Virus record (IMG/VR): IMGVR_UViG_3300045988_098382
Source of the DNA: a virus
Length of the DNA stretch: 64,000 nucleotides
Direction: 5' to 3' (one strand)
Part shown: positions 1 through 64,000 of the stretch, one piece after another
How the letters are laid out: every line of letters starts with the position of its first letter
Position numbering within the stretch: the first letter of the stretch is position 1
Translations under genes and position numbers: made by a program
Notes under the pieces: model-generated
Seen by the model: only the letters and a program-made list of their open reading frames with translations
The model's database searches: none
What the model was told of the DNA's origin: nothing

Positions 1-343
1 GTATATAGTTCTATCTCTAATAGCCCCATGCCTAGTTATTTGGATATAATGTTTACGACAATATGGGGTTCCCTCAAAAGAAGCCATTTTTAAATCTCCA
101 CAAATACTACATTTTTCTAAAGGCTTTTTGTGTTTTCTTTTAGAAGTATCGGTGATTTTACCATATTTATTTAATTGGTCATAGTGTTTTTCACAAACTA
201 TATAATCATTGAATCTTCTAAGTTTTCCTTCTCCTTTAGTACTTCCGCATACTTCACAGACACATTCATCTGGTATTCTTTTTCTTACTCTTTTTTCTTT
301 TATTAAATTTCTTACTTCTAAAATGTCTAATTTTTGTTCCATA
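1..343 (-). CDS. Partial (N-terminal) Zn-finger homing-endonuclease-like protein; the gene continues beyond the window start
   Basis: ATG at 343..341 on minus. Translation MEQKLDILEVRNLIKEKRV...CEVCG...CEKHY...CSICG...CRKHY has two CxxC..CxKHY zinc-finger repeats typical of HNH/NUMOD-type phage endonucleases. No stop before the window edge. Confidence 0.4.
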
Positions 344-600
344 AACTATAATTTTTATATTTACTGTTATAGAACAACTATAGACCCTCATCCTTGGGAA
401 TCAAAATTATTTTGTATATTATATTATTAACGGAGAAAATTCTTCGATTTTCTCTCTCTATGTTACCATAGAGTTCGGACTATTGCATATTTTAAATAAA
501 TTTATTTAAAATTCTCTTTATTTAGTCTCTCAGGCTGCCCATAATTGTAATAATTATTGCTTGCCCCTCGTTGTCCTTAATTTAAGGAGTTTCGAGTCAA

Positions 601-2370
601 TTAAAAGAGATTTATAGTACCCACACGTCTAGGCACTTGTTCAGTATTAAATTGGGCTATTTTAGTTTTATGTTTCTTATTCTGCTCTTTTATAGTACTA
701 AATATTAATCTACAGAATGTCTTATAATAAATATTATTATTACATTCCATTCCTAAGTATTCGGCAGCTTGATTTAAACCATTAATTCCAATAGTTAAAT
801 ACTGCTTATCAAGATTAATAAAACCGGCATCATAAGCAGCATATAAATGATGGTCTTTACACCAATGCATTAAGTCATTATAAGCATACTGATACAAATA
901 AACTCTTTCAAGAATATTTTCTATATATTTCTTAATTCCTTCTTGGAAGTCTTTATGTGTAATCCAATCTACTGGGAAACAACATTTATTGGTATTAATA
1001 TCAATATGGTCTCTATAATCAGACCAAGTATGTTGCCAATCTTGAATAATTCTGTTTAAATTAAGAGTGATGACATTCTTACTACCAGTCATTACACCTA
1101 TTTGACCATTAGTAGTATTAAATGTATTTTCTTGTACTGCATTTTGTAAACGACAACATGAACTTAAACTATCTACACTACGAGACAAATAAGTAAAGAA
1201 AGAATTTCCTTGAGCATATTCATTGCATATAAAATGGAAAGTATCTAAATCTTTAAAATTACCTTCCTTATCTGTTAAGCAAGCATAACTACATACAGGG
1301 AATGTTAAAATACATTTTAATCTTTCTTGGTTTAACCAATGTAAATAACGTCTTTGTAACCAATTAGTAGAATTCCATTCTGGCTTTGTTCCATCTGGAA
1401 ATACAAATTCTCCAAACATACCTTCAAAGAAATATTTATCAAAGAATGAAAAATTTGTAAATGGAGATTGCATTCCTCTAGCTCCTGCTATTTGATTAAT
1501 GGAATAAGTTACCTGTTGAAAATACTGATCAATTTGACTACCAATAGTTTTTTGTTTTATACAATAGTCTGTAGTTATTTTTACACTTGGTTTGAGATAA
1601 TAATTATTTCCCCATTCTTTTCTACAGAAATAATCCATATACATCAGAAACTCAGGAGTAGCTACTGCTCCTTTAATTTCAGAGGCTAATGCAAAGTTTA
1701 GATTTACATAAATACCACAGAATGAATCAAGATTCTTTGGAACGGCTGATTTACCTCCTAATTTTTCTAATCCAGATAACAAGAAAGGATACATAGAAGC
1801 TGCCATACAATATGGTTCTCCTACTTGAGAAGATGAATCATGAGGATACAAAATAGTTTTAAAATCATTCCTCATAACTTTTATATTAAAGTTAGGATCT
1901 CTCTTCTTTACAAAACTTTCCCACCATTCTGTATTAGTAAGTTTATTATCGACTTTATGTATTTCAGCGTTTAATACTCCAATGCCTTTAGTCCCTACAT
2001 TACTATTATCATCAATAGTAGCATTAGCAGTATTGTCAGACTTTACAAAATTATGAATAAATTCAATATCCCTAGTAGCATGATTTCTAATATCTTCACG
2101 TTCTTTACGATATAGAATATATTTTTTAGCTACGTCGTGGTATCCTAAATCCATTAAGAGTTCTTCAATTTGGTCTTGAATATCCTCAATAGATTGATCT
2201 TCAGTTTCTACTACAGAATTAGTTATCTCAGTAACTGCTCTGTAAGTATCTTCGTCCATTGTTTTACTAAAATTTTGGGTAATTCCAAAAGCTTTTAGTA
2301 CAGCATCTCTAATTTTGTTTCTGTTAAATTCTTCTTTAATTCCGTCTCTCTTTATTACCATAAATAACAT
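601..2370 (-). CDS. nrdD: Anaerobic ribonucleoside-triphosphate reductase (class III RNR, NrdD) with N-terminal ATP-cone. It appears to lack the C-terminal glycyl-radical motif.
   Basis: N-terminal VIKRDGIKEEFNRNKI ATP-cone. Motifs align to T4 NrdD: YPHDSS (like HVHDID), MQSPFTNFSF (like GQTPFVTITF), NVITLNLNRI (like LGVVTLNLPRI). Ends ...PRRVG-TINLF* exactly where RRxCGY is expected. Confidence 0.8.
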   Translation of the reverse strand: MLFMVIKRDGIKEEFNRNKIRDAVLKAFGITQNFSKTMDEDTYRAVTEITNSVVETEDQSIEDIQDQIEELLMDLGYHDVAKKYILYRKEREDIRNHATRDIEFIHNFVKSDNTANATIDDNSNVGTKGIGVLNAEIHKVDNKLTNTEWWESFVKKRDPNFNIKVMRNDFKTILYPHDSSSQVGEPYCMAASMYPFLLSGLEKLGGKSAVPKNLDSFCGIYVNLNFALASEIKGAVATPEFLMYMDYFCRKEWGNNYYLKPSVKITTDYCIKQKTIGSQIDQYFQQVTYSINQIAGARGMQSPFTNFSFFDKYFFEGMFGEFVFPDGTKPEWNSTNWLQRRYLHWLNQERLKCILTFPVCSYACLTDKEGNFKDLDTFHFICNEYAQGNSFFTYLSRSVDSLSSCCRLQNAVQENTFNTTNGQIGVMTGSKNVITLNLNRIIQDWQHTWSDYRDHIDINTNKCCFPVDWITHKDFQEGIKKYIENILERVYLYQYAYNDLMHWCKDHHLYAAYDAGFINLDKQYLTIGINGLNQAAEYLGMECNNNIYYKTFCRLIFSTIKEQNKKHKTKIAQFNTEQVPRRVGTINLF

Positions 2371-2467
2371 TTATAAATTAACATTTTAAATCATCTACGA
2401 AATAAGCACTATAATACTAGTACTGAACTAATAATATAGTGCTTATATAGTTATTTCAAAATATTAT

Positions 2468-3262
2468 TTACAAAGTTAAAATGCTGTTTACTAATAAAGT
2501 TTTTTCAACCTGATTCATAATATCCTTTTTCATAGAATCAGTTATAATTTGAGTGAATGCATTATATACAGTAAACATATTTGCGTTATCATCTGATATA
2601 AGATACGGGCTATCTTTTTTATCAAACAATAATTTATAAGCATCAATAGGAGTTGATGTAGCTAATTTTACTTTACCAAAACCATTATCAACAGATTCAG
2701 ACATACAATTACGAATCCATCTACCCAAATGTTCATTTACAAAACTTTTATTGGTATAGTCAAAATCTGTTTCTGCAAAACGTCTGAGAGTGACTCCTAT
2801 CTCTGTAGTTTGCTCCACAAGTCTTGTAATTGGTTTAAAATTAATTGGAGTCTCTGGCTCTATTTCATTAACTACTAAACTATCTGGATTAAATACACAA
2901 AGATTAGTACATGCAGAATTCAGAGCACCTGAATACATTTTTACAACAGCTTTTCTAGTGTCTAGACCATATACCATACCAATTACTTGCTGATGATTAG
3001 CATATTGATATTCATTTGGTAATACTGCTTCTAACCATACTCTATTAAAAGTTAAATCAGCAGTATCTATATCACCATTTTTATTATAAGTAATTTGATC
3101 AGGTAATTTTACATGTACTCTAATATCAGAAGTTAATTTTTGAACTCTTTCTAGAAAAGGCTCAATATATCCTCTAGTAGGAAGATAATCTTTACCTTTA
3201 ATACTAGTAGCTTTTCCTTCTAATACTTCTTCTAAAGTAAATTCAGTTGGCATTCTATCCAT
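2468..3262 (-). CDS. Hypothetical protein
   Basis: 264-aa ORF, co-oriented and tightly packed with neighbours. No recognisable motif. Confidence 0.5.
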   Translation of the reverse strand: MDRMPTEFTLEEVLEGKATSIKGKDYLPTRGYIEPFLERVQKLTSDIRVHVKLPDQITYNKNGDIDTADLTFNRVWLEAVLPNEYQYANHQQVIGMVYGLDTRKAVVKMYSGALNSACTNLCVFNPDSLVVNEIEPETPINFKPITRLVEQTTEIGVTLRRFAETDFDYTNKSFVNEHLGRWIRNCMSESVDNGFGKVKLATSTPIDAYKLLFDKKDSPYLISDDNANMFTVYNAFTQIITDSMKKDIMNQVEKTLLVNSILTL

Positions 3263-3472
3263 TGTATGTGAAAAACATTATGTTATCAATAATTTCTTTA
3301 TCTAATAATTTTTGTACTAAATTATGAGGAGTATCTTCCGCATAATTAACTTTATTTATATCTACACTAATAATATATATCCACTTACTCCCGTTATATA
3401 ATATTTGCCCACAGGGATATGAATTTTTATAGCAGATAAGTAGTGTTTTGTTATCTTTAGTAATGTCATTAG

Positions 3473-4093
3473 TTACCATCTTAATGTAGCGAGAAATTCT
3501 TCATCAGATACTTCTTCAAAGTCTCCGTCCCCATAAATAACATCTGAGATATTATATTTTACTATTTTAAACTCTGGCTTGCCATGGCTATGCCAATATT
3601 CTGTAACATGTTTTGCATTACAATTAGGACTAGGACCTAATGCAATACTACAAGAAAATTTATTAGTTTCATAGCAATGTCCTTTATAAAAGTTTTGACA
3701 TTTCTTTATATAGTCAATAATAGTATTAACTTCTCCTGGGCAAGTAAGAACTTCTTTTAGTGGGAGAACTTTTTTATAATCTCTATAAGCAGGTTTATCA
3801 GGAGTAGCTTCTTTATAGTCATCTTCTACGCCTCCTTCTAAGAGTTGCTTAATTAATATTTCAAAAGTATCATCCCAAGTATCATTAATACCATATGCAT
3901 TCATATAAGTGTTTCTTATATAATTAAAATTATCTTGAGATAAATAATGTCTGGCATATAAAGGATCTTTCTCACTATCTTTAAATCCATTCTTAATAAG
4001 CTCATCCAAATCTATAGAAGGCTGAGCCCATCTATACATTTCAACAAAACACTTATGTAAAGCTTCCTTTAAAACGTCTTCTCTGCTAATCAT
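3473..4093 (-). CDS. Hypothetical protein
   Basis: 206-aa ORF. ATGA-type overlap with the upstream gene. Confidence 0.5.
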   Translation of the reverse strand: MISREDVLKEALHKCFVEMYRWAQPSIDLDELIKNGFKDSEKDPLYARHYLSQDNFNYIRNTYMNAYGINDTWDDTFEILIKQLLEGGVEDDYKEATPDKPAYRDYKKVLPLKEVLTCPGEVNTIIDYIKKCQNFYKGHCYETNKFSCSIALGPSPNCNAKHVTEYWHSHGKPEFKIVKYNISDVIYGDGDFEEVSDEEFLATLRW

Positions 4094-4370
4094 TGTCGTT
4101 AGTATAAAATTCTAATAATCTAAAATTATCTGCTATATGTTTAGTATCTATTAATTCGGTAATTAATTCTAATAATGTATCTTTAAATGTATCAAATTGA
4201 GCATTATCTATATTGTCGCAAAAATACCACATTTCAGTATCTGAACAATATGAAATTCTTCCAACAGCCATACCTTCTTTATAAGCGATAATTATACCTT
4301 TATAATTACCAGTAATAGCTGCTAAATCTATAGTAGTATCACTACTTTTAGGAATATTAATATATTTCAT
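4086..4370 (-). CDS. Hypothetical protein, tandem paralog 1
   Basis: 94 aa. Shares I.LP.TSD..ID..AI...GII.AYK..P.G.I.Y.DD..EW.Y.D.I with the adjacent ORF. Confidence 0.5.
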   Translation of the reverse strand: MKYINIPKSSDTTIDLAAITGNYKGIIIAYKEGMAVGRISYCSDTEMWYFCDNIDNAQFDTFKDTLLELITELIDTKHIADNFRLLEFYTNDND

Positions 4371-4636
4371 TGTCCAAAATCGACTAATTTAAAACTATCA
4401 GCATAATTACTTGATATTACGTTTCTTAATAAATATAATAAATTTTCATCTCGTTTATAACTACAATTTATAGTAATATCATCTAAGTATACCCACTCAT
4501 TATTGTCATCATCATATCCAATAAATCCTATTGGTTTATTACCTTTGTATGCTAAGATAATACCTTCAGTATCTGTATCTATAGCAGAGATGTCTATAGA
4601 TTTATCAGATGTTTCTGGAAGTTTTATGTCTCTCAT
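4367..4636 (-). CDS. Hypothetical protein, tandem paralog 2
   Basis: 89 aa. Paralogous to 4086..4370. 4-nt overlap. Confidence 0.5.
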   Translation of the reverse strand: MRDIKLPETSDKSIDISAIDTDTEGIILAYKGNKPIGFIGYDDDNNEWVYLDDITINCSYKRDENLLYLLRNVISSNYADSFKLVDFGQ

Positions 4637-6162
4637 TAATTATTTCCTTTAATAGTTCCCATCAAAATATCTTTATCTTTTACGATAGTATAATTAATAC
4701 TCCATTTAGTATGTCCAAAATTAGCTGTAATATAATTACTACTACCATACATACTACCTACTGAAATATAATCAAACTGTTTACCAGTAGTATAAGCATA
4801 ATTATGTAAATCACCTTTTATTACATAAATATGAGGACTACATATACCTTTTTCTGCTATATAATTAGCAAAGAATAATTCAGTCTGAGGATTTAAAGTA
4901 AGAGGAAGTTGTCTAGTCTGAGAATTATTATCTTTACCATGAGCATATAGGAATTGATGATCTCCAATGATAAAATTATCAATAGGATAGTTACTAATAT
5001 AACTCTTAACATTATATTTAGTTAAATATGCAGCTAATAGTTTTTGATTTAACCATTCAAAATCCCCACCATGATTAGATTCTCCTATAGAGAGATAATT
5101 AAAATCTTTACTTTTTACTTTTACTGTAAGAGTAGCAAAGAATTCCATCATACACTCTATAAATGCTTCACTAATTTCTTTATTATCAAGAATCTCAGGA
5201 AGTTCATGACCTCCTCTAGTAGTTTCTTTATTAAATCCATCAATAGAATCTCCAAGATTAACTACATATACAGAATGATATTCTTGTCCTATAAAAGATT
5301 CCACAATTCTAGATAATCTAGATTTAATTTCTGGAACATCATAAGAAGGTAACTGTACAAAACTACTATACTTAGCATTATAAGCTCCGATATGTAAATC
5401 AGATAGCCATATAATTAAATCAGGATATTTTGCTTCTTTATTATTAATATTTACTGGAAGTTCTTTATAATCCTTTACTGTATTTTTAATAGTAGTTTCT
5501 ATAAGTTCCTTATTTAAAGACTTAGAAGTTTCCTTAGTTAATTTAGTAACTAAAGCTCTTAAATCCTTTACTTCATCTTTCTCTATTCTTTTTAAGAAAT
5601 CATTCTCTTTTTCTCTAAGATGCATTTCTTTTAATTCATCCTCAGTATATTCTTCATACATATGAGGAGCAAATGGAGAAGATGCTTTAGTAATATTAAA
5701 AGCTCGTAAAATTCTTTTAAAGTCAATAAGAGAATAGTCTGGGAAATATCTGCTGACAATCTGCTGGGTTAAACCAGAACCGTAATAGGTATACATTCTA
5801 TATACACTATTCATTTCATTTCTAGTAAAGACTCCTGTGATTGCGGGCTTATTTCTTCTGAAAATCTCAAACTTATATCCAGTAATTTTACCAGTCTCTT
5901 CGTCTCTTATTTCCCAAGTATTAGAAGCATCATCTGTATCTTTCTTTACTTCTTTTTTCTTAGTATTCTTTAGTCTGTCATATAATTCCAATATCTTCTT
6001 ATCATCTTCATCTTTATTTTCCTTCTTTCTAAGATTTCTTATTGTCATATATACAGTATTTATGTTTTTTCCTGATATAGTACACTGAGCTTTTAAAGAA
6101 CGATTATTATTAATTGCATCATTAAAGAACTTAATATAAGAAGATTTTGTTGCTTGTTTCAT
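4636..6162 (-). CDS. Calcineurin-like metallophosphoesterase (Mre11/SbcD-like fold) with a basic N-terminal extension
   Basis: Motifs LSDLHIG (DxH), NLGDSIDG (GDxxD) and GESNHGG (GNH) in order. Confidence 0.65.
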   Translation of the reverse strand: MKQATKSSYIKFFNDAINNNRSLKAQCTISGKNINTVYMTIRNLRKKENKDEDDKKILELYDRLKNTKKKEVKKDTDDASNTWEIRDEETGKITGYKFEIFRRNKPAITGVFTRNEMNSVYRMYTYYGSGLTQQIVSRYFPDYSLIDFKRILRAFNITKASSPFAPHMYEEYTEDELKEMHLREKENDFLKRIEKDEVKDLRALVTKLTKETSKSLNKELIETTIKNTVKDYKELPVNINNKEAKYPDLIIWLSDLHIGAYNAKYSSFVQLPSYDVPEIKSRLSRIVESFIGQEYHSVYVVNLGDSIDGFNKETTRGGHELPEILDNKEISEAFIECMMEFFATLTVKVKSKDFNYLSIGESNHGGDFEWLNQKLLAAYLTKYNVKSYISNYPIDNFIIGDHQFLYAHGKDNNSQTRQLPLTLNPQTELFFANYIAEKGICSPHIYVIKGDLHNYAYTTGKQFDYISVGSMYGSSNYITANFGHTKWSINYTIVKDKDILMGTIKGNN

Positions 6163-6240
6163 ACTTTTTTAAAAATTAGATAGCTGTTACGCCTTTATAA
6201 ATAAAAGTATCTAGTAAAATAAAGGTATCTAAATTAAAAA

Positions 6241-6275
6241 AGGCAGATACTCTCGCGAGCACCTGCCTTACTTCT
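6241..6275 (-). terminator. Rho-independent terminator
   Basis: AAGGCAGGUGCUCGCGAGAGUAUCUGCCUU hairpin followed by UUUU on the minus strand. Confidence 0.6.
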
Positions 6276-6293
6276 AAAAGTTATGGGATAAAA

Positions 6294-6974
6294 TTAAAAT
6301 TCCAAACCAAAGAACATATAGCGACCATTCTTAGTACTCTTAGATGGAGTATAAGTTACAGTAGCTACTACTGGGTCAGAACCAATAGACTCCTTACCCT
6401 GAACGATATCGATCTGACCCTTAAAGCCCTTCTTAATAAGCTCCTTAGCCATTTCCTTAGCCGCAGTCTTAGTAGGACGAATAACCTTTGTATCTGGCTC
6501 AACACGACCAGTATCGTTACCATCCTTATCAAGAATTGGCTCGCCAGCCTTCTCGTTCTTTACACGCTCAGACTTCAAAGTCTTCAGTACTTCCTTTGTA
6601 TCGTGGTCTACCAAATCAAACTTTTTCTGAGTATCACGCTTACCCTCAGTCTTAATATCAACAACCTTCCAAGGACGCTCACGTGTACTTACAACAGCGC
6701 TAGAAAGAGTTACAATGAAACCACTACCAGGAGCATTCTTAGTCTTTTTCTTCAAATACTCCAGCTTAAATTCCTTCTCATCATTAGAAGTTACTTTAGC
6801 ATTTCTCTCATGGAACTTCTTCCATGCCTGTGTTGCATCACCATTAATATGGAAATTCTCTTTCTCTACCTGTGCTACTGCTGCTTCCTTTGTTTCTGCA
6901 CTTACTTCAAAACTCTTAAAATTAAAAATTTCACTCATTTTCAAAAATATATTAACATTAATTCTTATTACCAA
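6294..6974 (-). CDS. Hypothetical Lys-rich protein with GC-enriched codon usage, probably highly expressed. Likely true start at 6938 (MSEIFNF...).
   Basis: Local GC clearly above background. Upstream -33 TTTG / -7 TATTTTTG-like element. Followed by a strong hairpin + T-run terminator at 6241-6275. Confidence 0.55.
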   Translation of the reverse strand: MVIRINVNIFLKMSEIFNFKSFEVSAETKEAAVAQVEKENFHINGDATQAWKKFHERNAKVTSNDEKEFKLEYLKKKTKNAPGSGFIVTLSSAVVSTRERPWKVVDIKTEGKRDTQKKFDLVDHDTKEVLKTLKSERVKNEKAGEPILDKDGNDTGRVEPDTKVIRPTKTAAKEMAKELIKKGFKGQIDIVQGKESIGSDPVVATVTYTPSKSTKNGRYMFFGLEF

Positions 6975-6985
6975 ATCATCTGCGA
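6939..6985 (-). promoter_or_regulatory. Bacteroidota-type sigma-A promoter (-33 TTTG / -7 TAnnTTTG) immediately upstream of the GC-rich gene
   Basis: Minus-strand reading: gaTTTGgtaataagaattaatgttaaTATTTTTGaaaATG. Confidence 0.35.
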
Positions 6986-7066
6986 TGTTTTTTCTTTATC
7001 TTTGTAATGCTAATATAATCTATATTTTTTGCCTCCAAAAAGAAAATTATAAAAAAATTAATTTTT

Positions 7067-7426
7067 TTAGAATGGAAGAAATTTCCCCATTAATTCTCTT
7101 ATTTTTGTTGGCATATCTTTTGGTTGCACGCCAAATGTTGGAAAATCGGTACATCCATATGAAAAATCTTCAGTGATGATAGCAATAGCTTGTATTGTAT
7201 CTTCATCAAGACCTGTTTTTTCTGCTAATTTAGCAGTTACTTCATAATAAGTAACTCCAGGTTTTTTCTTTTTCATAGAATTTACCATATATCCAAGTAA
7301 CGATATAAGTGCAAATTTTAAATTTATACTTTCCCCTAAAGACCCTAAACTAAAGTATTTACGATATAAATCGGAAAGTTTAGTATAATCAGGTCTCTTG
7401 AGTAATTCCGAATCCCTCATAACCAT
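7067..7426 (-). CDS. Hypothetical protein
   Basis: 119-aa ORF. Confidence 0.45.
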   Translation of the reverse strand: MVMRDSELLKRPDYTKLSDLYRKYFSLGSLGESINLKFALISLLGYMVNSMKKKKPGVTYYEVTAKLAEKTGLDEDTIQAIAIITEDFSYGCTDFPTFGVQPKDMPTKIRELMGKFLPF

Positions 7427-8435
7427 GCATACAATAGAATGCTACTAATTTAAGAAGGTGAGTAAACTCTTTAAATCCTTTATTAAAAAGTTCTCTAGTC
7501 ATAGGAACTACTTTAGTATTAAAATTTGGAATAGTTTCTACTACTAAGAAATTACTTCTAATTTTAGGATTCTCAATGTTATAATTCTTCTTAGCAGCCA
7601 TAGTTAATAACCAACTATATAAAGCCATTTCTCTATAATAGTGATAGTCAATAAGAGCTCCTTTAGCAAAGTTATTTATTAAATCTCCTGTGGTTTTTAA
7701 ATCATTTACAGTGATTATTCCTTCTTCTTTATCTATACTATAATTATCAAGTTTAGACTTAATTTTTAGTATAAAAGGTTTATGCCCTGGAGCCTCCACT
7801 AAAACATCTATAAGGAAAGCTATTTCATTACCAATAATTGGTTGTTCTAGTAATCCTTCAGGATTTAATAGAGATTGAACTTGTGTATCACTATTTAAAG
7901 CTTCTAAACATATTTTTAGTTTAGCGTGATTTTTAGGGTCTGTAAATATTGGTGTTCTAGTATCATTATTTTCTTCTTCAAAAGCTTTTCTATCACACCA
8001 ATATTGAGCACAGTCTACTAACACTTTTTCCATCTTTTTATCCGACATTTTATCTTTATAATAATCACACTTATCAGATGCTTCTAATATAATATCGTTA
8101 GTAACATTGATACCTTGTGTTTTCTTATAAATATAATCTGCCATTGATCCCATTTTAGCAGTAGGTCTGCTAACGTCTGTTAGAAAAAAGTCATTAGGCT
8201 GTAAAACTAAAGTATGTAACCAACTACCAAACTTTAAGCTAGCGGTGTTTAACTTAGTCTTACCCCAATTATCGAAGAACTCTGTTGGAGAACCATCTTG
8301 ATCTGGATTTATTTTAGATAATCTAGAGTTTGAGATATAATTATTATACTTTTCTGAGAAATAAGTATCATCATCAATATCTTCAACTCTTAAAGTCTCT
8401 ATTAGAGGTTTAATAGAAATTTGACTTAATTTCAC
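7389..8435 (-). CDS. Putative PD-(D/E)xK family nuclease (YqaJ/Cas4/RecB-like)
   Basis: ITVNDLKTT (D-x-K) followed by conserved Y/H/Y residues. 348 aa. Confidence 0.45.
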   Translation of the reverse strand: MKLSQISIKPLIETLRVEDIDDDTYFSEKYNNYISNSRLSKINPDQDGSPTEFFDNWGKTKLNTASLKFGSWLHTLVLQPNDFFLTDVSRPTAKMGSMADYIYKKTQGINVTNDIILEASDKCDYYKDKMSDKKMEKVLVDCAQYWCDRKAFEEENNDTRTPIFTDPKNHAKLKICLEALNSDTQVQSLLNPEGLLEQPIIGNEIAFLIDVLVEAPGHKPFILKIKSKLDNYSIDKEEGIITVNDLKTTGDLINNFAKGALIDYHYYREMALYSWLLTMAAKKNYNIENPKIRSNFLVVETIPNFNTKVVPMTRELFNKGFKEFTHLLKLVAFYCMHGYEGFGITQET

Positions 8436-8946
8436 GTAAATAATTATTAAAGTCTTCCGACTCTTTTATACATTCATACCCATATTCTATCTCTTCTTTA
8501 TCTAAACTATAAATCTTACCATAAGGACCCCATTTTTCATTAGATTCAGAAGCTATTAATAAGCAAGGTAATCCTGCTAGATTCATCTGAATAAAATTAC
8601 TAATAGAATCATCAATGAAAATATCAACTCTACCTTTTATATATCGAGCTTTATTAGCACGCTGGCATAAGACTTGATAAATAGGTTTACTAGGATAACC
8701 ATTATTCTTTAGCCATGTTTTACTATAGTCTTTATTACATACTCTTTTAGTACAATATAATTCAGGTATAAAGTTTATTTTATTTTTTACTGGAAGATTT
8801 ACCCACCATTCTCTGTCTTTTATTAAAACTTGTTGTACATTTTTTGTTATTTCTCCATCAGACTTAGGATATCCAAATCTTTTTAAATATGGATTCATAA
8901 ACTCATTTAATGTATCATCTAAATCTAAACCAATTCTTAATTTCAT
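8410..8946 (-). CDS. 5'(3')-deoxyribonucleotidase (HAD superfamily, NT5C-like)
   Basis: N-terminal MKLRIGLDLDDTL HAD motif I. Size and downstream motifs typical of dNMP nucleotidases. Confidence 0.75.
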   Translation of the reverse strand: MKLRIGLDLDDTLNEFMNPYLKRFGYPKSDGEITKNVQQVLIKDREWWVNLPVKNKINFIPELYCTKRVCNKDYSKTWLKNNGYPSKPIYQVLCQRANKARYIKGRVDIFIDDSISNFIQMNLAGLPCLLIASESNEKWGPYGKIYSLDKEEIEYGYECIKESEDFNNYLREIKSNFY

Positions 8947-9188
8947 AGATTAAATAATTCCTCAATATCTCTTATATATGTTACCCCAATACCTTTCTTA
9001 GCCAATTCAGCTCTGATATTTATCCAGCTATCATTGTTATCAAGAATAGCATATGTATCATCGTCTAAATTTAAGTACTTATCAACTTCTTCTTTAGCCT
9101 TTTCAACGGCTTCTTCATATGAAGATGCTGTTAACTTATGAAGTTTATTTTTATTACTCTGACAAATTGCAAAAATATAATTATTCAT
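8943..9188 (-). CDS. Hypothetical protein
   Basis: 81-aa ORF. Confidence 0.4.
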   Translation of the reverse strand: MNNYIFAICQSNKNKLHKLTASSYEEAVEKAKEEVDKYLNLDDDTYAILDNNDSWINIRAELAKKGIGVTYIRDIEELFNL

Positions 9189-9373
9189 TTGGTATTGTTA
9201 TATATAATTATCATTATAATAATAAATAATATCATCATAGTGATTGGAAGTGATAAAAATATCATCACTGCTAATGTTATCCAACTCCATAATAATATTC
9301 CAGAAATCTTAAGTAAAATTAATATTATACTTATTATAAAATCTATTACTATTAAGGTTAATAGCTCTCTCAT
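9185..9373 (-). CDS. Small hydrophobic membrane protein
   Basis: 62 aa, two predicted TM segments. Confidence 0.35.
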   Translation of the reverse strand: MRELLTLIVIDFIISIILILLKISGILLWSWITLAVMIFLSLPITMMILFIIIMIIIYNNTK

Positions 9374-9879
9374 ATTAAATTATTACTTTTAGAATAACAT
9401 TCTAATAAAGTATAAAAGAAATCCATAGGAACCATTGCTATTGCTCCTGGACTAACACTACCTTCTGTCGGAGCTTTCTTCCAACATAGTACAAATGACT
9501 TATCCTTATATGGACAAGCATCTTCTATCTTAAAATATGCTGGAGTATTAGCAGTATGTTTTGCTTGAATATTTATAGGTAATTTTCCAGACCTATCAAT
9601 TATATCAACTTTATTATTATCTGTAAACTTACTTTCTCCTCTAGCGCTTACACATTCAGTATACCCCATATCTCTAAGATGATGAATTATATCTGCTTCC
9701 CATGCACTTCCTTTATTTCTAGATTTTTTAGCTTGATAACTCTTCTTAGTATGACTATCTATCCATTCATATAAAGTGCCATCAGCCATTTTTCCAGATT
9801 TATTACATCTAATTTTAAGAGCTGCTTGACTTATTTTAGTTTTTTCAGAGCATTCCTCTATAGATGTATAATCGTGCAC
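9370..9879 (-). CDS. Putative Holliday-junction resolvase-like nuclease (Hjc/RecU-like PD-(D/E)xK)
   Basis: KGSAWEADIIHHLRDMGY...RGESKF...KVDIID...IQAKH resembles the Hjc core (KGSxFEREL..L...GF...R..GS...DLVA..EVK). Confidence 0.35.
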   Translation of the reverse strand: MHDYTSIEECSEKTKISQAALKIRCNKSGKMADGTLYEWIDSHTKKSYQAKKSRNKGSAWEADIIHHLRDMGYTECVSARGESKFTDNNKVDIIDRSGKLPINIQAKHTANTPAYFKIEDACPYKDKSFVLCWKKAPTEGSVSPGAIAMVPMDFFYTLLECYSKSNNLI

Positions 9880-9925
9880 ATCGCCATTCTTATATGTTAT
9901 TCTAATAGCAGTATTCAGATTCTAA

Positions 9926-10936
9926 TTACTTTTTGACATAGTTACTTAATTTTTTTATATAATACTTTATAAATTTTAAAGTATTCTGTCGACCATATTT
10001 TTTATAAAAATCACTTATATCTTTTACTTTGAATTTATGAGGTATAAAGAAATAAAGTAATTCTGGATGATTTCTTCTTATTTTAGCCATATTAAACATT
10101 CCAGGTCTATCATTATCATAAAAAGTTACTATATAAGTAAATCTTTCTTTTAGATCATTTAACATGTTTTCAGATAACCATTGTGTTTCACTATTTGGAG
10201 CACAGGCTGTTACACCTAAACCTTTTAAACACATAGTATCTTTCATACTTTTAGTTATGACTAATAAATTACCTTTTTTAGGTAACTGACTATAACCCTG
10301 AACTTTTTTAGAGGGCCAATTTGTTAGAAATCTATATTCCTTACGTTTAGGATAATAAATTCTCCACAATTCTTTACCTTTCATTGTTCCTCCATAATAT
10401 CCGAAGATAAAGTTATCTTTGGTCTTTATAGTTTGAATATTACCATTTAAAAATACAGTACGACAAGAATATACTTTATATTTATTTAGTAATTCTAAAG
10501 AAACTCCTTGTTTATTCCACCATTTTAATTCATCTTCTGAGAAATCTTTTATTTCTACTCGTATATCTGCTGGCTCGTTTGTTTTAACAAAAGAAGTGCT
10601 TGATTGTATTACAGAATGATAATTATTTTGTCCTTTTAATAAGCCAAAATCTTTAGCTATAATGTCTAATGCTTGATGGTATTTACAAGCATATTTAGTC
10701 ATAACTACAGATATAAAGTTTCCATAAAAACTCCCATTAAAATCATGAAATATAAGTTCTCCTTTAGAGTTACGAAAAAAGGAAGCCGTAGGATTTTTAT
10801 CTTTACGTAAAGGATTACAAATTAATTTTTTTGAAACTTTTACGCCAAGATAATACTCCATATAGGCTTCCTCTGTGTTATATTTAAGTAAGTAGTCCTT
10901 AGTAATATCTGGTTTATAAGAAAAATCTAATTCCAT
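9926..10936 (-). CDS. DnaG-like DNA primase (TOPRIM domain)
   Basis: Degenerate CHC2-like zinc motif CNPLRKDKNPTASF. TOPRIM E...DxD: LVITKSMKDTMCL ... VTFYDNDRPG. Confidence 0.6.
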   Translation of the reverse strand: MELDFSYKPDITKDYLLKYNTEEAYMEYYLGVKVSKKLICNPLRKDKNPTASFFRNSKGELIFHDFNGSFYGNFISVVMTKYACKYHQALDIIAKDFGLLKGQNNYHSVIQSSTSFVKTNEPADIRVEIKDFSEDELKWWNKQGVSLELLNKYKVYSCRTVFLNGNIQTIKTKDNFIFGYYGGTMKGKELWRIYYPKRKEYRFLTNWPSKKVQGYSQLPKKGNLLVITKSMKDTMCLKGLGVTACAPNSETQWLSENMLNDLKERFTYIVTFYDNDRPGMFNMAKIRRNHPELLYFFIPHKFKVKDISDFYKKYGRQNTLKFIKYYIKKLSNYVKK

Positions 10937-10959
10937 AAAAACTACTTACTTTATAATTA

Positions 10960-11730
10960 CTACATATCTGCCAGCATAGCGTCGAAGTCTTCATCTTGAG
11001 CCTCCTTGCCTTCAGTAGAGTCGATAGATTTAGCCTCTTCTGAATCAGCTGCTGGCACAGGAGCAGTAGGCTTACGCTTCTCCATATCCTCTTTCTGTTT
11101 AATCTCATAACTAGAGAATGACAATTTATCTTCTTCTAAGCTAGCAAAATTATCACGGATATAGAACTGCCCATCACTATTAATAGCTCCAATATCAGGA
11201 ATTTTGGCAAATACATTACCAGTTTCCTTCATAATTCCTTTTTCATCCTTTTTCTTTTCCTTACGACCACTAAGTTTTAAATAAAAGTTTTTATTCATAC
11301 AATACTTAGTCAATACTGCCTGGAAAAGCTGCATGAATTGGTCAGTACTCTTACAAGCAGGAGCTTTAGTTACAAACAATTCTTTAGCCTTATCACCTCC
11401 TACTACTGTTATAATATGCAGCATAAAACCCTTAAGCTGCTCAAATGCTGAAGGAAGTACATATGGGAACTCTACACCTTTAGAATCTTTTCTCTTACCC
11501 TCATATCTTTTAGCAGAATTTTCATTAGGATAAAATAATGACTCTTGATAAGTTCCTTGTTCTCCTTCAAAATGAAGTACTAGAGATTTCCAAGTTGTAT
11601 CAGGGTCTTGCTTACCTTTACCCTCTTTAACTTCTACACTTTTTAACTGAACGAGATAAATTCCATAAGGACGAAGACCTTTCTTACTTGTAGGATTAAT
11701 ATCACCAAGACCACCAAAATTTAAATTCAT
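10960..11730 (-). CDS. Putative ssDNA-binding protein (acidic C-terminal tail)
   Basis: C-terminus ...EAQDEDFDAMLADM resembles the acidic SSB tail. GC-enriched codons. Lies in the replication cluster. Confidence 0.4.
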   Translation of the reverse strand: MNLNFGGLGDINPTSKKGLRPYGIYLVQLKSVEVKEGKGKQDPDTTWKSLVLHFEGEQGTYQESLFYPNENSAKRYEGKRKDSKGVEFPYVLPSAFEQLKGFMLHIITVVGGDKAKELFVTKAPACKSTDQFMQLFQAVLTKYCMNKNFYLKLSGRKEKKKDEKGIMKETGNVFAKIPDIGAINSDGQFYIRDNFASLEEDKLSFSSYEIKQKEDMEKRKPTAPVPAADSEEAKSIDSTEGKEAQDEDFDAMLADM

Positions 11731-11742
11731 ATTGCTATATTA

Positions 11743-12348
11743 TTAAAGATTATCGAAATTAAAATCATTATCTGAGATTTCTGTATCATCTGCGTTGCCG
11801 TCAATAAGACTAGCCATTTCGTCATCTAATTCATCTTCTGATGCAATATCCTCTGCTTCAGGAACTACATCTTCTTTAATCTCAGGCTCTCGATTACCTG
11901 TTAATATAAACAATCCATCAATTTTAGGATGTGGAGTGAAAGTAAACTCATTACCATGCTCAGCAAGGTTCTGGTTATTTTTTCCTCTATATGAAACTGC
12001 ATTCTTCTGAGTTAATTTATTACCTGACTGCGTACCAAATGTTTCAGCAGCTCCGATAACTAAGCACTCCTTTTTATTAAGCTTCTGTTGTTTAATATCT
12101 ACTTTATCTCCTGGTTCTACACCAAGAGCCTCAACAGCAGCCTTATTAAGAATATACTTATTTTCCTCAAGAATTAATAGTGGATTAGGATTTGTATCAT
12201 CTACTTCTGAGTCTTTCTTTTTAGAAGAAGACTTACGAGTAGACGGCTTCTTTACAGAATCATCCTTCAATTCACGTGTATCAGTAAAAATTTCTCCAGT
12301 TTCTTCATTAAGCCACTCGGACTTAATTGTCATTTTAATTAGCTTCAT
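11743..12348 (-). CDS. Hypothetical protein with acidic C-terminus
   Basis: 201-aa ORF ending in a D/E-rich tail (DNDFNFDNL). Confidence 0.45.
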   Translation of the reverse strand: MKLIKMTIKSEWLNEETGEIFTDTRELKDDSVKKPSTRKSSSKKKDSEVDDTNPNPLLILEENKYILNKAAVEALGVEPGDKVDIKQQKLNKKECLVIGAAETFGTQSGNKLTQKNAVSYRGKNNQNLAEHGNEFTFTPHPKIDGLFILTGNREPEIKEDVVPEAEDIASEDELDDEMASLIDGNADDTEISDNDFNFDNL

Positions 12349-13090
12349 TTAAAATATTGTCATCATTATTGGTTTCATTATTATCATCTGCGATTTCTTC
12401 TTCTTCCTCACCATATTCAAAGTTATGGATAGTATCTAAAACCTTCTGCATATTAGGTTCAATCAGTTTATCTTTAAAACATCCATCAACACTACGACAA
12501 GTATCGTTACCATTGGTTTTAGTTCTAAAGAAATAACTAATATTGCCCTCATCATCAACCTGGCGTTCAGTATATAAAATATAAGAAAATAAACCGTCAA
12601 TATTTACAGTTCTATCCAACATTTTACCACTAGAGTATAACTGCCAATGTTCGTCGAGGTCAGTACCAGCATTAATAATATGACTAATGAATACTACATT
12701 AAGATCTTCACGCAATTCACTAGCTTCCATGATTAAATCATAGTAATTTTTAGCAAATATAACGTGTTTATCCCAACCCTTTTCAAGGGCAGAATCCATT
12801 ATATTATTTGAAAGACAATAATTAGCATCATCTACAACTACTGTCTTAATATCAGAACGTAATTTATCAATAATTTTCAACCACTTACCAATAGTAGTAT
12901 AATCATTAGATACAAGCCAATTTCCAACTGGCTTCTTATTTATAACTTCAGCTTTCTTGTATTTACGTCTAAATCCAGGAATTTGAAGCTGCTTGTTAGT
13001 ACAACTAATAATAAATGTTGATTTATAATCTAAATAACGCAAAGAAGTGCTTTTTCCGGTACCACTCAAACCTGCTAAACCAATAATCAT
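12335..13090 (-). CDS. P-loop NTPase (possible Sak4/RecA-like recombination ATPase)
   Basis: Walker A GLAGLSGTGKST at the N-terminus. Acidic tail. Next to helicase and primase. Confidence 0.5.
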   Translation of the reverse strand: MIIGLAGLSGTGKSTSLRYLDYKSTFIISCTNKQLQIPGFRRKYKKAEVINKKPVGNWLVSNDYTTIGKWLKIIDKLRSDIKTVVVDDANYCLSNNIMDSALEKGWDKHVIFAKNYYDLIMEASELREDLNVVFISHIINAGTDLDEHWQLYSSGKMLDRTVNIDGLFSYILYTERQVDDEGNISYFFRTKTNGNDTCRSVDGCFKDKLIEPNMQKVLDTIHNFEYGEEEEEIADDNNETNNDDNILNEAN

Positions 13091-14169
13091 AAACTATAGT
13101 CTAATTTATTTTTCACTTTTTCATCTTTATCTTCATTCTTTATTATATTATCTGTTGAACTGTTATTTGTAGCTCGATATCTAGAATAATCAAAGATTTC
13201 TTCTGGCTTAGGCATTTCCATCCACTTATTTACTGCTCCGTCAAAGAAACAGCAATCAGCTACTTGATTTTCTCCATATCTTGACTTTAGTACAAGAATA
13301 CTTCGAAACCTATAACCCATTTCTTTAACTTGATAACCTCTATAAGTTGTTCTTTTATCAACTTGAGGATTATATACAGCTAAAATAATTTCAGAGTTCT
13401 CTGAAACAGTGGATGTTTCCTTAATATCCTCCACCATTGGCTCCATGAAAGCTTCATTCTTTTTTCTTTCCATGTTAGCAACTGCTCTATTGGATTGCAT
13501 AACAATAATTGGAGATAATCCTGTTTTATTTCTAATGATAACTAATTTATTAGTATAATCATCAATCTCTCCTTTTCTGTTCCTTCCATTAGATGGCTGG
13601 ATCAATCCAACATGGTCAGTTACTGAAAGTATTACTTTTTCAGGGTCTTTTGGAATATATTTATTCTCTATAAATTCTCCTTCTTTTTTAAGCTCTTCCA
13701 TTGTAACTTTTATGAGCTTATCAGAATTAAAAGAGCCTTCGTATATAGTTAGTACTTTATATACTTTTTCTAGCCAACCATATCCTAGTTGTACATACTC
13801 ATATAAATCATCAGGTAAAATATAATCTTTACCTATAGATAATATTTGTTTAGCAGTTACAACAATATGATAGGTATCATATAAATAGGTACTTAATAAT
13901 TTAGCTATAATAAAATCTTCTTTCATTTCAAGAGCAAAGAAAATAATTTTTAATTTATTATCTTCTAAATGCTCTTTTAAAGGAGCATATATATAAGAAT
14001 ATAATACACATGAACTTTTACCCTGTCCTGAACTCGCAAATAAGAGAGTCATGGTACTTTTAGTAATACCTCCTATTAATTCTTCCAATTTAGGAAGACC
14101 CATACTAAATCCTTGATTAAATCCTTGTCTACCAAGCTCTATCGAACGTTTAAAACTTTCTAAACTCAC
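13087..14169 (-). CDS. DnaB-like replicative helicase (RecA-fold C-terminal domain only)
   Basis: GLPKLEELIGGI...LLFASSGQGKSS Walker A in a DnaB C-terminal-like arrangement. Confidence 0.65.
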   Translation of the reverse strand: MSLESFKRSIELGRQGFNQGFSMGLPKLEELIGGITKSTMTLLFASSGQGKSSCVLYSYIYAPLKEHLEDNKLKIIFFALEMKEDFIIAKLLSTYLYDTYHIVVTAKQILSIGKDYILPDDLYEYVQLGYGWLEKVYKVLTIYEGSFNSDKLIKVTMEELKKEGEFIENKYIPKDPEKVILSVTDHVGLIQPSNGRNRKGEIDDYTNKLVIIRNKTGLSPIIVMQSNRAVANMERKKNEAFMEPMVEDIKETSTVSENSEIILAVYNPQVDKRTTYRGYQVKEMGYRFRSILVLKSRYGENQVADCCFFDGAVNKWMEMPKPEEIFDYSRYRATNNSSTDNIIKNEDKDEKVKNKLDYSL

Positions 14170-14777
14170 AGAGTGGTGATTGAATTATAATTCATACCTG
14201 AATCTCCATTCTTTAAAGCTTCAAGGTCTTCCCATTTTTCATCTACAATAAATGTAGCTAAGCTATAATTAATAATACCATTATCAGTATTAGCTTCCCA
14301 ATCTAGTAAATCAATAATCTTTTTATGAAGTTCTTCATTCCAATGAATTTTCTTCCCATAAGTTCTATAAGCATCTTCAAGACTATTAAACTTTTTAGAA
14401 ACACCTAGCATACTAGTTAAGCATCCATTAATATTTCTAAATCTAGGATAATGTTCTCTAAGTTCTTTCCCCATTTCAAAGGAACTCTTAGCTAAACATT
14501 TTAAGAAGTTTTTATTAAATGGTATTTCTTCAGGAACTAGTTTCATTCCTGGAATAATTTTATAACTTTTAAGAATAAGACCTTTATCTTGTAAAGATTT
14601 AAGTACATCTATAAAACTTCCTACATATTTTTTATCAATAGCTAAATACCTACGAAGATAATCTTCTGAATAATCTTCTATATAAGCATTTATAGCTTTA
14701 ACAACAAATAATTCAGTAGGAGTAATATTATATTTTTCTAAAATTGTTATTTCTTCATCAATGTTTAAATCAAACAT
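14166..14777 (-). CDS. Hypothetical protein
   Basis: 203-aa ORF. Confidence 0.45.
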   Translation of the reverse strand: MFDLNIDEEITILEKYNITPTELFVVKAINAYIEDYSEDYLRRYLAIDKKYVGSFIDVLKSLQDKGLILKSYKIIPGMKLVPEEIPFNKNFLKCLAKSSFEMGKELREHYPRFRNINGCLTSMLGVSKKFNSLEDAYRTYGKKIHWNEELHKKIIDLLDWEANTDNGIINYSLATFIVDEKWEDLEALKNGDSGMNYNSITTL

Positions 14778-14855
14778 ACAGTAATTCGGATAATTAAAAA
14801 TCTTCCATACTGTAATTAAGTTAATCTCTTTTCAGAGCGATATTAATACATAGAT

Positions 14856-16145
14856 TCAGAATCTAAAATCAAATTTAGGAACTATCTTTTCACCTGGAGT
14901 AAAGTCTTTACCTTGTAACACTTTATCCAATTCTGATTCGTCTATAGTTATAAAAGAATCTCCTTTATGAGAATCATAAAACCACTTAGTTTCTTGAGTC
15001 CTATTTAATACTATATTGAATATCTCTGCTGTCTTACCTTTTTCAAAGCGTATTGACCTTCCTCTTCGTTGACAAGCTCTAGTAGTTGAACTATCTAATC
15101 CAAATATAATAGCTACAGAAAGACCTTTCACATCAAGTCCTTCATCAGCTTTTTTTACTGTAGATAATAAAGTTATTTTTCCAGAGTTAAAATCTTCAAT
15201 AGCTGTAGCACTTCTTTTCTTAGAAGTTCTACTAGAATATACAGTAGCATTAGGAATTTTTTCTGCCATTTTAATATTATTAGCAAAAGTTATTATTTTT
15301 TTATCCTTCCTAGCTTCTATAATTTTCTTTACTATTTCAATTTTCTTTGGATGATTATTTATGAAAGCTTTTTTCTCATGCATAGTAGCCCAAAATCTGA
15401 TAGCATGATAATTTATATTTTGTAGTACTTCAGATTTTTTGTTAGGGTCACTACACATAGAATCTCTTAGGAGCAGTTTATTTCGCCAACCCATAGGACC
15501 AGCTAATTTATTAACTAACTCCCAAGAGAATCCGAAGAATTCAAAATGAGAAATGAATTCTTTATTTATTTTTTCATATTCTTCTAAATCATCAACATTT
15601 ACTAAGACTAGATATTCTTTATATGGGCTAACCCAACCATTTGCAAGACAAGTATTAATATCAATAGTATCAATTACTGGACAATATTGTGCTAATATTT
15701 TATCTCTACCATCAAGACGCTCAAAAGTAGCTGTAAGACCTAAGATAAATTGGTATTTTACTACCTCAAATAATCTTACAAAAGTCTCAGCTGCATATCT
15801 ATGCGCCTCATCTAATACTAAAAGATCATATTTGGCAGGATGTTTTATTACAGTGTTTATTATTTGTACATCGCAACTTAATCCTAGCCCATTAGAATCT
15901 ATATGACCACACCATTGTTTTTGTAAAGTTTCTGTTGGTACAATTATTAGTACTCGATATTGTGGAAAGTGTTTTAGCACTGTTTTAATACAGTTTAGTC
16001 CTATTCTGCTCTTACCAAATCCAGTAGATGCAACTATTGTCCCTACACAACGATTTTTTATCCATTTTCTACGACATTCTTCTTGTCGTTCATCTCTAGT
16101 GATTTTATGAAATAATTCTCCCTCAATCAGAGAGTTTGTAGCCAT
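14856..16145 (-). CDS. SF2 DEAD/DEAH-box helicase (UvsW/RecG-like)
   Basis: Walker A ASTGFGKS, DEAH box LVLDEAHR, motif III GLTAT, motif VI QRRGRSIR. Confidence 0.75.
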   Translation of the reverse strand: MATNSLIEGELFHKITRDERQEECRRKWIKNRCVGTIVASTGFGKSRIGLNCIKTVLKHFPQYRVLIIVPTETLQKQWCGHIDSNGLGLSCDVQIINTVIKHPAKYDLLVLDEAHRYAAETFVRLFEVVKYQFILGLTATFERLDGRDKILAQYCPVIDTIDINTCLANGWVSPYKEYLVLVNVDDLEEYEKINKEFISHFEFFGFSWELVNKLAGPMGWRNKLLLRDSMCSDPNKKSEVLQNINYHAIRFWATMHEKKAFINNHPKKIEIVKKIIEARKDKKIITFANNIKMAEKIPNATVYSSRTSKKRSATAIEDFNSGKITLLSTVKKADEGLDVKGLSVAIIFGLDSSTTRACQRRGRSIRFEKGKTAEIFNIVLNRTQETKWFYDSHKGDSFITIDESELDKVLQGKDFTPGEKIVPKFDFRF

Positions 16146-17109
16146 TATATTTAGCTACTGCTTTGATTTGTTTAATACGCTTCTCCCACTCTGAAGCTTG
16201 CCATCTAACCTTATTTTCAAGATGAAGTAAAACTTTATCTCTTAAGGTTTCTAATTGTACTTTAGTCAGATCATTATAACGCTTATCATATTTATCCTTA
16301 CGGAATGTAAGCATTGCACTAAACTCTTTTAGAGTTAAGCCTTTTCTATCATCAATTTTTAAAACAAGACCTTTCTTGTCTTCAGGATTCTTAGGATCTC
16401 TCAGTTTAATATTTAGAAGTTCAGCAACTTGCTTAATTCTATCTACTAAACGACCATTCTCGTCTTTCTTATTTAATTCTAATAACTCAGAACGTGTAAA
16501 CCACAATCCAAGCTCAGTAATGAATGTAAGAGTAATATGTTTACGAATACATTTACCTAAAGCAGATAAACAAGCTTCTCTAACAATATACAATGGTAAT
16601 GAAGCAAACATAGTAAATGAATCTTCATCACTATTCATAATATCATTAAGAGTCCATTCTTTAAAGAGAGTCTCTGCAATAGCACTAGCATTTGTCTCTC
16701 CTTCGCCTCTTTCTGCATTATCTTTGGCAAACTGTTCTGCCTGAGAAGTAATCTGTTGATTAAGCATATTAAAGAAACTAGTTCTTACAATACCTTGTCT
16801 AGTACTACCTTCACCTGGATACAATAGCCAAATTAAGAACAACTCAGCATTGCATCGAGTTCTTTGGTCTTCAATCTGTTCCAACAAAACTCGTCGTCCA
16901 GGATTTTCATAGTTGTCACTATAAAGCATTGATTCACAATGTTTATATGCTTTACGTAATTCTTCTTCAGTCATATCTACCATTTTTATGGAAGACTGAA
17001 CGCGTTCACCATCTACAATTTTTCTGGAACCTTTCCAGAGAAATGTTTCTACATCATTATTCTTAGCTTCTAAAGCTTGATTGAGTTTATCACCTAAAAC
17101 TGTTGTCAT
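16123..17109 (-). CDS. Hypothetical protein
   Basis: 328-aa ORF. Confidence 0.45.
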   Translation of the reverse strand: MTTVLGDKLNQALEAKNNDVETFLWKGSRKIVDGERVQSSIKMVDMTEEELRKAYKHCESMLYSDNYENPGRRVLLEQIEDQRTRCNAELFLIWLLYPGEGSTRQGIVRTSFFNMLNQQITSQAEQFAKDNAERGEGETNASAIAETLFKEWTLNDIMNSDEDSFTMFASLPLYIVREACLSALGKCIRKHITLTFITELGLWFTRSELLELNKKDENGRLVDRIKQVAELLNIKLRDPKNPEDKKGLVLKIDDRKGLTLKEFSAMLTFRKDKYDKRYNDLTKVQLETLRDKVLLHLENKVRWQASEWEKRIKQIKAVAKYNGYKLSD

Positions 17110-17125
17110 AAATCTTAAAGATTAT

Positions 17126-17464
17126 TTATTGTATTATTATATCATCTACGTTTTTAGGTCTTTGAGGGACAAACTTAATAAACCAGACATTATTATATCT
17201 GTATTTCTGTTGTGTGTCTCCATCGTACCATTCATCTATTCCTGCTATTACAGGCTTCACTTCGAGATAACCAATATCCCCATAATTTATAGTAGCAGCG
17301 CTCCAATTAGGAGGTTGAGTACACATAAGGTATTTAGTTTTTTCTCTAAGCTTATCCTCATTATCTAACAATTCGAATACATATATTACATAGCCTAAGC
17401 TATCATTAAATTTCTCGAGTAATTTACTATAAACAACCATTAATTGATAAATAAATTTCCGCAA
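17126..17464 (-). CDS. Hypothetical protein
   Basis: 112-aa ORF. Confidence 0.4.
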   Translation of the reverse strand: MRKFIYQLMVVYSKLLEKFNDSLGYVIYVFELLDNEDKLREKTKYLMCTQPPNWSAATINYGDIGYLEVKPVIAGIDEWYDGDTQQKYRYNNVWFIKFVPQRPKNVDDIIIQ

Positions 17465-17672
17465 TAATATGGTAATCCTTTTTCAAGGCGTAAATATTAT
17501 TTATCAATTTTTAGTAATTTTAGTTATCTAGGATTATAATTTCTGCATCCATACTTAGCAAAATTACATTTAAGCATGTCCATATTTACTAAGCATTTAT
17601 ATCTTTTACAATTCTTACAATCTCTATCTGGAAATTTAAATTTCTTACCGTCAGTATCCTTTATGTAAGTAT

Positions 17673-18038
17673 CTAATGTATTAGAGCACATATTATAGAT
17701 AATATACTTATACCTCCAAATAAATAATTCAATTTTGATAATTTTTTATTTTGTATATACAATTCATTATTTTTATCAGATTGAATCTTTATTTGATAAT
17801 CTTTATATGTTAGCGTACTATCCATTGTATTTACTAAAGATTTATAGTTATTTATTTGAATTTTTTGTAGACTATCATTTACTAGTAAATATTTATGCTC
17901 ATTAAAAATAAGATTAGTTATTTTTAATTGATACGGTGTCAATAAGAAGTTTTCTCCCGACTTCTTGAATGTAGTTTGTGAAAAACTGCATGTCGCTATC
18001 AGGAGACTGCTTAATAATATTGTCCTTCTCTTTAACAT
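17673..18038 (-). CDS. Lipoprotein with C-terminal TM segment (u-spanin-like). Start at internal Met MLKRRTILLSSLLIATCSF.
   Basis: n-region KRR, hydrophobic core, lipobox-like LIATC, C-terminal hydrophobic LFGGISILSIICALIH. Its 5' end overlaps the upstream membrane-protein gene in another frame. Confidence 0.4.
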   Translation of the reverse strand: MLKRRTILLSSLLIATCSFSQTTFKKSGENFLLTPYQLKITNLIFNEHKYLLVNDSLQKIQINNYKSLVNTMDSTLTYKDYQIKIQSDKNNELYIQNKKLSKLNYLFGGISILSIICALIH

Positions 18039-18246
18039 AGATAGTTTTATTATAGTAGATAGCAGTATCACACTTATTGATATCAACTTTAATAGAATTT
18101 TTCTTACTATTTAATGAGTCTATTTTTCTTTCTAAAGTATCTGTAGGTATTACAGTGGTAGATTTAAATCCTTTATATAAAAAGATAGTAGCTCCTATAA
18201 TAGTAATTAAAACTAATATTAAAATTATTCTATCTAAAAGTTTCAT
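17914..18246 (-). CDS. Type II (N-in) membrane protein, i-spanin-like
   Basis: N-terminal TM IILILVLITIIGATIFLY. The rest is hydrophilic and predicted periplasmic. Overlaps the lipoprotein gene. Confidence 0.4.
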   Translation of the reverse strand: MKLLDRIILILVLITIIGATIFLYKGFKSTTVIPTDTLERKIDSLNSKKNSIKVDINKCDTAIYYNKTIYVKEKDNIIKQSPDSDMQFFTNYIQEVGRKLLIDTVSIKNN

Positions 18247-18668
18247 TAATCTTCTACTACCTTATTATATAAAGCTGTTTTTTCAGCTAAAGCTTTAGAT
18301 TTTTCATATTTATCTTTAGCTTTAGCATATGCGACACTATACTGCTCAGGATATTGTTTTACGTGATTAACTTCATTATCGAGTATGTGTTTTACAGTCT
18401 CAATATTAAGAAGTCCTGCTCTACCTATTAGTACATTGGTATTTCTATCACTAATACTTTTACCATAAGCAATTTTCTTACCAAGTTCATTGTTGTGTTT
18501 ATCTACCGGATTACAGAAAGATACTCCAAAACTAAGAATTCTAGTAGGATTTTCAAATATAGCACTTTCTCTAAGAACAGCGCATACTACAAAGTAATGA
18601 TCTTTACCTTCAAAGTCTACAAAACTACCTTCTCTGTAATCTACAAGTTTCTGTTTAGTATTTGTCAT
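18246..18668 (-). CDS. Hypothetical protein
   Basis: 140-aa ORF between the spanin-like pair and the putative holin. No lysozyme motif recognised. Confidence 0.45.
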   Translation of the reverse strand: MTNTKQKLVDYREGSFVDFEGKDHYFVVCAVLRESAIFENPTRILSFGVSFCNPVDKHNNELGKKIAYGKSISDRNTNVLIGRAGLLNIETVKHILDNEVNHVKQYPEQYSVAYAKAKDKYEKSKALAEKTALYNKVVED

Positions 18669-18934
18669 AATTTTTTAAATTTGGAATTATTAATAATATA
18701 ATCTAGAGGAGCTGATACTAAATCAATGGATTTTATAATTCTATATCCAATCTTTTTAGTAACTTGTACTCTCTCTTTAAGAGGTTTACTAGAAGATATA
18801 AACTTACTACCTAGCAATTCTTCTCTATCTTTATAGTGAGCATATGCTGTAAGTTCATAGACGAACATCTTAGAAACTGTAATGTCTCTATGATGTTCGT
18901 CTCTCCAAGTAGTTATAGGAATGGACTTAATCAT
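18665..18934 (-). CDS. Hypothetical protein
   Basis: 89-aa ORF. Confidence 0.4.
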   Translation of the reverse strand: MIKSIPITTWRDEHHRDITVSKMFVYELTAYAHYKDREELLGSKFISSSKPLKERVQVTKKIGYRIIKSIDLVSAPLDYIINNSKFKKL

Positions 18935-19248
18935 TCCTCCATCAAAGTAGTGTTGTTAGGAGTTTCTCCCACAATATCATATAATCTATGAAGTTCTTTT
19001 GTATATGAATCTAAATATTGTTGCATAGTAAAAGCCTTTTCAGGATTAGCTCTAGCTACTCTATATCTAGCAATTGATGCCATAGCTCCAGATAAGGTTA
19101 ATCCATATCCTGCTAAAGTAAGTTCCTCTCTAGCCTCTCTAGTTTTAGATTTGGCATTAATGGTTTTCATAATATATAAATCCCAATGAGGACAACTTTC
19201 ATCATTTGTTGAAGATCTTAATTCAAAATCAGATTCTTTAATTATCAT
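18931..19248 (-). CDS. Hypothetical protein
   Basis: 105-aa ORF. Confidence 0.4.
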   Translation of the reverse strand: MIIKESDFELRSSTNDESCPHWDLYIMKTINAKSKTREAREELTLAGYGLTLSGAMASIARYRVARANPEKAFTMQQYLDSYTKELHRLYDIVGETPNNTTLMEE

Positions 19249-19516
19249 AGATTACTTGGATCCAATACCACCAGGTCTTGTTGTTGCATTCTTTACTGTC
19301 TGAGGGAGCTTATCCCACCATACCTGCTTCTGACGAAGTCTTTCAAGCTTTGCCTTATACTTCATTTTAACTAGAATTGAAAATTAAAAGAAAATTAATC
19401 ATCTGTATAATATTAAAATTATCTAGGTAAAATACCATAATTTAGTCATAGACACGTCTAGAATAGTCTACAAACTTCTAAATTTAGAATCATGAACAAT
19501 TTATCACTCTAGAAAT

Positions 19517-19548
19517 GAAAATGTCTTAGAGAGACTCTGAGACATTAC
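19517..19548 (-). terminator. Rho-independent terminator overlapping the 3' end of a small gene
   Basis: AAUGUCUCAGAG-UCU-CUCUAAGACAUU 12-bp stem followed by UUCAUUUCU. Confidence 0.5.
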
Positions 19549-19710
19549 CTTCAAAGTGCTCCTCAGCATACTTACGAGCATCTTTGATATCATCGAAATA
19601 TCTACTTGGTTTTAATCTGTCACTACGTTTTACCGCAATTTTACCACCAGTAGTACGATAAATAGTGATAGTGTCTACTGTTACTTTTACAATTTCTTTA
19701 GCCATAATTA
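19531..19710 (-). CDS. Small hypothetical protein (59 aa, MAKEIVKVTVDTITIYRTTGGK...)
   Basis: Hand-translated minus-strand ORF, below the track size cut-off. Its 3' end is embedded in a hairpin terminator. Confidence 0.3.
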
Positions 19711-19926
19711 ATTATTTTTAAAAATTTTACTTAAAGTTTCTGTTAACTCAGGGTATAAATAATACAGTGCTAATAATGTATTTATAATTGGACATACTAG
19801 TATTAATACTGATACTATATTAAAAGGAACATTATTTTCATCCCATTTGTATATAACAGCAAATGCAGATCCAACATAAATAGCTATACTAGCAAAAACA
19901 ATTATTATTGATAGAACTAAATACAT
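19708..19926 (-). CDS. Small two-TM membrane protein, holin candidate
   Basis: 72 aa, two hydrophobic helices. Located 1.5 kb from the spanin-like pair. Confidence 0.35.
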   Translation of the reverse strand: MYLVLSIIIVFASIAIYVGSAFAVIYKWDENNVPFNIVSVLILVCPIINTLLALYYLYPELTETLSKIFKNN

Positions 19927-20339
19927 TATTCTAATAATTCTAAGCTAGCATTACTAGCTAACTCATCAGCTAGATTATTACCAAAACAATCTTGATGTCC
20001 TTTAACATGGGTAAATTTTATATTTTTTACTAAAGATTTAACTCTTTCATATTCTTTATCTAAAATATTCCAGAGTTCTACATTCTTCTTTTTCTTCCAA
20101 CCCATAGTAAGACATCCTAGTACATATTGACTATCACTTATAAACTCTACTTCATCCATTGGGGTTTTAATAGACTTAAAAGCACATAACATAGCAATTA
20201 ATTCCATTTTATTATTAGTAGTATGTTTAAAGCCTTTGGAGTACTTTTTAAATACTTTACCATCCTTCATCCATACTATTCCAATACCTCCTTGGTCAAT
20301 AGAAGATTTATAAGCACCATCAGTATAAATCTGTAACAT
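19926..20339 (-). CDS. rnhA: Ribonuclease H (RNase HI)
   Basis: IYTDGA...GGIGIV (Asp motif), NNKMELIA (Glu), FISDSQYV (Asp), THVKGHQDCFGNNLADELA (His...Asp) in canonical order. Confidence 0.85.
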   Translation of the reverse strand: MLQIYTDGAYKSSIDQGGIGIVWMKDGKVFKKYSKGFKHTTNNKMELIAMLCAFKSIKTPMDEVEFISDSQYVLGCLTMGWKKKKNVELWNILDKEYERVKSLVKNIKFTHVKGHQDCFGNNLADELASNASLELLE

Positions 20340-20341
20340 AG

Positions 20342-20668
20342 TTATAAAGATATGTAATCTGCATATTCAAATACTATTCCGTTCTTTTCAGGATCAAAGT
20401 ACGTTGTAGACATACAAAAAGTATCAAAATTATGAGCTTTTCTATAACCATTTAATAAATCCCTAACGTACTTTTCAGTATCACTTATTGTGGAAATATA
20501 GCAATGTCCCTCACCTTTAATAACAATTCGTATATCTGAAGCATCATCTAAATCTCCAGTACTAGAACTAATTTCCCAAGTGCTATTATCTGTAAATAAT
20601 GCTTCTAACTCTAAATTAATATCATAAATTAAATCAGGGTCTAATTCATTTTTATTTATAATGATCAT
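20342..20668 (-). CDS. Hypothetical protein
   Basis: 108-aa ORF. Confidence 0.4.
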   Translation of the reverse strand: MIIINKNELDPDLIYDINLELEALFTDNSTWEISSSTGDLDDASDIRIVIKGEGHCYISTISDTEKYVRDLLNGYRKAHNFDTFCMSTTYFDPEKNGIVFEYADYISL

Positions 20669-20809
20669 TTTTATTCCAAAGTATTAAATAACAACGTTCT
20701 CCTTCTAAATTTGAATACCACAATATACATTGATTATCTGTAATATCTAATCTTGGATCAATTATAATTATTACCAAAATAATAGTTATAATAAGCCCTA
20801 AAATATACA

Positions 20810-21619
20810 TTAGATAACCTTAAACATTGTAACATTCTCAGGAAGATTATTCCAGTCTTTATAAGAGTTAGTAAACCATACGTGATTAAAGTTTTCTGAT
20901 AGATTCTTTATACCTTTAGGATTTACCATATGAGTGACTGCGATATTTAAACGCTCTTTAGGAATATTTAGAGCAGTAAATGCTTTAGTAATACCGCAAA
21001 ATGTACCACCACCATCACATAAATCATCAAGAATTAAAAGAGGTTTATCCTGTATATTTTCAGGATTATTTACTTTTATCTCTAAGATTTTTCCAGTAGT
21101 TAAATCCCGAACTTTACTACAAGTAATTGTAGTATTATTATATCGGAATTCATTTCTCTTTTCAGCTCCAGCATCGGGGAAAACTAATTGAAATTCTTTC
21201 CAAGTATTATTAGATGGATTTTTTTCAACGTAGAGAGGCATAAATTTAACTCCGAATTTAGGATCATAATAAACATCAGAATGAGGTTCTAGAATTTCAA
21301 TAGTCTCGGCATTACAATTTTTTAATATATTTAAGACTATTTTTAAAGTAAATGGTCTATTGAAATCCATTACTCTATCCATTCTCATACTCATTAAGTA
21401 ATAGATATTTAGTTTATATAGAACTTCATGTCTATCAAGAATATCTAAAACTTGCATAAGTATAAATAAATCCTCAGCATTAGTAACTCTACATTTAACT
21501 AATACTTGTTCCTTATGACTAAATTCTTCTAATGAAATTTGAACTTCTCCATCAGGAAATCTAGAGATAGAGTATTTAATATCACTATCTTCTAGACGCA
21601 CTAAATTTAATTGTTGCAT
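20810..21619 (-). CDS. Ribose-phosphate pyrophosphokinase-like enzyme (Prs family; possibly an ADP-ribose pyrophosphokinase of the phage NAD-reconstitution pathway)
   Basis: RFPDGE N-terminal motif. PRPP-binding loop LLILDDLCDGGGT (like ILVDDMIDTGGT). Confidence 0.7.
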   Translation of the reverse strand: MQQLNLVRLEDSDIKYSISRFPDGEVQISLEEFSHKEQVLVKCRVTNAEDLFILMQVLDILDRHEVLYKLNIYYLMSMRMDRVMDFNRPFTLKIVLNILKNCNAETIEILEPHSDVYYDPKFGVKFMPLYVEKNPSNNTWKEFQLVFPDAGAEKRNEFRYNNTTITCSKVRDLTTGKILEIKVNNPENIQDKPLLILDDLCDGGGTFCGITKAFTALNIPKERLNIAVTHMVNPKGIKNLSENFNHVWFTNSYKDWNNLPENVTMFKVI

Positions 21620-22101
21620 AATTTATAAATATAAAGAGTTATTGTTGAATCATTAGCAAAAAGTTCTTGGAGCATAGGATAAACTACTCCGTCCCAATCT
21701 CCTCCTGCTAATCCACATCCTAACTTATAAGGAATACCTATCTCTGTAATCTCATTATTTTTACAAAAGTCTTTTAAATCTAATAAAGCTTTTTTAAGAG
21801 CATCATAATCAGTATGCCTATTTTCATAAGGGGCTACTGATTCAGTAAAAGAATATTCTCCAAATAAATTAGCTACGAGATTAATAGGTTTATCCCCTGT
21901 TATACATATTTGACATTTTCCTAATAATTCTTTAGAATATTTAAGAAGTTTACAAAAATTAACATATTGTGTATATACCAAATTCCATTTATTTTTAATA
22001 GATTTAGCTATACCTGCCCCCATTACTCCCAAACAATTAGTTTGATGGGCTATAAGAGGTAAGTTTGATTGGAGTAAATCTCCATTAACAATTTCTATCA
22101 T
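21607..22101 (-). CDS. Macro-domain protein (ADP-ribose binding / hydrolase)
   Basis: IVNGDLLQSNLPLIAHQTNCLGVMGAGIAKSI matches macro-domain motifs (GD, N, G-x-G-[VI]-A). Confidence 0.65.
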   Translation of the reverse strand: MIEIVNGDLLQSNLPLIAHQTNCLGVMGAGIAKSIKNKWNLVYTQYVNFCKLLKYSKELLGKCQICITGDKPINLVANLFGEYSFTESVAPYENRHTDYDALKKALLDLKDFCKNNEITEIGIPYKLGCGLAGGDWDGVVYPMLQELFANDSTITLYIYKLCNN

Positions 22102-23651
22102 ACTAATGTTGAATTTACACGTTCACGAATCTCAGAAAGAGAATATTCTCTTACTAATTCTCCATTTACAAAGATTGTTTTAAGACAACCTTGTAGTTCT
22201 GCATCCTTAGTCTGCTGGTCATAAGCAACATACTTACCATTCTCTTTTTCAACTCTAATAAGACCTTTGAGAGAGTTCTTTGTTCCGTCGTCAGTCTTTG
22301 GATGCTTATAGATTTCTATAAGTCTACCATTAATTATACAAGCAGTTGCTTTAACTGCGAATCCCAAAGAATCACGAGACTTAAACTGATAAGTATAAGA
22401 TCCAATACCAAGAACAAGATTACAAGCTGCCATATGAGCATTCTCTAATCTAGCATAGATATCACGCTGACGTTCTAGAGTAATAGAATCTCCATAGAGC
22501 AAACCTACCTTGGTACTTGGATAACGATAATCATTTATAGTAGTATTCCATCCAAAGATTTTACCTAGCATATAATATGCCCCATAGTACTGACCTTCAG
22601 ATACTTCTACATAATGACTTTCATCATCATCCATAAATGGATTGAAATCACAGTAGTACTTACCTTCTTTCATAGCAGTATGATAGTGAGGATTTGTACG
22701 AAGACCACAAATAATGTCTACTGGATCACCACTATCAGGACGAATTACTACTCGACCATCACGCTTCATAATGTCTGCCTTGAGCTTAGGCAAGAATTTC
22801 TCAACTACCTGCCAGAAATCCCAAGTATCAGATACTATTGAGATAATACCTGTTGGATATAGATCATTAATAAGACGACGAAATGTTTCAATCTCATCAT
22901 CCTCACCTCCTGCACACATTACACTGTGTTCAGTTGCCGGAACAGTTGCAGCTACAAGTTCTTTAGTAACATCTGCATTATAATAATGCTCTACTGCTTC
23001 TATAGCTGGAATTGTTTCACTACCACAGAATGAAGTCATGTGAGCCATACCTGAAATAACAGATGCATCAAGTCCTGCCATACCTCTCATTGAAAAATCG
23101 TGGCAAGAGAAACCTAAATTTACATCTTCTGGGAATCCAGTCTTTTTAGCATGTTCCATAAGTCTCTTCTTATAAAGACGAGCACTTGTTGCAGAAGTAC
23201 AAGGAAGCCATAGAGTACAACTAATTAAAGTTTCCAAATAATTAGTCAACCAGAAGAAATTAGGAAGAGTATTCTTAATAGTCATCATAGGTACTCTTAT
23301 AGGACAAATAGAACCTTCAGGAAGAGCTTTAATTTCAATAGGAAGATATCCTAAATCATAAAGTTCTTCAATATGCTTTGTTCCAACCTGATTAATATCT
23401 ACAAAGTTACCTACACGATAAGCAAATTGCTTAATAGCTTCTTCCTTAGGAATAGCAAACCATTTGTTAAATTCCTCTATCAAATACTTCTTTACAAAAT
23501 ACTGAATACCAAATACTACAGAACCTTCTGTAGCTTCTGGGAAGTAACGATTACTTCTAGGAGTCCAGTTACTATAGACCATTTGTGTACCCTCTGGGTA
23601 CATACGATGATGACCAAGCTTGTAGCCATCAGTTGCATTAATAATTTCCAT
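22098..23651 (-). CDS. Nicotinamide phosphoribosyltransferase-like enzyme (NAMPT/NadV family)
   Basis: 517 aa. DGYKLGHH near the N-terminus, DFSMRG, GDSITLER: hallmark NAMPT-family motifs. Confidence 0.8.
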   Translation of the reverse strand: MEIINATDGYKLGHHRMYPEGTQMVYSNWTPRSNRYFPEATEGSVVFGIQYFVKKYLIEEFNKWFAIPKEEAIKQFAYRVGNFVDINQVGTKHIEELYDLGYLPIEIKALPEGSICPIRVPMMTIKNTLPNFFWLTNYLETLISCTLWLPCTSATSARLYKKRLMEHAKKTGFPEDVNLGFSCHDFSMRGMAGLDASVISGMAHMTSFCGSETIPAIEAVEHYYNADVTKELVAATVPATEHSVMCAGGEDDEIETFRRLINDLYPTGIISIVSDTWDFWQVVEKFLPKLKADIMKRDGRVVIRPDSGDPVDIICGLRTNPHYHTAMKEGKYYCDFNPFMDDDESHYVEVSEGQYYGAYYMLGKIFGWNTTINDYRYPSTKVGLLYGDSITLERQRDIYARLENAHMAACNLVLGIGSYTYQFKSRDSLGFAVKATACIINGRLIEIYKHPKTDDGTKNSLKGLIRVEKENGKYVAYDQQTKDAELQGCLKTIFVNGELVREYSLSEIRERVNSTLV

Positions 23652-24141
23652 TAATTGATTCTTTTAATGTTAAACCTATACTATATTTATAAAACACTTC
23701 AGTTATATAATCTTTAGTTTCTTTGTGAATTTTCATATGAGATTGTTGTTTAGCCCACCATGTATATTCTCTTCTTGGGTCAGCTCCATATGTTTTAGCC
23801 GCTGCTAAATAATCACATATAAGTTCTAGAACATATTTTTTAGGCATTCTAGCAGGAACTCCTCCATCATCTAAAGAATGTATCCAATATTCATAATGAT
23901 GAGGATTCCGTCCTCTATGATGAAGAAATGTTTGACTATATCCTAATATTTTACGTTCGTTTGCTAATGAACTTATATTATCGTTCCAATATTTAATGGC
24001 TCTTGAAAATTCTACATAACTAAATTTAGATAAATCATGAGTAATACCTTGCCAATATAATCCTATTTGAAAACAATATTTAGCAACATAATACTTATGA
24101 GTTAAGATTCGTTTTATTAATTTTATCCAAACTAAGTTCAT
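23638..24141 (-). CDS. Hypothetical protein, possible HD-like metal-dependent hydrolase
   Basis: GITHDLSKF ... HHRGRNPHH histidine-rich motifs. Weak call. Confidence 0.3.
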   Translation of the reverse strand: MNLVWIKLIKRILTHKYYVAKYCFQIGLYWQGITHDLSKFSYVEFSRAIKYWNDNISSLANERKILGYSQTFLHHRGRNPHHYEYWIHSLDDGGVPARMPKKYVLELICDYLAAAKTYGADPRREYTWWAKQQSHMKIHKETKDYITEVFYKYSIGLTLKESINGNY

Positions 24142-24365
24142 AACTCTGATAATTTATTTATATAAATATCTGAATATTTCTTTCCAAGTTTTTGCATTAT
24201 ACTATAGAAACTTCTTCTAAAACTACTATCTTTCATACATAATATCTTTATATTAGAAATTAAATCTTCTGATATACGTGCTTCAGAATATTCTTTAGAC
24301 ACTATTTCAGAAGATTTAATTAATTCTACTAATAAAGATACTTGATTAGCTTTTTGGTAATTCAT
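24138..24365 (-). CDS. Hypothetical protein
   Basis: 75-aa ORF. Confidence 0.35.
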   Translation of the reverse strand: MNYQKANQVSLLVELIKSSEIVSKEYSEARISEDLISNIKILCMKDSSFRRSFYSIMQKLGKKYSDIYINKLSEL

Positions 24366-24544
24366 AAGTGAGAATCTCTAATTGCTGTATAATATCCTAA
24401 AATAAAAAAGTTTTTACACTTTTCTAATTCTCTACTAGGCATTAATAGATAAGGAGACTTTGCAATTAGTGTTTTCCAAGCTTTATCTGCTTTTATTTCG
24501 ATAGTATCTGAATTCATAGTCCTTCTTTTTCTAAAGAATTCCAA
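24362..24544 (-). CDS. Hypothetical protein
   Basis: 60-aa ORF. Confidence 0.3.
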   Translation of the reverse strand: MEFFRKRRTMNSDTIEIKADKAWKTLIAKSPYLLMPSRELEKCKNFFILGYYTAIRDSHL

Positions 24545-25030
24545 TAGTCTGCTTCTAGATCATTCCAATAATCATCTAGATCACTTATAATGTCTGTTAG
24601 ATCTTCCATCAGGTATACAATATAAAATTAACCATATAATAAGGAGTATAATTATAAGTCCTATTCCTATTAAAAGTGGACTAAAAACAATCCACCACGA
24701 AATATCTCTTTAGCAACTAATAAAATAATAAAAGTTACTGGAACAACCCATCCTCCACATCCTAAATTTACATTTACCTTATCATTTGACAACATTTAAT
24801 AAAGATTTTATATAATCAATAGATTCCTTCACAGATAAGCAGTTTCCACTCTTTAACATAACGTAAGAGCTTTCACCAACTTCTTCTACTAAGGAAATAT
24901 CATCTACGGCTATTAAATATCTTCTATTAATACTATCATTGTCTAATGTTAAATCAATAAACACGTTTAATCATATTAATAATTTTTTACTAATAGTCAT
25001 CTGCGTTATGATAAGTAAGATAATATAATA

Positions 25031-25231
25031 CTATAAAGATTTAATCCTAGTACAGATTGTTTCTACAGCATTATTAAACTCTTGCTTATTACTATCTAAA
25101 ATAGTTTCTCTTAAAAAATCTAAATACGAAGTACTACGACTAGTGATAGAAGGTAATTTAAGATTTACTACAATACATTTATTACCATCTACTCTAATTC
25201 GTAATGCTCCACACTTTTTATACTTAACCAT
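25031..25231 (-). CDS. Hypothetical protein
   Basis: 66-aa ORF. Confidence 0.3.
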   Translation of the reverse strand: MVKYKKCGALRIRVDGNKCIVVNLKLPSITSRSTSYLDFLRETILDSNKQEFNNAVETICTRIKSL

Positions 25232-25363
25232 TTAAATTAATAAATATTAGTAATGCTAATACAAAAATAGGGACTAATAAGATAAACTTACTAGTCCCTT
25301 TCTTCTTGCCATCAAAGGCTTCTACAATTTCTTTTAATGTCATATGTTCATTATATAATTAAT

Positions 25364-25747
25364 TTATTTAAGAATTTTAACTTTTACGTTCTTAATACTA
25401 ATTCGTTTAGAATTTTTGGGATGTATTAATATATCAATACGATGTTTATGTCTTTTATTCATAACATCCCTAACTTCATATATCCCAAATCCTTCTATAA
25501 ACACTTTTTTAGGTTTATTCTTTGGAAATAAATAAAGTAAATCACGAGATATAGCACACCATTTAATTTTATTATGTTTTAAATGATGTAAATTAATTTT
25601 AGAACCATCAGCTGTGACTAATGGTTTATTATTACATTGACTCTTTACTGGTTGATAACAAGTAAGAGTTACATGAGTTACAGTTTGAGCAATACTTTTA
25701 GTACATAAAAAACATAATAATACTAATATAAATTTAAATCTTTTCAT
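25364..25747 (-). CDS. Secreted 3D-domain protein (MltA/lytic-transglycosylase-like cell-wall binding domain)
   Basis: Signal peptide MKRFKFILVLLCFLCTKSIAQ. TCYQP...TADG...H......A.......EGFGIYEVRD resembles the 3D domain. Confidence 0.5.
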   Translation of the reverse strand: MKRFKFILVLLCFLCTKSIAQTVTHVTLTCYQPVKSQCNNKPLVTADGSKINLHHLKHNKIKWCAISRDLLYLFPKNKPKKVFIEGFGIYEVRDVMNKRHKHRIDILIHPKNSKRISIKNVKVKILK

Positions 25748-25761
25748 TGTAAATAATCTTT

Positions 25762-26130
25762 TTAGTTATAGTATATATCACCACTCATAGTGCTAACATT
25801 ACCTGCTATAGTATTGCAAGTAATATCTCCACTCATTGTTTGTATTCCACCTTTAACGTCTTTACAATTTACATCACCACTAGAAGTACTAATAGCAGTA
25901 ACATCACCTGTAACTGAAACATTACCACTGCCAGTATGTATACTATTTATAGTACCTTCTACTTTTATTTCTATAGATGGACCTTTAAGATCTTCTCTTA
26001 AATTTCCATTTACATAAATTTTACCATTATTAATACTAATGGTTTGTGCTCCTTCTATTTTAATGTTATTAATCCAAGTAGCACCATTAATATTGTCTAA
26101 TGTTGTTTTAAATGTATTAATTATTCCCAT
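25762..26130 (-). CDS. Repeat protein with about 15-aa G-x-V/I-x-x-SGD(I/V) repeats (bactofilin/DUF4097-like beta-helix). Start at MGIINTFK.
   Basis: TGSGNVSVTGDV / TAISTSSGDVNC / KGGIQTMSGDITC / NTIAGNVSTMSGDIYYN repeats. Confidence 0.4.
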   Translation of the reverse strand: MGIINTFKTTLDNINGATWINNIKIEGAQTISINNGKIYVNGNLREDLKGPSIEIKVEGTINSIHTGSGNVSVTGDVTAISTSSGDVNCKDVKGGIQTMSGDITCNTIAGNVSTMSGDIYYN

Positions 26131-26599
26131 AATATATAAAATTTTTAGAAAATGTATACAAACAAAAAAAGTCGAGCTTATTGCCCGACCAAACATCAGT
26201 AAGTACCCCTTTGGTACTTACAAATTAAATAATAAGATTAAATAATTGGAGGCATGTATAATCTAGAATATTGAGTAACATACCAAATCCAACCCTTCTT
26301 AAATGCTTTTAAAGTTCTTTTTAAAATTTTCATCATAATAAATCAAATTTAAAGTTTAACTTATAAAATATCTAGGAGGAGAGTTTTAAAAAAATTAAGA
26401 ATCCCAGGTAAATCGCCCCTGTTAGAGATAATCTTATGGTCTCTATTTTTATTATTTAGGATTCTATAGGAATGCAAAAAACCATCGAATCATTCCAGTT
26501 CGTAGGTTCTACGACACCTAATAGGCGAGTATGCATCGTTGAGAGGCACCCTATAAGTTACGTTGCTCCTGTAACTAGTATTCTAGAGCTTTGTTATTG

Positions 26600-26677
26600 T
26601 GCAGGATGTGGGAATCAAACCCACGCAAGCCTTCACATTGGAAGTGTGATGTGCACCTTCAGCTACACTAATCCTGC
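26600..26677 (-). tRNA. tRNA-Gly (anticodon UCC) with long D-loop and 8-nt variable region
   Basis: Perfect acceptor GCAGGAU/AUCCUGC. D-stem GUGU/GCAC. Anticodon stem UCACA/UGUGA, loop CUUCCAA. T-arm GUGGG-UUUGAUU-CCCAC. Confidence 0.6.
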
Positions 26678-26690
26678 ATTATTTAATAGT

Positions 26691-26764
26691 GGACCACGGT
26701 GGGACTCGAACCCACGACATCTACCTTGCAAAAGTAGCGTTCTAGCCAACTAAACTACGAGCCC
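26691..26764 (-). tRNA. tRNA-Ala-like (anticodon UGC) with two acceptor-stem mismatches
   Basis: D-arm GUUU/GAAC, anticodon loop UUUGCAA, T-arm GUGGG-UUCGAGU-CCCAC. Acceptor GGGCUCG vs CGUGGUC has G3-G70 and U5-U68 mispairs. Possible pseudo-tRNA. Confidence 0.45.
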
Positions 26765-26774
26765 AAATTGGAGA

Positions 26775-27251
26775 TTACTCTCCAGTTAATTGTTTTATTT
26801 TAAGTTTAGCTTGTGTTAATTTATAGATTAAATCAGATATAGTATTTTTATTATCTTTAAGTCGTTTTCTAAGATCTTTCATAGATAATTTCATACTATT
26901 AAAGTTCTTTAAATTATTTGCTATAGATTCTAATTCTTCAAAAGATTTAGTATCATCAAACAAAGATATATTAACTTTAGCTTGTAATTCTTTAATTTTA
27001 AGATTCTGCTTTTCAATCTTATTTTCTAAAGATTTAATCTTATTATTTAAAGAATCTATACTAAGTCCACTCTCTAATTCGTCTATATAAGACTCTAATT
27101 CTCCAACTTTTTGTTCTAAACCAGCATAATGCTTCTTTCTTTCAGCATCATACTCTTTAAAACTATTTATTTTTCTTTTTAAAACAGCTATAATAAAATC
27201 CTTTTTATCATAAAAGTTTGCGTCAGATTGATAATTAAAAGTTTTTTCCAT
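26775..27251 (-). CDS. Coiled-coil protein located inside the tRNA array
   Basis: 158 aa, heptad-rich (LEQKVGELESYIDELESG...KIKELQAK). Confidence 0.5.
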   Translation of the reverse strand: MEKTFNYQSDANFYDKKDFIIAVLKRKINSFKEYDAERKKHYAGLEQKVGELESYIDELESGLSIDSLNNKIKSLENKIEKQNLKIKELQAKVNISLFDDTKSFEELESIANNLKNFNSMKLSMKDLRKRLKDNKNTISDLIYKLTQAKLKIKQLTGE

Positions 27252-27272
27252 ATTATTTATTTTTTTAATTAG

Positions 27273-27356
27273 TTGTCTAGGAGAGATTCAAACTCCCGAA
27301 GCTAAATAGCGGCAAATTTACAGTTTGCTGTGTTTGACCACTTCACATACTAGACA
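27273..27356 (-). tRNA. tRNA-Tyr (GUA), class II with long variable arm
   Basis: Acceptor UGUCUAG/CUAGACA perfect. D-stem UGUG/CACA. Anticodon stem GCAAA/UUUGC, loop CUGUAAA. T-arm GGGAG-UUUGAAU-CUCUC. Confidence 0.8.
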
Positions 27357-27417
27357 ATTTTTAGTAAGATTAGCGTTATCCAATTCACACCACGTGGAGG
27401 TTCTTACTATGTGAATC

Positions 27418-27497
27418 TTGCAGAGGCGGGATTCGAACCACTTTGTGCGACCTCTTGGTTATGAGCCAAGCGAGATAACCAACTTCTCCACTCTGCG
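27418..27497 (-). tRNA. tRNA-Met-like (CAU) with C1-A72 mismatch (initiator-like) and a weak T-stem
   Basis: Acceptor CGCAGAG/CUCUGCA. D-stem GAGA/UCUC. Anticodon stem CUUGG/CCAAG, loop CUCAUAA. T-loop UUCGAAU present but the 5' T-stem half is imperfect. Confidence 0.45.
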
Positions 27498-27508
27498 ATA
27501 TTAAAAAG

Positions 27509-27580
27509 AGCTTCAAGTAGGATTCGAACCTACGACCTGCTCATTACAAGTGAGCTGCACTACCACTGTGCTATTGAAGC
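27509..27580 (-). tRNA. tRNA-Thr (UGU)
   Basis: Acceptor GCUUCAA/UUGAAGC. D GCAC/GUGC. Anticodon stem GCUCA/UGAGC, loop CUUGUAA. T-arm GUAGG-UUCGAAU-CCUAC. Confidence 0.85.
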
Positions 27581-27725
27581 TTAAATAAAAGCGAATATGG
27601 CATTAGACGGGCAAACTATCGTGACCATATTCTAATAATACATTGAGCTATCAGGCATACTCGTGGATTGCCACCGCTACCTCTAACAACCACCCAGTTA
27701 ACAACTAGGTGCTCTCCATTATTTG

Positions 27726-27802
27726 CGGAATATAAGGGACTCGAACCCTTAGTTTTACTAGAGTGACAGTCTAGTTCCCTTACCAACAGGGCTTAATACT
27801 CC
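27726..27802 (-). tRNA. tRNA-Asp (GUC)
   Basis: Acceptor GGAGUAU/AUAUUCC (one G-U). Anticodon stem CUAGA/UCUAG, loop CUGUCAC. T-arm AAGGG-UUCGAGU-CCCUU. Confidence 0.7.
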
Positions 27803-27813
27803 ATATATTTTTG

Positions 27814-27893
27814 CGCCTAGACTAGGATTCGAACCTAGGAACCTTTCGGGGCAAGTTAACAGCTTGCTGCCGTTGACCACTTGGCTATCTAGA
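27814..27893 (-). tRNA. tRNA with anticodon GUU (Asn-type) but a 12-nt variable region and a 3-bp D-stem
   Basis: Acceptor GUCUAGA/UCUAGGC. Anticodon stem GCAAG/CUUGC, loop CUGUUAA. Variable CCCGAAAGGUUC. T-arm CUAGG-UUCGAAU-CCUAG. Confidence 0.5.
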
Positions 27894-27906
27894 CGAAAGT
27901 CCTGAT

Positions 27907-28062
27907 TAATCAGGACATACAGTTGAATCAATAGCAGTAGTATCAACTACTGTAGTATCAACATTAATAGAATCATTTGAAGTTGAATTTACTGAATTAT
28001 TTGAACCAGTAGAACAACTCAAAAGTGTAAATAATACACTAAATACAAGTAATTTCTTCATT
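27907..28062 (-). CDS. Small lipoprotein (51 aa)
   Basis: MKKLLVFSVLFTLLSCSTGS... signal peptide + lipobox LLSC. Stop codon sits in the loop of the GUCCUGAUUAAUCAGGAC hairpin. Confidence 0.35.
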
Positions 28063-28124
28063 TTTTATTCTTTTTTATCGTATTGACTATTATAAATCTA
28101 AATTTTATTATTCAAAATATAATT

Positions 28125-28171
28125 TTAATAAAATTTAAAAATGAACCGAGAACTTCCCAATTCTCGGTTCT
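28125..28171 (-). terminator. Rho-independent terminator (minus strand)
   Basis: Perfect 10-bp stem GAACCGAGAA-(8 nt)-UUCUCGGUUC followed on the minus strand by AUUUUUAAAUUUU. Confidence 0.6.
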
Positions 28172-28340
28172 GTGTACTAAGGTAAGTACGACCCTTCCAA
28201 TTTCATGTTGAAATCTTCAAAAAAGTCAGTATATTTATAGATATATACATCTGGGAATCAGGTTAATCGTGAAATTCGTAACTATAACAGTCCTAACCCG
28301 TTTGTGATGTAAATATAATTTAATTATAAAATTATAAAAG

Positions 28341-28562
28341 TTAATTTTTGTTTACTTTATTATTTTTAATTAAATTATTTATTTCTGTTTCTGTGAGTTC
28401 TATCTTGTAATCTCCATAACTTAAAGAATAATTAAAATCAAATAAATAGACAAATTTATTATCTATATATTGAGCACATTGTGGAATTACACTAATATTA
28501 GTAACTGTAAATTTAATATTGTCTAAAACAATACTTTCATACAATTTAAATTTGCTAGTCAT
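28341..28562 (-). CDS. Hypothetical protein
   Basis: 73-aa ORF. Confidence 0.4.
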   Translation of the reverse strand: MTSKFKLYESIVLDNIKFTVTNISVIPQCAQYIDNKFVYLFDFNYSLSYGDYKIELTETEINNLIKNNKVNKN

Positions 28563-28727
28563 AATAAACTAAAAGAGGGAACTCTAAATAGAGTCCCCTC
28601 AAAAGATTGAGTTTCCTTTTAATTATCACGACTATAATTCACGTTTCACAACGTTCAATAAGTATTCCTTATTACTGATGTTATTATAGTCGTGAATTTT
28701 TTTTCTAAAAATAAAATCTTAAAAATT

Positions 28728-29105
28728 TTAATTCTGAATCATAGCACGAAGCTCTTCAATAGATTTATTCTCAAGAGCTTCATCCTCTTTCTTTGCGATA
28801 AGCTCAGCAATACGTTTGTTACGAGCATCAATCTGTGCTCTATTAATATTATCTTTACGAGCCTTTAATTTAATATTAATTACATCTTTTACGATGCTGA
28901 AACGAAGTTCATCATCATTTTCTTCAGCTGGAAGCTCTTCAATGAAAGACTTCTTAGGAGCCTCACTAATTTTCTTATCTAGCATAATAGCTAAAGTGTT
29001 AAGATTCTGCAGAGATAAGTCGAACAAATCTTCTGTAGTAATCATACCCTTGTTTGTCTTAAAACGTAATTTTTTCTGTAATGCTTCTTTGTACATTGTT
29101 GTCAA
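28728..29105 (-). CDS. Hypothetical protein (charged, helical)
   Basis: 125-aa ORF. Confidence 0.45.
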   Translation of the reverse strand: MTTMYKEALQKKLRFKTNKGMITTEDLFDLSLQNLNTLAIMLDKKISEAPKKSFIEELPAEENDDELRFSIVKDVINIKLKARKDNINRAQIDARNKRIAELIAKKEDEALENKSIEELRAMIQN

Positions 29106-29108
29106 TTA

Positions 29109-31142
29109 TTAAATGTTTACTTTATAAATTTTACCTGAATCTACTCTAACCATAATAGAGTTACGAGAAGTAGCTATAAATCCTAAACCACTCATCTGAT
29201 TATCATCATAAGGAGTTAAAGCTTTAGATGCTAATACTTCAAACACTCTCTTATGATTCTTAGTGAGTTCGTCTTTAAGATACTCATTAAAATATCCACG
29301 AACAGCATCTGGATTCTTACAATCCTTCAACATAAAGAAATAGTGCTTAGCACCTACTTTATTATTCCCCCAGTAATTTGGAGATAAGCATATAGCAGAT
29401 ACTTCAATGAAGTTCTGAGTCTTTACTCCCCAAATTTCTTTAGATGCTGTAGTACTACTCAAATGCTCCTTAGTAAAGACAACTTCACGTCCATTAGAAG
29501 TAAAATCTAATACTGAAACATCGCTTTTATCAGGAATGTCTTTGTTATATACATAAGTATGAACAACTCCATTGAGTTCTACTTCTACTTCAAATCCTAA
29601 ATCAATATTTTCAACTTTAGCAAAGTTGTTAACAAATACTTTATAAGTACCTGCTTTAGGAATTCCTGAGAAAATGATATTTTCTACAGCATCACGAGAA
29701 AACTTCTTAGGGAACTCACGTTCTGCAGAGACACTGCCTCCACAGGCATTCATATCTACATCAAGTAAGTTATGTTTGTTATTGTAGCAGACATGTCCAT
29801 AAGGACTTATCATATGTAAATCCAAATCATCGTAATTATACCAATGAAGAGAGATTCTCATATAGCCATCTACCTTACCTCCTACTTCTTTAACACGTTG
29901 TTTAATAGCATCAGAGATATTACCGTTATATGCCCAAGCAAAACCATTAGTCCATTTAAACATAGAAGGAGCTTCTTTATTAACTGGGGCAGTAAGAGTT
30001 ACTAAATTATTATTTAACTTGTTGTCAAAGAATAATTCAAGCTTACTAGCCTTAGAAACAATATTATTAAGAAACTCTTCCATAGTTGTTGGGATGGCAG
30101 TCTTCTCAAAATCTGTAGCAGCTTTGCTAGTATTAGAAGTTTCATTCATAAGAGAATCAAATCCTCCTAACATTCTCTTACGAGTTTCTCTATTTACAAA
30201 GATAACATCTTCAATAGATATATCTTCTACTTTAGCATGACGTCTTTCTAAAGAATCTTCATATCCTAATTCTACTACAGTTTTATAAGCATTTTCTACC
30301 TGGGTTTTGGTAATAATACCTTTAGGTCTCTTATAATTATAAGGAGCAACCATAGATTCAAACTTCTTAACTGAACTTTCAACATTGTTAGTATCAGTTA
30401 TGTCTTTAAGAAGCTGACCTATAGCACTATTAAGTATATGTGTTACAGGCTCTGGAAGTATACAAGAAGATATCCAAGCATAATTATCTAATTCAGAACC
30501 TTCCAAGTGCTTACTCTCTATTGTATCAAGAGCAGTCTTTAAAGCACTTACTTGGCGTAGATAAGTGTCACCTCTATAGAGGTTATCATCTGCAATTAAG
30601 TCTAATACTGTCTGTACAGAACTATAATTAATTTCAGATAAAGTTCTTACCCATACATCGTGTGAAGATTTAGCACCTGCACGAAATGTTGGAGTTTGAG
30701 ACTTATCCATAATTAAATTACGTGTAGGAGTAGCATAAAAATGGTTCCAAGTAATTATTTCTTTAGAAGGTAGTATCTGCTGATTACATTTACAACCCAT
30801 TGTAGTCTCTTCTGTAACAAATGCATTTCTAATTTTAGTATTTTTAAGCACTTGTAACATATTGTCTACAACTTTAGCAAACATTCCTTCAGCGTGAACA
30901 TCCTCCCAGTAAGAATGTATTTTATAGTTCTCATCTACAGAAACTAATGCTCCATAGCGAGTAATGAAATGTTTACAATTTACACAGTTAAATTCTTGAC
31001 GTACGGCTCCTTCAGGGAAAGATTCCATATAAGCCATCCATAAAAATTCTTTTTGAGTGTCAAGAATAAAGAGATGTTTGTTCTCTTTAATCATCTTATT
31101 ACATGCTTCTGTAACAAGATTTCTAAAATCTAAGTATTCCAT
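29109..31142 (-). CDS. Large hypothetical protein (677 aa), first gene of a flotillin/AAA+ neighbourhood
   Basis: Long uninterrupted ORF with several Cys pairs (FNCVNCKHF, GCKCNQ). No family recognised by eye. Confidence 0.55.
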   Translation of the reverse strand: MEYLDFRNLVTEACNKMIKENKHLFILDTQKEFLWMAYMESFPEGAVRQEFNCVNCKHFITRYGALVSVDENYKIHSYWEDVHAEGMFAKVVDNMLQVLKNTKIRNAFVTEETTMGCKCNQQILPSKEIITWNHFYATPTRNLIMDKSQTPTFRAGAKSSHDVWVRTLSEINYSSVQTVLDLIADDNLYRGDTYLRQVSALKTALDTIESKHLEGSELDNYAWISSCILPEPVTHILNSAIGQLLKDITDTNNVESSVKKFESMVAPYNYKRPKGIITKTQVENAYKTVVELGYEDSLERRHAKVEDISIEDVIFVNRETRKRMLGGFDSLMNETSNTSKAATDFEKTAIPTTMEEFLNNIVSKASKLELFFDNKLNNNLVTLTAPVNKEAPSMFKWTNGFAWAYNGNISDAIKQRVKEVGGKVDGYMRISLHWYNYDDLDLHMISPYGHVCYNNKHNLLDVDMNACGGSVSAEREFPKKFSRDAVENIIFSGIPKAGTYKVFVNNFAKVENIDLGFEVEVELNGVVHTYVYNKDIPDKSDVSVLDFTSNGREVVFTKEHLSSTTASKEIWGVKTQNFIEVSAICLSPNYWGNNKVGAKHYFFMLKDCKNPDAVRGYFNEYLKDELTKNHKRVFEVLASKALTPYDDNQMSGLGFIATSRNSIMVRVDSGKIYKVNI

Positions 31143-31159
31143 AAAATTTTTAAAAGTTA

Positions 31160-31200
31160 GAAAAAGAGGGAGAGATTATTCCCTCCCTCTGTGATACTTA
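31160..31200 (-). terminator. Rho-independent terminator downstream of the flotillin gene
   Basis: AGAGGGA-(loop)-UCCCUCU hairpin followed by UUUUUCU on the minus strand. Confidence 0.5.
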
Positions 31201-31204
31201 ATGT

Positions 31205-32758
31205 TTACACATTTACGTTGGTGTTCTCTACGTCGCCATTAACGTTAACATTCTTGTTAACCTTAGCTTCAATAGTGTTAGCCTTCATAATTTCTGCCAT
31301 ATCTACACCTGTGGCATCTTTTACCATGTCACGAGTTTGTTTGATAACAGCAGGTACATTACCTGAAATACCAGAAGCCTCAGTACCATTGGTACCATAA
31401 ACTGTCATACTACCAATCTTACTCATAGGCTCTGCAATATGCTTAGCCATATCAGGAAGAACATCCTTATAAAGATCTGAGATAGTATCAATTATAGCCG
31501 CTGGACCATACTTACTGTAAGCCTCAGCCTTCTTCTGCATAGCTTCAGCCTCTGCAAGACCTTTAGCCTTAACACCTTCAGCTTCTGCTAAAAGCTTAGC
31601 TTTAATACCTGCAGCCTCAGCAGTCATAGTCTGTTGAGTAGCATATGCTTCAGCTTCACCCTTAGCACGAATACCTGCTGCTTCCTGCTCCTGAGAATAA
31701 CGATTAGCTTCAGCTTTAGCTTTTACAGCCTTAGCAGTCTGCTCTGCCTTATAAGCCTCAGCCTCAGCCTCACGCTTCTGCTTCTCCAAAGCTGCCTGAG
31801 CATCAATCTCTGTCTGATACTTATCAGCATCAGCCTTAGCATTTACATCTGCAAGATACTCATTCTGCTTAATCTTAATCTTCTCCTCAGACAAAGTCTG
31901 CTCTTTACGAGTCTTCTCAATATCAGCATCTACAGTCTTGATATTAATAGTCTTCTGTTGCTCCTGCTGCTGAATTTTATATGCAGCATCAGATTCAGCC
32001 TTCTTAATATCAGACAATCTCTTCAGTTCAGCTCTCTTAATAGCTAACTCATTATTACGTTCAGCAATAATGGTATCAGCTTTTACTCGTGCTTCATTAG
32101 CCTCATTGTCAGCTTCAGCCTGAGCCTTAGCTACATCTCTATCAGCATTAGCACGGGTAATTTTAGCATTCTTCTGAATAGCTGCTGTATTATCAGCACC
32201 CAAATCACGGATCAAGCCCTTCTCATCAGTAATATTCTGAATATTGCAAGACAAAATCTCAAGACCTAACTTAGCCATATCAGGAGCTGCCTTCTTCTGA
32301 ATTTCATCAGAGAATGCATCTCTATCAGTGTTAATTTTAATCAAGTCAAGAGAGCCTACTACTTCACGCATATTACCTTCTAAAGAATCTTTCACCTGAG
32401 CAGCAATCTGAACAGAATTCATATTCAAGAAGTTCTTAGCTGCAAGTCTAGTGCCTTCTGTATCAGGTTTTACCCTAACTTTACATACGGCATCTACCAT
32501 TACATCCAAGAAATCATGAGTAGGAACTGGCTGTGAAGTCTTAACATCAACTGTTACTTGACCAAGATATACTTTATCCAATCGTTCAAGTACAGGAATT
32601 TTTACTCCACCATTACCGATAAGTACTCGTGGCTCCTTACGAAAACCTGAAAGAATGTATGCCATCGAAGGAGGAGCTTTAACATACATTGTAGCAATAA
32701 TAACAAGCAGTACAATAATAGCGACTGCGACAACACCAATAAGAACTAAATGTTCCAT
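31205..32758 (-). CDS. Flotillin-like SPFH (band-7) domain protein
   Basis: N-terminal TM (LVLIGVVAVAIIVLLVIIA). SPFH core. Long Ala/Glu/Lys coiled coil (AEAEAYKAEQTAKAVKAKAEA...) typical of flotillin/YqiK. Confidence 0.8.
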   Translation of the reverse strand: MEHLVLIGVVAVAIIVLLVIIATMYVKAPPSMAYILSGFRKEPRVLIGNGGVKIPVLERLDKVYLGQVTVDVKTSQPVPTHDFLDVMVDAVCKVRVKPDTEGTRLAAKNFLNMNSVQIAAQVKDSLEGNMREVVGSLDLIKINTDRDAFSDEIQKKAAPDMAKLGLEILSCNIQNITDEKGLIRDLGADNTAAIQKNAKITRANADRDVAKAQAEADNEANEARVKADTIIAERNNELAIKRAELKRLSDIKKAESDAAYKIQQQEQQKTINIKTVDADIEKTRKEQTLSEEKIKIKQNEYLADVNAKADADKYQTEIDAQAALEKQKREAEAEAYKAEQTAKAVKAKAEANRYSQEQEAAGIRAKGEAEAYATQQTMTAEAAGIKAKLLAEAEGVKAKGLAEAEAMQKKAEAYSKYGPAAIIDTISDLYKDVLPDMAKHIAEPMSKIGSMTVYGTNGTEASGISGNVPAVIKQTRDMVKDATGVDMAEIMKANTIEAKVNKNVNVNGDVENTNVNV

Positions 32759-32837
32759 AAATTTGTAAATGTTTAAATAATAAAAATTAAATATCTAAGA
32801 ACTAACTGATGTTAATTCCAAGGGGGCATTTATTTTT

Positions 32838-33992
32838 TTATAATTTATAATTTACAAGACCTGTAGCTTTACTTGTAGAATAGCAACTATTAATTAAATA
32901 TATTCTAATATATCCATAATCAGTCATAGTTACTACATACTTTTCTGCAACATTTACCATTAATATACGATCATCTACAAAATAGTCTCCAGTCTCTAGA
33001 TACTTCAATTCTTTATCTTCAGTAGTAGAACCATAATCCTCATTGAACTTAGAAGCCCATTCGTTATAGAATTCTTTCTCTTCATTGGAACGATTTTCCC
33101 AATCTTTCTTTTTAAGTTCTTTATACTTATTATAAATTTTCAATAAATTATTTAGATTTTCAGGAGTAAATTTCAAGTCACAATGTCTAACTTGTACTTC
33201 TCTATATAAATAAGTAAATCTAGAGAACTCAATATTAAAGGTTTCTTTAATATCAGGAAGAGATTCTACTCCATGAATATTAATTTCAGTTGCTATAGCC
33301 TTAATTAAGTCTATAGTAATAATATTCATAGAATGAGTTAACTCTATAATCTTTTCTATAGCAGTTTTATCTTCTAAGATATCGTTAAGAATTTCTCTAG
33401 TAACCTCCTCTGAAAGATTATTGAAAGACTTTTTATATCTTATTCTAGAAGGTCTACCAAGAAGATTTGGATCTACATTTAACTCATTAGTAGTAAGTAA
33501 AAATACCTTACGATAAATAGAGTTATAAGTACCATCCATGAAAGAAAGAACATCTGAAGAATTTTTAAATTCTTTCTCATACTCATCAAAGAAGAAGATA
33601 CAGTCAAAATCAATGGATGTAGATAAATATTTTATTAATTTACTATTAGTATCACCACCCATTGATTGTACTAAGATTACAGGAAGCTGTAAACGATTAC
33701 AAAGTTCCTTTGCGGTAACTGTTTTACCAGTTCCTTTGATTCCATCTAGCAGAACACCTAAATTTCCTGTAGTGTTCTCATATGTCTTTAAGACATAATC
33801 AATAAATTTTTGGTTTAGACCATACAGTTTGTAATCAAACGTAAAAGACTCAGCGATTTTACTTAAATAAAATCCAGTCATTGAGAGTTTTACTTCATAA
33901 ATACCTTTCGGTAATCCTTCAGGATGAGATACTGTTGTAGCACTACCCTGACTAAAAATGTTACCATCTTGTAACCAAATTTGTTTACTCAT
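32838..33992 (-). CDS. AAA+ ATPase
   Basis: Walker A GVLLDGIKGTGKT and Walker B IFFFDEYEK. Classic-clade AAA spacing. Confidence 0.7.
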   Translation of the reverse strand: MSKQIWLQDGNIFSQGSATTVSHPEGLPKGIYEVKLSMTGFYLSKIAESFTFDYKLYGLNQKFIDYVLKTYENTTGNLGVLLDGIKGTGKTVTAKELCNRLQLPVILVQSMGGDTNSKLIKYLSTSIDFDCIFFFDEYEKEFKNSSDVLSFMDGTYNSIYRKVFLLTTNELNVDPNLLGRPSRIRYKKSFNNLSEEVTREILNDILEDKTAIEKIIELTHSMNIITIDLIKAIATEINIHGVESLPDIKETFNIEFSRFTYLYREVQVRHCDLKFTPENLNNLLKIYNKYKELKKKDWENRSNEEKEFYNEWASKFNEDYGSTTEDKELKYLETGDYFVDDRILMVNVAEKYVVTMTDYGYIRIYLINSCYSTSKATGLVNYKL

Positions 33993-34097
33993 TTTGATAA
34001 ATGTTTAATAATTACTTTAATAAATTTATAAGAATGTCTATGTTGTGTAACATATCATCAATTATTTTAATAGAGTTATTAATGTATTCTTCCATAT

Positions 34098-34955
34098 TTA
34101 TTTTATAGCTCTTAACTTTTTATATTCTTCAAATACTTTATCTTCAGCTTCTTTCCCCCACATAGTATATATCAATACTCCAAAAGGGCAATATTGAAAT
34201 ATTATTGGATCTACAGGGTGAGAAATTATAACTACTTTCTCTTGTAGATTTGATTTTGGACAAGCTATGAACATTTCATCTCTACGTATATAATGCACTT
34301 CTAAACCTACTGCTTCAGCCCATTTCTCATTTTCAAATCCTTCAATATAGTTCATACTATATACAGTACCATGACCTGGAACAATATTAAAGTTATAATT
34401 CAGGCATTCACGAATATCAGAATCACTCTTATCACTGGTATTATATATTTTTCTAATTTTCACCATATTTTTGTTTGTATCTAATTTCACATAACCAGAG
34501 TAATGATCCATCTTATATTTTATATTAGATAATTCTTTTAAATTACCGTTAGGTATAACTCCAGTAAATTGTTCAAGACGTCCAATAGACAATCTATATT
34601 TACGACATAATTTATAAAAAGAAGTTCTACTAACTAATATAACAGAATCTCCTAAAAACTCATTCACAGTTTTTATATAATTTAACAACTCACGAGCTTT
34701 TATAATATTTCTATTATATGCATCAATATCACGCATTCTGTCTTTTAAGAATTTAGCATTTGCACTATTGCCTAATCCTAACCCACATAATCTAGCATAT
34801 TCTCCAGACAAATCATTAGATTTTAAAGGAGTTAATGCCGCACTTTCTGAAACCCCTACTAAATCTATCGCTAACTTAGATAATTCTTTATCTATAGTTA
34901 TTAAAGGCTTCTGTTCTTTTTTGTTTTCTTTTAAAAAATTACTAAAAATTCCCAT
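34098..34955 (-). CDS. Hypothetical protein
   Basis: 285-aa ORF. Confidence 0.45.
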   Translation of the reverse strand: MGIFSNFLKENKKEQKPLITIDKELSKLAIDLVGVSESAALTPLKSNDLSGEYARLCGLGLGNSANAKFLKDRMRDIDAYNRNIIKARELLNYIKTVNEFLGDSVILVSRTSFYKLCRKYRLSIGRLEQFTGVIPNGNLKELSNIKYKMDHYSGYVKLDTNKNMVKIRKIYNTSDKSDSDIRECLNYNFNIVPGHGTVYSMNYIEGFENEKWAEAVGLEVHYIRRDEMFIACPKSNLQEKVVIISHPVDPIIFQYCPFGVLIYTMWGKEAEDKVFEEYKKLRAIK

Positions 34956-35048
34956 AATTAACAGTTAAAATTAAACAAAAATCCCTGAACTATAATAATA
35001 GCCCAGGGATTAAAAACAAATAATAATAAAAACAGTTCTATGAACTAG

Positions 35049-35377
35049 TGGAGCATTGGAGAGTCGAACTCCAGTCTTGCATATTTGCATCAAAGCATTC
35101 TTACAGCATAGGTTTTAAAGACTATCCTTGTCTTTTAGGGTTGACAGGATTAATATACTGTCAACTTCCACCACTCTGTTCCTAAAGTATACAGAGAACT
35201 TATAGAATTGTCAATGGCGCACCTTTCTGTTCCTAAGCAAGTGCTGCTCGGCTTATTAGGCAGCAGCCTGATAAGCAGGAGTCATATTAATAACTCTAGC
35301 ATTTATTGTTTTGTTGTCTTTCCAACTGTCTTTGCTGTGCTTCTTATCTCCTATACAATCAAAACCACGAATGCCCC
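35049..35377 (-). ncRNA. ssrA: tmRNA (ssrA), phage-encoded
   Basis: 5' GGGGCAU pairs with 3' AUGCUCC, including a G3-U70 wobble (the alanine identity element). 3' T-arm UGGAG-UUCGACU-CUCCA then discriminator A. Internal tag frame ...NMTPAYQAAA followed by UAAUAA double stop, then GCC... as in bacterial tmRNAs. About 329 nt, no protein ORF. Confidence 0.7.
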
Positions 35378-35491
35378 AATTTAAAAAGAGTCCTAAGTTA
35401 GAACTCTTTTATGAATTATACTAATGCAGATAATTGTAATTATCTGGATCTATTCTATTTTCATTACTCATAATTTAAAACTTAATTAATG

Positions 35492-35821
35492 TTAAAAACT
35501 AAATTGAATATTTCTATTGACATCTAATAATCCTCCATTCCAATTAGATTGAAGATCCATACTAAACCATCCCCCATTTACTGTTCTAGCAAACCAAACA
35601 AGATGATTATCATATCTAGGAATATAACAACCTATGAAATAATCAGTATCCCCATTCCATATCCAATCATAATCAAGAGCACTATTAATTAAATGTATCT
35701 TTAGATGTATATTAGCTTTATTAAAAGGAATTACTTTCTTTACATAAGCTTTATATAATCTACTTGGTGAACATTTACCGTCATCAAAGAAATTATAAAT
35801 CTGTTTCTTTTTCGGAATCAT
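35492..35821 (-). CDS. Hypothetical protein
   Basis: 109-aa ORF. Confidence 0.4.
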   Translation of the reverse strand: MIPKKKQIYNFFDDGKCSPSRLYKAYVKKVIPFNKANIHLKIHLINSALDYDWIWNGDTDYFIGCYIPRYDNHLVWFARTVNGGWFSMDLQSNWNGGLLDVNRNIQFSF

Positions 35822-35980
35822 CTTCCAAATAATATAATTCTGTTTAATATACGAAAAGCCCTTTTAACTGCAGGTATTTTGGAATCATCTGGATGTAAAT
35901 GATAATCCCGGATAACTGCATTAGCTTCATGTAGTTTCTTGATTTCTCTTAAACTATACCTATACATAAATATGACTTTA

Positions 35981-36589
35981 TTATTCTTTATTAATCATAC
36001 ATTGTCTTAATATAGCTTCATTAACTACATTATCATTTGCTCTTGCGAGTTTATCTAACAATTCCAAATTAAATTCTTCCTTTTGGAACTTGAATTGAAT
36101 CCAATCAGGTTCAAATTCTCTGTAATCTAGATGAGACAGAGGTTTATCTGTATTTAATACATCTTTAACTAGTTTAGTTAAACGTTCTCCAGCTAATTTA
36201 GATACTACAAAACCAGATAAATCATAACCTACACCTCTACTTCTCCAATATTCACCTATTTCAGGTTTAGAATCTGGAGCAACATAAAACATTTTATAAT
36301 AGTCTGAAGAACCTAAAGTTACATAAATACCTAACTGACTACTACTACATATAGATAATCCTACATAAGAATACAAGTTATTATTATGATCTAGTGTGAG
36401 GAATACTGGGACTTTATCAGGATCTAAATTATTAATTTCACAATTACGTAGTGCAGTGTGAGCATATTCAAGTAATTTAGATACTGATATAGTACTTAAC
36501 TTAGTATCTTCTTCATCTTTGTTCTCTTTAATGGCAGCATCAGAACATCTAGTGTGCCAATTTTTCCATTTATCTCCTTCTAAATACAT
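35981..36589 (-). CDS. Hypothetical protein
   Basis: 202-aa ORF. Confidence 0.45.
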   Translation of the reverse strand: MYLEGDKWKNWHTRCSDAAIKENKDEEDTKLSTISVSKLLEYAHTALRNCEINNLDPDKVPVFLTLDHNNNLYSYVGLSICSSSQLGIYVTLGSSDYYKMFYVAPDSKPEIGEYWRSRGVGYDLSGFVVSKLAGERLTKLVKDVLNTDKPLSHLDYREFEPDWIQFKFQKEEFNLELLDKLARANDNVVNEAILRQCMINKE

Positions 36590-36698
36590 ATTAATTAATT
36601 TATATAATACAATAAAAAAGTCATAGAAATAATTAATATTCCTATTATAATAAAGAATAGAATTACAAATTAAATATCTGCATCCATATTATAGATAC

Positions 36699-36905
36699 TT
36701 AATCATCATTAGGCAAACTATCCAAATACTGAGGAATAGTTACTTCAGTATTATTCTTTTCTCTTTCAAGTTGCTGAATAGCATTTGCCTGTCTATCTAC
36801 AGTTGTTTGTAACTCTTCAATTTGATTCGAAAGTTTATTACTACCAATAACCATACTAATACTAAATACTAGTAATGCGAATGTTGCTAATTGCCATTTA
36901 TTCAT
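36699..36905 (-). CDS. Small N-terminal-TM protein with coiled coil
   Basis: 68 aa; ATFALLVFSISMVIG TM. Confidence 0.35.
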   Translation of the reverse strand: MNKWQLATFALLVFSISMVIGSNKLSNQIEELQTTVDRQANAIQQLEREKNNTEVTIPQYLDSLPNDD

Positions 36906-37161
36906 ATTTTTACCATATTATGTAAAGTCCAGGATCTTCATTACCTAAATAAGATGTTTTAAATCCTAAACTATAAAAATAATCAAAATAAGCCTTTTCA
37001 GGCTTCATTTCCTTATGTATCCCCCCAAATTGGCTGCATTTGTTTGGTATATCCTTCTTAATCTAACTAATAAACAACATTAGTTAGTCAATATTCTTTT
37101 ACCAGTCGGGTGCAACCCATGCGTCTAAGTATACTTAGAATACAAACCAACCCGATTTTCG

Positions 37162-37242
37162 TCGGAATAGTGGGACTCGAACCCACACGCATTGCTGCAT
37201 ATGCTCCTAGGGCATACGTGTCTGCCATTCCACCATACTCCG
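37162..37242 (-). tRNA. tRNA-Leu (UAG), class II
   Basis: Acceptor CGGAGUA/UAUUCCG (one G-U). Anticodon stem UAUGC/GCAUA, loop CCUAGGA. Long variable arm. T-arm GUGGG-UUCGAGU-CCCAC. Confidence 0.75.
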
Positions 37243-37357
37243 TGGTGCCTTTTCATTTGCTATTATAGTAGCTAACCCTAGAGAAAAGATGCATAAAAGA
37301 CTAAGTTTCTATAGATAAATATTTTTTATTACTAAGATAAAATTTAAACTTATCTTG

Positions 37358-37753
37358 TTATTCTTCTAATAATCCTAAATATTTAATATCAGTACTAACT
37401 ACTTCTTTGAGTTTATAGTTGACATAGATAGTAGCACCTGCTGGAATTTCAAATATTCCTATGTCATCATATTCATCCTTACTGTGTTTAGCCATCTCTT
37501 CAGTTAAGTATGAATGATAACCTTTATATATATAAAAATTATCGTAATCCCAAAGTGCTCTTATAGGTATAAGAGAGAAATATCTATCAAACCCAGGATT
37601 TATCTCTACTGTAGGTACAGTCCTGGATTTATAGTATATAAAATCTTGATACAAACTTATAAAATTATCTGAAGTCGTTGACGTACCTACTTTATAAACT
37701 CTTAAAGGCTTCTTCAATACAATTGGAATTGCCATATAATTTTTCCAGCACAT
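37358..37753 (-). CDS. Hypothetical protein, MCW-paralog family member 1
   Basis: Starts MCWKNY...VYKV. Shares N-terminal MCW..(Y/A)...VYK(V/I) and C-terminal IKY(L/T)G motifs with 38211..38651 and 38656..39111. Confidence 0.5.
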   Translation of the reverse strand: MCWKNYMAIPIVLKKPLRVYKVGTSTTSDNFISLYQDFIYYKSRTVPTVEINPGFDRYFSLIPIRALWDYDNFYIYKGYHSYLTEEMAKHSKDEYDDIGIFEIPAGATIYVNYKLKEVVSTDIKYLGLLEE

Positions 37754-37780
37754 AATTTAATTATTAAATTGTTTTATTTA

Positions 37781-37996
37781 CTATTTAAATAACTCTATAA
37801 TTGGATAATAAATAATTGTATTATACTCAGCTATATTTAGGGCCCAAACTGTAACCAAAATCGTAATAAAGACTCCTAATCCCACAACGAGATATCTTCC
37901 TTTATACATAATTCTAGTTTCTTTTAATAATATTACTCTAAATACTATATATAATACAATCGTAACTATCCCTAACAGTACTTTAAGTATACTCAT
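37781..37996 (-). CDS. Small two-TM membrane protein
   Basis: 71-aa hydrophobic ORF. Confidence 0.35.
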   Translation of the reverse strand: MSILKVLLGIVTIVLYIVFRVILLKETRIMYKGRYLVVGLGVFITILVTVWALNIAEYNTIIYYPIIELFK

Positions 37997-38214
37997 TTGT
38001 ATGTATTAGCGTCTAAATCAATAGCAGACATACCTGCTTCATACTCGCTATAGATAACTATCTTATGAGGTCTTTTCTTAGAATCATACATAATTTCTAG
38101 AGTTTTACGATAGTAAGCCTGGTCTTTACGACCCGTATAGGTATTAGGATAATTATAACTATTAACTAAAGTAACAATTAATAATAATCCTATAATTGAT
38201 AATACTTTTTTCAT
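37993..38214 (-). CDS. Small secreted protein
   Basis: Signal peptide MKKVLSIIGLLLIVTLVNS. Confidence 0.4.
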   Translation of the reverse strand: MKKVLSIIGLLLIVTLVNSYNYPNTYTGRKDQAYYRKTLEIMYDSKKRPHKIVIYSEYEAGMSAIDLDANTYK

Positions 38215-38651
38215 AATTTTATATATTTACCTGTATATTTAATACGACTAGATACTATTACCCCTAAAGGATTTACAAAATAAATAGAACCTTTTGGAAT
38301 AATAAATGTGGCTAAATAAATAGGATTATTTATACCAAGTAGCTCTTTATGAGTTCCTAAAACTATAGCTTTACATATAAATCCATGAAGATTTGGATCA
38401 CATAAAGAATCAAGAACAAAGTTTACAGATTCATAACTATAATAACCTTCTTTAATGGTTAAAAAACCACTATGAGGATTACTATGTAATACTAATTTTA
38501 ACTCAGATGGTTCTGTATCTTTATAATAAGTAAAACCTGTAAATTCTGAAACACAGAGTTTTTTACTAGCATTTTTAACTACCTTATACACATTAATATC
38601 TGCTTCAGCTTTATAAGCTTTTAAATTATTAGCATAACATGCCCAACACAT
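38211..38651 (-). CDS. Hypothetical protein, MCW-paralog family member 2
   Basis: MCWACY...VYKVV ... KYTGKYIKL. Paralog of neighbours. Confidence 0.5.
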   Translation of the reverse strand: MCWACYANNLKAYKAEADINVYKVVKNASKKLCVSEFTGFTYYKDTEPSELKLVLHSNPHSGFLTIKEGYYSYESVNFVLDSLCDPNLHGFICKAIVLGTHKELLGINNPIYLATFIIPKGSIYFVNPLGVIVSSRIKYTGKYIKL

Positions 38652-38655
38652 AGTC

Positions 38656-39111
38656 TTACAATTTTAAATGTTTACCAGTATACATTATTTGATTTGAAAC
38701 AATTTCGCCTTTCCAATTTACAGCATACTGAGAACCCTTAGGAATTACAAATGTAGCTACATAATAAGGATTATTAATCCTTATAGGCATCAACAAATTA
38801 CCTGCAATGATTCCCTTGTATTCAGGTGTTGAACATGGGTCATAAGGTTTCTTAAGTGTAAAACGTATCTTAGTATAACTATGATAAGCCTTTGTAATAT
38901 AAATTAAATCAGTAGTACAAAAAGCACTACCAAGACTTGATTCTTCAAGTTCTATAGCATCCATTGCATATCTTATATTAGTCTCATATATAAACCCTTG
39001 AATAAGGGATTTACATGACAGCTTATCAGCATCTGATACTATTTTATACACTTCAATATCTCTATCAGCAATTTGTAAATCAAAACTTCTTGTATTTTCA
39101 ATCCAACACAT
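38656..39111 (-). CDS. Hypothetical protein, MCW-paralog family member 3
   Basis: MCWIEN...VYKIV ... MYTGKHLKL. Paralog of neighbours. Confidence 0.5.
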   Translation of the reverse strand: MCWIENTRSFDLQIADRDIEVYKIVSDADKLSCKSLIQGFIYETNIRYAMDAIELEESSLGSAFCTTDLIYITKAYHSYTKIRFTLKKPYDPCSTPEYKGIIAGNLLMPIRINNPYYVATFVIPKGSQYAVNWKGEIVSNQIMYTGKHLKL

Positions 39112-39113
39112 AA

Positions 39114-39332
39114 TTATTTAACTAATTTATAATCACCAATCTCAAATGCTACTTCTGTAGTATCTAAAGACCAAACTTCAGGAAATACATTGAGACCATC
39201 AAATGAATGACACTCTACTTCTATGCTGTTATTAGTTCTATCTATATTAAGAACTTTAAACCACATAGGTTTCTGACATCCCTTCCACGCTTGAGAAAAG
39301 ATGTCATTTACCTGTAATACTATTTTGCCCAT
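39114..39332 (-). CDS. Hypothetical protein
   Basis: 72-aa ORF. Confidence 0.35.
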   Translation of the reverse strand: MGKIVLQVNDIFSQAWKGCQKPMWFKVLNIDRTNNSIEVECHSFDGLNVFPEVWSLDTTEVAFEIGDYKLVK

Positions 39333-39637
39333 TCTGAATCAATATTGAGAAGTCTGAACACGTATTTAATATTATCTATTATGTCTACCAAACTATCCTG
39401 AGTATTTAAATAAATAGCATAAGCTAAACGAGCCATTTCAGGAGTTTCAAAAACAAGACTGCATACAGTTCCATGATTAGCATTCTCATATTTATCATTA
39501 GGTTTAATGGAATATCCAGGTCCATTCTTCCTAATAGTATACTCTGGACCTCTGTTAAGTCTCTTTTGTAATGCATTATACATTAAGTTTTGTTCTACTG
39601 GACTTAATGAATCAATAATTTTCTTTATATTTTCCAT
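39320..39637 (-). CDS. Hypothetical protein
   Basis: 105-aa ORF. Confidence 0.4.
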   Translation of the reverse strand: MENIKKIIDSLSPVEQNLMYNALQKRLNRGPEYTIRKNGPGYSIKPNDKYENANHGTVCSLVFETPEMARLAYAIYLNTQDSLVDIIDNIKYVFRLLNIDSEWAK

Positions 39638-39729
39638 ATGTTAATGTGTTATTTAATTAAACAATAAAAGAGCCTAACTAGATTAACTAATTAGACTCTT
39701 TAAAAAGAATAATATGATAAAAGAAATAG

Positions 39730-39803
39730 TGGGGAAGTACAGGCTTGAACTGTAGACCTTCTGATTATGAGTCAGCTGCTCTAACCGACTGAGCTACAAC
39801 CCC
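39730..39803 (-). tRNA. tRNA-Met (CAU, elongator-like) with two U-U mismatches in the acceptor stem
   Basis: D-arm GCUC-AGUCGGUUA-GAGC, anticodon loop CUCAUAA, T-arm UACAG-UUCAAGC-CUGUA. Acceptor GGGGUUG vs CUUCCCC has U5-U68 and U6-U67 mispairs. Confidence 0.55.
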
Positions 39804-40007
39804 GAAGATGTGTCTGAGAGTCGTTAATTCTCTCCTCCCTACTTGCTAGCAGAGCGTGCAACTTGCCACTAAGACACACTTTTTTGAGTTTTGTAAGTCC
39901 TCCGACTTATTAAAGTTTTCACATTAATTTTGATAAAAAATTCTACTTTCACAAGCAAAACTCTTTTATTTTTAATAACTTAAAAATTAAAATTTATGAT
40001 AGAAAAG

Positions 40008-40086
40008 GAAATGCGGACAGATTCGAACTGCCAACCTCTGAGTTTTAACCCAGTGCTCTACCGCTATGACTTTGAGCTACACATTT
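40008..40086 (-). tRNA. Noncanonical tRNA-like gene (15-nt D-loop, 6-nt anticodon loop UUAAAA)
   Basis: Acceptor AAAUGUG/CGCAUUU, D-stem GCUC/GAGC, T-arm GGCAG-UUCGAAU-CUGUC. The anticodon region does not form a canonical 7-nt loop. Confidence 0.35.
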
Positions 40087-41066
40087 CTATTTATATTAGT
40101 ATTGCTATATAGCCTTATTTAAAAACTCATACTACTTTCACAAGCAATGTGAGTTATCTTTAGTCACTCTTGACTAGACATAGATAATTACAAGAAATTC
40201 ATTAATTTTCACAAATTAATAAATTAATATGAGTTTAGAAATACTCATAGATACTCAAATAACCATTTTATCATAATGTAGTAGCTCAGACAAGAATCGA
40301 ACTTGCACGACCATTCCTGGTCAAGGGATTTTCCTACCACACTTGCTTTTATACAAGCTAACTTACAACCGTGCTCTTATTATTTACACCATTATCAATC
40401 CCCGAAGGATTAGCGTGAGAATTTAATCTACTGCTGTAAGTTATTGTGGTCTGGACTATTTCTTTACCATATTAGAAATGTTGCAACTTTCAAAACAGTA
40501 ATCTCTAATGTGCTTTCTCACATTACGTGAATCTTTATAGACTTCATAAGTATGTATTGAAATTTCTAACTTAGGTATCTCCTATATAGTCTCTACACAT
40601 TTATGAATACACAAATATAGAAAATTTTGTATTTAAACTTACTAATATCTTTTGCCTAGTCTCGGAAGATACTAATCATTTTCTATACGTACTTTGCATA
40701 TCCAATTTAGCTCGTCATCACCAAAACCTATGTCACCATAGGTGAGGCTTCTGTCGCAACTTGTATAAGTTGTTTAATTAGGGAGATTCTACTTCTATTG
40801 TTTCCAATAGAGCACTCAAAACTATGAAACATTTAATGAATAAGTCCCTCGTGTCTACCAATTCCACCACTGAGCCAGATTGCAACTAATTATCTGCTAG
40901 TTGCCAACAATATTTGGGAAAAACCAACATATCGTTATAAAGTTATATGCGTTCAACATCATAATCAAATCCGGATGTGTTGAGGTCTTCCATTAACCAA
41001 AATGGGTCATCCAATACATAATCATCCGGAACTTCTACTGTTACTTTTAATACTATTTTCTTCATA

Positions 41067-41426
41067 TTATAATTGTTTTAACATATTTGTAGCTACGTGT
41101 AATGAAATATCCACAGTTGTATGAATATCATCATTTAACTTTAAGATATATGTATTATTTTCATCATTCTTTCTAGTTATTTCAGATATGTATTTATGAT
41201 TTATTAAAAATCCTTGTGTTGCAAGAATAAAATCAATACATAAAACACGTGAAATATTTTTCAATGAACAGCATACAATAATACCATTGCCATGAACATC
41301 TATTATAGTACTATATTTACCAGATGTTTTTATACATACAATGTCATTTATGTTTATCTGTTTGTATTCTCGTCCCTTAAACACTAAAAATGTATCGGAG
41401 TCAATTTGTATTGTTTTTATTTCCAT
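41067..41426 (-). CDS. Hypothetical protein
   Basis: 119-aa ORF. Confidence 0.4.
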   Translation of the reverse strand: MEIKTIQIDSDTFLVFKGREYKQININDIVCIKTSGKYSTIIDVHGNGIIVCCSLKNISRVLCIDFILATQGFLINHKYISEITRKNDENNTYILKLNDDIHTTVDISLHVATNMLKQL

Positions 41427-41604
41427 TATTTATGCAATGTTTTAAAAGTCTATTAAGTGTTACTTCAGATTCTTCATAGAACTGATCTCCTTCAATAGTT
41501 ACGCCAAATGCCCATAGTAATTGATGAAATCTCATATCAGGATATTCTTGAGCTTTTGCTCTAATTATATCAAGAATCTTTAGATTATACTCTTGTCTAT
41601 TCAT
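41401..41604 (-). CDS. Hypothetical protein
   Basis: 67-aa ORF. Confidence 0.35.
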   Translation of the reverse strand: MNRQEYNLKILDIIRAKAQEYPDMRFHQLLWAFGVTIEGDQFYEESEVTLNRLLKHCINNGNKNNTN

Positions 41605-41615
41605 ACTCCTATTAA

Positions 41616-42005
41616 TTAGCCCATAATAAAACGAGCACTTATAATATTTTCAGGATGATGAATAGTTTTAGTTAATCCTTTCATCGCCCATTTCACAACA
41701 TCAGAATGTTTAACTCCACTTTTAAGTTCATGGTAAAACATTAAATCATAAGCTTCTCCACTTTTAAAAGTTACTTTGATTTTAAATGTAGGCTTTTCAT
41801 CATTTCTAATAAGTTCATTCATTTCTTCATCAGTTACCATGTAACTGAACAGAGGATTAGAAAGATGTTCTTCTTTGTACTTTTTTTCAAGTTCAGCTAA
41901 GTTTAACTTTGCACACTTGAGTACATTTTTACAACCAAATTTCTTAGCACTTTCTATTTGTGCTATTAAATTGGTTTTACTAACAAAATAATCTTGTCTT
42001 GTCAT
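41616..42005 (-). CDS. Hypothetical protein
   Basis: 129-aa ORF. Confidence 0.4.
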   Translation of the reverse strand: MTRQDYFVSKTNLIAQIESAKKFGCKNVLKCAKLNLAELEKKYKEEHLSNPLFSYMVTDEEMNELIRNDEKPTFKIKVTFKSGEAYDLMFYHELKSGVKHSDVVKWAMKGLTKTIHHPENIISARFIMG

Positions 42006-42299
42006 AATTTATCTATAATTAATGTGTTAATAATCTATTTAAATAATAGGCGATTTTCACTGGTTATATTTAAACTATTCCATTGTCCTCAGCTATCTAA
42101 CGTTCTTTTTCTTTTTAACCCAAATGATTAATTTTAAGGTAATTACGCTATTTAATAGAGTTACTGAGAGTTGTTTAGTACCTATTAAAATTGTCAGGTG
42201 TAGAGATTCGAACTCCTTAGGCTTATTCCCGTACGAGCTATTCACCAATCTAACCCCTCGTAGATGACGGTTCCCACACCGTAAGTCACCTGTTAGATT

Positions 42300-43029
42300 C
42301 TTAGTTAGAATCTTTTAAGAATAATACTAATTCTTTTTTAGTACATGGTATTTCATATTTTTTACACCATTTTCGGATTGTAGTATCTGACACATTATAA
42401 AATTTACCTACAGCAACAAATGATTTTAACTCTTTAAATTTATTTATAAAATCCTATTTAGCTGGTAAGTCTACTTTTTGTGCCATTTTAGCAGCACATT
42501 TAGGACAATATCTAGCAGCTTTTGTTTTCTTTTCTGCTCCACATAATTCACAAAAATATTTTGCAGCTTTGTTTGCTTGTCCACAATAGTTATCTGTTTG
42601 TGAATGACAATTTGGGCATAGCATTTGTAAATTCTCTAACCTATTGTCTCTATTATCGCCGTTAATATGATGTAGCTAACATATTAAAGGATTATCTAAC
42701 CAATATCCATTCTTACAAGGGCACTTAGGATTCTCACACTCATTCTTTTTAAGACCCTCTTTAATTAACTTTTCTTTTAATTTAGTGGTATGAATATATT
42801 TTCCAGTACCTAAATATTCTTTTACTGGGACATAATTCTCAATTCCTTTTTTACTCTTTGCTCCATAAGTAAAATGAGAGTAATCTATATTATACTCTTC
42901 TAATCTTTTTCTTAATGTAGCAGTATTATTACCTGCTCTAGGTATATTTAGTTTTTCTAATACCTAAGATAATGAATCACAGTCTGCAATAACTGATTCA
43001 ATTCTTTCTTTTGACCAATCATACTTCAT
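42300..43029 (-). CDS. HNH homing endonuclease requiring read-through of three in-frame TAG codons (recoded)
   Basis: Hand translation from ATG at 43029: MKYDWSKERIESVIADCDSLS[TAG]VLEKLNIPRAGNN...NPLIC[TAG]LHHINGDNRDNRLENLQMLCPNCHSQTDNYCGQ...AKMAQKVDLPAK[TAG]DFINKF...ends TAA. Contains the canonical HNH motif. No TAA/TGA in frame. Absent from the standard-code ORF track. Confidence 0.65.
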
Positions 43030-43415
43030 ATTACATATTCTTAAAATTAGAAGGATATAGAGGAGTTAAACCTCTTCTTTTGGGGTCAAATCCCAACGTG
43101 ACTGTCGTTACACCAATATCCCTTGTATCTAATAGATAGCACTGTAGTGCTACCATTACACCATAGCCCATTATTAAAACTTTCTATCTTCACAGACCGA
43201 AAGTTTTCTAACTCTTTAACGTTTTTACAATCCGCTGATTGTAATATAATAATTCAAACAATTTCTATGAATTAGTAGCACTAGCGATACTCGAAATCGC
43301 CTTTGGATCTTGAAAGAATCCCGTCCTGACCAGCTAGACGATAGTGCCAAGTAGATTCTCTATCTATCACAGACTAAGAATTCCAAGAAAAAGTAATATT
43401 AAGATAAATTCCATG

Positions 43416-43489
43416 CGCACCCTGTAGGATTCGAACCTACGACTTTCTGACTAATAGCCAGACGTTCTAACCAACTGAACTAAGAGTAC
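43416..43489 (-). tRNA. tRNA with unusual anticodon loop CUAUUAG (formal anticodon AUU; a 1-nt register shift would give UUA)
   Basis: Acceptor GUACUCU/AGGGUGC (two G-U). D GUUC/GAAC. Anticodon stem UCUGG/UCAGA. T-arm GUAGG-UUCGAAU-CCUAC. Confidence 0.5.
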
Positions 43490-43561
43490 AAATCTCTACC
43501 TATTTATCGCAAACCGGTAGAGTACCAATTTAAAACGAATATTCTTTTAAGAGAAGTTGTG

Positions 43562-43634
43562 TTCCCTACGAGATTCGGACTCGTGACCCACAGATTAAAA
43601 ATCTGTTGCTCTACCAACTGAGCTAAGAGAACTA
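43562..43634 (-). tRNA. tRNA-Lys (UUU)
   Basis: Acceptor GUUCUCU/AGGGAAC. D GCUC/GAGC. Anticodon stem ACAGA/UCUGU, loop UUUUUAA. T-arm ACGAG-UCCGAAU-CUCGU. Confidence 0.85.
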
Positions 43635-43641
43635 ATATGCA

Positions 43642-43729
43642 CACGGAGTAGGATTCGAACCCACGCTGTTCAACTTTCGTCTCTATAGGTTTTGGAGACC
43701 TACCCTTTCGACCACTCAGGCATCCGTAT
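43642..43729 (-). tRNA. Class-II-like tRNA (Tyr/Ser-like D-arm, ~20-nt variable arm) carrying anticodon CCA
   Basis: Acceptor AUACGGA/UCCGUGU. D-region CCUGAGUGGUCGAAAGGG. Anticodon stem UAGGU/ACCUA, loop CUCCAAA. T-arm GUGGG-UUCGAAU-CCUAC. Confidence 0.45.
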
Positions 43730-43733
43730 ATAG

Positions 43734-43805
43734 TGGAGATACGTGGAATCGAACCACAATCTCGGGATTTTCAGTCCCGCGCTCTGACCTTCTAAGCTAT
43801 ATCTC
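43734..43805 (-). tRNA. tRNA-Phe (GAA)
   Basis: Acceptor GGAGAUA/UAUCUCC perfect. Anticodon stem CGGGA/UCCCG, loop CUGAAAA. T-arm UGUGG-UUCGAUU-CCACG. Confidence 0.85.
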
Positions 43806-43904
43806 CGTATCCCACATTTCTTTAAGGAGAATAGTGGTAACACCTACCTATACTAATAGATTTATTAGTCAGGATTATTATACACATTAACAATATATCA
43901 AATT

Positions 43905-43990
43905 GAATTTGTACGGTAGAAAGGATTCGAACCAATGACCTTCTCGAAATGACCTATTATAAAAAGAGATGCTCTAACCACTGAGCTACT
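43905..43990 (-). ncRNA. tRNA-like gene with perfect acceptor and D-arm but a 4-bp anticodon stem enclosing a 20-nt loop and a degenerate T-stem
   Basis: Acceptor ACGGUAG/CUACCGU. D GCUC-AGUGGUUA-GAGC. UCUC-(20 nt)-GAGA. T region UGGUUCGAAUCCUUU. Same architecture as 44426..44506. Confidence 0.35.
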
Positions 43991-44050
43991 ACCGTAAGTA
44001 CTAGTTTATATCGGAAAACTAGTAAAACGTTAACACATTATTATGGAAAC

Positions 44051-44410
44051 TTAAAAGCCAAATAAATATATTACATCTTTAGATGGACTAAGACTTATAT
44101 ATGGAATATTATTTTCTTCAGTAATTGTAACGATATAATATTTATTAGTATTAATATCTTTACACATATGATATTCCATATCTCCTTGTCTTTTAGAAGA
44201 AGTAATCTTTAATACCATCTTACCCCATTTATTATTACTAAAAGTAATAGTTTTTCTAGATTCATTATAAACTACTGAGGTTTTAATGTAAAATGGGGCA
44301 CTCCATTCACCATCTTTATAAACAGTGATAGAACCATAATTAAACGCATGAGCTATTGTAGTTAATACAATAAAACTCATTAATAAAATAATCTTTTTCA
44401 TATTACTCAA
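44051..44410 (-). CDS. Secreted hypothetical protein
   Basis: Signal peptide MSNMKKIILLMSFIVLTTIAHA. Confidence 0.45.
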   Translation of the reverse strand: MSNMKKIILLMSFIVLTTIAHAFNYGSITVYKDGEWSAPFYIKTSVVYNESRKTITFSNNKWGKMVLKITSSKRQGDMEYHMCKDINTNKYYIVTITEENNIPYISLSPSKDVIYLFGF

Positions 44411-44425
44411 TCTTTTTAATATTAG

Positions 44426-44506
44426 TACGGAGTAAAGGATTCGAACCAGTATAACCTCTCTATGAATTGTGGAAGTGAGGTGCTCTAGCCATTAAGCTAA
44501 CTCCGC
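44426..44506 (-). ncRNA. tRNA-like gene, paralog of 43905..43990 (20-nt expanded anticodon region)
   Basis: Acceptor GCGGAGU/ACUCCGU. D GCUU-AAUGGCUA-GAGC. CCUC-(20 nt)-GAGG. T region UGGUUCGAAUCCUUU. Confidence 0.35.
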
Positions 44507-44511
44507 ATATG

Positions 44512-44584
44512 TGGTCCTGGTGAGAATCTAACTCACGACCCGGATTTTAGAAGAATCCTGCTCTATACACTGAGCTACAGGACC
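44512..44584 (-). tRNA. tRNA-Arg (UCU) with noncanonical T-loop UUAGAUU
   Basis: Acceptor GGUCCUG/CAGGACC perfect. D GCUC/GAGC. Anticodon stem GGAUU/AAUCC, loop CUUCUAA. T-stem GUGAG/CUCAC. Confidence 0.75.
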
Positions 44585-44637
44585 AAGTGCAACTAATTAT
44601 CTGCTAGTTGCCAACAATATATATGAACTTTACAGAA

Positions 44638-44901
44638 TTACTCTATTATTTCAGTTTCAGATATACACCATTTACCATTAATTTTAATGGCTTCTATCTG
44701 TTTATTATTTACTGTCTCAAGAGATACTTTATTTTCTAAAGTTCTATTGAGCGAAATAATGTATTTGTTAGCCTCTTCTTCAGAATTGACTACACGAGAC
44801 TGAATGCTATTGTTAATAACATTATATATCTTTCTTAAAACTTTCATAATTATAATTTTTATAAAGTTATTAATATATAGAGCATTGTTTCTCAACAACA
44901 C
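44638..44901 (-). CDS. Hypothetical protein
   Basis: 87-aa ORF. Confidence 0.4.
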   Translation of the reverse strand: MLLRNNALYINNFIKIIIMKVLRKIYNVINNSIQSRVVNSEEEANKYIISLNRTLENKVSLETVNNKQIEAIKINGKWCISETEIIE

Positions 44902-45016
44902 TCTACTATAGTTTCAAATATCCATTGTAAAAGTAAAAATTTGTTAATTTCAAATTTTATAGTTTAAATCATCATATTTTGCAAATTTTAAACTTTAATA
45001 CAATACAAAGACAATT

Positions 45017-45565
45017 TTATAGTATGTCCGTAACATCCACATCATCATCTCCTGGGTCTGGATAATCTCCAATATCACATGTTGTATCATCCTCATTATA
45101 TTTTGAATAATAAGCAATGTGATTTAACTTATCAATAATATTGTTTACTTTAGCTAATCTATTATAAGTAGAATCTAAAGCTTGATTCAAAGCATTTGCA
45201 ATAACTTTACACATAGTATGCATAGCTTTATCTCTTACAATTCGATTAGCTACTACCTGGTCGTCCTTATCATTTTTACTTAAAGTAATTTTAGCAACGA
45301 CTGTTACAGTAGAATTATCAACAGTAAGTCCCCAAGAAGCGAGGTTTTTAATGAAAATCTTTCTTTCTTTAGAAGTTGCAATTTTTAGGAATACCGAAGT
45401 ATTAGCACTTGAAACTTTTATATTAGCTCCTTCTAAGTGATCCATTATGTACTCTAAATCACAAGACATAGTACAAAACGTACTGTTACCAACTCTCTCA
45501 ATGCTGTACTTTACTTTTTTAATTGTCTGCATTTTCTTTCGTTTTAGATTGTTTGAATAATTCAA
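45017..45565 (-). CDS. Hypothetical protein with acidic C-terminus
   Basis: 182-aa ORF. Confidence 0.45.
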   Translation of the reverse strand: MNYSNNLKRKKMQTIKKVKYSIERVGNSTFCTMSCDLEYIMDHLEGANIKVSSANTSVFLKIATSKERKIFIKNLASWGLTVDNSTVTVVAKITLSKNDKDDQVVANRIVRDKAMHTMCKVIANALNQALDSTYNRLAKVNNIIDKLNHIAYYSKYNEDDTTCDIGDYPDPGDDDVDVTDIL

Positions 45566-45914
45566 TGATGCCTTTTAAAGCATATTCTGGAACATTACCA
45601 CAAAGACATCCACCATTTACATACAGTTTAATATTACCATAAGCAAATTTAGTAATCTCAAGATTTCCTTCAGCACCATCAGATTCATTCTCTAACCATA
45701 CTGGAAAATCTTTCCACTCATCTACAGTTAACGATTCATCAATAACTGAATGTTCTTCAATAGTTGGTTTCAGAGCTTTAAAATGCTTTAAGACTAAAGT
45801 CTTATGCTTTGAATCAGCAAACTTTAGTTTCTTTGGCTTCTTGCTAAGAAAGAAGTAGTCTTCACCAATCTTAGCCACAACATTTTTTTGTTTAACATTA
45901 AATAATAATTCCAT
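45519..45914 (-). CDS. Hypothetical protein
   Basis: 131-aa ORF. Confidence 0.4.
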   Translation of the reverse strand: MELLFNVKQKNVVAKIGEDYFFLSKKPKKLKFADSKHKTLVLKHFKALKPTIEEHSVIDESLTVDEWKDFPVWLENESDGAEGNLEITKFAYGNIKLYVNGGCLCGNVPEYALKGIIELFKQSKTKENADN

Positions 45915-45925
45915 AATTTTTAAAA

Positions 45926-46324
45926 TTAATAGTTATATTTATTTAGTTCAAGATTAACTTCAGAAATTAATCTAGATTTATATGTAGCTAATGCTGTTTT
46001 ATAAGTTTCAGAATCAGCTTCATAATGACCTTCGATATATTCTAAAGTTCCTTCTTTGAACATTACAGTTTTAGATGATAATTTATCTAATAGAAATATT
46101 ATTCCATCAGATGTCAAAGATTTACCTACAGTAAATCCTTTACTATACATATTAATATGTATATACAAACAGTCGTAGAGACTTAAAGCATTGTTTATAT
46201 TGCTTTTTATATCTCTTAGTTGGTCAAGTTTTATTTGTTTTACTATTCTATTATGACCAGCAATAGTCCAAATCACGCATAGAATAAAAGCGAGTATAGC
46301 AATTCCTATTAAACTTTCATCCAT
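45926..46324 (-). CDS. Hypothetical N-terminal-TM protein
   Basis: 132 aa; IGIAILAFILCVIWTIAG TM. Confidence 0.4.
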   Translation of the reverse strand: MDESLIGIAILAFILCVIWTIAGHNRIVKQIKLDQLRDIKSNINNALSLYDCLYIHINMYSKGFTVGKSLTSDGIIFLLDKLSSKTVMFKEGTLEYIEGHYEADSETYKTALATYKSRLISEVNLELNKYNY

Positions 46325-46676
46325 ATATTCTTGGTTCTGTATTAATGTTTTTAAAACTCATATATTGGTAAAGCCATTTAACATTATTTACAATAAAAGT
46401 GTTACCTTTTATATCTGTAAATAATATTTTCTTGTACTTATCCATAATTAGTCCTGATAACACTAGTAAAGGATTTCTAATATATACTGCAAACGTTCCT
46501 CCTTTCACACTTTCTCCAGAAATAGTTCTTAATGTATTATTAAGATATTGATATTTCTTGTTAAAAGCATTAGCATAGTTAGAATGTGCAGTTTTAGAAA
46601 TATTGTACTCTGCATCAATTTGTGCTGAGAGCATTATTACTAATTCTCCCAACGTATTGTGATCCATTTTTACCAT
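46317..46676 (-). CDS. Hypothetical protein
   Basis: 119-aa ORF. Confidence 0.4.
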   Translation of the reverse strand: MVKMDHNTLGELVIMLSAQIDAEYNISKTAHSNYANAFNKKYQYLNNTLRTISGESVKGGTFAVYIRNPLLVLSGLIMDKYKKILFTDIKGNTFIVNNVKWLYQYMSFKNINTEPRIYG

Positions 46677-47209
46677 TGATAAATTCCTCCCAAAGATAAT
46701 TGTGCTTGTAATATTTCTAAGTCACTTTTAATTGGAAGTTCTTTACCATGAATAGCTTTGTACTCTTTACTTACTTGTGCAATAGTTTTCTTTTTAGAAA
46801 AAACTAATGCTGTAATCTTAATAATGTCTTTTGTTTCCATTTTTTTTTAACTATTTAATTATTAATAATGTGCCATCACCTTTCTCATTTAAGAGTCTGC
46901 TACTTTGGATATGCAGGATGTAGGTTTACACTAGAGCCCTATCTGTCACAGACTGAACTCTAATATTTGTCTTTGTAATCTATTGTGCTTATGTACATAA
47001 TAGATTACTAAAGTAACTAGCCCTATCTATCACAGACCGAACTAGCGAAAATGATCTAAACTGTATATTGTTGATAACTATTTTATTTTAAAAATACATA
47101 AGTCTTGTCTTATGATTAACCAATTTACTTTCCAAGATGCCAACTATTTATTATACTCTATAGTACTAGAGTGCAGCTTAATCCTTTTGTATTAATAATA
47201 TGACAATTA

Positions 47210-47584
47210 CTAATACACTATACTTCTTAAAGATTCGTAACCTTCATATATTGGAAATTCCGAATTAAGAGTAATCTTAATAAATACTCTATCATCAATA
47301 GTTACAAGTCCTACAGTTTTAATATTGCGATTACAATTATCAAAACTAGTACAAATAACTGTATTAGAGGTAAAATCTGTTACACCTTTAAAACCCATAT
47401 CAACAAGAACTTTACATATAGGTGTTAAGTAATAAATACTACCTTCCTTGATAACACAAGAAGAAAATGGAATTACTCTATCACCAATGTGATAAGTTCT
47501 AGTATCACGATCTATTGTGAGAGCCTTACCTGCAAGACTCTCACAACCTGATACAATTTTTTTATTTAAGTTCTCTGTATTCAT
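47210..47584 (-). CDS. Hypothetical protein
   Basis: 124-aa ORF. Confidence 0.4.
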   Translation of the reverse strand: MNTENLNKKIVSGCESLAGKALTIDRDTRTYHIGDRVIPFSSCVIKEGSIYYLTPICKVLVDMGFKGVTDFTSNTVICTSFDNCNRNIKTVGLVTIDDRVFIKITLNSEFPIYEGYESLRSIVY

Positions 47585-48020
47585 CGATTACGTCAATTAA
47601 GTCCTGGAATGTATATTTTCCAATATCTGATTTATCTTCAACCAAATAAAGAGCTTTAGCGATTTGTTTAAGCTCAAATTTAGTTAACTCACCCAACTTG
47701 TACTGCTCAATTTTTTTAACTAGCACTCGCATAGTGTCATAAGCATTGTAAGAGAAAGTATGTTCTCCGCCAGATTTTCTAGTATATGTAATATATTTAC
47801 TATCACAATACTTTATATCATCATGGTTAATAAGACCATTAGCACAAGCATCCATTTGAGCTTTCAAAGCTTCTACTATAACATTAGTATAAGCCTCAAA
47901 TACTTTCTCTGCAAACTCTTTGAAATCTTTTTTTGATGGAGTTTCAGAGAATGCTACTTTCTTAAAAGGAATAGTCACAGAAATTGTGTATTCCTTTTCA
48001 TTTTGTATTACATTTATCAT
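47562..48020 (-). CDS. Hypothetical protein
   Basis: 152-aa ORF. Confidence 0.4.
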   Translation of the reverse strand: MINVIQNEKEYTISVTIPFKKVAFSETPSKKDFKEFAEKVFEAYTNVIVEALKAQMDACANGLINHDDIKYCDSKYITYTRKSGGEHTFSYNAYDTMRVLVKKIEQYKLGELTKFELKQIAKALYLVEDKSDIGKYTFQDLIDVIDEYRELK

Positions 48021-48102
48021 GAATTCATTTCTTTAAAATCATCATACGCTATTTTACCCATTCCTACAAGTAGGACAATTAAAATAATATTTTGTAAGAG
48101 TA

Positions 48103-48567
48103 TCATAACTTATAATTGTTTTGTTGGTATTCTGCTACTAATAACTTAGCATTATCTGCAAGTGCTATAATATTAGATTTTAACAATCTTTTATAAGCAC
48201 ACAAGATAATACTGTAACAAGTTTGTTCAGAATCATATGGTTCTTCTTTACAGTCTTCCCATTGTGCAATGGTTAGAGTATTAAGACCATAAATTCCTCC
48301 AATATAAACCTCATTTATTGTCATAAGGTTTATATCTTTAGTTCTAAACATTCCATACATATCTGGACCAAGGTTAGCATTACGAAAACCTTTACGCCAG
48401 ATTCTTTTATGGAGTATCATACACTCAGATAGAGTATTGGCATTACCAATTTTAGTAAGCCAACACTCATAACTATTAACAAGACTTTGTTGAAATTTGT
48501 AATCTGCAACATTCTTGTTTAATTCACCTTTATGGAAAATTTTATTCCAAATGTTGTATTTCTTCAT
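48103..48567 (-). CDS. Hypothetical protein
   Basis: 154-aa ORF. Confidence 0.4.
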   Translation of the reverse strand: MKKYNIWNKIFHKGELNKNVADYKFQQSLVNSYECWLTKIGNANTLSECMILHKRIWRKGFRNANLGPDMYGMFRTKDINLMTINEVYIGGIYGLNTLTIAQWEDCKEEPYDSEQTCYSIILCAYKRLLKSNIIALADNAKLLVAEYQQNNYKL

Positions 48568-48572
48568 TTTAT

Positions 48573-48872
48573 TTAAATCGTTAAATTGTTTACAAGTTTA
48601 AATACCGCAGTATCAATAGATACATAATACATTTTTCGTTGAGTAAATTTCCCATTAATTATAAGATTCATCAACTTAGCTAATTCTACTGAATATGGAA
48701 TATTAGTAGCTTTTACTAAGAGTTGAATTGCATAATTATGAGATTTACGATTGGCTACAGACATGTTATGTGTTTTAATAACTTGTTTACGCCAATATAA
48801 ATGTTCCTTAGTTTTTATCTCTCGCAGATACAACTGGTGTACCTGCAAGAGAGTTGACCTACCTGTTAACAT
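48573..48872 (-). CDS. Hypothetical protein
   Basis: 99-aa ORF. Confidence 0.35.
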   Translation of the reverse strand: MLTGRSTLLQVHQLYLREIKTKEHLYWRKQVIKTHNMSVANRKSHNYAIQLLVKATNIPYSVELAKLMNLIINGKFTQRKMYYVSIDTAVFKLVNNLTI

Positions 48873-48880
48873 GGAATTAT

Positions 48881-49072
48881 TTATTTACGTTCGTCTAATG
48901 CTTTATATGCTAAACTATCAGCACACATACTTTCATCAATCTGACTAGCTTGATTACGTACTACATTACGTAAGTCAGAATTTTCTGACTGAAGAGTAGC
49001 TATTGTAAATAACAATGCTACAATTACTATCCCTAAAAGAATAGTAGAGATTACAAAGATATTATTTTTCAT
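48881..49072 (-). CDS. Small N-terminal-TM protein
   Basis: 63 aa; FVISTILLGIVIVALLFTIA TM. Confidence 0.35.
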   Translation of the reverse strand: MKNNIFVISTILLGIVIVALLFTIATLQSENSDLRNVVRNQASQIDESMCADSLAYKALDERK

Positions 49073-49245
49073 TTCTGTAAAGTGTTTAATTGGAATAGAG
49101 TTGATAACCCACTACCTTAATTAGTATTTTATTGCATAATACTACTAGTTGCCACATCGGGTGGTACTGCAACCATATTATTTTACAACTCTATTCCTTA
49201 TTGCCATTTAAATTGTTAACTAATAAAAGTAAGCAGTTTTAATAC

Positions 49246-49464
49246 TTACTCAGGTACATTTCTAATGTTTATTTCAACAATCTTGTCATAACATACATAA
49301 AATGTATATTTATCATTGCTAAAATATACACCTTTTGTAGTAAAATCGTCTACTTCAACATTATTATAAACTTTGCCACTAGCTGTAACAATAGTGACAT
49401 TAATGCTACCATCCTTTACAGGCATAATAGCTTCACAAATATTCATTGCTAAATGGTTATTCAT
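49246..49464 (-). CDS. Hypothetical protein
   Basis: 72-aa ORF. Confidence 0.35.
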   Translation of the reverse strand: MNNHLAMNICEAIMPVKDGSINVTIVTASGKVYNNVEVDDFTTKGVYFSNDKYTFYVCYDKIVEINIRNVPE

Positions 49465-49552
49465 AATAAATTCCCTTGCATTTTAAAAATTGATAACTAA
49501 TAAAAAGTGAGCAGTTTAAAGTCTTACTCAGGACCTGGATGGACTAAAACAA

Positions 49553-49927
49553 TCATAGAATATCCCACTCTTTAAGAGCTTCTAATGGTGTAGCACCATT
49601 ATCAAGTTCTCTTTGCACTTCTGCCTTAAGACCGAATTTATCGGCTATACGAAGTGCATCTTCAGCAGTTTTAACCATTGAAGATTTGGCTGCTGTGACA
49701 GTTACTTCTACTTTAGTAGTGACTTTAATCTCTCTAGCTATTACATACTTACTTGAGAGAATAAGTACACACAGCATTTGTAAACGTACGAAATCAATAG
49801 CATTCTTTGGAGTAACATTTACAAGATACTCTAAGGCTGCATTCCTCGAAACGTTTCCGTACACTACTTTTGACTCAGAGTCTACTACAATAATAAACTC
49901 CTCTGACTTAAATAAAATCTTTTTCAT
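49553..49927 (-). CDS. Hypothetical protein
   Basis: 124-aa ORF. Confidence 0.4.
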   Translation of the reverse strand: MKKILFKSEEFIIVVDSESKVVYGNVSRNAALEYLVNVTPKNAIDFVRLQMLCVLILSSKYVIAREIKVTTKVEVTVTAAKSSMVKTAEDALRIADKFGLKAEVQRELDNGATPLEALKEWDIL

Positions 49928-49966
49928 TTTTTTTGTTTTTTGTTAATGTGTTATTTATAAAAAAAA

Positions 49967-50254
49967 CTATTCAAAATACTCAGGATCAGTGCCTTTATAC
50001 ACTTCTGATAAATTAATACCAGTGTGTTCTCTAATACCTGCAGAGGTATCAAACCAGCAGGAAGCCCAATATGCATCATACTCAATATCAAGAACTAATT
50101 GTCCTTTGTAATAATGAGTAGACTTTACCTGGACTTTATCCAACTTATCTAATTTATCTAATACTTCTTTCTTAGATAAATTAGATAAGAGTACAAAGGT
50201 AGACACTAATGTGTCATACCCTTGTAACTCATTCTTTTTATTAGACATACTCAA
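49967..50254 (-). CDS. Hypothetical protein
   Basis: 95-aa ORF. Confidence 0.4.
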   Translation of the reverse strand: MSMSNKKNELQGYDTLVSTFVLLSNLSKKEVLDKLDKLDKVQVKSTHYYKGQLVLDIEYDAYWASCWFDTSAGIREHTGINLSEVYKGTDPEYFE

Positions 50255-50462
50255 AATCTCCTGTACGATTATTGTATTTACCTGTGACTTTAAGGGTATA
50301 ACCCTTATCAGCCTTTACTGGTACTGCGAAGGTTGTAATATCACCTTCTGTATAAGTTACTGACTTAACCTCTTTTGGGTTAAACTCTTTGAGTGCATCA
50401 ACTAAGTTGTCACTCTCTTTGACAAGACCTTTCTTGCCTTCTACTTCAATTTGTATCAACAT
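50241..50462 (-). CDS. Hypothetical protein
   Basis: 73-aa ORF. Confidence 0.35.
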   Translation of the reverse strand: MLIQIEVEGKKGLVKESDNLVDALKEFNPKEVKSVTYTEGDITTFAVPVKADKGYTLKVTGKYNNRTGDFEYV

Positions 50463-50558
50463 AATTTTTAAATGTTAAAGAGTTAATAAATAGAACTCCA
50501 GTCAGGTTACAACCCTGATACAATGCTTTTATTTACTGGAGTTGTTTAAAGATGAGCT

Positions 50559-51080
50559 TTATCTTACGAATCCAGGTACAGAGACTATGAATCCATTTTC
50601 TCTCTTGCAGTCTGGATGACCTGTTGCAGGAGATACTAAGTCTCCTCTACGCCTGCATTTAGGCTTACTATTGTTAGCTGCTAATACCATAGCAGAAACA
50701 ATATAGTAAGTACCATCTTCAGGCTCTGGAAGATTCTCAATCTCTCCATAAAATACCTTACTAATACCACAACAGAAGTTGCTAAATTTGTTCTCAACAC
50801 GCGCCACTTTACCTGACGGATGATACTGAGTACCATTGTTTATGGTAATGGTATGTGGAGTAAGATTGATAAATTTTCGTGGGACTAATTCAAAGTCTTC
50901 TCCACGTTCTTGAAAATCAAGATCTAGTAAATCTTCTTTTTGGTCATCAGTACGAATATCATAGTTAATTGTAGTATTAACTTTGTAGCTGTCAGTTACT
51001 GTACCGAGTACATTAGTGCTTTCATCATCAGGAGCAAAGCTGATTACTCTTGCTCCATTCTTTACAATATTCTCTTTCAT
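50559..51080 (-). CDS. Hypothetical protein
   Basis: 173-aa ORF. Confidence 0.4.
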   Translation of the reverse strand: MKENIVKNGARVISFAPDDESTNVLGTVTDSYKVNTTINYDIRTDDQKEDLLDLDFQERGEDFELVPRKFINLTPHTITINNGTQYHPSGKVARVENKFSNFCCGISKVFYGEIENLPEPEDGTYYIVSAMVLAANNSKPKCRRRGDLVSPATGHPDCKRENGFIVSVPGFVR

Positions 51081-51151
51081 TGTTATTTATTGTTAATGTG
51101 TTATTATTTTAGTTAATTAAGTAGTTTATACACTTGCTTAGGTGTTTGTGG

Positions 51152-51454
51152 TTATCTACAAATATCAATATCCATATCAGCTCCTCGACTTGCCTCAAAC
51201 GCATCCCAGTCAAAACCTTCTTTTGCAACTTTTAAATTATGCTCTACTTCAGTTGCATAAGATTTAAGTTGTTTATAGAATGTAATTTTACCAGTACGTG
51301 TTATAGATTGTCTGTATAGTTTATAACTACGTTCAGGATGTTTTGTTGCTTCTCTTCGTCCCCACTCAATTAGTTGATGAGGATTAAGTCCTATTTTACA
51401 CATTGTCATGTCATCACCAACAATTGTGTACACTACAATATAAAAATACTGCAT
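51152..51454 (-). CDS. Hypothetical protein
   Basis: 100-aa ORF. Internal Met MTMCKIG may be the true start. Confidence 0.35.
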   Translation of the reverse strand: MQYFYIVVYTIVGDDMTMCKIGLNPHQLIEWGRREATKHPERSYKLYRQSITRTGKITFYKQLKSYATEVEHNLKVAKEGFDWDAFEASRGADMDIDICR

Positions 51455-52086
51455 AACTTTATACGATTTACCTTATACTATCGCGAGGTTTTTAAATGAA
51501 TATTAAGCACTTTAGTTTTAAGACCTATAAACCACGTTGAGGTATGCTTTACGATATAGGATTTCGTCTAAAGTAAACTTTAGACAGGGATTTCAACCTA
51601 TGGAATAAAAAACCTTTTGTTTTTGTTTTGATATTTTTGTGTTTGTTATTTTTGGTGAAACATCTTACAAAGAATAAAAATATTATTGTATAATATCCTT
51701 ATAAATTATTTGATGTGATAGGATGATTTGGATGTGATATATAAGTTGGTTTTAGTGAGAGAGATTGGGAAATTGGGGAAAGGTTTGTTTGGTGGATGGG
51801 AGTTCGTGTGCACACAAACTCATACTAATCCATATAAACAACATACCTTCCTTACCCATTCCCAACTTATCCCCCACCATTTCCAACTATCTCTCCAAAT
51901 AGCGTATTTGACCACGATAACTTTATCATCCTCAATAAGCAACATAAAAATTCCAACAATTTGTGTCGGAAGTTGCACATTGTAAAATTCCAAAGTTTCT
52001 AGGTCAACTAATTTATTTTTTCCATAAACTCCTTTTATAGTTCTGTACATACAAAAAAATACAAAGAAATTTATAAAAAAAAATTT

Positions 52087-52118
52087 AAAGGAGAGAGATT
52101 ACTCTCTCCCCTTTTTGT
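52087..52118. terminator. Bidirectional hairpin terminator
   Basis: GGAGAGAG-AUUA-CUCUCUCC perfect 8-bp stem flanked by A-run and T-run. Confidence 0.55.
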
Positions 52119-52519
52119 TATGATAAGCGGATATTAGAGAAACGCTTAGCGTTACCATACTGAGTCAAAGTCTCAATATCCACTGTGATGGTGGACACGT
52201 CCTTATCCCCCAAGTACTTGGCACAAGCATTCAGGTCATTACAACCTGGGCACGCCTGTGATAGAATTCTGGTAACGTTTACTACTCTCTCACCATCGAG
52301 TCCGTCGATGGTGATACCCGATGCTGACAGTACAGTCACTGTCTGCGCAGCTTGACCGGTCATCATGTTTGCCGGTATCGTCCGTTCTTCCGCATTAAGC
52401 TGAACATTGTCACCAAGTGACAATACGATACCATTACTCTTGTTCAACGCTGCCTCAACCTGTGAGGCGCTCATAGCTGAATGGTTCACCTGACCATTCT
52501 TTCCAACTGAAATTTTCAT
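52118..52519 (-). CDS. Hypothetical small protein with strongly GC-enriched codon usage (about 45% GC vs about 28% background), bracketed by hairpin terminators. Probably very highly expressed or recently acquired.
   Basis: 133-aa ORF MKISVGKNGQVNHSAMSASQVEAALNK... Composition stands out from neighbours. Hairpins at 52087-52118 and 52560-52600. Confidence 0.5.
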   Translation of the reverse strand: MKISVGKNGQVNHSAMSASQVEAALNKSNGIVLSLGDNVQLNAEERTIPANMMTGQAAQTVTVLSASGITIDGLDGERVVNVTRILSQACPGCNDLNACAKYLGDKDVSTITVDIETLTQYGNAKRFSNIRLS

Positions 52520-52917
52520 AACCTTTTTGCTTTTTAAATGTTAAACTTTTTTTTTGTTTGGTTTTTACTCCAAATATGTGGGGGGCTCTAAGGGGCAGTC
52601 TACTCCCTCCCACATAATAAAAATTAATTTTTAAATCCAAATCCTCACCTTATTTTCTCCATAAAAATCCCTATTTTTAAACCCTAGGGGGCTATATAAA
52701 ATCTTCTCTAAAAAAATTTTAAAATTTTAATTTAAAAATCTTAGAATATTAACTTTTACAAAAATTAACTTTTAATATTCCATACCTCGACTATATTACT
52801 CGTGTAATCAAAAAGAAATATTAAATGAATAAAGAACAACTAATACAAAGTATTAAAAACCTTCCTGATTAGTATAATATAAATTTATAGGTTATTGATA
52901 ATGTAATTCATATAACT

Positions 52918-53127
52918 ATGACTAAACAGGTAGATGAATTTGAAGAATATTGTAGTAAATTAGATGATGAAACATTTAATAATGCTTGTCTAATATTTGG
53001 AATTATCTCAGATATATCTTTAGAAGATTTTTCTTCTAATTTATATAATTCTAAATATAAAAAATATAAACAAGAATTTAAACATATAGTAGATTTTTTA
53101 AATGATAGAAACATTACAAAAAATTAA
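52918..53127 (+). CDS. Hypothetical protein
   Basis: 69-aa ORF at the start of the plus-strand island. Confidence 0.35.
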   Translation: MTKQVDEFEEYCSKLDDETFNNACLIFGIISDISLEDFSSNLYNSKYKKYKQEFKHIVDFLNDRNITKN

Positions 53128-53323
53128 TAAAGTAGTTCCTAATCTTACAGTATCTCAATTAATAGAACTGGTAAATATTATTAATGGACCTAAATTAACT
53201 ATAGATAATATGATTTTAAAAGGTATAAAAGATATACCGCATAATGGGCTTATTTCAATAGACACTAGTAATAATAAAACTACTTCTACTGAAAATCCTT
53301 TTAATGTTAATAGTTATCTATAA
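53102..53323 (+). CDS. Hypothetical protein
   Basis: 73-aa ORF. Confidence 0.35.
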   Translation: MIETLQKINKVVPNLTVSQLIELVNIINGPKLTIDNMILKGIKDIPHNGLISIDTSNNKTTSTENPFNVNSYL

Positions 53324-53332
53324 AGATAATAT

Positions 53333-53404
53333 TCTCCTATGGTGTAATGGTTAGCACAGAAGACTCTAAATCTTTTAGTCAGGGTTCGAATCCTTGTGGG
53401 AGAA
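53333..53404 (+). tRNA. Amber suppressor tRNA (anticodon CUA), probably tRNA-Gln-derived
   Basis: Acceptor UCUCCUA/UGGGAGA (U1-A72, one G-U). U8. D-arm GUGU-AAUGGUUA-GCAC. Anticodon stem GAAGA/UCUUU, 7-nt loop CUCUAAA (U33, C34-U35-A36, A37). T-arm CAGGG-UUCGAAU-CCUUG. Discriminator A. Confidence 0.8.
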
Positions 53405-53496
53405 GAATAGTATAAGTAGAAACCTCCACGTGGTGCTATTCGGGTAACGCTAATTCTACTTCAAAACATAACAAAGTTTAAATTTTTAAATAAGAA

Positions 53497-54174
53497 TTGA
53501 ACATGGGTTATATTTATTGTATTACAAATTTAATTAATGAAAAGAAGTATGTTGGAAAAACAACATATTCAGTTACAAAAAGATTCCAAGAACATTGTAG
53601 GGATTCCAAAAAAGAAAGATGTGAAAGAAGACCTCTGTATGATGCTATGAATAAGTATGGTATTGAAAATTTTGTAGTGGAAGAATTAATAGAGTGTCCG
53701 AATGATGAGCTAGATTCATATGAAAAAATGTATATAGAAAAATTACAAACTTACGGACACAATGGCTATAATGCTACTAAAGGTGGAGATGGCTCTATAC
53801 TATTTGATTATGATAAAATTATTGAAACCTACGCGTTAGGAGGTACTATGACTGAATGTGCTGCCAAAATGCATTGTTCAGTAGATACAGTTAAAAAAGT
53901 ATTAACTATTAATAATATTCCTATAAGACATAATCGAAGAGGTTGTTGTTCTGACCCTAAAAAAGTAGAACAATATTCTCTTGAGGGAGTCTTTATAAAA
54001 GAATGGGAAAGTATAACATTAGCTGCTCATTGGTTAGTAGATAATGGTTATGCTAAAACTTATAATAGTGGAGTAAAACAAAAAATAAGATTATGTATGC
54101 GAGGAAAAAATAAAACAGCATATAAATTTATTTGGAAATTTCCTCAAGAAGAACATGATATCAGCAATTTATGA
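53497..54174 (+). CDS. GIY-YIG homing endonuclease
   Basis: N-terminal GYIYCITNLINEKKYVGKTT...RFQEH matches the GIY-(10-11)-YIG core with Arg and Glu. C-terminal basic DNA-binding region. Confidence 0.8.
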   Translation: MNMGYIYCITNLINEKKYVGKTTYSVTKRFQEHCRDSKKERCERRPLYDAMNKYGIENFVVEELIECPNDELDSYEKMYIEKLQTYGHNGYNATKGGDGSILFDYDKIIETYALGGTMTECAAKMHCSVDTVKKVLTINNIPIRHNRRGCCSDPKKVEQYSLEGVFIKEWESITLAAHWLVDNGYAKTYNSGVKQKIRLCMRGKNKTAYKFIWKFPQEEHDISNL

Positions 54175-54439
54175 ATTAAATGGTAAGATTTTAAAAACAA
54201 CTAATCTTACTAAAAAATTAAAACGATTAAAATCAGAACCTAAGATTCTATTTCAATTAGAAAATGGAACAGAAGCTGATTTAGACCAATGGATTAAAGA
54301 CAACCAAAATATAAATTCTAATTCAGAAAAAGAAGATATAGAAATTAAAAAATATCATTATAGAAATCCAATTACAGGATATACAATGACTTCTATATAT
54401 GATAATCTAGATGTTAATGGTTATATAAAAATTGATTAA
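54155..54439 (+). CDS. Hypothetical protein
   Basis: 94-aa ORF. Confidence 0.4.
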   Translation: MISAIYELNGKILKTTNLTKKLKRLKSEPKILFQLENGTEADLDQWIKDNQNINSNSEKEDIEIKKYHYRNPITGYTMTSIYDNLDVNGYIKID

Positions 54440-54633
54440 TGACTAACAAAGAATTAAAAGACTTAAAGTCTAAAATGAACAAAGTACTTAATGAAGTACA
54501 GTAGATTATTGATACTATAGAAGATAATGATTTACAAGATAATCAATTAACTCTTGATTTTTGTGATAAGTTAAATGAATTATCTGTTACTTATTAATAA
54601 ATATTTGGGGATAGGTATTTATTAATTTTAAAA

Positions 54634-54668
54634 AAATAGCCGGAGCTTCTCATTTGAGAAACTTCGGC
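54634..54668. terminator. Bidirectional hairpin terminator at the convergence of the plus-strand island and the recoded minus-strand block
   Basis: GCCGGAGCUUCUCAUUUGAGAAACUUCGGC near-perfect hairpin, then UAUUGUGGUUUU. Confidence 0.5.
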
Positions 54669-54677
54669 TATTGTGGT

Positions 54678-57516
54678 TTTAATGTCCCAACTCCTACAAA
54701 AACTATCTAAAATGGTAAGATCTAGTCTGAGGATAATACTCCCGATTATTCATATTGTTATATATATCTATAAAACCTCCAATAGTGCCTGTACTTACTC
54801 CTATAGGAGTGACATATTTATTCCACTAATACTAAATATTATCAACTTTTCTTTGTGGTATTACAGAAAAATTAGTTTGCCAAGCATGTGTACGACTTTC
54901 CTAAAGTTTTTTATTCCATTTTCTATACTAAGGATATTTATAATAAGCTTTAGTATAATCATACTGAGGCTTAGAAGAATAGACATAATTATTAAGAGGA
55001 CTATATTCTGTAGTCTATTTTACTTTAGGTCCAAACCCACTATACTTTACATATTTACCCCATCTCATAGGAGCAGTATAAGGGTTAATAACTTGATATT
55101 CAGGGAATCCCATGCTTGTATAATCTCTAAAATCAAATCTAGGATTTGAACCTATTTCTAGCATATTAGTAGCTCCTGACTAAGATCCTGAAGAGTAACT
55201 TTTTAATCCGATAGTAGGCTACTACAAAGCACCAAAATACTTACCTCCATTATATGTCTCTCCATAATATCCATTTATATTTAATTTTTTAGCTAACTCT
55301 GTAGTCTATTTGGTACCTTCTTCTATAGATAAAGTACCCTAAGCTACTTTTCTATTAATATCATCAAATAAATAATAATTTGGGTCTGTTCTTTGTAATC
55401 TATTTTTTATAGAATTTACATAATCCTAAAAAGAATTAATGCCAACTCTATTATTTAATATAGCCGTAACATCTCCTCCTAAACCTCCCCTTGAAGAATT
55501 TAATAACTAATTACCTCCAATTCCTGAAGCCTATCCATTAAATGGGGCTACTACGGAACGAAGAGCATTATTTTCTGTAGTAATATCCCATTTTGGAGTA
55601 AATTTAGAAGACCAGAATGCTGTTCTTATTCCCATATTATCTGCTATTAAATTCTAATTAACTATAGATTCTACAGCATCGTCACTATAAACCTATGGAA
55701 TATTCCATCTAGTTCTAGCTTCCTAAATTTCCTAAGGAGTTAACTTTAGTCTAGCCCAATCATTAGTAACAGCATTAGTATTCATTTTCTAGATTCTATT
55801 AGTTAGCCAAGGACTACTAAACATTTGAGCTTGTCTACCTACTTGCTTAGGTTTAAAACCATTATAGTTATCCATAGCTACCATTAAATCATATATTCTA
55901 GGATGTTTCTATAATTGGATATATAATTCTTCAGCTTTTATAGGCAGAGCCTACTCTGTAGTATTAAATACTTGACCTTTCTATATAGCTGTGTTACCTA
56001 GTGATTCCCACTATTTCTATAACTATTTATATTTCTATGGGTATAGTCTAGAATAATAATTATGAGCTAACTATCCTGTAGCATATCCTTTAGCATCTTC
56101 TCCAATAGTCTAAACATCGATTACATGATTACCATCAGAATTAAATACTTTGTTATTACCTTCTAAGGACTATTTAAACCCATTAGATGGTCCATATTGA
56201 GATCCTTTTTTACCAATACTTTTCTAGACTGCTCCTAATCTAGATTTAGTTGTTAGTAACTCTAAGTCATGAGGTACTCCGTTAATAATTCCAGAACCAT
56301 ATAATCTTGTAGAACCTCCAACAATAGCACTACCATTTAGAGTAGTTTCTAAATCTTTTAAATACTAACTTAACTCAGAAATACTTGAAGTAACTTTACC
56401 AGTTTCATAATTTATTTTTGGGCGAATAGTTACTTCTTGTCCATTTAAATTAATAGTTACGCTAGGATCTTTAATCTATTTTAAATTAGTTGCATAATCA
56501 GCGTGCCATTGTTTTCCACTTTTAGCAGTAGCTTTCCAATCAATTCTAGGATTATGAGTTCTAGTGTATGTTATATTTCTATATTCAGATAGAGCATTAG
56601 GATAAGTCGCCTCTAAATCAGACATTTTATTTTGTAGCTACTATTCATAAGCTTCTTTAGATGCAGATCTAGCCTCACCTATACTACTCCAAGTATATTT
56701 TTTATTAATTATATCAGATAATCTTTTAGCGGGTTTCCAAGATTTATAAATTCTATTAATACCATAAGGAGCAAAAGTAAAAGCGGTATTTAATCCAGCA
56801 CTTGCGTAATTTTTATCTTTAATATCGTGGTGTATGTCAGCAAGATTTTGCCCTATAAACATAGCATTACCTATACCTCTAGCAGTAGCACTAGGTAACA
56901 TACTAAGTACCATAGAAGTACCAGTATTTATATCATGTATAGATTTTAATAATCTATAACCTAAAGGAGCATCCCACTAAGAATTATTTACAAGATTTCC
57001 ATTACTATCTTTTAAATACTATCCAGTTTCTAAGTCTTTTAAGAATGGATCTTCTGGATTATAATCTACTGATCTATCAGACTATATATTAGGAGATACT
57101 TTATAAGTACTGCGATAATTAGCCTCAGCCTTATCTCTAGCATTTTTAGCTAGTACTTTACTTCCTGAGGTTTTTGAAGACGCTAACTCAGCAGCATTGC
57201 GCACTTTATTAATATTTATTTTGTGTGCATTATTAAAACCCTAGTTTACTTCCTATTTATTAGTTCCTCCAGTATTTACTAATCTATTTTTTCTATATAT
57301 AGGAGCATAAAATGTTTTTACTCTAGTACTATTATTCTATTCAATATGCTGAGGCACAACTTCTACCTAAGGTCTCTATAATTTTTGAGTTCTCTTCTAA
57401 AGATTTTGAAGATTCTAATATAAAGATTTTACTGAAACACCATTATCTTTAGAATTAAATAAATTTATTCCTCCCCAAGACTATTTATAATTATTATCTT
57501 TTACCTATACAGCCAT
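54678..57516 (-). CDS. Large recoded protein (about 945 aa, more than 40 in-frame TAG codons), probably virion/tail-associated
   Basis: Hand translation from ATGGCUGUAUAG... (M A V Q V K D N N Y K Q S W G G I N L...) down to a UAA at 54678..54680. Contains the fragment the track reports as 56641..56913. TAG is the only in-frame stop. Coordinates approximate. Confidence 0.5.
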
Positions 57517-58638
57517 GGTGTTCTTACTATTACTGGAGTTCCTAATTTATCTAATATTTTTAATCCTAACACAGCTTTACTGTCTAAATCATATAAACTC
57601 CATTTCTACTTATATTCATCAGGATTAAACTTCCAAATATCTTGTGCTCTATATACTTTTTTACCATTAGATATTCCTTCCTAAACTAAATGTCCAGCAG
57701 CATCAACTCCATTATCTCCAAAGTCTAGATTATTATTAGCACCTTTCCAAGGAGTTTTATTAGTTACATTAGAAGCTTTCTACATAGGTCTCTTAGTAAA
57801 GAAATCTAAAGTTTCAGTATTTTCATATACAGGAATATTTTTATATGGGTATATCTTTCTTATATAATTCTCATGCGGACCATAATCTATATTTATTTTC
57901 TTTACTCCATAAGAAGGATTAATAGTTTTATTATATAAATAAGCATCAATCATATCATTACCTTTAGCTGCTTTCTAAAATCCAGTATATGCTTCAGGAG
58001 CATAAGTATTATACCCTATACCAGTTGATATATAAGATAATACTCCAGCATGTTTTTTAGGACTTACTTTATGCATATTATATACTATATCTTCTATAGG
58101 ATTAGCATTATTAGAAGTTCTCATAGCTACTTCTACTCCACGTTTTAAAGGAGCTTTTACAGCATATCCTATTGCAGGAAGTATTAATAAATAATTACTA
58201 GCTTTAGTTGGATTTCTAGATATATCTAAAGCACCTTTAGTATAGTCATATATTGCCTAAGCAGCTGGAGCTAAAGCATAACCTATTCCTGAATTAACTA
58301 ATGCTTTAATAGGACTAGTATTATTATTCCAACTGTCTATTTCTCTAGCATATGCTCCTTTTATAGGATGATTTCTATTCTTATTACTATAATTATATAA
58401 TTTAGAATTAGTATGTCCTCCCCTATTTTATAGTTCCTCTATTATCTACAAATACATCTCGTATACTATTTAAAGTTCTAACTGGAATAACTCTCTACTA
58501 ATATTTAGCACCAAAATATGGAGATTTAAATCTAGGATGACTTAGTCTATTCTAATACTCCATATTTATAGCCATCTATTTATTCCGAGTATTATTATTT
58601 ACTCCCTTGTTTTGTTTACTCTCATCTACTATTGGCAT
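57501..58638 (-). CDS. Recoded protein (about 379 codons) with a frame discontinuity at a GGGG run near 58410
   Basis: Starts MPIVDESKQNKGVNNN... Frame 1 hits UAA just after AAAUAGGGGAGG. A -1 shift in the G-run continues a clean ORF (...GGHTNSKLYNY...GIGYALAPAAQAIYDYTKGALDISRNP...TPWLYR*) with TAG as sense. Confidence 0.4.
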
Positions 58639-58640
58639 AT

Positions 58641-58856
58641 TTATACTTTATTTTTCCATATACTAGTTATACTGTCTATACCTAATAATCCCATACAACA
58701 ATATAAAACTGTATCTACCATATCTGGTGCTTGTATCTAACTAATAGAACAGTATATTAGAATAATTAAACTAACTATCCATCCTAATATTCCACATACT
58801 CTTTTACTACTTATTCCAGTATGTGCTGTTACTAATTTAATTAAAAACTCTTTCAT
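58641..58856 (-). CDS. Holin-like small membrane protein (72 aa, one in-frame TAG)
   Basis: MKEFLIKLVTAHTGISSKRVCGILGWIVSLIILIYCSIS[TAG]IQAPDMVDTVLYCCMGLLGIDSITSIWKNKV: two TM segments. Sits 1.8 kb from the SLT lysin. Confidence 0.45.
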
Positions 58857-59354
58857 TAATTAACTTAGATAACCAACTATAATGTTTTCTATGACTTAGA
58901 TAATCTAAATTACCCTAATTCTAATAAGCTTCTCTTTCAAAGGAGATATTTTTATAAGCTAATTTAGTATCTCTGTACATAATTAATCTAATTAAATATT
59001 CTATTATATACCATAAATAAAAACCTATCCACAATAGTTCCTATCCCTATTTAGTATGTATAGTCTCATGATTTATATCTATCTTATTTAGTATTCTTCT
59101 ACAGAATAGTATGCCAAATAAATTTATACATTTAAAACCTTTTGGAGGTAAGATATTATTAATTATTATTTTCATTGTCTAAGTAATCTAATATTTCAGT
59201 AATAGTATGAGATTCTATTAATAAATAGTTTTCATTTTCTAATTGATCCAAGAGACCTTTTCCAAGTGTGATATACATTTTTAAAACTTTAAATATTTAT
59301 TCCATAACTACTTATCTCTCTCATTTACGAAATCTAAAAATCTTTGTAATTCCT

Positions 59355-59875
59355 CAATCTTTTCTGTCAAAGTATATGTATCCATTATTATTTTTATTAG
59401 GTTTTAAATTAAATCCATTACCTTTAGTTTTAGTAACATACAATGTGGGAAGAACATTAGCCCCATCATAAACTATTTTAGTTCCACCATTATTATAATC
59501 ATAATCGGAGCCTAGATAGTCCATAGTATAATCTAAAGGTTTTCCACTATTAGGTTTTATATATTGATCTTTACTTAAATAATATATCTTATTATCTTTA
59601 CTCCAAGATTTATCTCCTAAATCTGGATAAGTTGCATGTGATTTAGTTTTATAAGTTCCTGAAGCTCCTTCATCAGAAAAATGTCCAGTAGGAATATGTT
59701 TACTCCAATTATGTGCTAAAATACTATTTAACTATAGCCAAGCTACTATAGGTTGGTCATTATAATATTTTCTATAATCATAATGATCTTTAGATAAATC
59801 TTGATTATTCCAGGCTTGAGACAACCACTTACTCCAAGTATTATAATTATATAAAGGCTATTTATTTTTTGTCAT
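59355..59875 (-). CDS. Recoded hypothetical protein (about 173 aa)
   Basis: MTKNK[TAG]PLYNYNTWSKWLSQAWNNQDLSKDHYDYRKYYNDQPIVAWL[TAG]LNSILAHNWSKHIPTGHFSDEG...ends TGA. Start overlaps the upstream stop (AAUGAC). Confidence 0.45.
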
Positions 59876-60662
59876 TATATGTAGATATTCCAAATTTAAT
59901 AAAATCCCCAACATTTCCAGTAAGTCCTAGCATATCTAAAACTAAATCAATTTTAGGATTATGAAATCTAGTTACATCAGAAGCTCCTAAAGTTCCAGCT
60001 ACTCCTAATGTTCCACTAGTAGCATTCCAGGTAGTTTCAAAAGTATTGTTATTTTTAATAGCATCATAAGTCTAATAGCCATCTATTAAAGTACCTCCAA
60101 CCTACATAGGTAATTGGGCTTTCTAAAGAAAATTTGCTACAGCTCTTTTAGTAGCAGAAGTAGCTGTTTCCCATTTTCTCCAATTAGAATAGGCTCCTAA
60201 TATAGAACCTCCTGACAAACCTAATTCTATAGCAGTTAAAGTAGCATCAAGACCATTTTTATAATCTTTCCATTTATCTAATTTTTTTTGTATTTGATTT
60301 TTAATAGCTTGTTCTACTTTAATAGACTAAGAAGTATTTATATCAGCTTGCATTGCATTCTAAATAAAATTAGCTTTTTGCTAAAGATTATTATTAGTAT
60401 TAGGAGTAACTTTTATATTAGAAAATAACTAAGAATCTTTGTTCTAATTTTTTTTCATTCTAAGCTATCCTTCTTTACTATTTATATACTTTTCTCTATT
60501 TTTTATATTTAACTATTTTGTTTTTAACTATTCCTATTTAATACTATCTATATTTTCCTTAGACTATCTAGCTATTCTATCCTAGTAATCTTCTTCTGAT
60601 TCCCAACTTTTCTTTTTTAATGTAGGAGTTGCTCTTACAGGAACTACATTACCACGTTGATA
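59862..60662 (-). CDS. Recoded hypothetical protein (about 266 aa, more than 25 TAG codons), Gln/Lys-rich N-terminus and Gly-rich hydrophobic C-terminus
   Basis: MLKLIPKYQRGNVVPVRATPTLKKKSWESEEDY[TAG]DRIAR[TAG]SKENIDSIK[TAG]... start codon nested in the SLT stop (AAUGCUUAA). Confidence 0.5.
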
Positions 60663-61338
60663 TTTAGGAATTAATTTAAGCATTTCTAAATTTATTTATA
60701 TATTTTGCAACATTAGTACCATTAGCATCAGATCCTCCTGTAATACCATACTTATAATAATTTTTAGCCCATGTTGGATTTAGCCATGATGCTGCTATAG
60801 CTTCTCCAGTAACTGTTATACCATTATTTCTTAAAAATCTTGCATTATCATCATATAATTGTGAAGCAGCTAATACTTGTGCATCAGGGCTATTTTTAAA
60901 TTGTTCTCTAGATAAATTAGAATAACTTTTTCTAGTACTATCTATAAACTAAAAATATCCAGCAGCAGAACTATTTTTAGACTAAGCTTTAGGGTTAAAT
61001 CTTGATTCTAAAGAAGCTATCTTCATTAAAGTAGTTTTCTTGTTTCCAGTGATACCATATTTATCTAAAGTCTACTCTAGTATCTACTTATTTTTACTAG
61101 GAGTATTATGATTTAATTTAAGCTAGGTATATTTATATTGTACAGGCTCTTTAGCTTTGTTAATAGAAAAATATCCATCTAAATTTAAACCATTAATATG
61201 AAAATCTCCAGTATTTAATTCAGGAATAAACTAATATTGCCTAGGAGTAAAATCTAAATCTAAGCCTTTACTTTTTAGTACTTCTGTAGCAGGTTTATCA
61301 GGAATATCTAAAGCTTCATATTTAAAATATTCACTCAT
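60655..61338 (-). CDS. Lytic transglycosylase (SLT domain, family-1 lysozyme-like) encoded with 7 in-frame TAG codons
   Basis: ...MKIASLESRFNPKA[TAG]SKNSSAAGYF[TAG]FIDSTRKSYS... matches the SLT consensus E-S-x-F-N-P-x-A-x-S-x-x-G-A-x-G-L-M-Q-(F/L). The invariant Gln of GLMQ is supplied by a TAG codon. ATGA overlap with the upstream HNH gene. Stop TAA. Confidence 0.75.
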
Positions 61339-61580
61339 AATTTTATTAAACCATTATGTATTTTAGAATGACAATTTTTACAAACACAAACTGTTTGAGA
61401 TAATTCTTTAATAAATAAATCTGTAGGTATGTGACTTACAGCTTGTGATATATTAAATAATTTTTCTCCAATATGATGAAATTCTAAACAACATTTAGCT
61501 GATTCACCACATACTATACATTGTGTTTTATGTTCATTTAAAATCTTTTTATTTTCTTTATAATATTTATTCTTACGCAT
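61335..61580 (-). CDS. Small HNH endonuclease
   Basis: CIVCGESAKCCLEFHHIGEKLFN...CVCKNCHSKIHNG: CxxC + HH...N + CxxCH..H HNH/Zn motif. Standard-code ORF. Confidence 0.6.
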   Translation of the reverse strand: MRKNKYYKENKKILNEHKTQCIVCGESAKCCLEFHHIGEKLFNISQAVSHIPTDLFIKELSQTVCVCKNCHSKIHNGLIKL

Positions 61581-62338
61581 AATTAGAATAATTATTAGGC
61601 TAATTAAAATTAACTAGAGCTAGAGGTCCTAATCCTTGAGTAGCTCTATAATAATTAATTCTTTTCTTCACTCCAGGTCTTGTAAGTAATAAATCTTTTT
61701 TATAGCCATTATAACCTTTTTCGGAGTTATACATATACTTAACATTTTTTTGTATTCCGTTATAATACTACTAAAAATTCTAAGCTTTAAGCGAATCTGG
61801 ATACATTCTACTATGCCAATCAATTAAATGCTATGCAAAAGATTGTGCATTAGGATATTTTTTATTATCTCCAGTAGCAAATCCAGTCCAACCTTTTTCT
61901 GCAACCTTTTGATTAGTTAAATCTAAAGCTGCTTGTGGAGTAACTCCTTTATCTACTAAAGCTTGATATATCTAAGTTACATTGTCATATTGACTTTTAG
62001 TTCCAGGTATCTTACCTGCTAACTACATTTTAAGAATAGTACCTCCATTAGCATGTTTCCATTTAGCAGCATTTCTAGCAAAATTAGCTCGACGTTTTTG
62101 TAAAGGAGTAGCATTAGGATTACTTAATACAGATCTAGCATGTTCCTATACAGATTCTCCAGCTGCTTTAGCTGATGCAGTAAACTTACCCTTATTTTTA
62201 TCTTTTATATGGATAGTATTTTTTCTATCTTTTATCTATCCGCCTTTCTTTAGTTTATTTATAAAACTAAACTGATTTTTAATCTTAAAATCCTAATAGG
62301 CAGAATAAATTCTTTCTTGTAATTCAGAATTAGTCATA
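61571..62338 (-). CDS. Recoded hypothetical protein (about 255 aa, 10 in-frame TAG codons)
   Basis: MTNSELQERIYSAY[TAG]DFKIKN...GESV[TAG]EHARSVLSNPNATPLQKRRANFARNAAKWKHANGGTILKM[TAG]LAGKIPG... ends TAA. No TGA/TAA in frame. Confidence 0.55.
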
Positions 62339-62473
62339 ATGTAATAAATAAGATTAAAATACTTTTGAATATAAATAACCTATATATATACTTAAATAGT
62401 ACAAAATAATAATAACTTTACCTATTAAATATAATAATAATGTTATTATAGATAACATATATATAAATATTAC

Positions 62474-63194
62474 TTATAGTAATATGAAAAAAATTATAAT
62501 GGTTATTTTAGATTATTTAAAAAAATTATGGAATTTTATTTCCAATTTAACTTCAGAAACTAAAACTATAATTATTTTTGTGTTATTAATATTTATACTA
62601 AATCCAATTCCTAGAAGTTATTACGAAGAAACTCTTTCTAATGTTATGAAAAAATAGAAAGAAGAATTACGTAAAGAAGAAGATAATGGATTTAAACAAG
62701 CTCCTTATATAGCTTAGTGTATTGATAATATAAAAATAAAAGATCCTGATTGTAGTAATGTTTTGCTGTTAAGTTATCACAATACTAAACATAGCTTACA
62801 GGGTTTTAGTTATATTTATTTAGATTGTATAAGAGAAAGTGTAAAATCATATTCTGATGAATATGTTGGAGATTATTGGCAGACTTTATAGTATACTAAT
62901 TATCAAGAAGAATTAAGTAAAATTGATGATACTGCTTATTTAAGAGTTGATAGTCTTTCTCAAATTAGAAACACTTTCCCTAGATTATATAAAAAGTTAG
63001 AATAGAGTGGAGCATATTCAGCTGCTTTCTATCCTATAGAAGGAATTAGAAATCCTATAGGAATAATAGTAGTTTTATATAAATAGCCTAAGAAATATAA
63101 GTTAGGTTATTATAATACAGTTATTTCTCCACAAATTCAACGATTATCTACAATACTTGATGATACTGTAAATGACAATGACAATGAAGATTGA
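62474..63194 (+). CDS. Recoded hypothetical protein (about 240 aa, 5 in-frame TAG codons), plus strand
   Basis: MKKIIMVILDYLKKLWNFISNL...VMKK[TAG]KEELRKEEDNGFKQAPYIA[TAG]CIDNIK...ends TGA. Confidence 0.55.
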
Positions 63195-64000
63195 TAAAGA
63201 AAATGATGGAGTAGCTTTCAATGATTCTACTCATGTTTATTGGGATATTAATAATCCAAAGAAAGAATACATTTCAGTAACTACTTTAATAGGAAGTTAT
63301 GCACAACCTTTTGATTCAGATTTTTGGTCTAAGTATAAAGCTTTAGAAAAAATTCTAGATACAGATGTATGGAAAGATTTAAAAAAGACTTTACTTAACA
63401 CACATAGAATTACTGAAGAAATTTTAGAGGCTTATTCTGTAGACATTAATGATCTTAATAAGGAACAACAGAATATTCTTGATGAATGGGAAGCTAATAA
63501 AATAGAATCTTGTGAAAGAGGAACAAAAATTCATTCTCAATTAGAACATTCTTTTTATAATATGAAAGATGATAAACCTTTACAAAAATTTGGATTAGGA
63601 GGTAAATTTATATGTAAAGAAGGATATACTAAATTAGATTTAGAAAATGGTGTATATCCTGAGTATTTAATTTCCTGGTCTACTCCTGATAATATTCTAA
63701 ACTTAGCAGGACAAATTGATTTAATGGTTAAATATGGTAATGAAGTTACTATTGTAGACCATAAAACTAATAAAAAAATAGACTTAAAAGGAGGATTTAA
63801 TGCAGCTACTAGAGGTACTACTAAAATGCAATACCCTTTAAATACTATTGAGGATTGTAATTATGGTCATTATGAGATGCAACTTTCTACTTATGCATTT
63901 ATGCTTCAGCAAAGACATCCAGAGTATGTGATTAAAGATTTAATTCTTAATCATTATGATCATAATATGAAAAATACTCTATATCATTGTATTTATCGAA
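63181..64000 (+). CDS. Partial PD-(D/E)xK nuclease (YqaJ/lambda-exonuclease-like), continues beyond the window
   Basis: MTMKIDKENDGVAFNDSTHVYWDIN...ISVTTLIGSYAQPFD...QIDLMVKYGNEVTIVDHKTNKK (D...E/D-x-K). No TAG in the visible 270 codons. Confidence 0.5.

What the first reader, a model, noticed from the sequence alone, without database searches (positions are those of the whole stretch)
53333..53404. Phage-encoded amber suppressor tRNA(CUA) on a separate plus-strand island next to a GIY-YIG endonuclease
A well-formed 72-nt tRNA with a 7-nt anticodon loop CUCUAAA (anticodon CUA) is the only plus-strand tRNA in the window. It is flanked by hairpin terminators and sits beside a GIY-YIG homing endonuclease. 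It is the obvious decoder for the recoded block. U1-A72 is reminiscent of tRNA-Gln, but discriminator A73 is atypical, so the charged amino acid is not certain. Its separate transcription unit suggests it is the timing switch for late-gene translation.
Basis: seen in the sequence. Interest (0 to 1): 0.8.

Follow-up and report, generated by a model that had tools for sequence, protein, structure and literature searches.

The report
Phage amber-suppressor tRNA with self-cleaving ribozyme
A gut phage carries a glutamine-type tRNA that reads the stop codon TAG for a block of recoded genes, and the "hairpin" just after it is a known small self-cleaving (theta/HDV-like) ribozyme that cuts the tRNA's 3' end; this is a known arrangement, but here a selfish nuclease gene has also landed next to the ribozyme.

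Summary
The tRNA is real: 53333-53404 (+), Rfam 63.6 bits, anticodon CUA, the only plus-strand tRNA in the window. It reads TAG in a heavily recoded minus-strand block (54679-62337: 93 TAG in 2425 codons). The replication and nucleotide-metabolism region is almost free of sense TAG.

TAG most likely means Gln. TAG alternates mainly with CAA in orthologues. It sits at the conserved Gln of an SLT motif. The tRNA shares U1-A72, A73 and a 19-nt D-arm with Bacteroidales tRNA-Gln, so A73 is not atypical.

The tRNA is not flanked by terminators. Bases 53405-53460 are a theta (minimal HDV-like) ribozyme (Kienbeck 2024) whose cleavage site lies exactly after A73. The tRNA sits inside a plus-strand gene string whose upstream ORF itself has two conserved TAGs.

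Close relatives show four states at this locus:
- plain tRNA;
- tRNA plus theta;
- tRNA plus theta plus GIY-YIG (this window only);
- tRNA split by an intron-like insert.

This GIY-YIG family is strongly linked to theta ribozymes, and I did not find that link reported.

Verdict: a new member of a known kind. The decoder role is well supported; the "timing switch" is untested.

The parts
53333..53404 (+). tRNA(CUA), a Gln-type amber suppressor. Acceptor 53333-39/53397-53403, anticodon CUA at 53366-53368, discriminator A73 at 53404, no encoded CCA.
   Evidence: Rfam 63.6 bits; covariation in 10 relatives; Bacteroidales tRNA-Gln features.
53405..53460 (+). Theta (minimal HDV-like) self-cleaving ribozyme. 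P1 53405-11/53435-41; P2 53415-21/53454-60; P3 53422-24/53432-34; P1.1 C53426-27/G53442-43; J4/2 CUAA with the catalytic C at 53450. The predicted cut lies between A53404 and G53405.
   Evidence: weak HDV-F-prausnitzii hit, 20.3 bits; the domain-by-domain parse has a core identical to theta no. 1 of PMC10879173; core pattern, 0 expected by chance. P1 6/7 and P2 6/7 pairs with changes on both sides, 98.6% paired.
53472..54154 (+). 683-bp insertion carrying the GIY-YIG homing-endonuclease gene (ORF 53503-54174, 223 aa, no TAG). It is absent from all close relatives.
   Evidence: GIY-YIG, homing endonuclease; relatives L196/L198/L201/L202 join window 53471 to 54155.
52825..53127 (+). orfA, the first ORF of the plus-strand unit. 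It has two in-frame TAG codons (52870-72, 52888-90) conserved in five relatives.
53102..53323 (+). orfB, TAG-free. Its stop codon lies 9 nt before the tRNA 5' end.
54155..54439 (+). orfD, a conserved small ORF. In relatives it follows the tRNA (or tRNA plus theta) directly.
54635..54672 (.). Strong hairpin between the convergent plus-strand unit and the recoded minus-strand block; a likely bidirectional terminator.
   Evidence: -22.5 kcal/mol, z -6.2, 0 of 200 shuffles.
54679..62337 (-). TAG-recoded gene block: 93 TAG, 4 CAG and 47 CAA in 2425 codons. It includes a 945-aa protein with 47 TAG and an SLT transglycosylase (60676-61338).
27363..27417 (-). Second theta ribozyme, immediately 3' of tRNA-Met(CAU) (27418-27497) and 7 nt before tRNA-Tyr. 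This is the endonuclease-free allele of a site that carries the GIY-YIG gene in MT835492.

Best explanation
This is a phage-encoded amber suppressor tRNA of glutamine type, made from a multi-gene plus-strand transcript.

Steps, with their status:
- The 5' end is presumably cut by host RNase P (inferred).
- The 3' end is made by the theta (minimal HDV-like) ribozyme encoded directly downstream. This ribozyme needs no upstream sequence and cleaves 5' of its own G1, that is, exactly after discriminator A73 (anatomy shown; catalysis inferred from four family members assayed in PMC10879173).
- The 2',3'-cyclic phosphate left behind must be removed and CCA added, because no CCA is encoded (inferred).
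- The tRNA looks like host (Bacteroidales) tRNA-Gln in U1-A72, A73 and the D-arm. It is therefore most likely charged by host GlnRS (inferred).
- It then inserts Gln at the 93 in-frame UAG codons of the adjacent block and at the scattered TAGs elsewhere (decoding as Gln is supported by comparative evidence).

The replication and nucleotide-metabolism region reads correctly in the standard code. It even uses TAG as a true stop with backup stops. Expression of the recoded block therefore depends on this tRNA, which matches the published code-switch model. Its role as a timer is not shown.

The GIY-YIG gene is a free-standing homing endonuclease that inserted 11 nt after the ribozyme. It is an optional selfish passenger, probably co-transcribed with the tRNA and released from it by the ribozyme cut.
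For: - tRNA.
- Recoding: 956-codon stop-to-stop frame, 945 aa from its ATG, with 47 TAG; TAG 93, CAG 4, CAA 47 in the block, against CAG 112 and CAA 193 with no sense TAG in 50 standard-code ORFs; in the 0-52 kb region nearly all TAGs lie upstream of the start or act as the stop, some with backup TAA; one selfish HNH ORF is the clear exception and one N-terminal TAG is ambiguous; that region encodes NrdD, primase, helicase and exonucleases.
- Gln: 15 variable TAG columns: CAA 9, CAG 1, others 5; TAG aligns to Gln of GWFQF in phiKZ gp144; 23 Bacteroidales or Prevotella genomic tRNAs with the identical 19-nt D-arm; 22 are tRNA-Gln, with U1-A72 and A73 in those inspected; the exception is a likely contaminant contig; 69-75% identity to these, at most 65% to any other window tRNA; crAss-like phage homologues annotated tRNA-Gln.
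- Ribozyme; the class and its in vitro activity are described in PMC10879173.
- Endonuclease as an optional insertion.
Against: - No expression, cleavage, charging or proteomic data exist for this phage.
- The Rfam HDV model scores below its gathering threshold (20.3 against 44). Rfam returned no match to a dedicated theta model, so membership rests on motif parse and covariation, and some aligned sequences were picked with a pairing filter.
- Close relatives manage with no ribozyme (L072, L208), so it is not essential for this tRNA.
- The acceptor pairs C2-G71 and U3-A70 differ from Bacteroides tRNA-Gln (G2-C71).
- The Gln signal from distant GIY-YIG homologues is mixed (Q, K, E, I).
- A second suppressor-like tRNA (UUA) could also read UAG.
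- Only SLT gives the recoded block a function, so 'late genes' is an assumption.
- orfA, upstream in the same unit, itself needs TAG suppression. That does not fit a simple early-expressed switch.
Confidence: 0.85

Rival explanations
1. The tRNA(CUA) inserts an amino acid other than glutamine (Trp, Tyr, Lys or Ile, as predicted for a minority of phage suppressors), or pyrrolysine as ARAGORN's label suggests.
For: Kienbeck et al. predicted non-Gln isotypes for about 30% of 180 suppressor tRNAs. Acceptor pairs 2-71 and 3-70 differ from Bacteroides tRNA-Gln. In CPR bacteria the same D-arm occurs in tRNA-His. Five of 15 variable TAG columns alternate with His, Tyr or Thr/Ala codons.
Against: CAA, which is two substitutions away from TAG, is the dominant alternative codon. 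TAG sits at the conserved SLT Gln. CAG is depleted where TAG is abundant. U1-A72, A73 and the D-arm match host-type tRNA-Gln. The cloverleaf is canonical, with GG in the D-loop and a TTCGAAT T-loop, unlike tRNA-Pyl. No pyl genes were seen.
Confidence: 0.07
2. The theta ribozyme belongs mainly to a selfish element rather than serving the tRNA. It accompanies the GIY-YIG homing endonuclease, either as its landing site or as a device that keeps the tRNA 3' end intact and frees the endonuclease mRNA. Thetas without an endonuclease would then be footprints left after its loss.
For: - In 27 distinct endonuclease loci, 14 of 21 tRNAs directly upstream of the endonuclease carry the theta core, against 0 of 91 other tRNAs.
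- In an unselected sample of 90 theta cores, 25 are followed within about 90 nt by this GIY-YIG family, some of them truncated.
- In two natural pairs with and without the endonuclease, the gene is inserted 4-11 nt after theta.
- Theta itself is a 75-nt indel at this locus.
- Relatives with no theta still keep the tRNA.
Against: Most sampled thetas (65 of 90) have no detectable endonuclease. Theta and the endonuclease are separable. The loci are phylogenetically related, so the counts overstate independence. Kienbeck et al. report that 85% of suppressor tRNAs in theta-bearing phages carry a theta, which suggests selection on the tRNA side.
Confidence: 0.3
3. The structure after the tRNA is an intrinsic terminator that makes the tRNA a separate, independently timed transcription unit.
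For: A 9-bp stem forms in the MFE fold of 53405-53441.
Against: No U-tract follows. The terminator scan does not call it. Its fold energy is no better than shuffles (z -0.79). Its core sequence is identical to an experimentally defined ribozyme class, and P2, which a terminator would not need, covaries. ORFs continue on the same strand to a strong hairpin at 54635-54672.
Confidence: 0.03
4. This tRNA is not the main TAG decoder. Another suppressor does the work, either the conserved tRNA(UUA) at 43911-43995 or a copy elsewhere in the roughly 180-kb genome, and this one is redundant.
For: A UUA anticodon can in principle read UAA and UAG. That tRNA-like gene is 100% conserved in five of six relatives, with one substitution in the sixth. 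Some recoded phages carry two or three suppressor genes (PMC10607447).
Against: The UUA tRNA has U37, an anticodon-stem mismatch and a weak T-stem. Reading UAA would break nearly all the phage's own stops (TAA 36 of 50). tRNA(CUA) is conserved, with compensatory changes, across diverged relatives.
Confidence: 0.08

Closest known systems
tRNA-Sup(CUA)-associated theta ribozymes of code-15 gut Caudoviricetes (Kienbeck et al. 2024, PMC10879173)
   Same: The order is the same: amber suppressor tRNA without CCA, then ribozyme G1 directly after the discriminator, in a low-GC phage with TAG-recoded genes and a likely Bacteroidota host. The ribozyme core (ACC U CC ACGU GGU ... GG GUAACG CUAA) is identical to their most frequent theta. 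P1 and P2 differ by compensatory changes.
   Different: The exact 56-nt sequence was not found in the held (truncated) supplement. Here a GIY-YIG homing-endonuclease gene follows the ribozyme, and close relatives lack the ribozyme or carry an intron-like insert instead. The paper does not mention either feature.
Stop-codon (TAG to Gln, code 15) recoded phages: crAss-like, Lak, Jade/Sapphire and phAss groups (Borges 2022 as cited in PMC10879173; Peters 2022, PMC9523058; PMC10607447)
   Same: A standard-code-compatible replication region sits beside a TAG-rich gene block. The phage encodes its own tRNA(CUA) of Gln type. crAss-like phages cr7_1 and cr60_1 carry an 82% similar tRNA(CUA) annotated tRNA-Gln.
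   Different: This is a different lineage, with contigs of about 180 kb. The proteins of the recoded block have no Pfam or PHROG annotation apart from SLT and a small 'protease'. cr7_1 and cr60_1 lack the theta core.
T4 SegB, a free-standing GIY-YIG homing endonuclease in the T4 tRNA gene cluster (PMC2330249)
   Same: It is a GIY-YIG endonuclease gene lying between or after phage tRNA genes. Its presence varies between related phages. It is not inside an intron.
   Different: Only the GIY-YIG domain is similar (Pfam SegE_GIY-YIG falls below its cut-off). Here the gene sits just after a self-cleaving ribozyme. The cleavage site and homing have not been tested.
HDV-like ribozymes at the 5' end of R2 retrotransposon RNA
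   Same: An HDV-type ribozyme cuts a co-transcript at its own 5' edge. This separates a host RNA (28S rRNA there, tRNA here) from the RNA of a mobile element.
   Different: This is an analogy only. It involves a DNA homing endonuclease, not a retroelement, and there is no evidence that the ribozyme serves the endonuclease mRNA.

Membership tests
tRNA (Rfam RF00005) | Covariance-model score above the gathering threshold, with a full cloverleaf | tested here: met
   63.6 bits against 29, model positions 1-71 of 71.
tRNA (Rfam RF00005) | Helices maintained by compensatory substitutions in relatives | tested here: met
   11 of 21 pairs have changes on both sides and none is broken, in 10 sequences.
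Amber suppressor tRNA of glutamine type | Anticodon CUA in a 7-nt loop with U33 and A37 | tested here: met
   Loop CUCUAAA.
Amber suppressor tRNA of glutamine type | Body resembles host tRNA-Gln (weak 1-72 pair, discriminator, D-arm) | tested here: met
   U1-A72 and A73 are shared, and the 19-nt D-arm is identical to Bacteroidales or Prevotella tRNA-Gln (22 of 23 genomic tRNAs with that D-arm are Gln; the exception is a likely contaminant). Identity is 69-75%. Pairs 2-71 and 3-70 differ from Bacteroides.
Amber suppressor tRNA of glutamine type | TAG codons occupy Gln positions in proteins | tested here: met
   TAG alternates with CAA or CAG in 10 of 15 variable columns. It aligns to the conserved SLT Gln. 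CAG is depleted in the block.
Amber suppressor tRNA of glutamine type | Aminoacylation with Gln and read-through in vivo | not testable with these tools
   This needs charging assays or proteomics.
tRNA-Pyl (ARAGORN label) | Atypical Pyl architecture (short D-loop without GG, 3-nt variable loop, 6-bp anticodon stem) and pyl genes | tested here: not met
   The D-loop is a canonical 8 nt with GG, the anticodon stem has 5 bp, and the T-loop is TTCGAAT. No pyl-like genes appeared among the ORFs scanned.
Theta (minimal HDV-like) ribozyme | Nested double pseudoknot: P1 of 7 bp starting at G1, then P2, a 3-bp P3, P1.1 (CC/GG) and a minimal P4 | tested here: met
   The parse |GAAUAGU|AUA|AGUAGAA|ACC|U|CC|ACGU|GGU|GCUAUUC|GG|GUAACG|CUAA|UUCUACU| matches the authors' delimiter scheme. 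Covariation supports P1, P2 and P3.
Theta (minimal HDV-like) ribozyme | Catalytic cytosine at the first position of J4/2 | tested here: met
   C53450 in CUAA, invariant in 11 aligned sequences.
Theta (minimal HDV-like) ribozyme | Cleavage site within 1 nt (up to 5 nt) of a tRNA 3' end | tested here: met
   G1 is 53405 and the tRNA ends at 53404.
Theta (minimal HDV-like) ribozyme | Curated covariance model above threshold | tested here: inconclusive
   Only RF02682 (HDV-F-prausnitzii) matched, at 20.3 bits against a gathering score of 44, E 0.13. The second copy scores 27.4 bits. No dedicated theta family matched in the Rfam scans.
Theta (minimal HDV-like) ribozyme | Mg2+-dependent self-scission, abolished by the C-to-U change | not testable with these tools
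   Shown for four other family members in PMC10879173.
GIY-YIG free-standing homing endonuclease | GIY-YIG catalytic domain | tested here: met
   PF01541 scores 37.8 bits against 22.6; phrog_314 and phrog_7168 are 'homing endonuclease'.
GIY-YIG free-standing homing endonuclease | Presence or absence varies at an otherwise conserved site, and the gene is not inside an intron or intein | tested here: met
   It is absent from L001, L071-73, L196-L202 and L208, whose flanks are 90-98% identical. A second site shows the same pattern.
GIY-YIG free-standing homing endonuclease | Site-specific cleavage of the endonuclease-free allele, and homing | not testable with these tools
   This needs enzyme assays or co-infection crosses.
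Code-15 (TAG to Gln) recoded phage | Long ORFs appear only when TAG is read as sense, the recoded genes are clustered, and other genes are standard-code compatible | tested here: met

The most novel reading that the evidence does not exclude
Theta ribozymes may be tied to a family of GIY-YIG homing endonucleases that colonise the 3' flank of phage tRNA genes. On this reading the ribozyme is the landing pad or companion of the selfish gene. It restores an exact tRNA 3' end and releases the endonuclease mRNA from the tRNA co-transcript. It would thus play the role that self-splicing introns and inteins play for other homing endonucleases. Many endonuclease-free thetas, including those beside suppressor tRNAs, would be footprints of this traffic rather than dedicated regulators of the genetic-code switch. 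The tRNA(CUA) locus would then be a hot spot contested by two selfish strategies: theta plus GIY-YIG downstream of the tRNA, and an HNH-carrying intron in the anticodon loop.
Probability: 0.3. Interest if true: 0.6.

Novelty: new member of a known kind. Interest (0 to 1): 0.35.

Why it matters
The core finding is a textbook case of a recently described system: a suppressor tRNA plus theta ribozyme in a TAG-recoded gut phage. It mainly serves correct annotation. The genes must be read in code 15, the tRNA labelled Gln rather than Pyl, and the 'terminator' labelled a ribozyme.

The extra value lies in the natural allelic series at one locus: plain tRNA, plus theta, plus theta and endonuclease, or split by an intron. 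It shows that the ribozyme is dispensable for this tRNA. It also links theta ribozymes statistically to a homing-endonuclease family. That link bears directly on the open question of what theta ribozymes are for, tRNA or code-switch regulation versus selfish-element biology, and it offers ready-made constructs for testing.

Tried and rejected
1. 'Theta plus GIY-YIG is one mobile cassette.' The first comparison with MT835539 and L071-73 suggested this, because both elements were missing together. It was rejected when L196, L198, L201 and L202 showed theta without the endonuclease at the same locus.
2. Terminator reading of 53405-53441: rejected.
3. tRNA-Pyl label: rejected on architecture.
4. 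Search for a Bacteroidetes-type promoter (TTTG...TAnnTTTG): 4 hits against 3.5 expected, and none in the 52520-52824 intergenic region. The sigma-70 scan was at background. No promoter could be assigned.
5. GC-rich inverted repeat at 52578-52615: no better than shuffles.
6. Search for tRNA-repair or CCA-adding enzymes among 10 further window ORFs: none found. The window covers only about a third of the genome.
7. Pfam and PHROG annotation of recoded-block proteins: nothing except SLT, a small 'protease' PHROG and an HNH. The 'late/structural' label could not be verified.
8. Rfam group I intron model on the relatives' tRNA insert: only 17 bits, E 0.04 in a 321-nt search, so inconclusive.
9. The exact ribozyme and tRNA sequences were not found in the held, truncated supplements of PMC10879173.
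10. The Borges 2022 paper is not in the held library. It is cited only through PMC10879173.

Full report
**Observation**

ARAGORN finds 18 tRNA genes in the window. Seventeen lie on the minus strand and one on the plus strand at 53332-53405 with anticodon CTA. Rfam's tRNA model places the plus-strand gene at exactly 53333-53404 with 63.6 bits against a gathering score of 29, and adds one more minus-strand tRNA.

The sequence reads UCUCCUA-UG-GUGU-AAUGGUUA-GCAC-A-GAAGA-CUCUAAA-UCUUU-UAGU-CAGGG-UUCGAAU-CCUUG-UGGGAGA-A. It is a canonical cloverleaf with U1-A72, discriminator A73 and no encoded CCA.

Ten related tRNA(CUA) genes from IMG/VR contigs keep the fold. 11 of 21 pairs show compensatory changes and none is broken. 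All keep U1, A73 and the loop CUCUAAA. The gene is real and under selection.

**The recoded block**

Reading TAG as sense merges fragments into long minus-strand ORFs between 54679 and 62337. One frame of 956 codons between stops (945 aa from its first ATG) holds 47 in-frame TAGs. The block has 93 TAG, 4 CAG and 47 CAA in 2425 codons. Fifty standard-code ORFs elsewhere have 112 CAG, 193 CAA and no sense TAG.

The 0-52 kb region encodes NrdD, exonucleases, primase, a DnaB-like helicase and NAMPT. Nearly all its TAGs lie upstream of the start codon or act as the stop. Two of those stops are followed immediately by TAA, and a third is followed by a stop three codons later. One exception is a selfish HNH ORF next to tRNA-Gln(UUG). 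A TAG at codon 8 of ORF 9370-9945, just after a possible start, is ambiguous.

This is the split layout described for code-15 phages, as summarised in PMC10879173. Code 15 has proteomic support in crAss-like phages (PMC9523058). Only one protein of the block has a recognisable domain, an SLT transglycosylase. Calling the block 'late' is therefore an inference.

**Which amino acid**

- Four orthologues of the 945-aa protein (88-95% identity) give 57 alignment columns with at least one TAG. In the 15 variable columns the alternative codon is CAA nine times, CAG once, and His, Tyr (twice) or Thr/Ala otherwise. CAA is two substitutions from TAG, so mutational proximity does not explain this.
- In the SLT protein a TAG aligns with the Gln of the conserved G-x-F-Q-F motif of phiKZ gp144.
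In the 23 Bacteroidales or Prevotella hits, 22 of the tRNAs carrying it are tRNA-Gln(UUG/CUG). The one exception, a UUA-anticodon gene on a Dysgonomonas MAG contig, looks like a eukaryotic tRNA-Gln and is probably contamination. The Bacteroidales tRNA-Gln genes I inspected have U1-A72 and A73.
- The suppressor is 69-75% identical to those genes. It is at most 65% identical to any other tRNA in the window.

In CPR bacteria the same D-arm occurs in tRNA-His, so the D-arm alone does not define the isotype everywhere. Charging remains untested.

**What follows the tRNA**

A small Rfam search gave a weak hit to an HDV-like ribozyme (RF02682, 20.3 bits) starting at 53405, the base after A73. Kienbeck et al. 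2024 (PMC10879173) describe 'theta' ribozymes. These are minimal HDV-like ribozymes whose cleavage site abuts phage tRNA 3' ends. One fifth of the associated tRNAs are suppressors, almost all of them amber, and 96% of such phages are code 15. Four examples self-cleave in vitro.

[quoted passage not shown] The core is identical, and P2 differs by compensatory changes.

The core pattern occurs twice in the window, against zero expected by chance. The second copy follows tRNA-Met(CAU) at 27.4 kb.

Across 11 sequences, the pseudoknotted structure is 98.6% paired, against 26-43% when partners are slid. Six of seven P1 pairs and six of seven P2 pairs show changes on both sides. One caveat applies: several of these sequences were picked with a pairing filter. 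However, every spacer holding the conserved core that I inspected by eye also pairs, with one degenerate exception.

The terminator scan calls nothing next to the tRNA. The local fold is no better than shuffles, and no U-tract follows. The 'hairpin terminator' is a ribozyme.

**Transcription context**

The tRNA starts 9 nt after the stop of orfB. It lies in a plus-strand string: orfA, orfB, tRNA, theta, GIY-YIG, orfD and a further small ORF. A 305-bp intergenic region bounds the string at 52520-52824, and a strong hairpin closes it at 54635-54672 (-22.5 kcal/mol, z -6.2).

orfA has two in-frame TAGs conserved in five relatives, together with its protein sequence. The unit that makes the suppressor therefore also needs it. 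No promoter could be assigned. The 'separate unit as timing switch' idea is neither supported nor excluded.

**The GIY-YIG gene and the allelic series**

ORF 53503-54174 is a GIY-YIG homing endonuclease. Close relatives, with flanks 90-98% identical, show four states at this locus:

- (a) tRNA followed directly by orfD (L072/L211, L208);
- (b) tRNA plus theta plus about 19 nt, then orfD, with no endonuclease (L196, L198, L201, L202);
- (c) the window, equal to (b) plus 683 bp (53472-54154) carrying the endonuclease;
- (d) tRNA split after U35 by a 222-nt insert (L071) or a roughly 1-kb insert with an HNH ORF (MT835539/L001, L073, L209).

In state (d), exon 1 ends in U and the insert ends in G. 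The Rfam group I model gives only 17 bits, E 0.04.

The ribozyme and the endonuclease are therefore separable and optional at this tRNA.

**A link between theta and this endonuclease family**

- Homologues of the endonuclease in IMG/VR (contigs mostly of 80-190 kb) nearly always start 20-100 nt after a same-strand tRNA (Met, Leu, Pro, Cys, Glu, Asn). Usually a theta ribozyme lies in between.
- Within 27 distinct loci, 14 of 21 tRNAs directly upstream of the endonuclease carry the theta core, against 0 of 91 other tRNAs (Fisher 5e-13). The loci are not phylogenetically independent.
- In an unselected sample of 90 unique theta cores, 25 are followed within about 90 nt by this family. Some of these copies are truncated remnants.
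- A second natural pair exists. The window's tRNA-Met-theta-tRNA-Tyr lacks the endonuclease, while MT835492 has it inserted 4 nt after theta.

Kienbeck et al. do not mention homing endonucleases in the main text or the held supplements. None of the seven held papers that contain 'theta ribozyme' appears, from its title or abstract, to address homing endonucleases. The closest precedent for the endonuclease is T4 SegB in the T4 tRNA cluster (PMC2330249).

Whether theta is the homing target, a device that neutralises the insertion, or merely a neighbour is not resolved.

**Verdict**

The decoder and Gln interpretations are well supported. The element is a new member of a known kind: a code-15 phage suppressor tRNA with a theta ribozyme. 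The timing-switch claim remains a hypothesis.

The most novel reading not excluded is that theta ribozymes belong to the biology of a tRNA-flank homing endonuclease. I give this a probability of about 0.3.

Noticed in passing
window 43911-43995 (-): A second suppressor-like tRNA with anticodon UUA (ochre type). It is 85 nt long with a long variable arm, U at position 37, a mismatch in the anticodon stem and a weak T-stem (Rfam tRNA 53.2 bits). It is 100% identical in five of six relatives, with one substitution in the sixth, while the flanks vary. Reading UAA would clash with TAA being the phage's main stop codon. Its function is unexplained.
   Followed up: partly
window 27363-27417 (-): A second theta ribozyme lies directly after tRNA-Met(CAU) and 7 nt before tRNA-Tyr. 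The orthologous site in MT835492 (L004 2551-3236) holds a TAG-containing GIY-YIG gene whose start codon is ACG.
   Followed up: yes
L001 5475-6475; L073 about 9387-10380; L071 9392-9607; L209: In several close relatives the same tRNA(CUA) is split between U35 and A36. The insert is 222 nt, or about 1 kb with a 272-aa HNH ORF. The boundaries look like a group I intron (U before the 5' junction, G at the 3' end), but the Rfam Intron_gpI score is only 17 bits.
   Followed up: partly
window 42301-43029 (-): An HNH endonuclease ORF with three in-frame TAGs starts about 21 nt after tRNA-Gln(UUG). It is homologous (27% identity, E 8e-18) to the HNH ORF inside the relatives' tRNA(CUA) insert. This is another selfish nuclease parked at a tRNA 3' flank.
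   Followed up: partly
window 10957-11739, 47207-47587, 17661-18110 (-): Three genes of the standard-code region end in TAG. Two are followed at once by TAA, and the third by a stop three codons later. These look like backup stops for the time when the suppressor is active.
   Followed up: partly
window 35046-35377 (-): An Rfam tmRNA match just above threshold (48.1 bits against 47). ARAGORN does not call it.
   Followed up: no
window 61335-61580 (-): A small TAG-free HNH endonuclease ORF sits inside the otherwise heavily TAG-recoded block.
   Followed up: no
window 43415-43489 (-) and 44426-44506 (-): ARAGORN calls a tRNA with the unusual anticodon AUU (labelled Asn). An extra tRNA is seen only by Rfam (43.7 bits).
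   Followed up: no
L072 11754-11838 (+): A close relative carries a RAGATH-1 hammerhead ribozyme (76.6 bits against 56.3) in the region corresponding to about 51.1-51.5 kb of the window. The window itself has no such match.
   Followed up: no
L004, L005, L006 (GIY-YIG homologues): Homologues of the endonuclease in other phages contain 3-4 in-frame TAG codons each, whereas the window's copy has none. This may indicate recent arrival or expression before suppression is available.
   Followed up: partly

Follow-up and report, generated by a model that had tools for sequence, protein, structure and literature searches.

Probable reading of TAG as glutamine in the virion-side genes of a large crAss-like phage with a predicted tRNA(CUA) of its own

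The virus record IMGVR_UViG_3300045988_098382, of which a stretch of 64,000 nt (the window) was analyzed, contains some 8.5 kb that appear almost devoid of genes under the standard genetic code, which raises the question whether amber codons are read there as an amino acid, which one, and by what means. The window belongs to a large crAss-like phage from the human gut, and it is very probable that this phage keeps its replication genes in the standard code and reads TAG as glutamine in its virion-side arms through its own tRNA(CUA). The features discussed are listed in Table 1.

Table 1. Features of the window relevant to amber recoding
Feature	Coordinates	Strand	In-frame TAG	Remarks
Standard-code block	601..52519	-		Replication and nucleotide-metabolism genes
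HNH endonuclease	42301..43029	-	3	Inside otherwise standard-code block
Ordinary tRNA-Gln(UUG)	43050..43122	-		Phage-encoded
tRNA(UUA), putative second suppressor	43911-43995			Conserved in MT835539; 53 bits as tRNA
100-aa ORF	52825..53127	+	2	TAGs conserved in relatives; directly upstream of suppressor tRNA
Amber suppressor tRNA, anticodon CUA	53333..53404	+		ARAGORN; Rfam tRNA model, 63.6 bits
Theta (minimal HDV-like) ribozyme	53405..53460	+		Predicted self-cleaving; segment-layout scan
GIY-YIG homing endonuclease	53503..54174	+	0	Pfam PF01541
945-aa ORF	54679..57516	-	47	TAG = 71% of its Gln-type codons; invariant GS-x11-DLE motif
207-aa ORF (first ATG)	57501..58124	-	4	94% identity to MT835539 ORF 17505-18554
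Zincin-like protease (HExxHxxQ), 112 aa	58837..59175	-	4
186-aa ORF	59354..59914	-	2	86% identity to MT835539 orthologue
273-aa ORF	59862..60683	-	14	C-terminal half Gly-rich and hydrophobic
SLT lytic transglycosylase, 220 aa	60676..61338	-	6	Pfam PF01464, E = 2.5e-9
HNH homing endonuclease, 81 aa	61335..61580	-	0	PHROG 3106 and 2255
254-aa ORF	61573..62337	-	10
236-aa protein	62484..63194	+	5	Opens divergent + arm
PD-(D/E)xK exonuclease	63172..64000 (runs off window)	+	0	PHROG 298, E = 1e-24

Open reading frames that run from ATG to a stop and comprise 60 aa or more were called greedily and without overlap under code 11, with TAG as sense and with TGA as sense. Between 54679 and 63194, code 11 yields three ORFs (median 90 aa, maximum 155, density 0.12) and TAG-as-sense 11 (median 207 aa, maximum 945, density 0.93); TGA-as-sense does not rescue the region (density 0.15). 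Over 1-52600 the density changes little (0.77 under code 11 versus 0.81 with TAG as sense) and the longest product has 677 aa either way. The preliminary description, which had noted a nearly empty standard-code track hiding long proteins, is thereby borne out, as is its remark that only TAA and TGA terminate in this block: the eight recoded ORFs (2433 codons) contain 92 in-frame TAG, no TAA and no TGA, and end in TAA (six) or TGA (two). TAG accounts for 3.8% of their codons and is the main Gln codon in several of the genes. In-frame CAG occurs 2.5 times per 1000 codons there versus 9.5 in the early genes; since the late genes are depleted of every codon that ends in G, general codon bias accounts for part of the pattern. 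Long products backed by homology, that is, the match to PHROG 15610, the SLT domain and the 945-aa protein with its 70 full-length homologues, are obtained only if TAG is sense. The TAG-specific pattern is real and far beyond chance.

The abrupt change of code at about 52.6-54.7 kb, and the lack of a known family for most products, might suggest that the block is not translated at all, being either a decayed pseudogene region or the result of an assembly joining a standard-code phage to a code 15 phage. However, the frames are broken by TAG alone, whereas the off-frames of the same 2433 AT-rich codons contain 361 TAA, and the orthologues of the recoded genes in MT835539, a relative with 93% identity, are 85-96% identical with TAG positions conserved. 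A chimeric assembly is excluded, as MT835539 and independent IMG/VR contigs obtained from other samples have the same junction of early block, tRNA and TAG-rich genes; neither GC content nor strand skew changes across it. An untranslated block is thus vanishingly improbable, and the region is taken here as genuinely recoded.

Recoding had been thought confined to these 8.5 kb, which proved to be an effect of the window edge: in MT835539 the recoded zone runs on for at least 27 kb and includes tail proteins and a P22-like portal with 46 TAG, while the replication side of that genome is TAG-free. In the window itself, two ORFs with TAG, at 42301-43029(-) and 52825-53127(+), are located outside the block. 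The claim that the 0.6-52 kb block does without TAG stands, its called genes having no in-frame TAG in 11780 codons; they encode NrdD, an exonuclease, a primase, a DnaB-like and a second helicase, NAMPT, a macro domain protein, a flotillin and an AAA ATPase, next to tRNA arrays and many small ORFs. Nine of the 75 ORFs of the block end in TAG, and seven of these nine carry a back-up TAA or TGA within three codons versus 17 of the 66 others (Fisher p = 0.004), which fits read-through of TAG at a later stage of infection. Of the 81 ORFs called before 54.5 kb, 54 end in TAA. The division by function is imperfect, with TAG-containing genes on the early side and the TAG-free HNH and exonuclease genes within the recoded zone.

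The recoded block encodes the SLT transglycosylase, the zincin-like protease, a membrane protein and others without assigned function. The 945-aa ORF, whose gene is absent from MT835539, exchanges TAG and CAA at the codon level in the diverged relatives L003-L005; it has no match in Pfam, PHROG or NCBIfam, and fold comparison of its AF2 model (pLDDT 68.8) gave no significant match. The start of the 207-aa ORF is uncertain because the open frame extends up to 58427. All Gln-type codons of the zincin-like protease are TAG; it matches PHROG 15610 over profile positions 1-104 of 105 (E = 1.6e-45) and has 124 phage homologues, among them crAssphage gp56, which sits in the tail module. The SLT ORF, placed at 60655..61338 by the preliminary description, is corrected to 60676-61338. 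At the position of the 254-aa ORF, L005 carries a gene with a Phage_lysozyme2 domain, and the 236-aa protein, with an N-terminal segment judged hydrophobic by eye, is 95% identical to its MT835539 orthologue, TAGs conserved. No lysis cassette was identified in the window; since few arm proteins have an assignable function, the label "late", "structural" or "lysis" rests on few genes and on synteny. The small HNH gene is a standard-code selfish gene within a recoded arm. Likewise, the PD-(D/E)xK exonuclease is a standard-code gene between the two arms; its copy in MT835539 (647 aa, 0 TAG) has an intein-like insert.

As judged from alignments, TAG = Gln is well supported. The first TAG of the zincin-like protease falls on the invariant Q of HExxHxxQ (10 of 10 homologues translated from DNA), and in the SLT domain AAGYFxF pairs with ATGWFQF of phiKZ gp144 (3BKH), which puts a TAG on the Gln of G-x-x-Q, the catalytic-site motif where the preliminary description had seen it. 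At these two motifs TAG occupies positions of invariant Gln; the HNH product of 61335-61580 and the exonuclease product, meant for the same tabulation, contain no TAG and hence no residues to tabulate. Opposite the window's TAGs, diverged relatives have TAG most often and CAA second (non-TAG codons in L003-L005: Q 22, E 11, K 11, R 8); against MT835539, TAG stands opposite TAG 30 times and opposite CAA 2+2 times. A BLOSUM log-likelihood over 133 observations ranks Q first, ahead of E by 27.8, K by 32.7 and R by 38.9 nats, with Tyr, Trp, Leu and Ser outside the best eight and each more than 80 nats behind.

That TAG encodes Glu, Lys, Arg, Tyr, Trp or pyrrolysine instead is very unlikely in view of the two motifs with invariant Gln, the lead of Q over its nearest competitors, and the commonest non-TAG partner codon, CAA, being two mutations away from TAG. 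Such a reading could draw on K and E being the next commonest residues opposite TAG, on the tRNA body being as close to a phage tRNA-Arg(UCU) as to Gln tRNAs, on the Trp, Ile or Tyr isotypes predicted for about 30% of amber suppressors by Kienbeck et al. (PMC10879173), and on the name "tRNA-Pyl" given by ARAGORN. The last is merely that program's name for a CUA anticodon; the canonical tRNA model fits, and TAG is far more frequent than in any pyrrolysine usage.

Recoding was expected to depend on a suppressor tRNA, and a predicted tRNA(CUA), overlooked in the preliminary description, is indeed present, at 53333-53404; nine IMG/VR contigs carry the identical gene. It has U1:A72, shared with the Gln tRNAs compared, and discriminator A73; CCA is not encoded. 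Its closest unambiguous tRNA-Gln relatives have the anticodons UUG (85% identity, phage AM24) and CUG (79%), and what is annotated as "tRNA-Gln" in crAss phages proved to consist of CUA suppressors as well. The isotype of the tRNA body is not decisive, since its similarity to a phage tRNA-Arg(UCU) (87% over 60 nt) is as high as to the Gln tRNAs. The phage's own tRNA-Gln(UUG) was ruled out as source of the suppressor (47% identity). In all, at least 18 tRNAs were counted; tRNA finders miss the genes that are split by introns, among them that of the suppressor in relatives.

It seems unlikely that tRNA(CUA) is not the sole or main decoder. The putative tRNA(UUA) is conserved and scores as a tRNA, and might recognize UAG through wobble pairing, or some host factor might contribute; further, a 1003-nt insert splits the CUA gene of MT835539 and of three other contigs. 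Yet the exons of the split gene are intact and give a normal tRNA when joined in silico, and efficient ochre suppression would mean read-through of TAA, the stop codon that early and recoded genes alike use most. The structure of tRNA(UUA) is ambiguous, with a mismatch in the anticodon stem and two alternatives for the rest, a long variable arm or an anticodon loop enlarged by an 11-nt insert, and UUA tRNAs were reported in phages without TAA reassignment by Yutin et al. (PMC7886860).

The tRNA(CUA) gene is directly followed by the theta ribozyme motif, whose G1 comes immediately after the discriminator base. Its core segments are those of published theta ribozyme no. 1 with compensatory changes in P2, and it scores 20.3 bits against Rfam RF02682 versus a gathering score of 44. 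The motif is a present/absent indel among close relatives, and a second copy follows tRNA-Met, a common theta ribozyme partner isotype (PMC10879173). Compared with MT835539 and the IMG/VR relatives, the GIY-YIG gene downstream is an insertion.

Together, these elements suggest the following course. The replication and nucleotide-metabolism genes (0.6-52.5 kb) are composed for translation under the host's standard code, and the two divergent arms, 62337 to 54679 (-) and 62484 to beyond the window (+), for TAG as Gln. The ribozyme, set exactly at the discriminator base, is predicted to release the 3' end of tRNA(CUA) by cleavage, and CCA would then be added enzymatically; both ribozyme and tRNA are presumed to be active. 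Until the tRNA accumulates, host RF1 should stop TAG-rich ORFs after a few dozen codons, so that full-length products would appear only once the suppressor is present. By analogy with the published model, the split would be temporal, and recoding may time the expression of virion or lysis genes.

It is possible, though on balance doubtful, that the code change serves a purpose other than timing: TAG might have spread neutrally with the suppressor in an AT-rich genome, or read-through might sabotage host translation or exclude competitors or defences, and early genes would then lack TAG simply for being translated ahead of any suppressor. Roles directed against the host were put forward by Yutin et al. 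(PMC7886860) and Babkin et al., who also report phages with a suppressor but without recoding, and both the TAG-containing genes on the early side and the general depletion of G-ending codons fit such views. The sharp split by gene function, with TAG nil in early codons against 92 in the recoded ones, and its recurrence in independent phage lineages speak against these views; none of this evidence separates cause from consequence.

The amber suppressor supE (glnV) of E. coli combines a body of the tRNA-Gln type with the anticodon CUA and places Gln at UAG. The phage tRNA resembles it in body and anticodon, but its gene belongs to the phage and it would decode hundreds of sense TAG codons, with charging by host GlnRS assumed. 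Likeness to crAss-like and Lak phages had been proposed, and the same recoding pattern is indeed found in published phages (PMC7886860, 10.1101/2021.08.26.457843, PMC9523058, PMC10879173), including proteomics for TAG = Gln in late genes of crAss-like phages (PMC9523058). Lak megaphages of Prevotella, for which TAG recoding is reported, are a different lineage with larger genomes (about 540 kb); the stretches shared with Lak genomes (84-90% identity), one at 42025-42293 and others around the tRNA-Leu intron, are short and look like mobile elements rather than common descent. The Zeta and Epsilon crAss-like groups have genomes of 145-192 kb in which introns and inteins are dense, tRNA genes form blocks and TAG is followed by TAA (PMC7886860, PMC12386605). 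By such traits the phage would be placed near them: related contigs are 113-188 kb long with introns, inteins and tRNA arrays, and homing endonucleases, split tRNA genes, an intein in a relative, the number of tRNAs, back-up TAA after TAG stops and the zincin homologous to gp56 are shared features. TerL and MCP genes lie outside the window, and a crAss capsid domain was seen only beside a 30%-identical homologue (L004). The tRNA-ribozyme pair matches those of Kienbeck et al. (PMC10879173) in segment layout, cleavage site at the tRNA 3' end and a tRNA without encoded CCA; it differs in the P2 changes, one U.G pair in P1, its occurrence as an indel and the GIY-YIG gene 3' of it. With crAss-like code 15 phages (PMC7886860, 10.1101/2021.08.26.457843) the phage shares in-frame TAG on the structural side, standard-code replication genes, a phage CUA suppressor tRNA, AT-richness, few TAG stops and TAG aligned to Gln. 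Nothing differs in principle, except that here the divergent arms are broken by TAG-free HNH and exonuclease genes; the phage thus adds another case to a known and well-described phage trick.

The reassignment of TAG in this phage is real and specific to that codon, since open reading frames are rescued by TAG alone and every in-frame stop codon within the recoded genes is TAG. When ORFs (counted at ≥60 aa) were called under several stop-codon sets, the region 54679-63194 yielded three under the standard code (median 90 aa, coding density 0.12) and 11 with TAG as sense (median 207 aa, longest 945 aa, density 0.93); taking TGA as sense did not rescue it (density 0.15). In 1-52600, where the longest ORF has 677 aa, hardly anything is gained, the density being 0.77 under the standard code and 0.81 with TAG as sense. 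Both this pattern and the presence of homology-supported products in the recoded block, a zincin protease (PHROG 15610) and an SLT transglycosylase (PF01464), agree with the preliminary description of this DNA. The eight recoded ORFs (2433 codons) contain 92 in-frame TAG and neither TAA nor TGA, although TAA occurs 361 times in the other two frames of this DNA; they are terminated by TAA (six) or TGA (two), and TAG makes up 3.8% of their codons. The recoding had also been thought to be confined to these 8.5 kb, which proved to be an effect of the window edge because in MT835539, a 93%-identical relative, the exonuclease gene at which the window ends and another TAG-free ORF are followed by at least 27 kb of TAG-rich + strand genes, among them those for a P22-like portal (46 TAG) and tail-tip proteins. 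The junction, at which standard-code genes are followed by tRNA(CUA) and then by TAG-rich genes, is likewise present in MT835539, which comes from Mexico, and in 113-188 kb contigs of IMG/VR, and GC content and skew run unbroken across it; the recoded block is no artefact.

Coordinates and strands of features in the window
Feature	Coordinates	Strand	Remarks
Suppressor tRNA(CUA)	53333-53404	+	ARAGORN and Rfam, 63.6 bits
Theta (minimal HDV-like) ribozyme	G1 at 53405	+	Directly 3' of the tRNA(CUA) end at 53404
Second theta ribozyme	27417-27363	-	Directly 3' of tRNA-Met(CAU); match in segment layout
Split tRNA-Leu(UAA)	40876-40282	-	Exons 40876-40842 and 40332-40282; insert 40841-40333
Insertion relative to MT835539	53405-54150	+	Theta ribozyme and GIY-YIG endonuclease gene
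945-codon ORF	54679-57516	-	TAG 47, CAA 16, CAG 3
Zincin protease ORF	58837-59175	-	
SLT transglycosylase ORF	60676-61338	-	
HNH endonuclease	42301-43029	-	3 in-frame TAG
TAG-containing ORF	52825-53127		2 conserved TAG
Lak-like segment	42025-42293		270 nt, beside the HNH endonuclease gene
tRNA(UUA)	43911-43995	-	ARAGORN "Stop (tta)"; Rfam tRNA model 53.2 bits
tmRNA-like gene	35046-35377	-	RF00023, 48.1 bits (gathering 47, E = 8e-17)
Additional tRNA	44426-44506	-	Rfam only
Over-long class I tRNAs	43639-43729, 26599-26677, 27417-27498, 27813-27894	-	Trp 91, Gly 79, Met 82, Asn 82 nt
tRNA-Asn	43415-43489		Unusual anticodon ATT

The standard-code block on the - strand (0.6-52.5 kb) encodes NrdD, an exonuclease, a primase, a DnaB-like helicase and a second helicase, NAMPT, a macro domain, flotillin and an AAA ATPase, together with tRNA arrays and many small ORFs. 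As had been proposed, it does not rely on TAG as a sense codon, its called genes containing none in frame in 11780 codons. TAG serves as the stop codon in nine of 75 ORFs, which lie between 3255 and 50248, and read-through would extend them by 0, 0, 0, 3, 3, 3, 3, 10 and 19 codons. Seven of the nine have a reserve TAA or TGA no more than three codons further on, compared to 17 of 66 among the ORFs that stop at TAA or TGA (Fisher p = 0.004), and in some, for example ORFs 10960-11730, 37781-37996 and 47210-47584, TAA follows TAG directly. Backed-up TAG stops would be expected of a phage in which TAG is at some stage read through; they have also been reported for Zeta crAss-like phages (PMC7886860, PMC12386605). 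There are two exceptions to the clean split: the HNH endonuclease gene, which carries its TAG codons inside the standard-code block, and the short ORF with two conserved TAG (see Table); a comparable recoded intron endonuclease has been described by Borges et al. (10.1101/2021.08.26.457843). The segment beside the HNH endonuclease gene shares 89-90% identity with genomes of Prevotella Lak megaphages, suggesting a mobile element common to both and a Prevotella-type host.

Several RNA genes of this block are of unusual form. The tRNA(UUA) is conserved in MT835539 (L001, 6356-6440); in the ARAGORN model its variable arm is long and its anticodon stem mismatched, and Rfam instead reads 11 nt of the anticodon loop as an insert. 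No sign of TAA reassignment was seen. The tmRNA-like gene matches RF00023 over the full model length and was not called by ARAGORN; the additional tRNA again has an 11-nt anticodon-loop insert, and the over-long class I tRNAs owe their length to inserts in the variable region.

That TAG is read as glutamine is well supported, as four lines of evidence concur: the zincin, the SLT transglycosylase, a codon comparison with diverged homologues, and the close relative. The zincin ORF encodes a full-length member of its PHROG family (E = 1.6e-45, profile positions 1-104 of 105), which has 124 homologues in Bacteroidota phages, crAssphage gp56 among them; its first TAG codon occupies the position of the Q in HExxHxxQ, a residue invariant in ten of ten homologues translated from their own DNA. 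In the SLT transglycosylase, AAGYF[TAG]F aligns with ATGWFQF of phiKZ gp144 (PDB 3BKH), which bears out the earlier observation that a TAG occupies the Gln of this motif; the same comparison had been envisaged for the HNH endonuclease of the recoded - arm and the PD-(D/E)xK exonuclease, both of which are free of TAG. The codon comparison used the DNA of three diverged homologues of the 945-aa protein (66%, 47% and 35% identity over aligned codons). There, the main partner of the window TAGs is TAG itself and the second is CAA, two substitutions away; the non-TAG partner codons encode Q 22, E 11, K 11 and R 8 times, and in a BLOSUM62 likelihood over 133 observations Q leads E by 27.8 nats, K by 32.7 and R by 38.9. 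With TAG at two invariant-Q positions and Q the best candidate in this likelihood, the assignment to Gln made in the preliminary description is supported. Against MT835539, finally, TAG lies opposite TAG 30 times and opposite CAA 2+2 times. The Q residues that all database homologues of the 945-aa protein have at TAG columns were discarded as circular evidence; the three of these homologues that were looked up (P0045, P0060 and P0069) disagree with the standard-code translation of their own DNA and must therefore have been called with TAG as sense, which is why codons were tabulated from DNA instead.

Decoding as pyrrolysine, in line with the label "tRNA-Pyl" that ARAGORN attached to tRNA(CUA), was considered and rejected. 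Pyrrolysine decoding employs a dedicated, non-canonical tRNA-Pyl and the pylSBCD genes, and its TAG sites are rare; here, the tRNA fits the canonical model, TAG accounts for 3.8% of codons and aligns to Gln, and no pyl-like families were found among the window proteins scanned.

The candidate suppressor, tRNA(CUA), belongs to a short cassette on the + strand that separates the standard-code block from the recoded arm; it has a U1:A72 pair and the discriminator A73, and CCA is not encoded. The nearest tRNA-Gln genes with ordinary anticodons are those of phage AM24 (UUG, 85%) and of an Azobacteroides crAss-like phage (CUG, 79%), the latter also with U1:A72 and A73. The "tRNA-Gln" annotated in cr7_1 has itself a CUA anticodon and is therefore circular as evidence of isotype. 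U1:A72 and the 79-85% identity favour Gln, but a tRNA-Arg(UCU) found in phAPEC8-type phages matches just as well (87% over 60 nt); since the similarity is ambiguous between Gln and Arg, the assignment to Gln rests on the protein alignments.

The recoded - arm (62337 to 54679) encodes, as transcribed, first a protein of 254 aa (the gene at the corresponding place in the diverged relative L005 has a Phage_lysozyme2 domain) and then the HNH endonuclease, the SLT transglycosylase, proteins of 273 and 186 aa, the zincin, a protein of at least 207 aa and the 945-aa protein. The + arm begins at 62484; its first gene contains TAG and encodes a protein with a hydrophobic segment at the N-terminus, and the next encodes the PD-(D/E)xK exonuclease and runs off the window end. 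Because crAssphage gp56, the zincin homologue, is located among tail genes, the "structural" half of the earlier designation "lysis/structural" is reasonable, and the TAG-rich portal and tail genes of the relative agree with it; for the other half, no lysis cassette was identified. TAG is concentrated in the SLT and zincin genes of the window and, in MT835539, in those for the portal and tail; the replication genes have none.

The proteins of 945, 207, 186, 273, 254 and 236 aa had no match in Pfam, PHROG or NCBIfam, and tblastn of the 945-aa protein against GenBank phages gave no match. An AF2 model (pLDDT 68.8) of its database homologue P0001, which is 89% identical by BLASTP and 94% in alignment A1, retrieved nothing below E = 0.6 from pdb and BFVD with Foldseek, and a profile search of the 945-aa protein against PDB sequences found nothing; "tail fibre", considered as a designation, was dropped for want of a fold or profile match. 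Residues ~399-421 comprise an invariant segment, VGGSTRLYGSGIINGVPHDLELL, of the form GS-x11-D-x-E (GS-x11-DLE), which is reminiscent of the Pol-beta nucleotidyltransferase signature and may be taken as a lead only. The gene, the most TAG-dense of all, is absent from MT835539, which has other genes at this position. Conversely, the MT835539 exonuclease (24808-26751) contains, when compared to window 63172-64000, an insertion of ~370 aa absent from the window copy; it is intein-like, with block ends ...VDHK/GLPLD... and ...THN/TNEKIDLKGG, and LAGLIDADG-type ORFs break up the expected terminase region of MT835539. A scan of 52.4-63.3 kb for sigma-70 promoters and terminators returned counts equal to the shuffled expectation.

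The theta ribozyme adjoining tRNA(CUA) has the layout P1/J/P2/P3/L3/P3'/P1'/P1.1/P4/J4-2/P2', with the predicted catalytic C (53450) first in J4/2, and its predicted cleavage site, between 53404 and 53405, lies at the tRNA 3' end and so within the 5 nt expected for theta ribozymes. The commonest published theta ribozyme (no. 1, supplement of PMC10879173) has identical core segments and differs in P2 by compensatory changes, an exact copy of the whole sequence being absent from the supplement text searched; the Rfam HDV-F-prausnitzii model scores the window copy at 20.3 bits, compared to a gathering score of 44. The segments of the second ribozyme are GATTCAC/AT/AGTAAGA/ACC/T/CC/ACGT/GGT/GTGAATT/GG/ATAACG/CTAA/TCTTACT.

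The suppressor locus was compared in 14 close genomes (the window, MT835539 and 12 IMG/VR contigs) and occurs in four states: bare, with theta ribozyme, with theta ribozyme and GIY-YIG gene, or split by an HNH insert. The ribozyme without the GIY-YIG gene is found in four IMG/VR relatives (L021-L024), and five have neither; the 3' flank of tRNA(CUA) is bare in L026, L027 and MT835539, and different in L019, L020 and L025. The ribozyme behaves like a mobile indel of ~70 nt. In MT835539 (15011-16013) and three IMG/VR contigs (L028-L030) tRNA(CUA) is split after anticodon U35, between nucleotides 35 and 36, by a 1003-nt insert with an intact 273-aa HNH ORF lacking TAG; a U precedes the insert, a G ends it, and the exons are intact. 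ARAGORN overlooks the split gene but recognises an ordinary tRNA(CUA) after in silico joining of the exons, and the Rfam group I intron model gave no match to the MT835539 insert. A second split gene, for tRNA-Leu(UAA), is present in the window (see Table) and was missed by both ARAGORN and the Rfam tRNA model; its joined exons form an 86-nt tRNA-Leu(UAA). The insert, 509 nt without a convincing ORF and also ending in G, is located between U34 and A35, the classical site of tRNA-Leu group I introns; Rfam Intron_gpI gives only 13.8 bits (E = 0.7), and parts of the insert resemble elements known from Lak phages and from within the primase genes of crAss-like phages. The putative identity of the inserts as introns is based on the insertion site, the U before and the G at the end, and the intact exons.

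Selfish elements, both RNA and DNA, might preferentially settle at the suppressor tRNA gene and could gate the code switch, a proposal we consider doubtful. Should the 1003-nt insert be a self-splicing intron, the suppressor could mature, and all TAG-containing genes be translated, only by way of splicing or ribozyme cleavage. An intron-split or ribozyme-flanked suppressor gene as a possible gate of the code switch is the only angle that may be new, the phenomenon itself being already established. Split suppressor genes would also explain the apparent lack of a suppressor in many TAG-recoded phages: that split tRNA genes, including the suppressor of the relatives, escape standard tRNA finders goes beyond the literature covered, and such missed genes may account for some of the reported recoded phages without detectable suppressor.

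The best-supported mechanism is the published model of late-gene recoding, and nothing found departs from it. Early genes would be readable under the host code; the phage suppressor tRNA would be made, probably freed by the ribozyme cut, and then given CCA and charged, so that full-length protein could arise from the TAG-rich genes only after the suppressor is present. Timing, ribozyme activity and tRNA charging are the three points we infer, and recoding could instead be a neutral or anti-host by-product and not a timer. The interpretation first put forward, with TAG as Gln, a suppressor tRNA, TAG-free replication genes and a crAss-like pattern, is essentially right. In practical terms, 8.5 kb, and by extension about the virion half of the genome, are lost when genes are called under table 11, so that such genomes require table 15 or a gene caller that handles several codes.

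The phage fits the large-genome (Zeta/Epsilon-like) crAss-like group, whose genomes of 145-192 kb are rich in introns, inteins and tRNAs: the related contigs have 113-188 kb, those bearing homologues reaching 183-188 kb. The window itself, outside of which TerL and MCP lie, has at least 18 tRNAs, HNH and GIY-YIG genes, split tRNA genes and a gp56-type protease; the relatives add an intein, a P22-like portal (MT835539) and a Crass_capsid domain beside a distant homologue (L004). The distribution of homologues suggests a host within the Bacteroidota (Prevotella or Bacteroides). In the ribozyme-containing phage genomes of Kienbeck et al. (PMC10879173), a theta ribozyme adjoins 85% of suppressor tRNA genes, and code 15 is predicted for 96% of the genomes with a suppressor-associated theta ribozyme; in two crAss-like phages, TAG was found to encode Gln by proteomics (PMC9523058). 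Combining replication genes without TAG, TAG stops with a reserve terminator, and a suppressor tRNA with a theta ribozyme at its 3' end, the present phage is one more well-resolved case of late-gene recoding, in keeping with the TAG or TGA recoding "mostly in late genes" of large-genome crAss-like phages (Yutin et al., PMC7886860).

What the first reader, a model, noticed from the sequence alone, without database searches (positions are those of the whole stretch)
58641..61338. A lysis-type gene set (SLT lysin + holin-like protein) is itself TAG-recoded
The only recognisable peptidoglycan-cleaving enzyme in the window, the SLT lytic transglycosylase, and an adjacent two-TM holin-like protein need 7 and 1 TAG read-throughs respectively. 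Lysis would therefore be translationally gated by suppressor-tRNA levels. A separate, non-recoded holin/spanin-like set sits at 17.7-19.9 kb, giving two candidate lysis modules with different translational requirements.
Basis: inference. Interest (0 to 1): 0.55.

Follow-up and report, generated by a model that had tools for sequence, protein, structure and literature searches.

The report
Recoded cell-wall-cutting operon in crAss-like phage
The amber-recoded transglycosylase gene is real, but it sits in a late operon of a large crAss-like gut phage that looks more like cell-wall-piercing virion cargo for infection than like the phage's lysis cassette, and gating late genes through stop-codon recoding is an already published idea.

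Summary
The SLT gene (60676-61338, minus strand) needs 6 in-frame TAG read-throughs, not 7. The 71-aa membrane protein (58641-58856) needs 1. TAG means Gln: it swaps with CAA/CAG in relatives and occupies the conserved Gln of the SLT motif.

The recoding is not specific to these two genes. Every gene of the 54.7-62.3 kb minus-strand operon except an HNH endonuclease uses TAG for 33-100% of its Gln codons.

The window belongs to a roughly 170-180 kb crAss-like phage. Borges et al. have already proposed that recoding gates late and lysis genes in such phages.

The "lysis set" reading is weak:
- The two genes are 1.8 kb and several genes apart.
- In a distant relative they lie in convergent operons.
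- The L,D-carboxypeptidase (DUF5675) that marks the annotated lysis cassette of other crassviruses lies elsewhere in relatives' genomes.

The SLT gene's neighbours point to virion cargo. The upstream 254-aa protein joins a motif of ΦcrAss001 cargo protein gp45 (E 1.8e-19) to a GH73-like glycosidase fold that Pfam misses. Relatives fuse the same motif to other wall hydrolases. My best reading is an entry/ejection wall-degrading module (about 0.5). Auxiliary lysis remains possible (about 0.3).

The parts
61573..62337 (-). First gene of the operon, 254 aa with 10 in-frame TAG. Residues about 32-101 form module A, a motif of ΦcrAss001 cargo protein 1 (gp45). Residues about 110-235 form module B, a GH73-like (FlgJ-type) lysozyme-fold domain with invariant Glu147.
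61335..61580 (-). HNH endonuclease gene, 81 aa. It is the only gene of the block without an in-frame TAG, and it overlaps both neighbouring genes.
   Evidence: PHROG HNH families match at E 2e-13. It has 0 TAG. An HNH gene also follows the module-A gene in the distant relative L017.
60676..61338 (-). SLT (GH23) lytic transglycosylase, 220 aa with 6 TAG read as Gln. It has an N-terminal leader, a roughly 60-aa head, a repeat-prone linker and a C-terminal catalytic domain (about residues 85-220).
   Evidence: Pfam SLT scores 37.2 bits. PHROG hits are mostly SLT domains of virion proteins. The best PDB match is phiKZ gp144 at E 8e-4; T7 gp16 scores 0.49. TAG alternates with CAA/CAG in relatives. 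The linker is tandemly duplicated in variants. The family architecture is shown.
59862..60683 (-). Protein of 273 aa with 14 TAG. It has a polar, coiled-coil-like N-terminal half and Gly/Ala-rich moderately hydrophobic C-terminal segments. It is replaced by unrelated ORFs of 214, 142 or 81 aa in close relatives.
   Evidence: ORF. Pfam, PHROG and PDB searches find nothing. Variability among relatives is shown.
59354..59875 (-). Protein of 173 aa with 2 TAG. It is homologous to the N-terminal half of IAS virus gp063, a protein of the crassvirus structural gene block whose C-terminal half is a 'phage tail lysozyme' domain.
   Evidence: A DNA match appears. blastp gives 44% identity over 167 aa at E 4e-38. 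IAS gp063 residues 220-340 match Pfam Phage_lysozyme2 at E 1.2e-25.
58837..59175 (-). Small zincin-type (HExxH) 'protease' of 112 aa with 4 TAG. It is conserved in the structural modules of many crAss-like phages.
   Evidence: phrog_15610 matches at E 1.6e-45. DNA matches reach 'putative zincin superfamily protease' genes of cr110_1, cr11_1 and cr3_1.
58641..58856 (-). The 'holin-like' protein of 71 aa with 1 TAG. It has one strong TM (residues 20-38) and one weaker hydrophobic segment (about 46-66). Conserved motifs are G-I-S-S-K-R-V-C-G, Q-A-P and L-L-G-I-D-S. It is a core gene of this operon in every lineage examined.
   Evidence: Hydropathy. There are 139 homologues at 54-92% identity and none has a Pfam domain. 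The alignment is. phrog_1322 'membrane protein' matches at E 8.6e-4.
57501..58638 (-). A gene that is one 378-aa ORF in relatives. Here it is split into 76-aa and 306-aa ORFs by a 1-nt insertion in a homopolymer run at about 58423.
   Evidence: DNA alignment with L010 and L008. No family hits.
54679..57516 (-). Last gene of the operon, 945 aa with 47 TAG (5 per 100 codons). It is replaced by a 379-aa protein in close relatives, which is behaviour typical of a variable, receptor-binding-type protein (inference).
   Evidence: ORF, variability. PHROG and PDB find nothing. Partial similarity to a 1067-aa protein of L017.
53332..53405 (+). tRNA with anticodon CUA, the amber suppressor needed to read the whole block. 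It lies on the opposite strand, next to a GIY-YIG-type endonuclease gene.
   Evidence: ARAGORN.

Best explanation
Window 54679-62337 (minus strand) is a tightly packed late operon of a large, distantly related member of the Crassvirales. Most genes overlap by 4-20 nt. It runs divergently from the exonuclease-terminase-portal operon. Its products most likely travel in the virion and act at infection.

**Proposed mechanism.**
- Two glycan-cleaving enzymes open the host peptidoglycan when cargo proteins are expelled. One is the 254-aa protein, which joins a gp45 cargo motif to a GH73-like domain. The other is the SLT/GH23 protein.
- The accompanying hydrophobic or membrane proteins (273 aa, 71 aa, 378 aa), the zincin-type protease and a large variable protein take part in envelope penetration and host recognition.
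- In-frame TAG codons, read as Gln by the phage tRNA(CUA), restrict synthesis of the whole set to the period when the suppressor is active. The same applies to the other late genes.

**Shown:**
- the ORFs exist;
- TAG means Gln;
- the SLT and GH73-like domains are present;
- module A is homologous to gp45;
- wall-hydrolase domains are swapped around module A and module B in relatives;
- the L,D-carboxypeptidase gene lies elsewhere in relatives.

**Inferred:**
- these proteins are packaged into the virion;
- they act at entry;
- their synthesis is timed by the suppressor.
For: 1. **Phage identity.** The zincin gene, the portal and other proteins match Crassvirales. Relatives are 140-181 kb contigs.
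2. **Cargo motif.** The module A profile hits ΦcrAss001 cargo protein 1 gp45, a protein shown by mass spectrometry and cryo-EM to be inside the virion (PMC10172136), at E 1.8e-19.
3. **Fusions in relatives.** Module A is fused N-terminally to three different wall hydrolase families: Phage_lysozyme2 (P0252, P0358), Glucosaminidase (P0357) and, here, the GH73-like module B. Module B is fused to NlpC/P60-CHAP (P0334) and to LysM (P0301).
4. **Link to the structural block.** p173 is homologous to the N-terminal half of IAS virus gp063. That protein carries a phage tail lysozyme domain and is encoded between the tail tubular and IHF-like genes.
5. **PHROG matches of the SLT domain.** Most named matches are to tail fibre, internal virion, lytic tail, baseplate hub and tape-measure proteins. 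None is an endolysin family.
6. **Operon position of SLT.** In relative L017 the SLT gene is embedded by overlapping codons in the operon 925 aa - SLT - GH73-like 145 aa - 760 aa, where the last protein carries an HEMEH motif. It is separate from the 71-aa homologue.
7. **Lysis cassette elsewhere.** The L,D-carboxypeptidase (DUF5675) that other crassvirus records annotate next to 'lysis regulatory protein' and 'holin' genes is about 60% identical in this clade. It occurs in the same contigs as the SLT orthologue, outside the window.
8. **Literature parallel.** A zincin-like protease domain is a known component of virion-packaged crassvirus proteins and has been suggested to help digest peptidoglycan (bioRxiv 10.1101/2020.03.07.982082).
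9. **Shared leader.** SLT-family members, and the NlpC/P60 fusion P0334, share an N-terminal leader 'DLF[VAT][ST]Y..V..P' followed by a variable linker. This is compatible with a docking or packaging peptide.
Against: - There is no direct evidence that any protein of this operon is in a virion. A search of the only relevant metaproteome supplement for these terms found nothing.
- The SLT protein itself lacks module A.
- Its family is mostly stand-alone proteins of 215-260 aa, which is the size of an endolysin.
- Its closest solved relative is the phiKZ endolysin gp144, and the alignment is collinear.
- The 71-aa protein has the size and likely N-in/C-in hairpin topology of a class II holin. 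It stays in the same operon as the hydrolases in all five lineages examined.
- The DUF5675 enzyme's role as endolysin rests on annotation and gene neighbourhood, not on experiment. Its upstream neighbours in this clade show no homology to the annotated holin or lysis regulators.
- The gp45 segment homologous to module A is not among the resolved, virion-bound parts of gp45. Its role as a packaging signal is therefore conjecture.
Confidence: 0.5

Rival explanations
1. One reading: SLT is an endolysin and the 71-aa protein is its holin. Under this reading the operon is a lysis module, main or auxiliary, and its translation, and so lysis timing, is gated by the level of the amber-suppressor tRNA.
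For: - SLT has a modular head-linker-catalytic layout, is 220 aa long, and its closest solved relative is the endolysin phiKZ gp144.
- The 71-aa protein is small, has a strongly hydrophobic TM1, a second polar-faced hydrophobic segment and basic residues on both ends. It is kept in the same operon as wall hydrolases across lineages.
- Both genes need TAG read-through.
- Borges et al. found lysis genes preferentially recoded in TAG-recoded crAss-like phages.
- The Lera zeta-crAss genome is reported to have four putative lysin genes, so several lysins per genome are not unusual (PMC12386605).
Against: - The genes are about 1.8 kb apart here and in convergent operons in L017.
- SLT is absent from the operon in L096 and L097, and from the available, incomplete part of MT835470, while the 71-aa gene remains.
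- The block contains no spanin-like lipoprotein.
- Small ORFs with a hydrophobic segment are common in this window (16 of 58), so proximity means little.
- No holin family in Pfam matches the 71-aa protein, and its 139 homologues carry no Pfam domain.
- Its 54-92% conservation is high for a holin (general knowledge).
- The orthologue of the L,D-carboxypeptidase of the annotated crassvirus lysis cassette exists elsewhere in the genome.
- TAG density in SLT is average for the block.
- The operon's first gene carries a virion-cargo motif.
Confidence: 0.3
2. A dual-use or mixed operon. The module-A hydrolase is packaged for entry. The free SLT protein, which has no cargo motif, acts from within at the end of infection alongside the DUF5675 enzyme. 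The 71-aa protein serves another membrane role, for example superinfection exclusion or anchoring of the zincin protease.
For: - SLT lacks module A whereas its neighbour has it.
- Some phage lysins are known to be both virion-associated and lytic, for example PRD1 P15 (my own knowledge).
- The operon mixes enzymes, membrane proteins and a large variable protein.
- The weak phrog_1322 hit of the 71-aa protein falls in the 'moron/host takeover' category.
Against: - Nothing tested here separates the fates of the two hydrolases.
- The shared N-terminal leader of the SLT family and of the NlpC/P60+B fusion suggests a common handling of these enzymes.
- All genes appear co-translated from one tightly overlapping operon.
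Confidence: 0.12
3. An artefact reading. Under it the in-frame TAGs are real stops, so the region consists of gene fragments or pseudogenes and no full-length SLT is made.
For: - Under the standard code the region breaks into short ORFs.
- One gene of the block is indeed disrupted by a 1-nt insertion.
Against: - Domain matches run across TAG codons.
- TAG alternates with CAA/CAG among relatives and sits at a conserved catalytic-motif Gln.
- A tRNA(CUA) is encoded in the window.
- More than 1300 database proteins were called full-length for the SLT family.
- TAG read as Gln has been shown by proteomics in crAss-like phages (PMC9523058).
- A standard-code relative, MT835470, encodes uninterrupted homologues of several genes of the block (module A, zincin protease, membrane protein) and of the neighbouring packaging genes.
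Confidence: 0.02

Closest known systems
Stop-codon (TAG to Gln, code 15) recoding of late structural and lysis genes in crAss-like and other gut phages (Borges et al., bioRxiv 10.1101/2021.08.26.457843; proteomic validation in PMC9523058)
   Same: - The genome is AT-rich (about 29% GC).
- Early and replication genes use the standard code.
- Late modules are dense in in-frame TAG.
- The phage encodes a tRNA(CUA).
- TAG substitutes for CAA/CAG.
- The proposed consequence is that late proteins cannot be made until suppression is active.
   Different: - Borges et al. singled out an amidase and a spanin as preferentially recoded. Here the recoded genes in question are an SLT and a small membrane protein that are probably not the lysis cassette, and SLT is not recoded above the block average.
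- A relative with about 50% portal identity (MT835470) uses the standard code throughout.
ΦcrAss001 cargo protein 1 (gp45) and the crassvirus ejected-cargo set (Bayfield et al. 2023, PMC10172136)
   Same: A 56-70 residue motif (IHIK.KNKGKFT...RKRA.FA.NA..W) is shared at E 1.8e-19 with gp45 residues 371-426. As in ΦcrAss001, the gene lies in a late module.
   Different: - gp45 is 842 aa and has no reported wall-hydrolase domain.
- Here the motif is a short module on proteins of 86-409 aa and is fused to interchangeable hydrolases.
- The rest of gp45, including the portal-binding domain 425-552 and the tail-barrel helix 214-245, has no detected counterpart.
- Bayfield et al. state that epsilon-group crassviruses lack a detectable gp45 homologue.
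Virion-associated peptidoglycan hydrolases of podoviruses: T7 gp16 (N-terminal SLT domain) and phi29 gp13
   Same: - These are SLT or lysozyme-fold enzymes encoded among structural or ejection genes.
- T7 gp16 is a weak sequence hit of the SLT protein (E 0.49).
- A gp16-type 'internal virion protein with endolysin domain' is a tblastn and PHROG hit.
   Different: - The proteins here are small and separate, not domains of a 1300-aa core protein.
- No virion proteomics exists for them.
- Two distinct glycosidase folds sit side by side in the operon.
phiKZ gp144-type modular endolysins of Gram-negative jumbo phages
   Same: This is the best solved-structure match (E 8e-4). The order is collinear, with an N-terminal non-catalytic part and a C-terminal GH23 domain carrying the E-S ... 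G-x-F-Q-F motifs, and the size is similar (220 vs 260 aa).
   Different: - No PG_binding_1 or other wall-binding domain is detected in the N-terminal part.
- The N-terminus carries a family-specific leader and a repeat-prone linker.
- The gene context is cargo- and tail-like.
Lysis cassette annotated in other Crassvirales: 'lysis regulatory protein', 'lysis regulatory protein/holin', then L,D-carboxypeptidase/transpeptidase (DUF5675), upstream of a tail protein (annotation transferred from ΦcrAss001)
   Same: This clade keeps the DUF5675 enzyme, about 60% identical to those of DAC15 and the PhiCrAssBcn phages. It holds the same position just upstream of a tail-fibre-like gene, and the two genes before it carry 7 and 5 TAG.
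   Different: - That cassette is outside the window and unrelated to the SLT block.
- Its upstream genes here have no detectable similarity to the annotated holin or regulators.
- The enzymatic and lytic role of DUF5675 is inferred only (C82-like fold, bioRxiv 10.64898/2026.04.11.717860).

Membership tests
SLT / GH23 lytic transglycosylase (Pfam PF01464) | Sequence match to the family model above the curated threshold | tested here: met
   37.2 bits against a cut-off of 21.3, residues 98-170.
SLT / GH23 lytic transglycosylase (Pfam PF01464) | Catalytic Glu in the 'E-S' motif and the downstream G-x-x-Q motif | tested here: met
   'IASLESRF' and 'AGYFQF' align with 'FASIESAF' and 'TGWFQF' of phiKZ gp144. 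E111, S112 and Q130 are invariant in 25 close homologues.
SLT / GH23 lytic transglycosylase (Pfam PF01464) | Lysozyme-like fold of the catalytic domain | tested here: inconclusive
   The AlphaFold2 model from a shallow alignment was unusable (mean pLDDT 40).
Phage endolysin (functional class) | Acts from within at the end of infection and is released by a holin | not testable with these tools
   This needs expression, lysis or genetic assays.
Phage endolysin (functional class) | Gene adjacent to holin and spanin genes in a conserved lysis cassette | tested here: not met
   The nearest candidate membrane protein is about 1.8 kb away. It is in a different operon in L017, and in L096 and L097 its operon has no SLT gene. 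The block has no lipoprotein or spanin.
Holin (functional class; class II topology) | Small protein with two or more TM segments and a charged C-terminus | tested here: inconclusive
   One strong TM (Kyte-Doolittle 2.48) and a second segment at 1.39, with a short basic C-terminus 'KNKV'.
Holin (functional class; class II topology) | Membership of a described holin family | tested here: not met
   No Pfam hit at E 0.01. None of 139 homologues carries a Pfam domain. The only hit is phrog_1322 'membrane protein' at E 8.6e-4.
Holin (functional class; class II topology) | Membrane hole formation that triggers lysis | not testable with these tools
   Requires experiment.
Code-15 (TAG read as Gln) recoded phage late genes | In-frame TAG at positions occupied by Gln codons in relatives | tested here: met
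   43 of 49 alternative codons are CAA or CAG, and a conserved motif Gln is encoded by TAG.
Code-15 (TAG read as Gln) recoded phage late genes | Phage-encoded suppressor tRNA(CUA), with recoding confined to late modules | tested here: met
   tRNA(CUA) lies at 53332-53405. Early genes have 9 TAG in 12187 codons, mostly terminal. Across the ten recoded genes of the block (HNH excluded) there are 94 in-frame TAG, making up 33-100% of Gln codons per gene.
Crassvirus cargo protein 1 (ΦcrAss001 gp45) family | Sequence homology to gp45 | tested here: met
   Homology covers one segment only: profile E 1.8e-19 to gp45 residues 371-426.
Crassvirus cargo protein 1 (ΦcrAss001 gp45) family | Full-length architecture (N-terminal TM, tail-barrel helix, portal-binding domain) | tested here: not met
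   The 254-aa protein has no counterpart to those parts. The rest of it is a GH73-like domain.
Crassvirus cargo protein 1 (ΦcrAss001 gp45) family | Presence inside the virion and ejection into the host | not testable with these tools
   A term search of the Peters et al. supplements gave nothing relevant.
GH73 N-acetylglucosaminidase (FlgJ/AtlA type), for module B of the 254-aa protein | Fold similarity to solved GH73 domains | tested here: met
GH73 N-acetylglucosaminidase (FlgJ/AtlA type), for module B of the 254-aa protein | Match to the Pfam Glucosaminidase model PF01832 | tested here: not met
   No Pfam hit at E 0.01. The profile against PDB gives only a weak CW_7-repeat-like hit at E 2e-4.
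GH73 N-acetylglucosaminidase (FlgJ/AtlA type), for module B of the 254-aa protein | Conserved catalytic Glu | tested here: inconclusive
   Glu147 is invariant in 28 sequences. Its structural equivalence to the GH73 catalytic Glu was not checked residue by residue.

The most novel reading that the evidence does not exclude
The gp45-derived motif (module A) may be a portable virion-cargo tag, possibly together with the N-terminal 'DLFxSY..V..P' leader of the SLT family. Under this reading, large crAss-like phages use it to load interchangeable peptidoglycan hydrolases (GH73-like, GH23, phage tail lysozyme, glucosaminidase, NlpC/P60) into the capsid or tail for ejection. That would supply the wall-piercing activity that has not been identified in crassvirus or N4-type ejectosomes. 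TAG recoding would keep these potentially self-destructive enzymes untranslated until virion assembly.
Probability: 0.35. Interest if true: 0.55.

Novelty: new variant of a known kind. Interest (0 to 1): 0.35.

Why it matters
This locus adds one more example, and it is probably not a lysis example.

The composition of the operon is worth more attention.
- A short, well conserved piece of the ΦcrAss001 cargo protein gp45 recurs as a module.
- That module is fused to several unrelated wall-hydrolase domains.
- One of those domains is a GH73-like fold that sequence libraries do not recognise.

How crassviruses and other podoviruses that eject large proteins get through the peptidoglycan is not settled. 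The 2026 N4 ejectosome paper notes that this activity must come from elsewhere. If these proteins are packaged, they are concrete candidates for that step in abundant gut phages, and they form a family of compact wall hydrolases active on Bacteroidota.

There is also a practical point for annotation. An SLT domain plus a nearby small membrane protein should not be called a lysis cassette in these genomes.

Tried and rejected
- **SLT structure prediction.** Only near-identical homologues could be supplied, and the model was unusable (mean pLDDT 40). The N-terminal head remains uncharacterised.
- **Searches that found nothing.** PDB, PHROG and Pfam searches of the 945-aa, 273-aa and 306-aa proteins, and of the L017 925-aa and 760-aa proteins, found nothing.
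- **A by-eye guess that failed.** I guessed that the secreted 127-aa protein at 25364-25747 is a 3D-domain wall hydrolase. Pfam was negative in the concatenated scan, and the only hit was phrog_21574 of unknown function.
- **The 17.7-19.9 kb set.** None of the candidate proteins there matches a Pfam or PHROG family; the only Pfam hits in that scan were RNase H and Macro in neighbouring genes just downstream. The 17661-18038 product has a u-spanin-like layout, with a lipobox-like N-terminus and a C-terminal TM. This is architecture only.
- **Metaproteome supplements.** I searched the Peters et al. supplements for SLT-related terms and one peptide and found nothing relevant. The phages studied there may differ from this one.
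- **Search for the 71-aa family in annotated crassviruses.** An HMM of the family found nothing in the fetched structural-module stretches (8-18 kb each) of four annotated crassviruses: cr110_1, cr124_1, IAS virus and cr128_1.
- **Search for the SLT family in isolates.** tblastn of the window's SLT protein and of one more distant family member (P0401) against 50,697 phage records found only the unannotated near-relative MT835539 plus three weak matches of about 31-43% coverage to unrelated phages.
- **Homology of the DUF5675 neighbours.** I tested the genes upstream of DUF5675 in this clade against the annotated crassvirus holin and lysis regulators and found none.
- **An unconfirmed by-eye call.** The N-terminal domain of the 440-aa SLT fusions (P0385 and others) looked to me like an M15/LAS peptidase. 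Pfam does not confirm this.
- **Pseudogene or fragment reading.** Rejected.

Full report
**1. What the window is**

The sequence is about 29% GC with a steady negative GC skew. It carries 18 tRNA genes, including one with anticodon CUA at 53332-53405 on the plus strand.

Gene calling with TAG treated as sense shows three zones:
- Positions 1-52519 hold minus-strand genes with essentially no internal TAG.
- Positions 52825-54597 hold a short plus-strand island, with the tRNA(CUA) next to a GIY-YIG-type endonuclease gene.
- Positions 54679-62337 hold a minus-strand block in which every gene but one is dense in in-frame TAG. A second recoded block starts on the plus strand at 62484.

DNA and protein matches place the phage among distant relatives of the Crassvirales:
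- The zincin protease matches cr110_1, cr124_1, cr11_1 and cr3_1, and one domain matches IAS virus.
- The portal is 23-31% identical to annotated crassvirus portals.
- Near relatives in IMG/VR are 140-181 kb contigs.
- The unannotated GenBank record MT835539 is about 93% identical across the block.

**2. Checking the observation**

The SLT ORF (60676-61338, minus strand, 220 codons) is real.
- It is longer than any TAA/TGA-free run in 200 shuffles of the region, whose maximum was 180 codons.
- It passes the Pfam SLT threshold, 37.2 bits against 21.3.
- It has six in-frame TAGs, not seven.

TAG is read as Gln. Across ten orthologues, 43 of the 49 codons that replace TAG are CAA or CAG. The one TAG that never varies encodes the Gln of 'AGYFQF', which aligns with 'TGWFQF' of the phiKZ transglycosylase gp144.

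The 71-aa ORF (58641-58856) has one invariant TAG. By hydropathy only its first segment is a strong TM. The second peaks at 1.39 on a 19-residue Kyte-Doolittle window.

The two genes are not neighbours. Between them lie a 273-aa gene, a 173-aa gene, two small ORFs and a zincin-type protease gene.

Recoding is not special to them. TAG supplies 33-100% of Gln codons in every gene of the block, and SLT at 55% is about average. The HNH gene at 61335-61580 has none.

In the early region the few TAGs sit at or near ORF ends and are followed by a TAA or TGA within a few codons. There, TAG behaves as a stop with a back-up.

**3. What is already known**

Borges et al. described exactly this arrangement in TAG-recoded crAss-like phages. 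They proposed that recoding blocks premature translation of structural and lysis genes, naming an amidase and a spanin as preferentially recoded. A review repeats the idea. Proteomics has shown that TAG is read as Gln in late proteins of crAss-like phages.

**4. Is this a lysis cassette? Gene order in relatives**

- *Close relatives.* They keep the order 254 aa - HNH - SLT - variable gene - p173 - (zincin) - 71 aa - 378 aa - variable large gene.
- *More distant TAG-recoded lineage (L017-L019).* The SLT gene sits in the operon 925 aa - SLT - 145 aa - 760 aa, with overlapping start and stop codons. The 71-aa homologue ends a separate, convergent operon.
- *Standard-code relative MT835470.* This record shows no in-frame TAG in its late genes. 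Its 71-aa homologue is wedged between 349-aa and 981-aa genes, and no SLT is found in the 117 kb available.
- *Two further lineages.* In both, the 71-aa gene ends an operon that contains no SLT gene: in L096 the operon carries a 'phage tail lysozyme' protein instead, and in L097 it has no Pfam-detectable hydrolase.

The small membrane protein is thus a core gene of this divergent operon, while the hydrolase type varies. There is no lipoprotein or spanin in the block. Hydrophobic small ORFs are common in this window (16 of 58).

**5. The lysis cassette annotated in other crassviruses is elsewhere**

MT835470 encodes a DUF5675 protein in its head/tail operon. The same protein occurs in the very contigs that hold the SLT orthologue, tens of kilobases away: IMGVR_UViG_3300045988_076860 and 3300001528_000174.

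It is about 60% identical to the 'L,D-carboxypeptidase/transpeptidase' of cultured and uncultured crassviruses such as DAC15 and the PhiCrAssBcn series. In annotated genomes that gene follows 'lysis regulatory protein' and 'lysis regulatory protein/holin', or a 'putative lipoprotein', and precedes a tail protein.

The position upstream of a tail-fibre-like gene is kept in this clade. There the two preceding genes carry 7 and 5 TAG, and the enzyme itself 0-2.

DUF5675 has a C82-like peptidase fold according to a 2026 preprint. Its lytic role is inferred from annotation and has not been shown. Its upstream neighbours here have no detectable similarity to the annotated holin or regulators.

**6. 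What surrounds the SLT gene**

*The 254-aa protein.* This is the first gene of the operon.
- Its residues about 32-101 match ΦcrAss001 cargo protein 1 (gp45). The single sequence gives E 1.7e-3. A 14-sequence profile gives E 1.8e-19 to gp45 residues 371-426.
- gp45 is a protein found inside the virion by mass spectrometry and cryo-EM, and it is proposed to be ejected first.
- Glu147 is invariant. Pfam does not detect the domain.

*Shuffling among homologues.* The gp45 motif appears fused to Phage_lysozyme2, to Glucosaminidase and to a CHAP-like region (identified by eye). The GH73-like domain appears fused to NlpC/P60-CHAP, to LysM and to a zincin-motif region. In L017 the two halves are separate genes, and the GH73-like one lies directly downstream of SLT.

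*p173.* It is 44% identical to the N-terminal half of IAS virus gp063. The C-terminal half of gp063 is a Phage_lysozyme2 domain (E 1.2e-25). That gene lies between the tail tubular and IHF-like genes.

*The zincin gene.* It is a conserved member of crassvirus structural modules. A zincin-like domain is known in virion-packaged crassvirus proteins.

**7. The SLT family itself**

A search of 1.84 billion representative proteins finds mostly 215-260 aa proteins with the SLT domain at the C-terminus. A few 360-460 aa forms carry a second domain.

About half of the members share an N-terminal leader of the form 'DLF[VAT][ST]Y..V..P', followed by a polar, variable linker. The strict motif occurs in 19 of 35, and degenerate forms occur in others, including the window's 'YFKYE'. 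The linker is tandemly duplicated in size variants of the window's protein. The same leader heads the NlpC/P60 + GH73-like fusion P0334.

PHROG matches of the SLT domain are mostly to virion proteins. The closest solved structure, however, is an endolysin, phiKZ gp144, aligned collinearly. Sequence alone therefore does not settle the role.

**8. Weighing the readings**

For an entry or cargo role:
- the gp45 motif sits at the head of the operon and is repeatedly fused to wall hydrolases;
- p173 links the block to a tail-lysozyme protein of the structural block;
- the zincin protease has virion-associated parallels;
- SLT is embedded among large non-enzymatic proteins;
- there is no spanin in the block;
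- the L,D-carboxypeptidase of the annotated lysis cassette lies elsewhere in the genome.

For a lysis role:
- SLT has the size and layout of an endolysin;
- the 71-aa protein has holin-like size and probable hairpin topology;
- the 71-aa gene persists in the same operon as the hydrolases.

No virion or expression data exist for this clade. I put the entry/cargo reading at about 0.5, an auxiliary or true lysis module at about 0.3, a mixed operon at about 0.12, and an artefact at about 0.02.

**9. Verdict**

The recoding observation is correct, with 6 TAGs rather than 7. It reflects the general late-gene coding of this phage, which is already described. The 'lysis set' label is not supported by gene order, family tests or genome context.

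The more interesting content is a clade-specific operon rich in wall hydrolases and built around a cargo-protein motif, including a GH73-like domain missed by sequence libraries. That makes it a new variant of a known kind, virion-associated wall hydrolases, and it is of moderate interest. Virion proteomics would settle the question.

Noticed in passing
window 43911-43995 (-): ARAGORN calls an 85-nt tRNA with anticodon UUA, which is ochre-suppressor-like. It has a long variable arm and a weak T-arm. TAA is the main stop codon of this phage (45 of 57 early genes). Either the call is wrong or its reading of TAA must be tightly controlled.
   Followed up: partly
window 1-52519, e.g. ORFs 3243-3479, 4053-4370, 10957-11730, 17661-18038, 37778-37996, 39308-39637, 47207-47584, 49955-50248: In the non-recoded early region the rare in-frame TAGs sit at or within about 10 codons of the ORF end and are followed by TAA or TGA. 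TAG seems to act there as the real stop with a back-up, so suppression would only add a short tail.
   Followed up: partly
window ~58418-58426: A 1-nt insertion in a C/G homopolymer run splits a gene that is a single 378-aa ORF in relatives L010 and L008 into 76-aa and 306-aa ORFs. This could be a sequencing or assembly error, a pseudogene or a frameshift site.
   Followed up: partly
window 61335-61580 (-); L017 3326-3616: An HNH endonuclease gene with no TAG sits inside the recoded operon and overlaps both neighbours. An HNH gene also directly follows the module-A gene in the distant lineage L017 (45% identity). The pairing therefore looks conserved and not like a recent homing insertion.
   Followed up: partly
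MT835470.1 (loci L020-L022): This relative, with about 50% portal identity, has no in-frame TAG in its late genes, so it uses the standard code. The genetic code differs within this crAss-like clade. In its available 117 kb the divergent operon contains no SLT gene.
   Followed up: partly
window 52825-54597 (+); L003, L008, L010, L011: The tRNA(CUA) lies in a small plus-strand island between the early and late blocks, next to a GIY-YIG-type endonuclease gene (53503-54174, identified by eye). Relatives have a different 272-aa endonuclease-like gene at that spot, or nothing, so the island is a hot spot for mobile endonucleases.
   Followed up: no
proteins P0001-P0003, P0008, P0090 (homologues of window 60676-61338): Size variants of the SLT protein (248-292 aa) differ by one to three tandem copies of the roughly 30-aa linker segment 'KEPVQYKHTQLKLNHNTPSKNKKILEQTLD' between the N-terminal head and the catalytic domain.
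   Followed up: partly
window 17661-18038 (-) and 19708-19926 (-): The first ORF has a lipobox-like N-terminus (…LLIATC) and a C-terminal TM, which is a unimolecular-spanin-like layout, and it ends at a TAG. The second is a 72-aa protein with two strong TMs. Neither has a family match, and no wall hydrolase is detected nearby.
   Followed up: partly
window 31205-33992, 19926-20339, 21607-22101, 23638-24141, 41067-41426 (-): Pfam hits in the early region are an SPFH/Band 7 + flotillin protein followed by an AAA ATPase, RNase H, a Macro domain protein, DUF5662 and a LytTR DNA-binding protein. The flotillin-like gene is an unusual cargo for a phage.
   Followed up: no
L016 (MT835539 24000-54949), just beyond the window's right end: The plus-strand late operon that starts at window 62484 continues with an exonuclease carrying an intein-like insertion (647 aa vs 305 aa in relatives), a large terminase split into pieces by endonuclease-like ORFs, a portal with 46 TAG, tail-fibre genes and a 2068-aa protein with 64 TAG.
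   Followed up: partly
L072 4638-6456 and L069 80-740 (relatives' DUF5675 region): The two genes upstream of the L,D-carboxypeptidase (DUF5675) carry 7 and 5 TAG. The enzyme gene has 0 TAG in one relative and 2 in another. If these are the lysis regulators, the published 'recoded lysis regulators' pattern applies to this clade at that locus and not at the SLT locus.
   Followed up: partly
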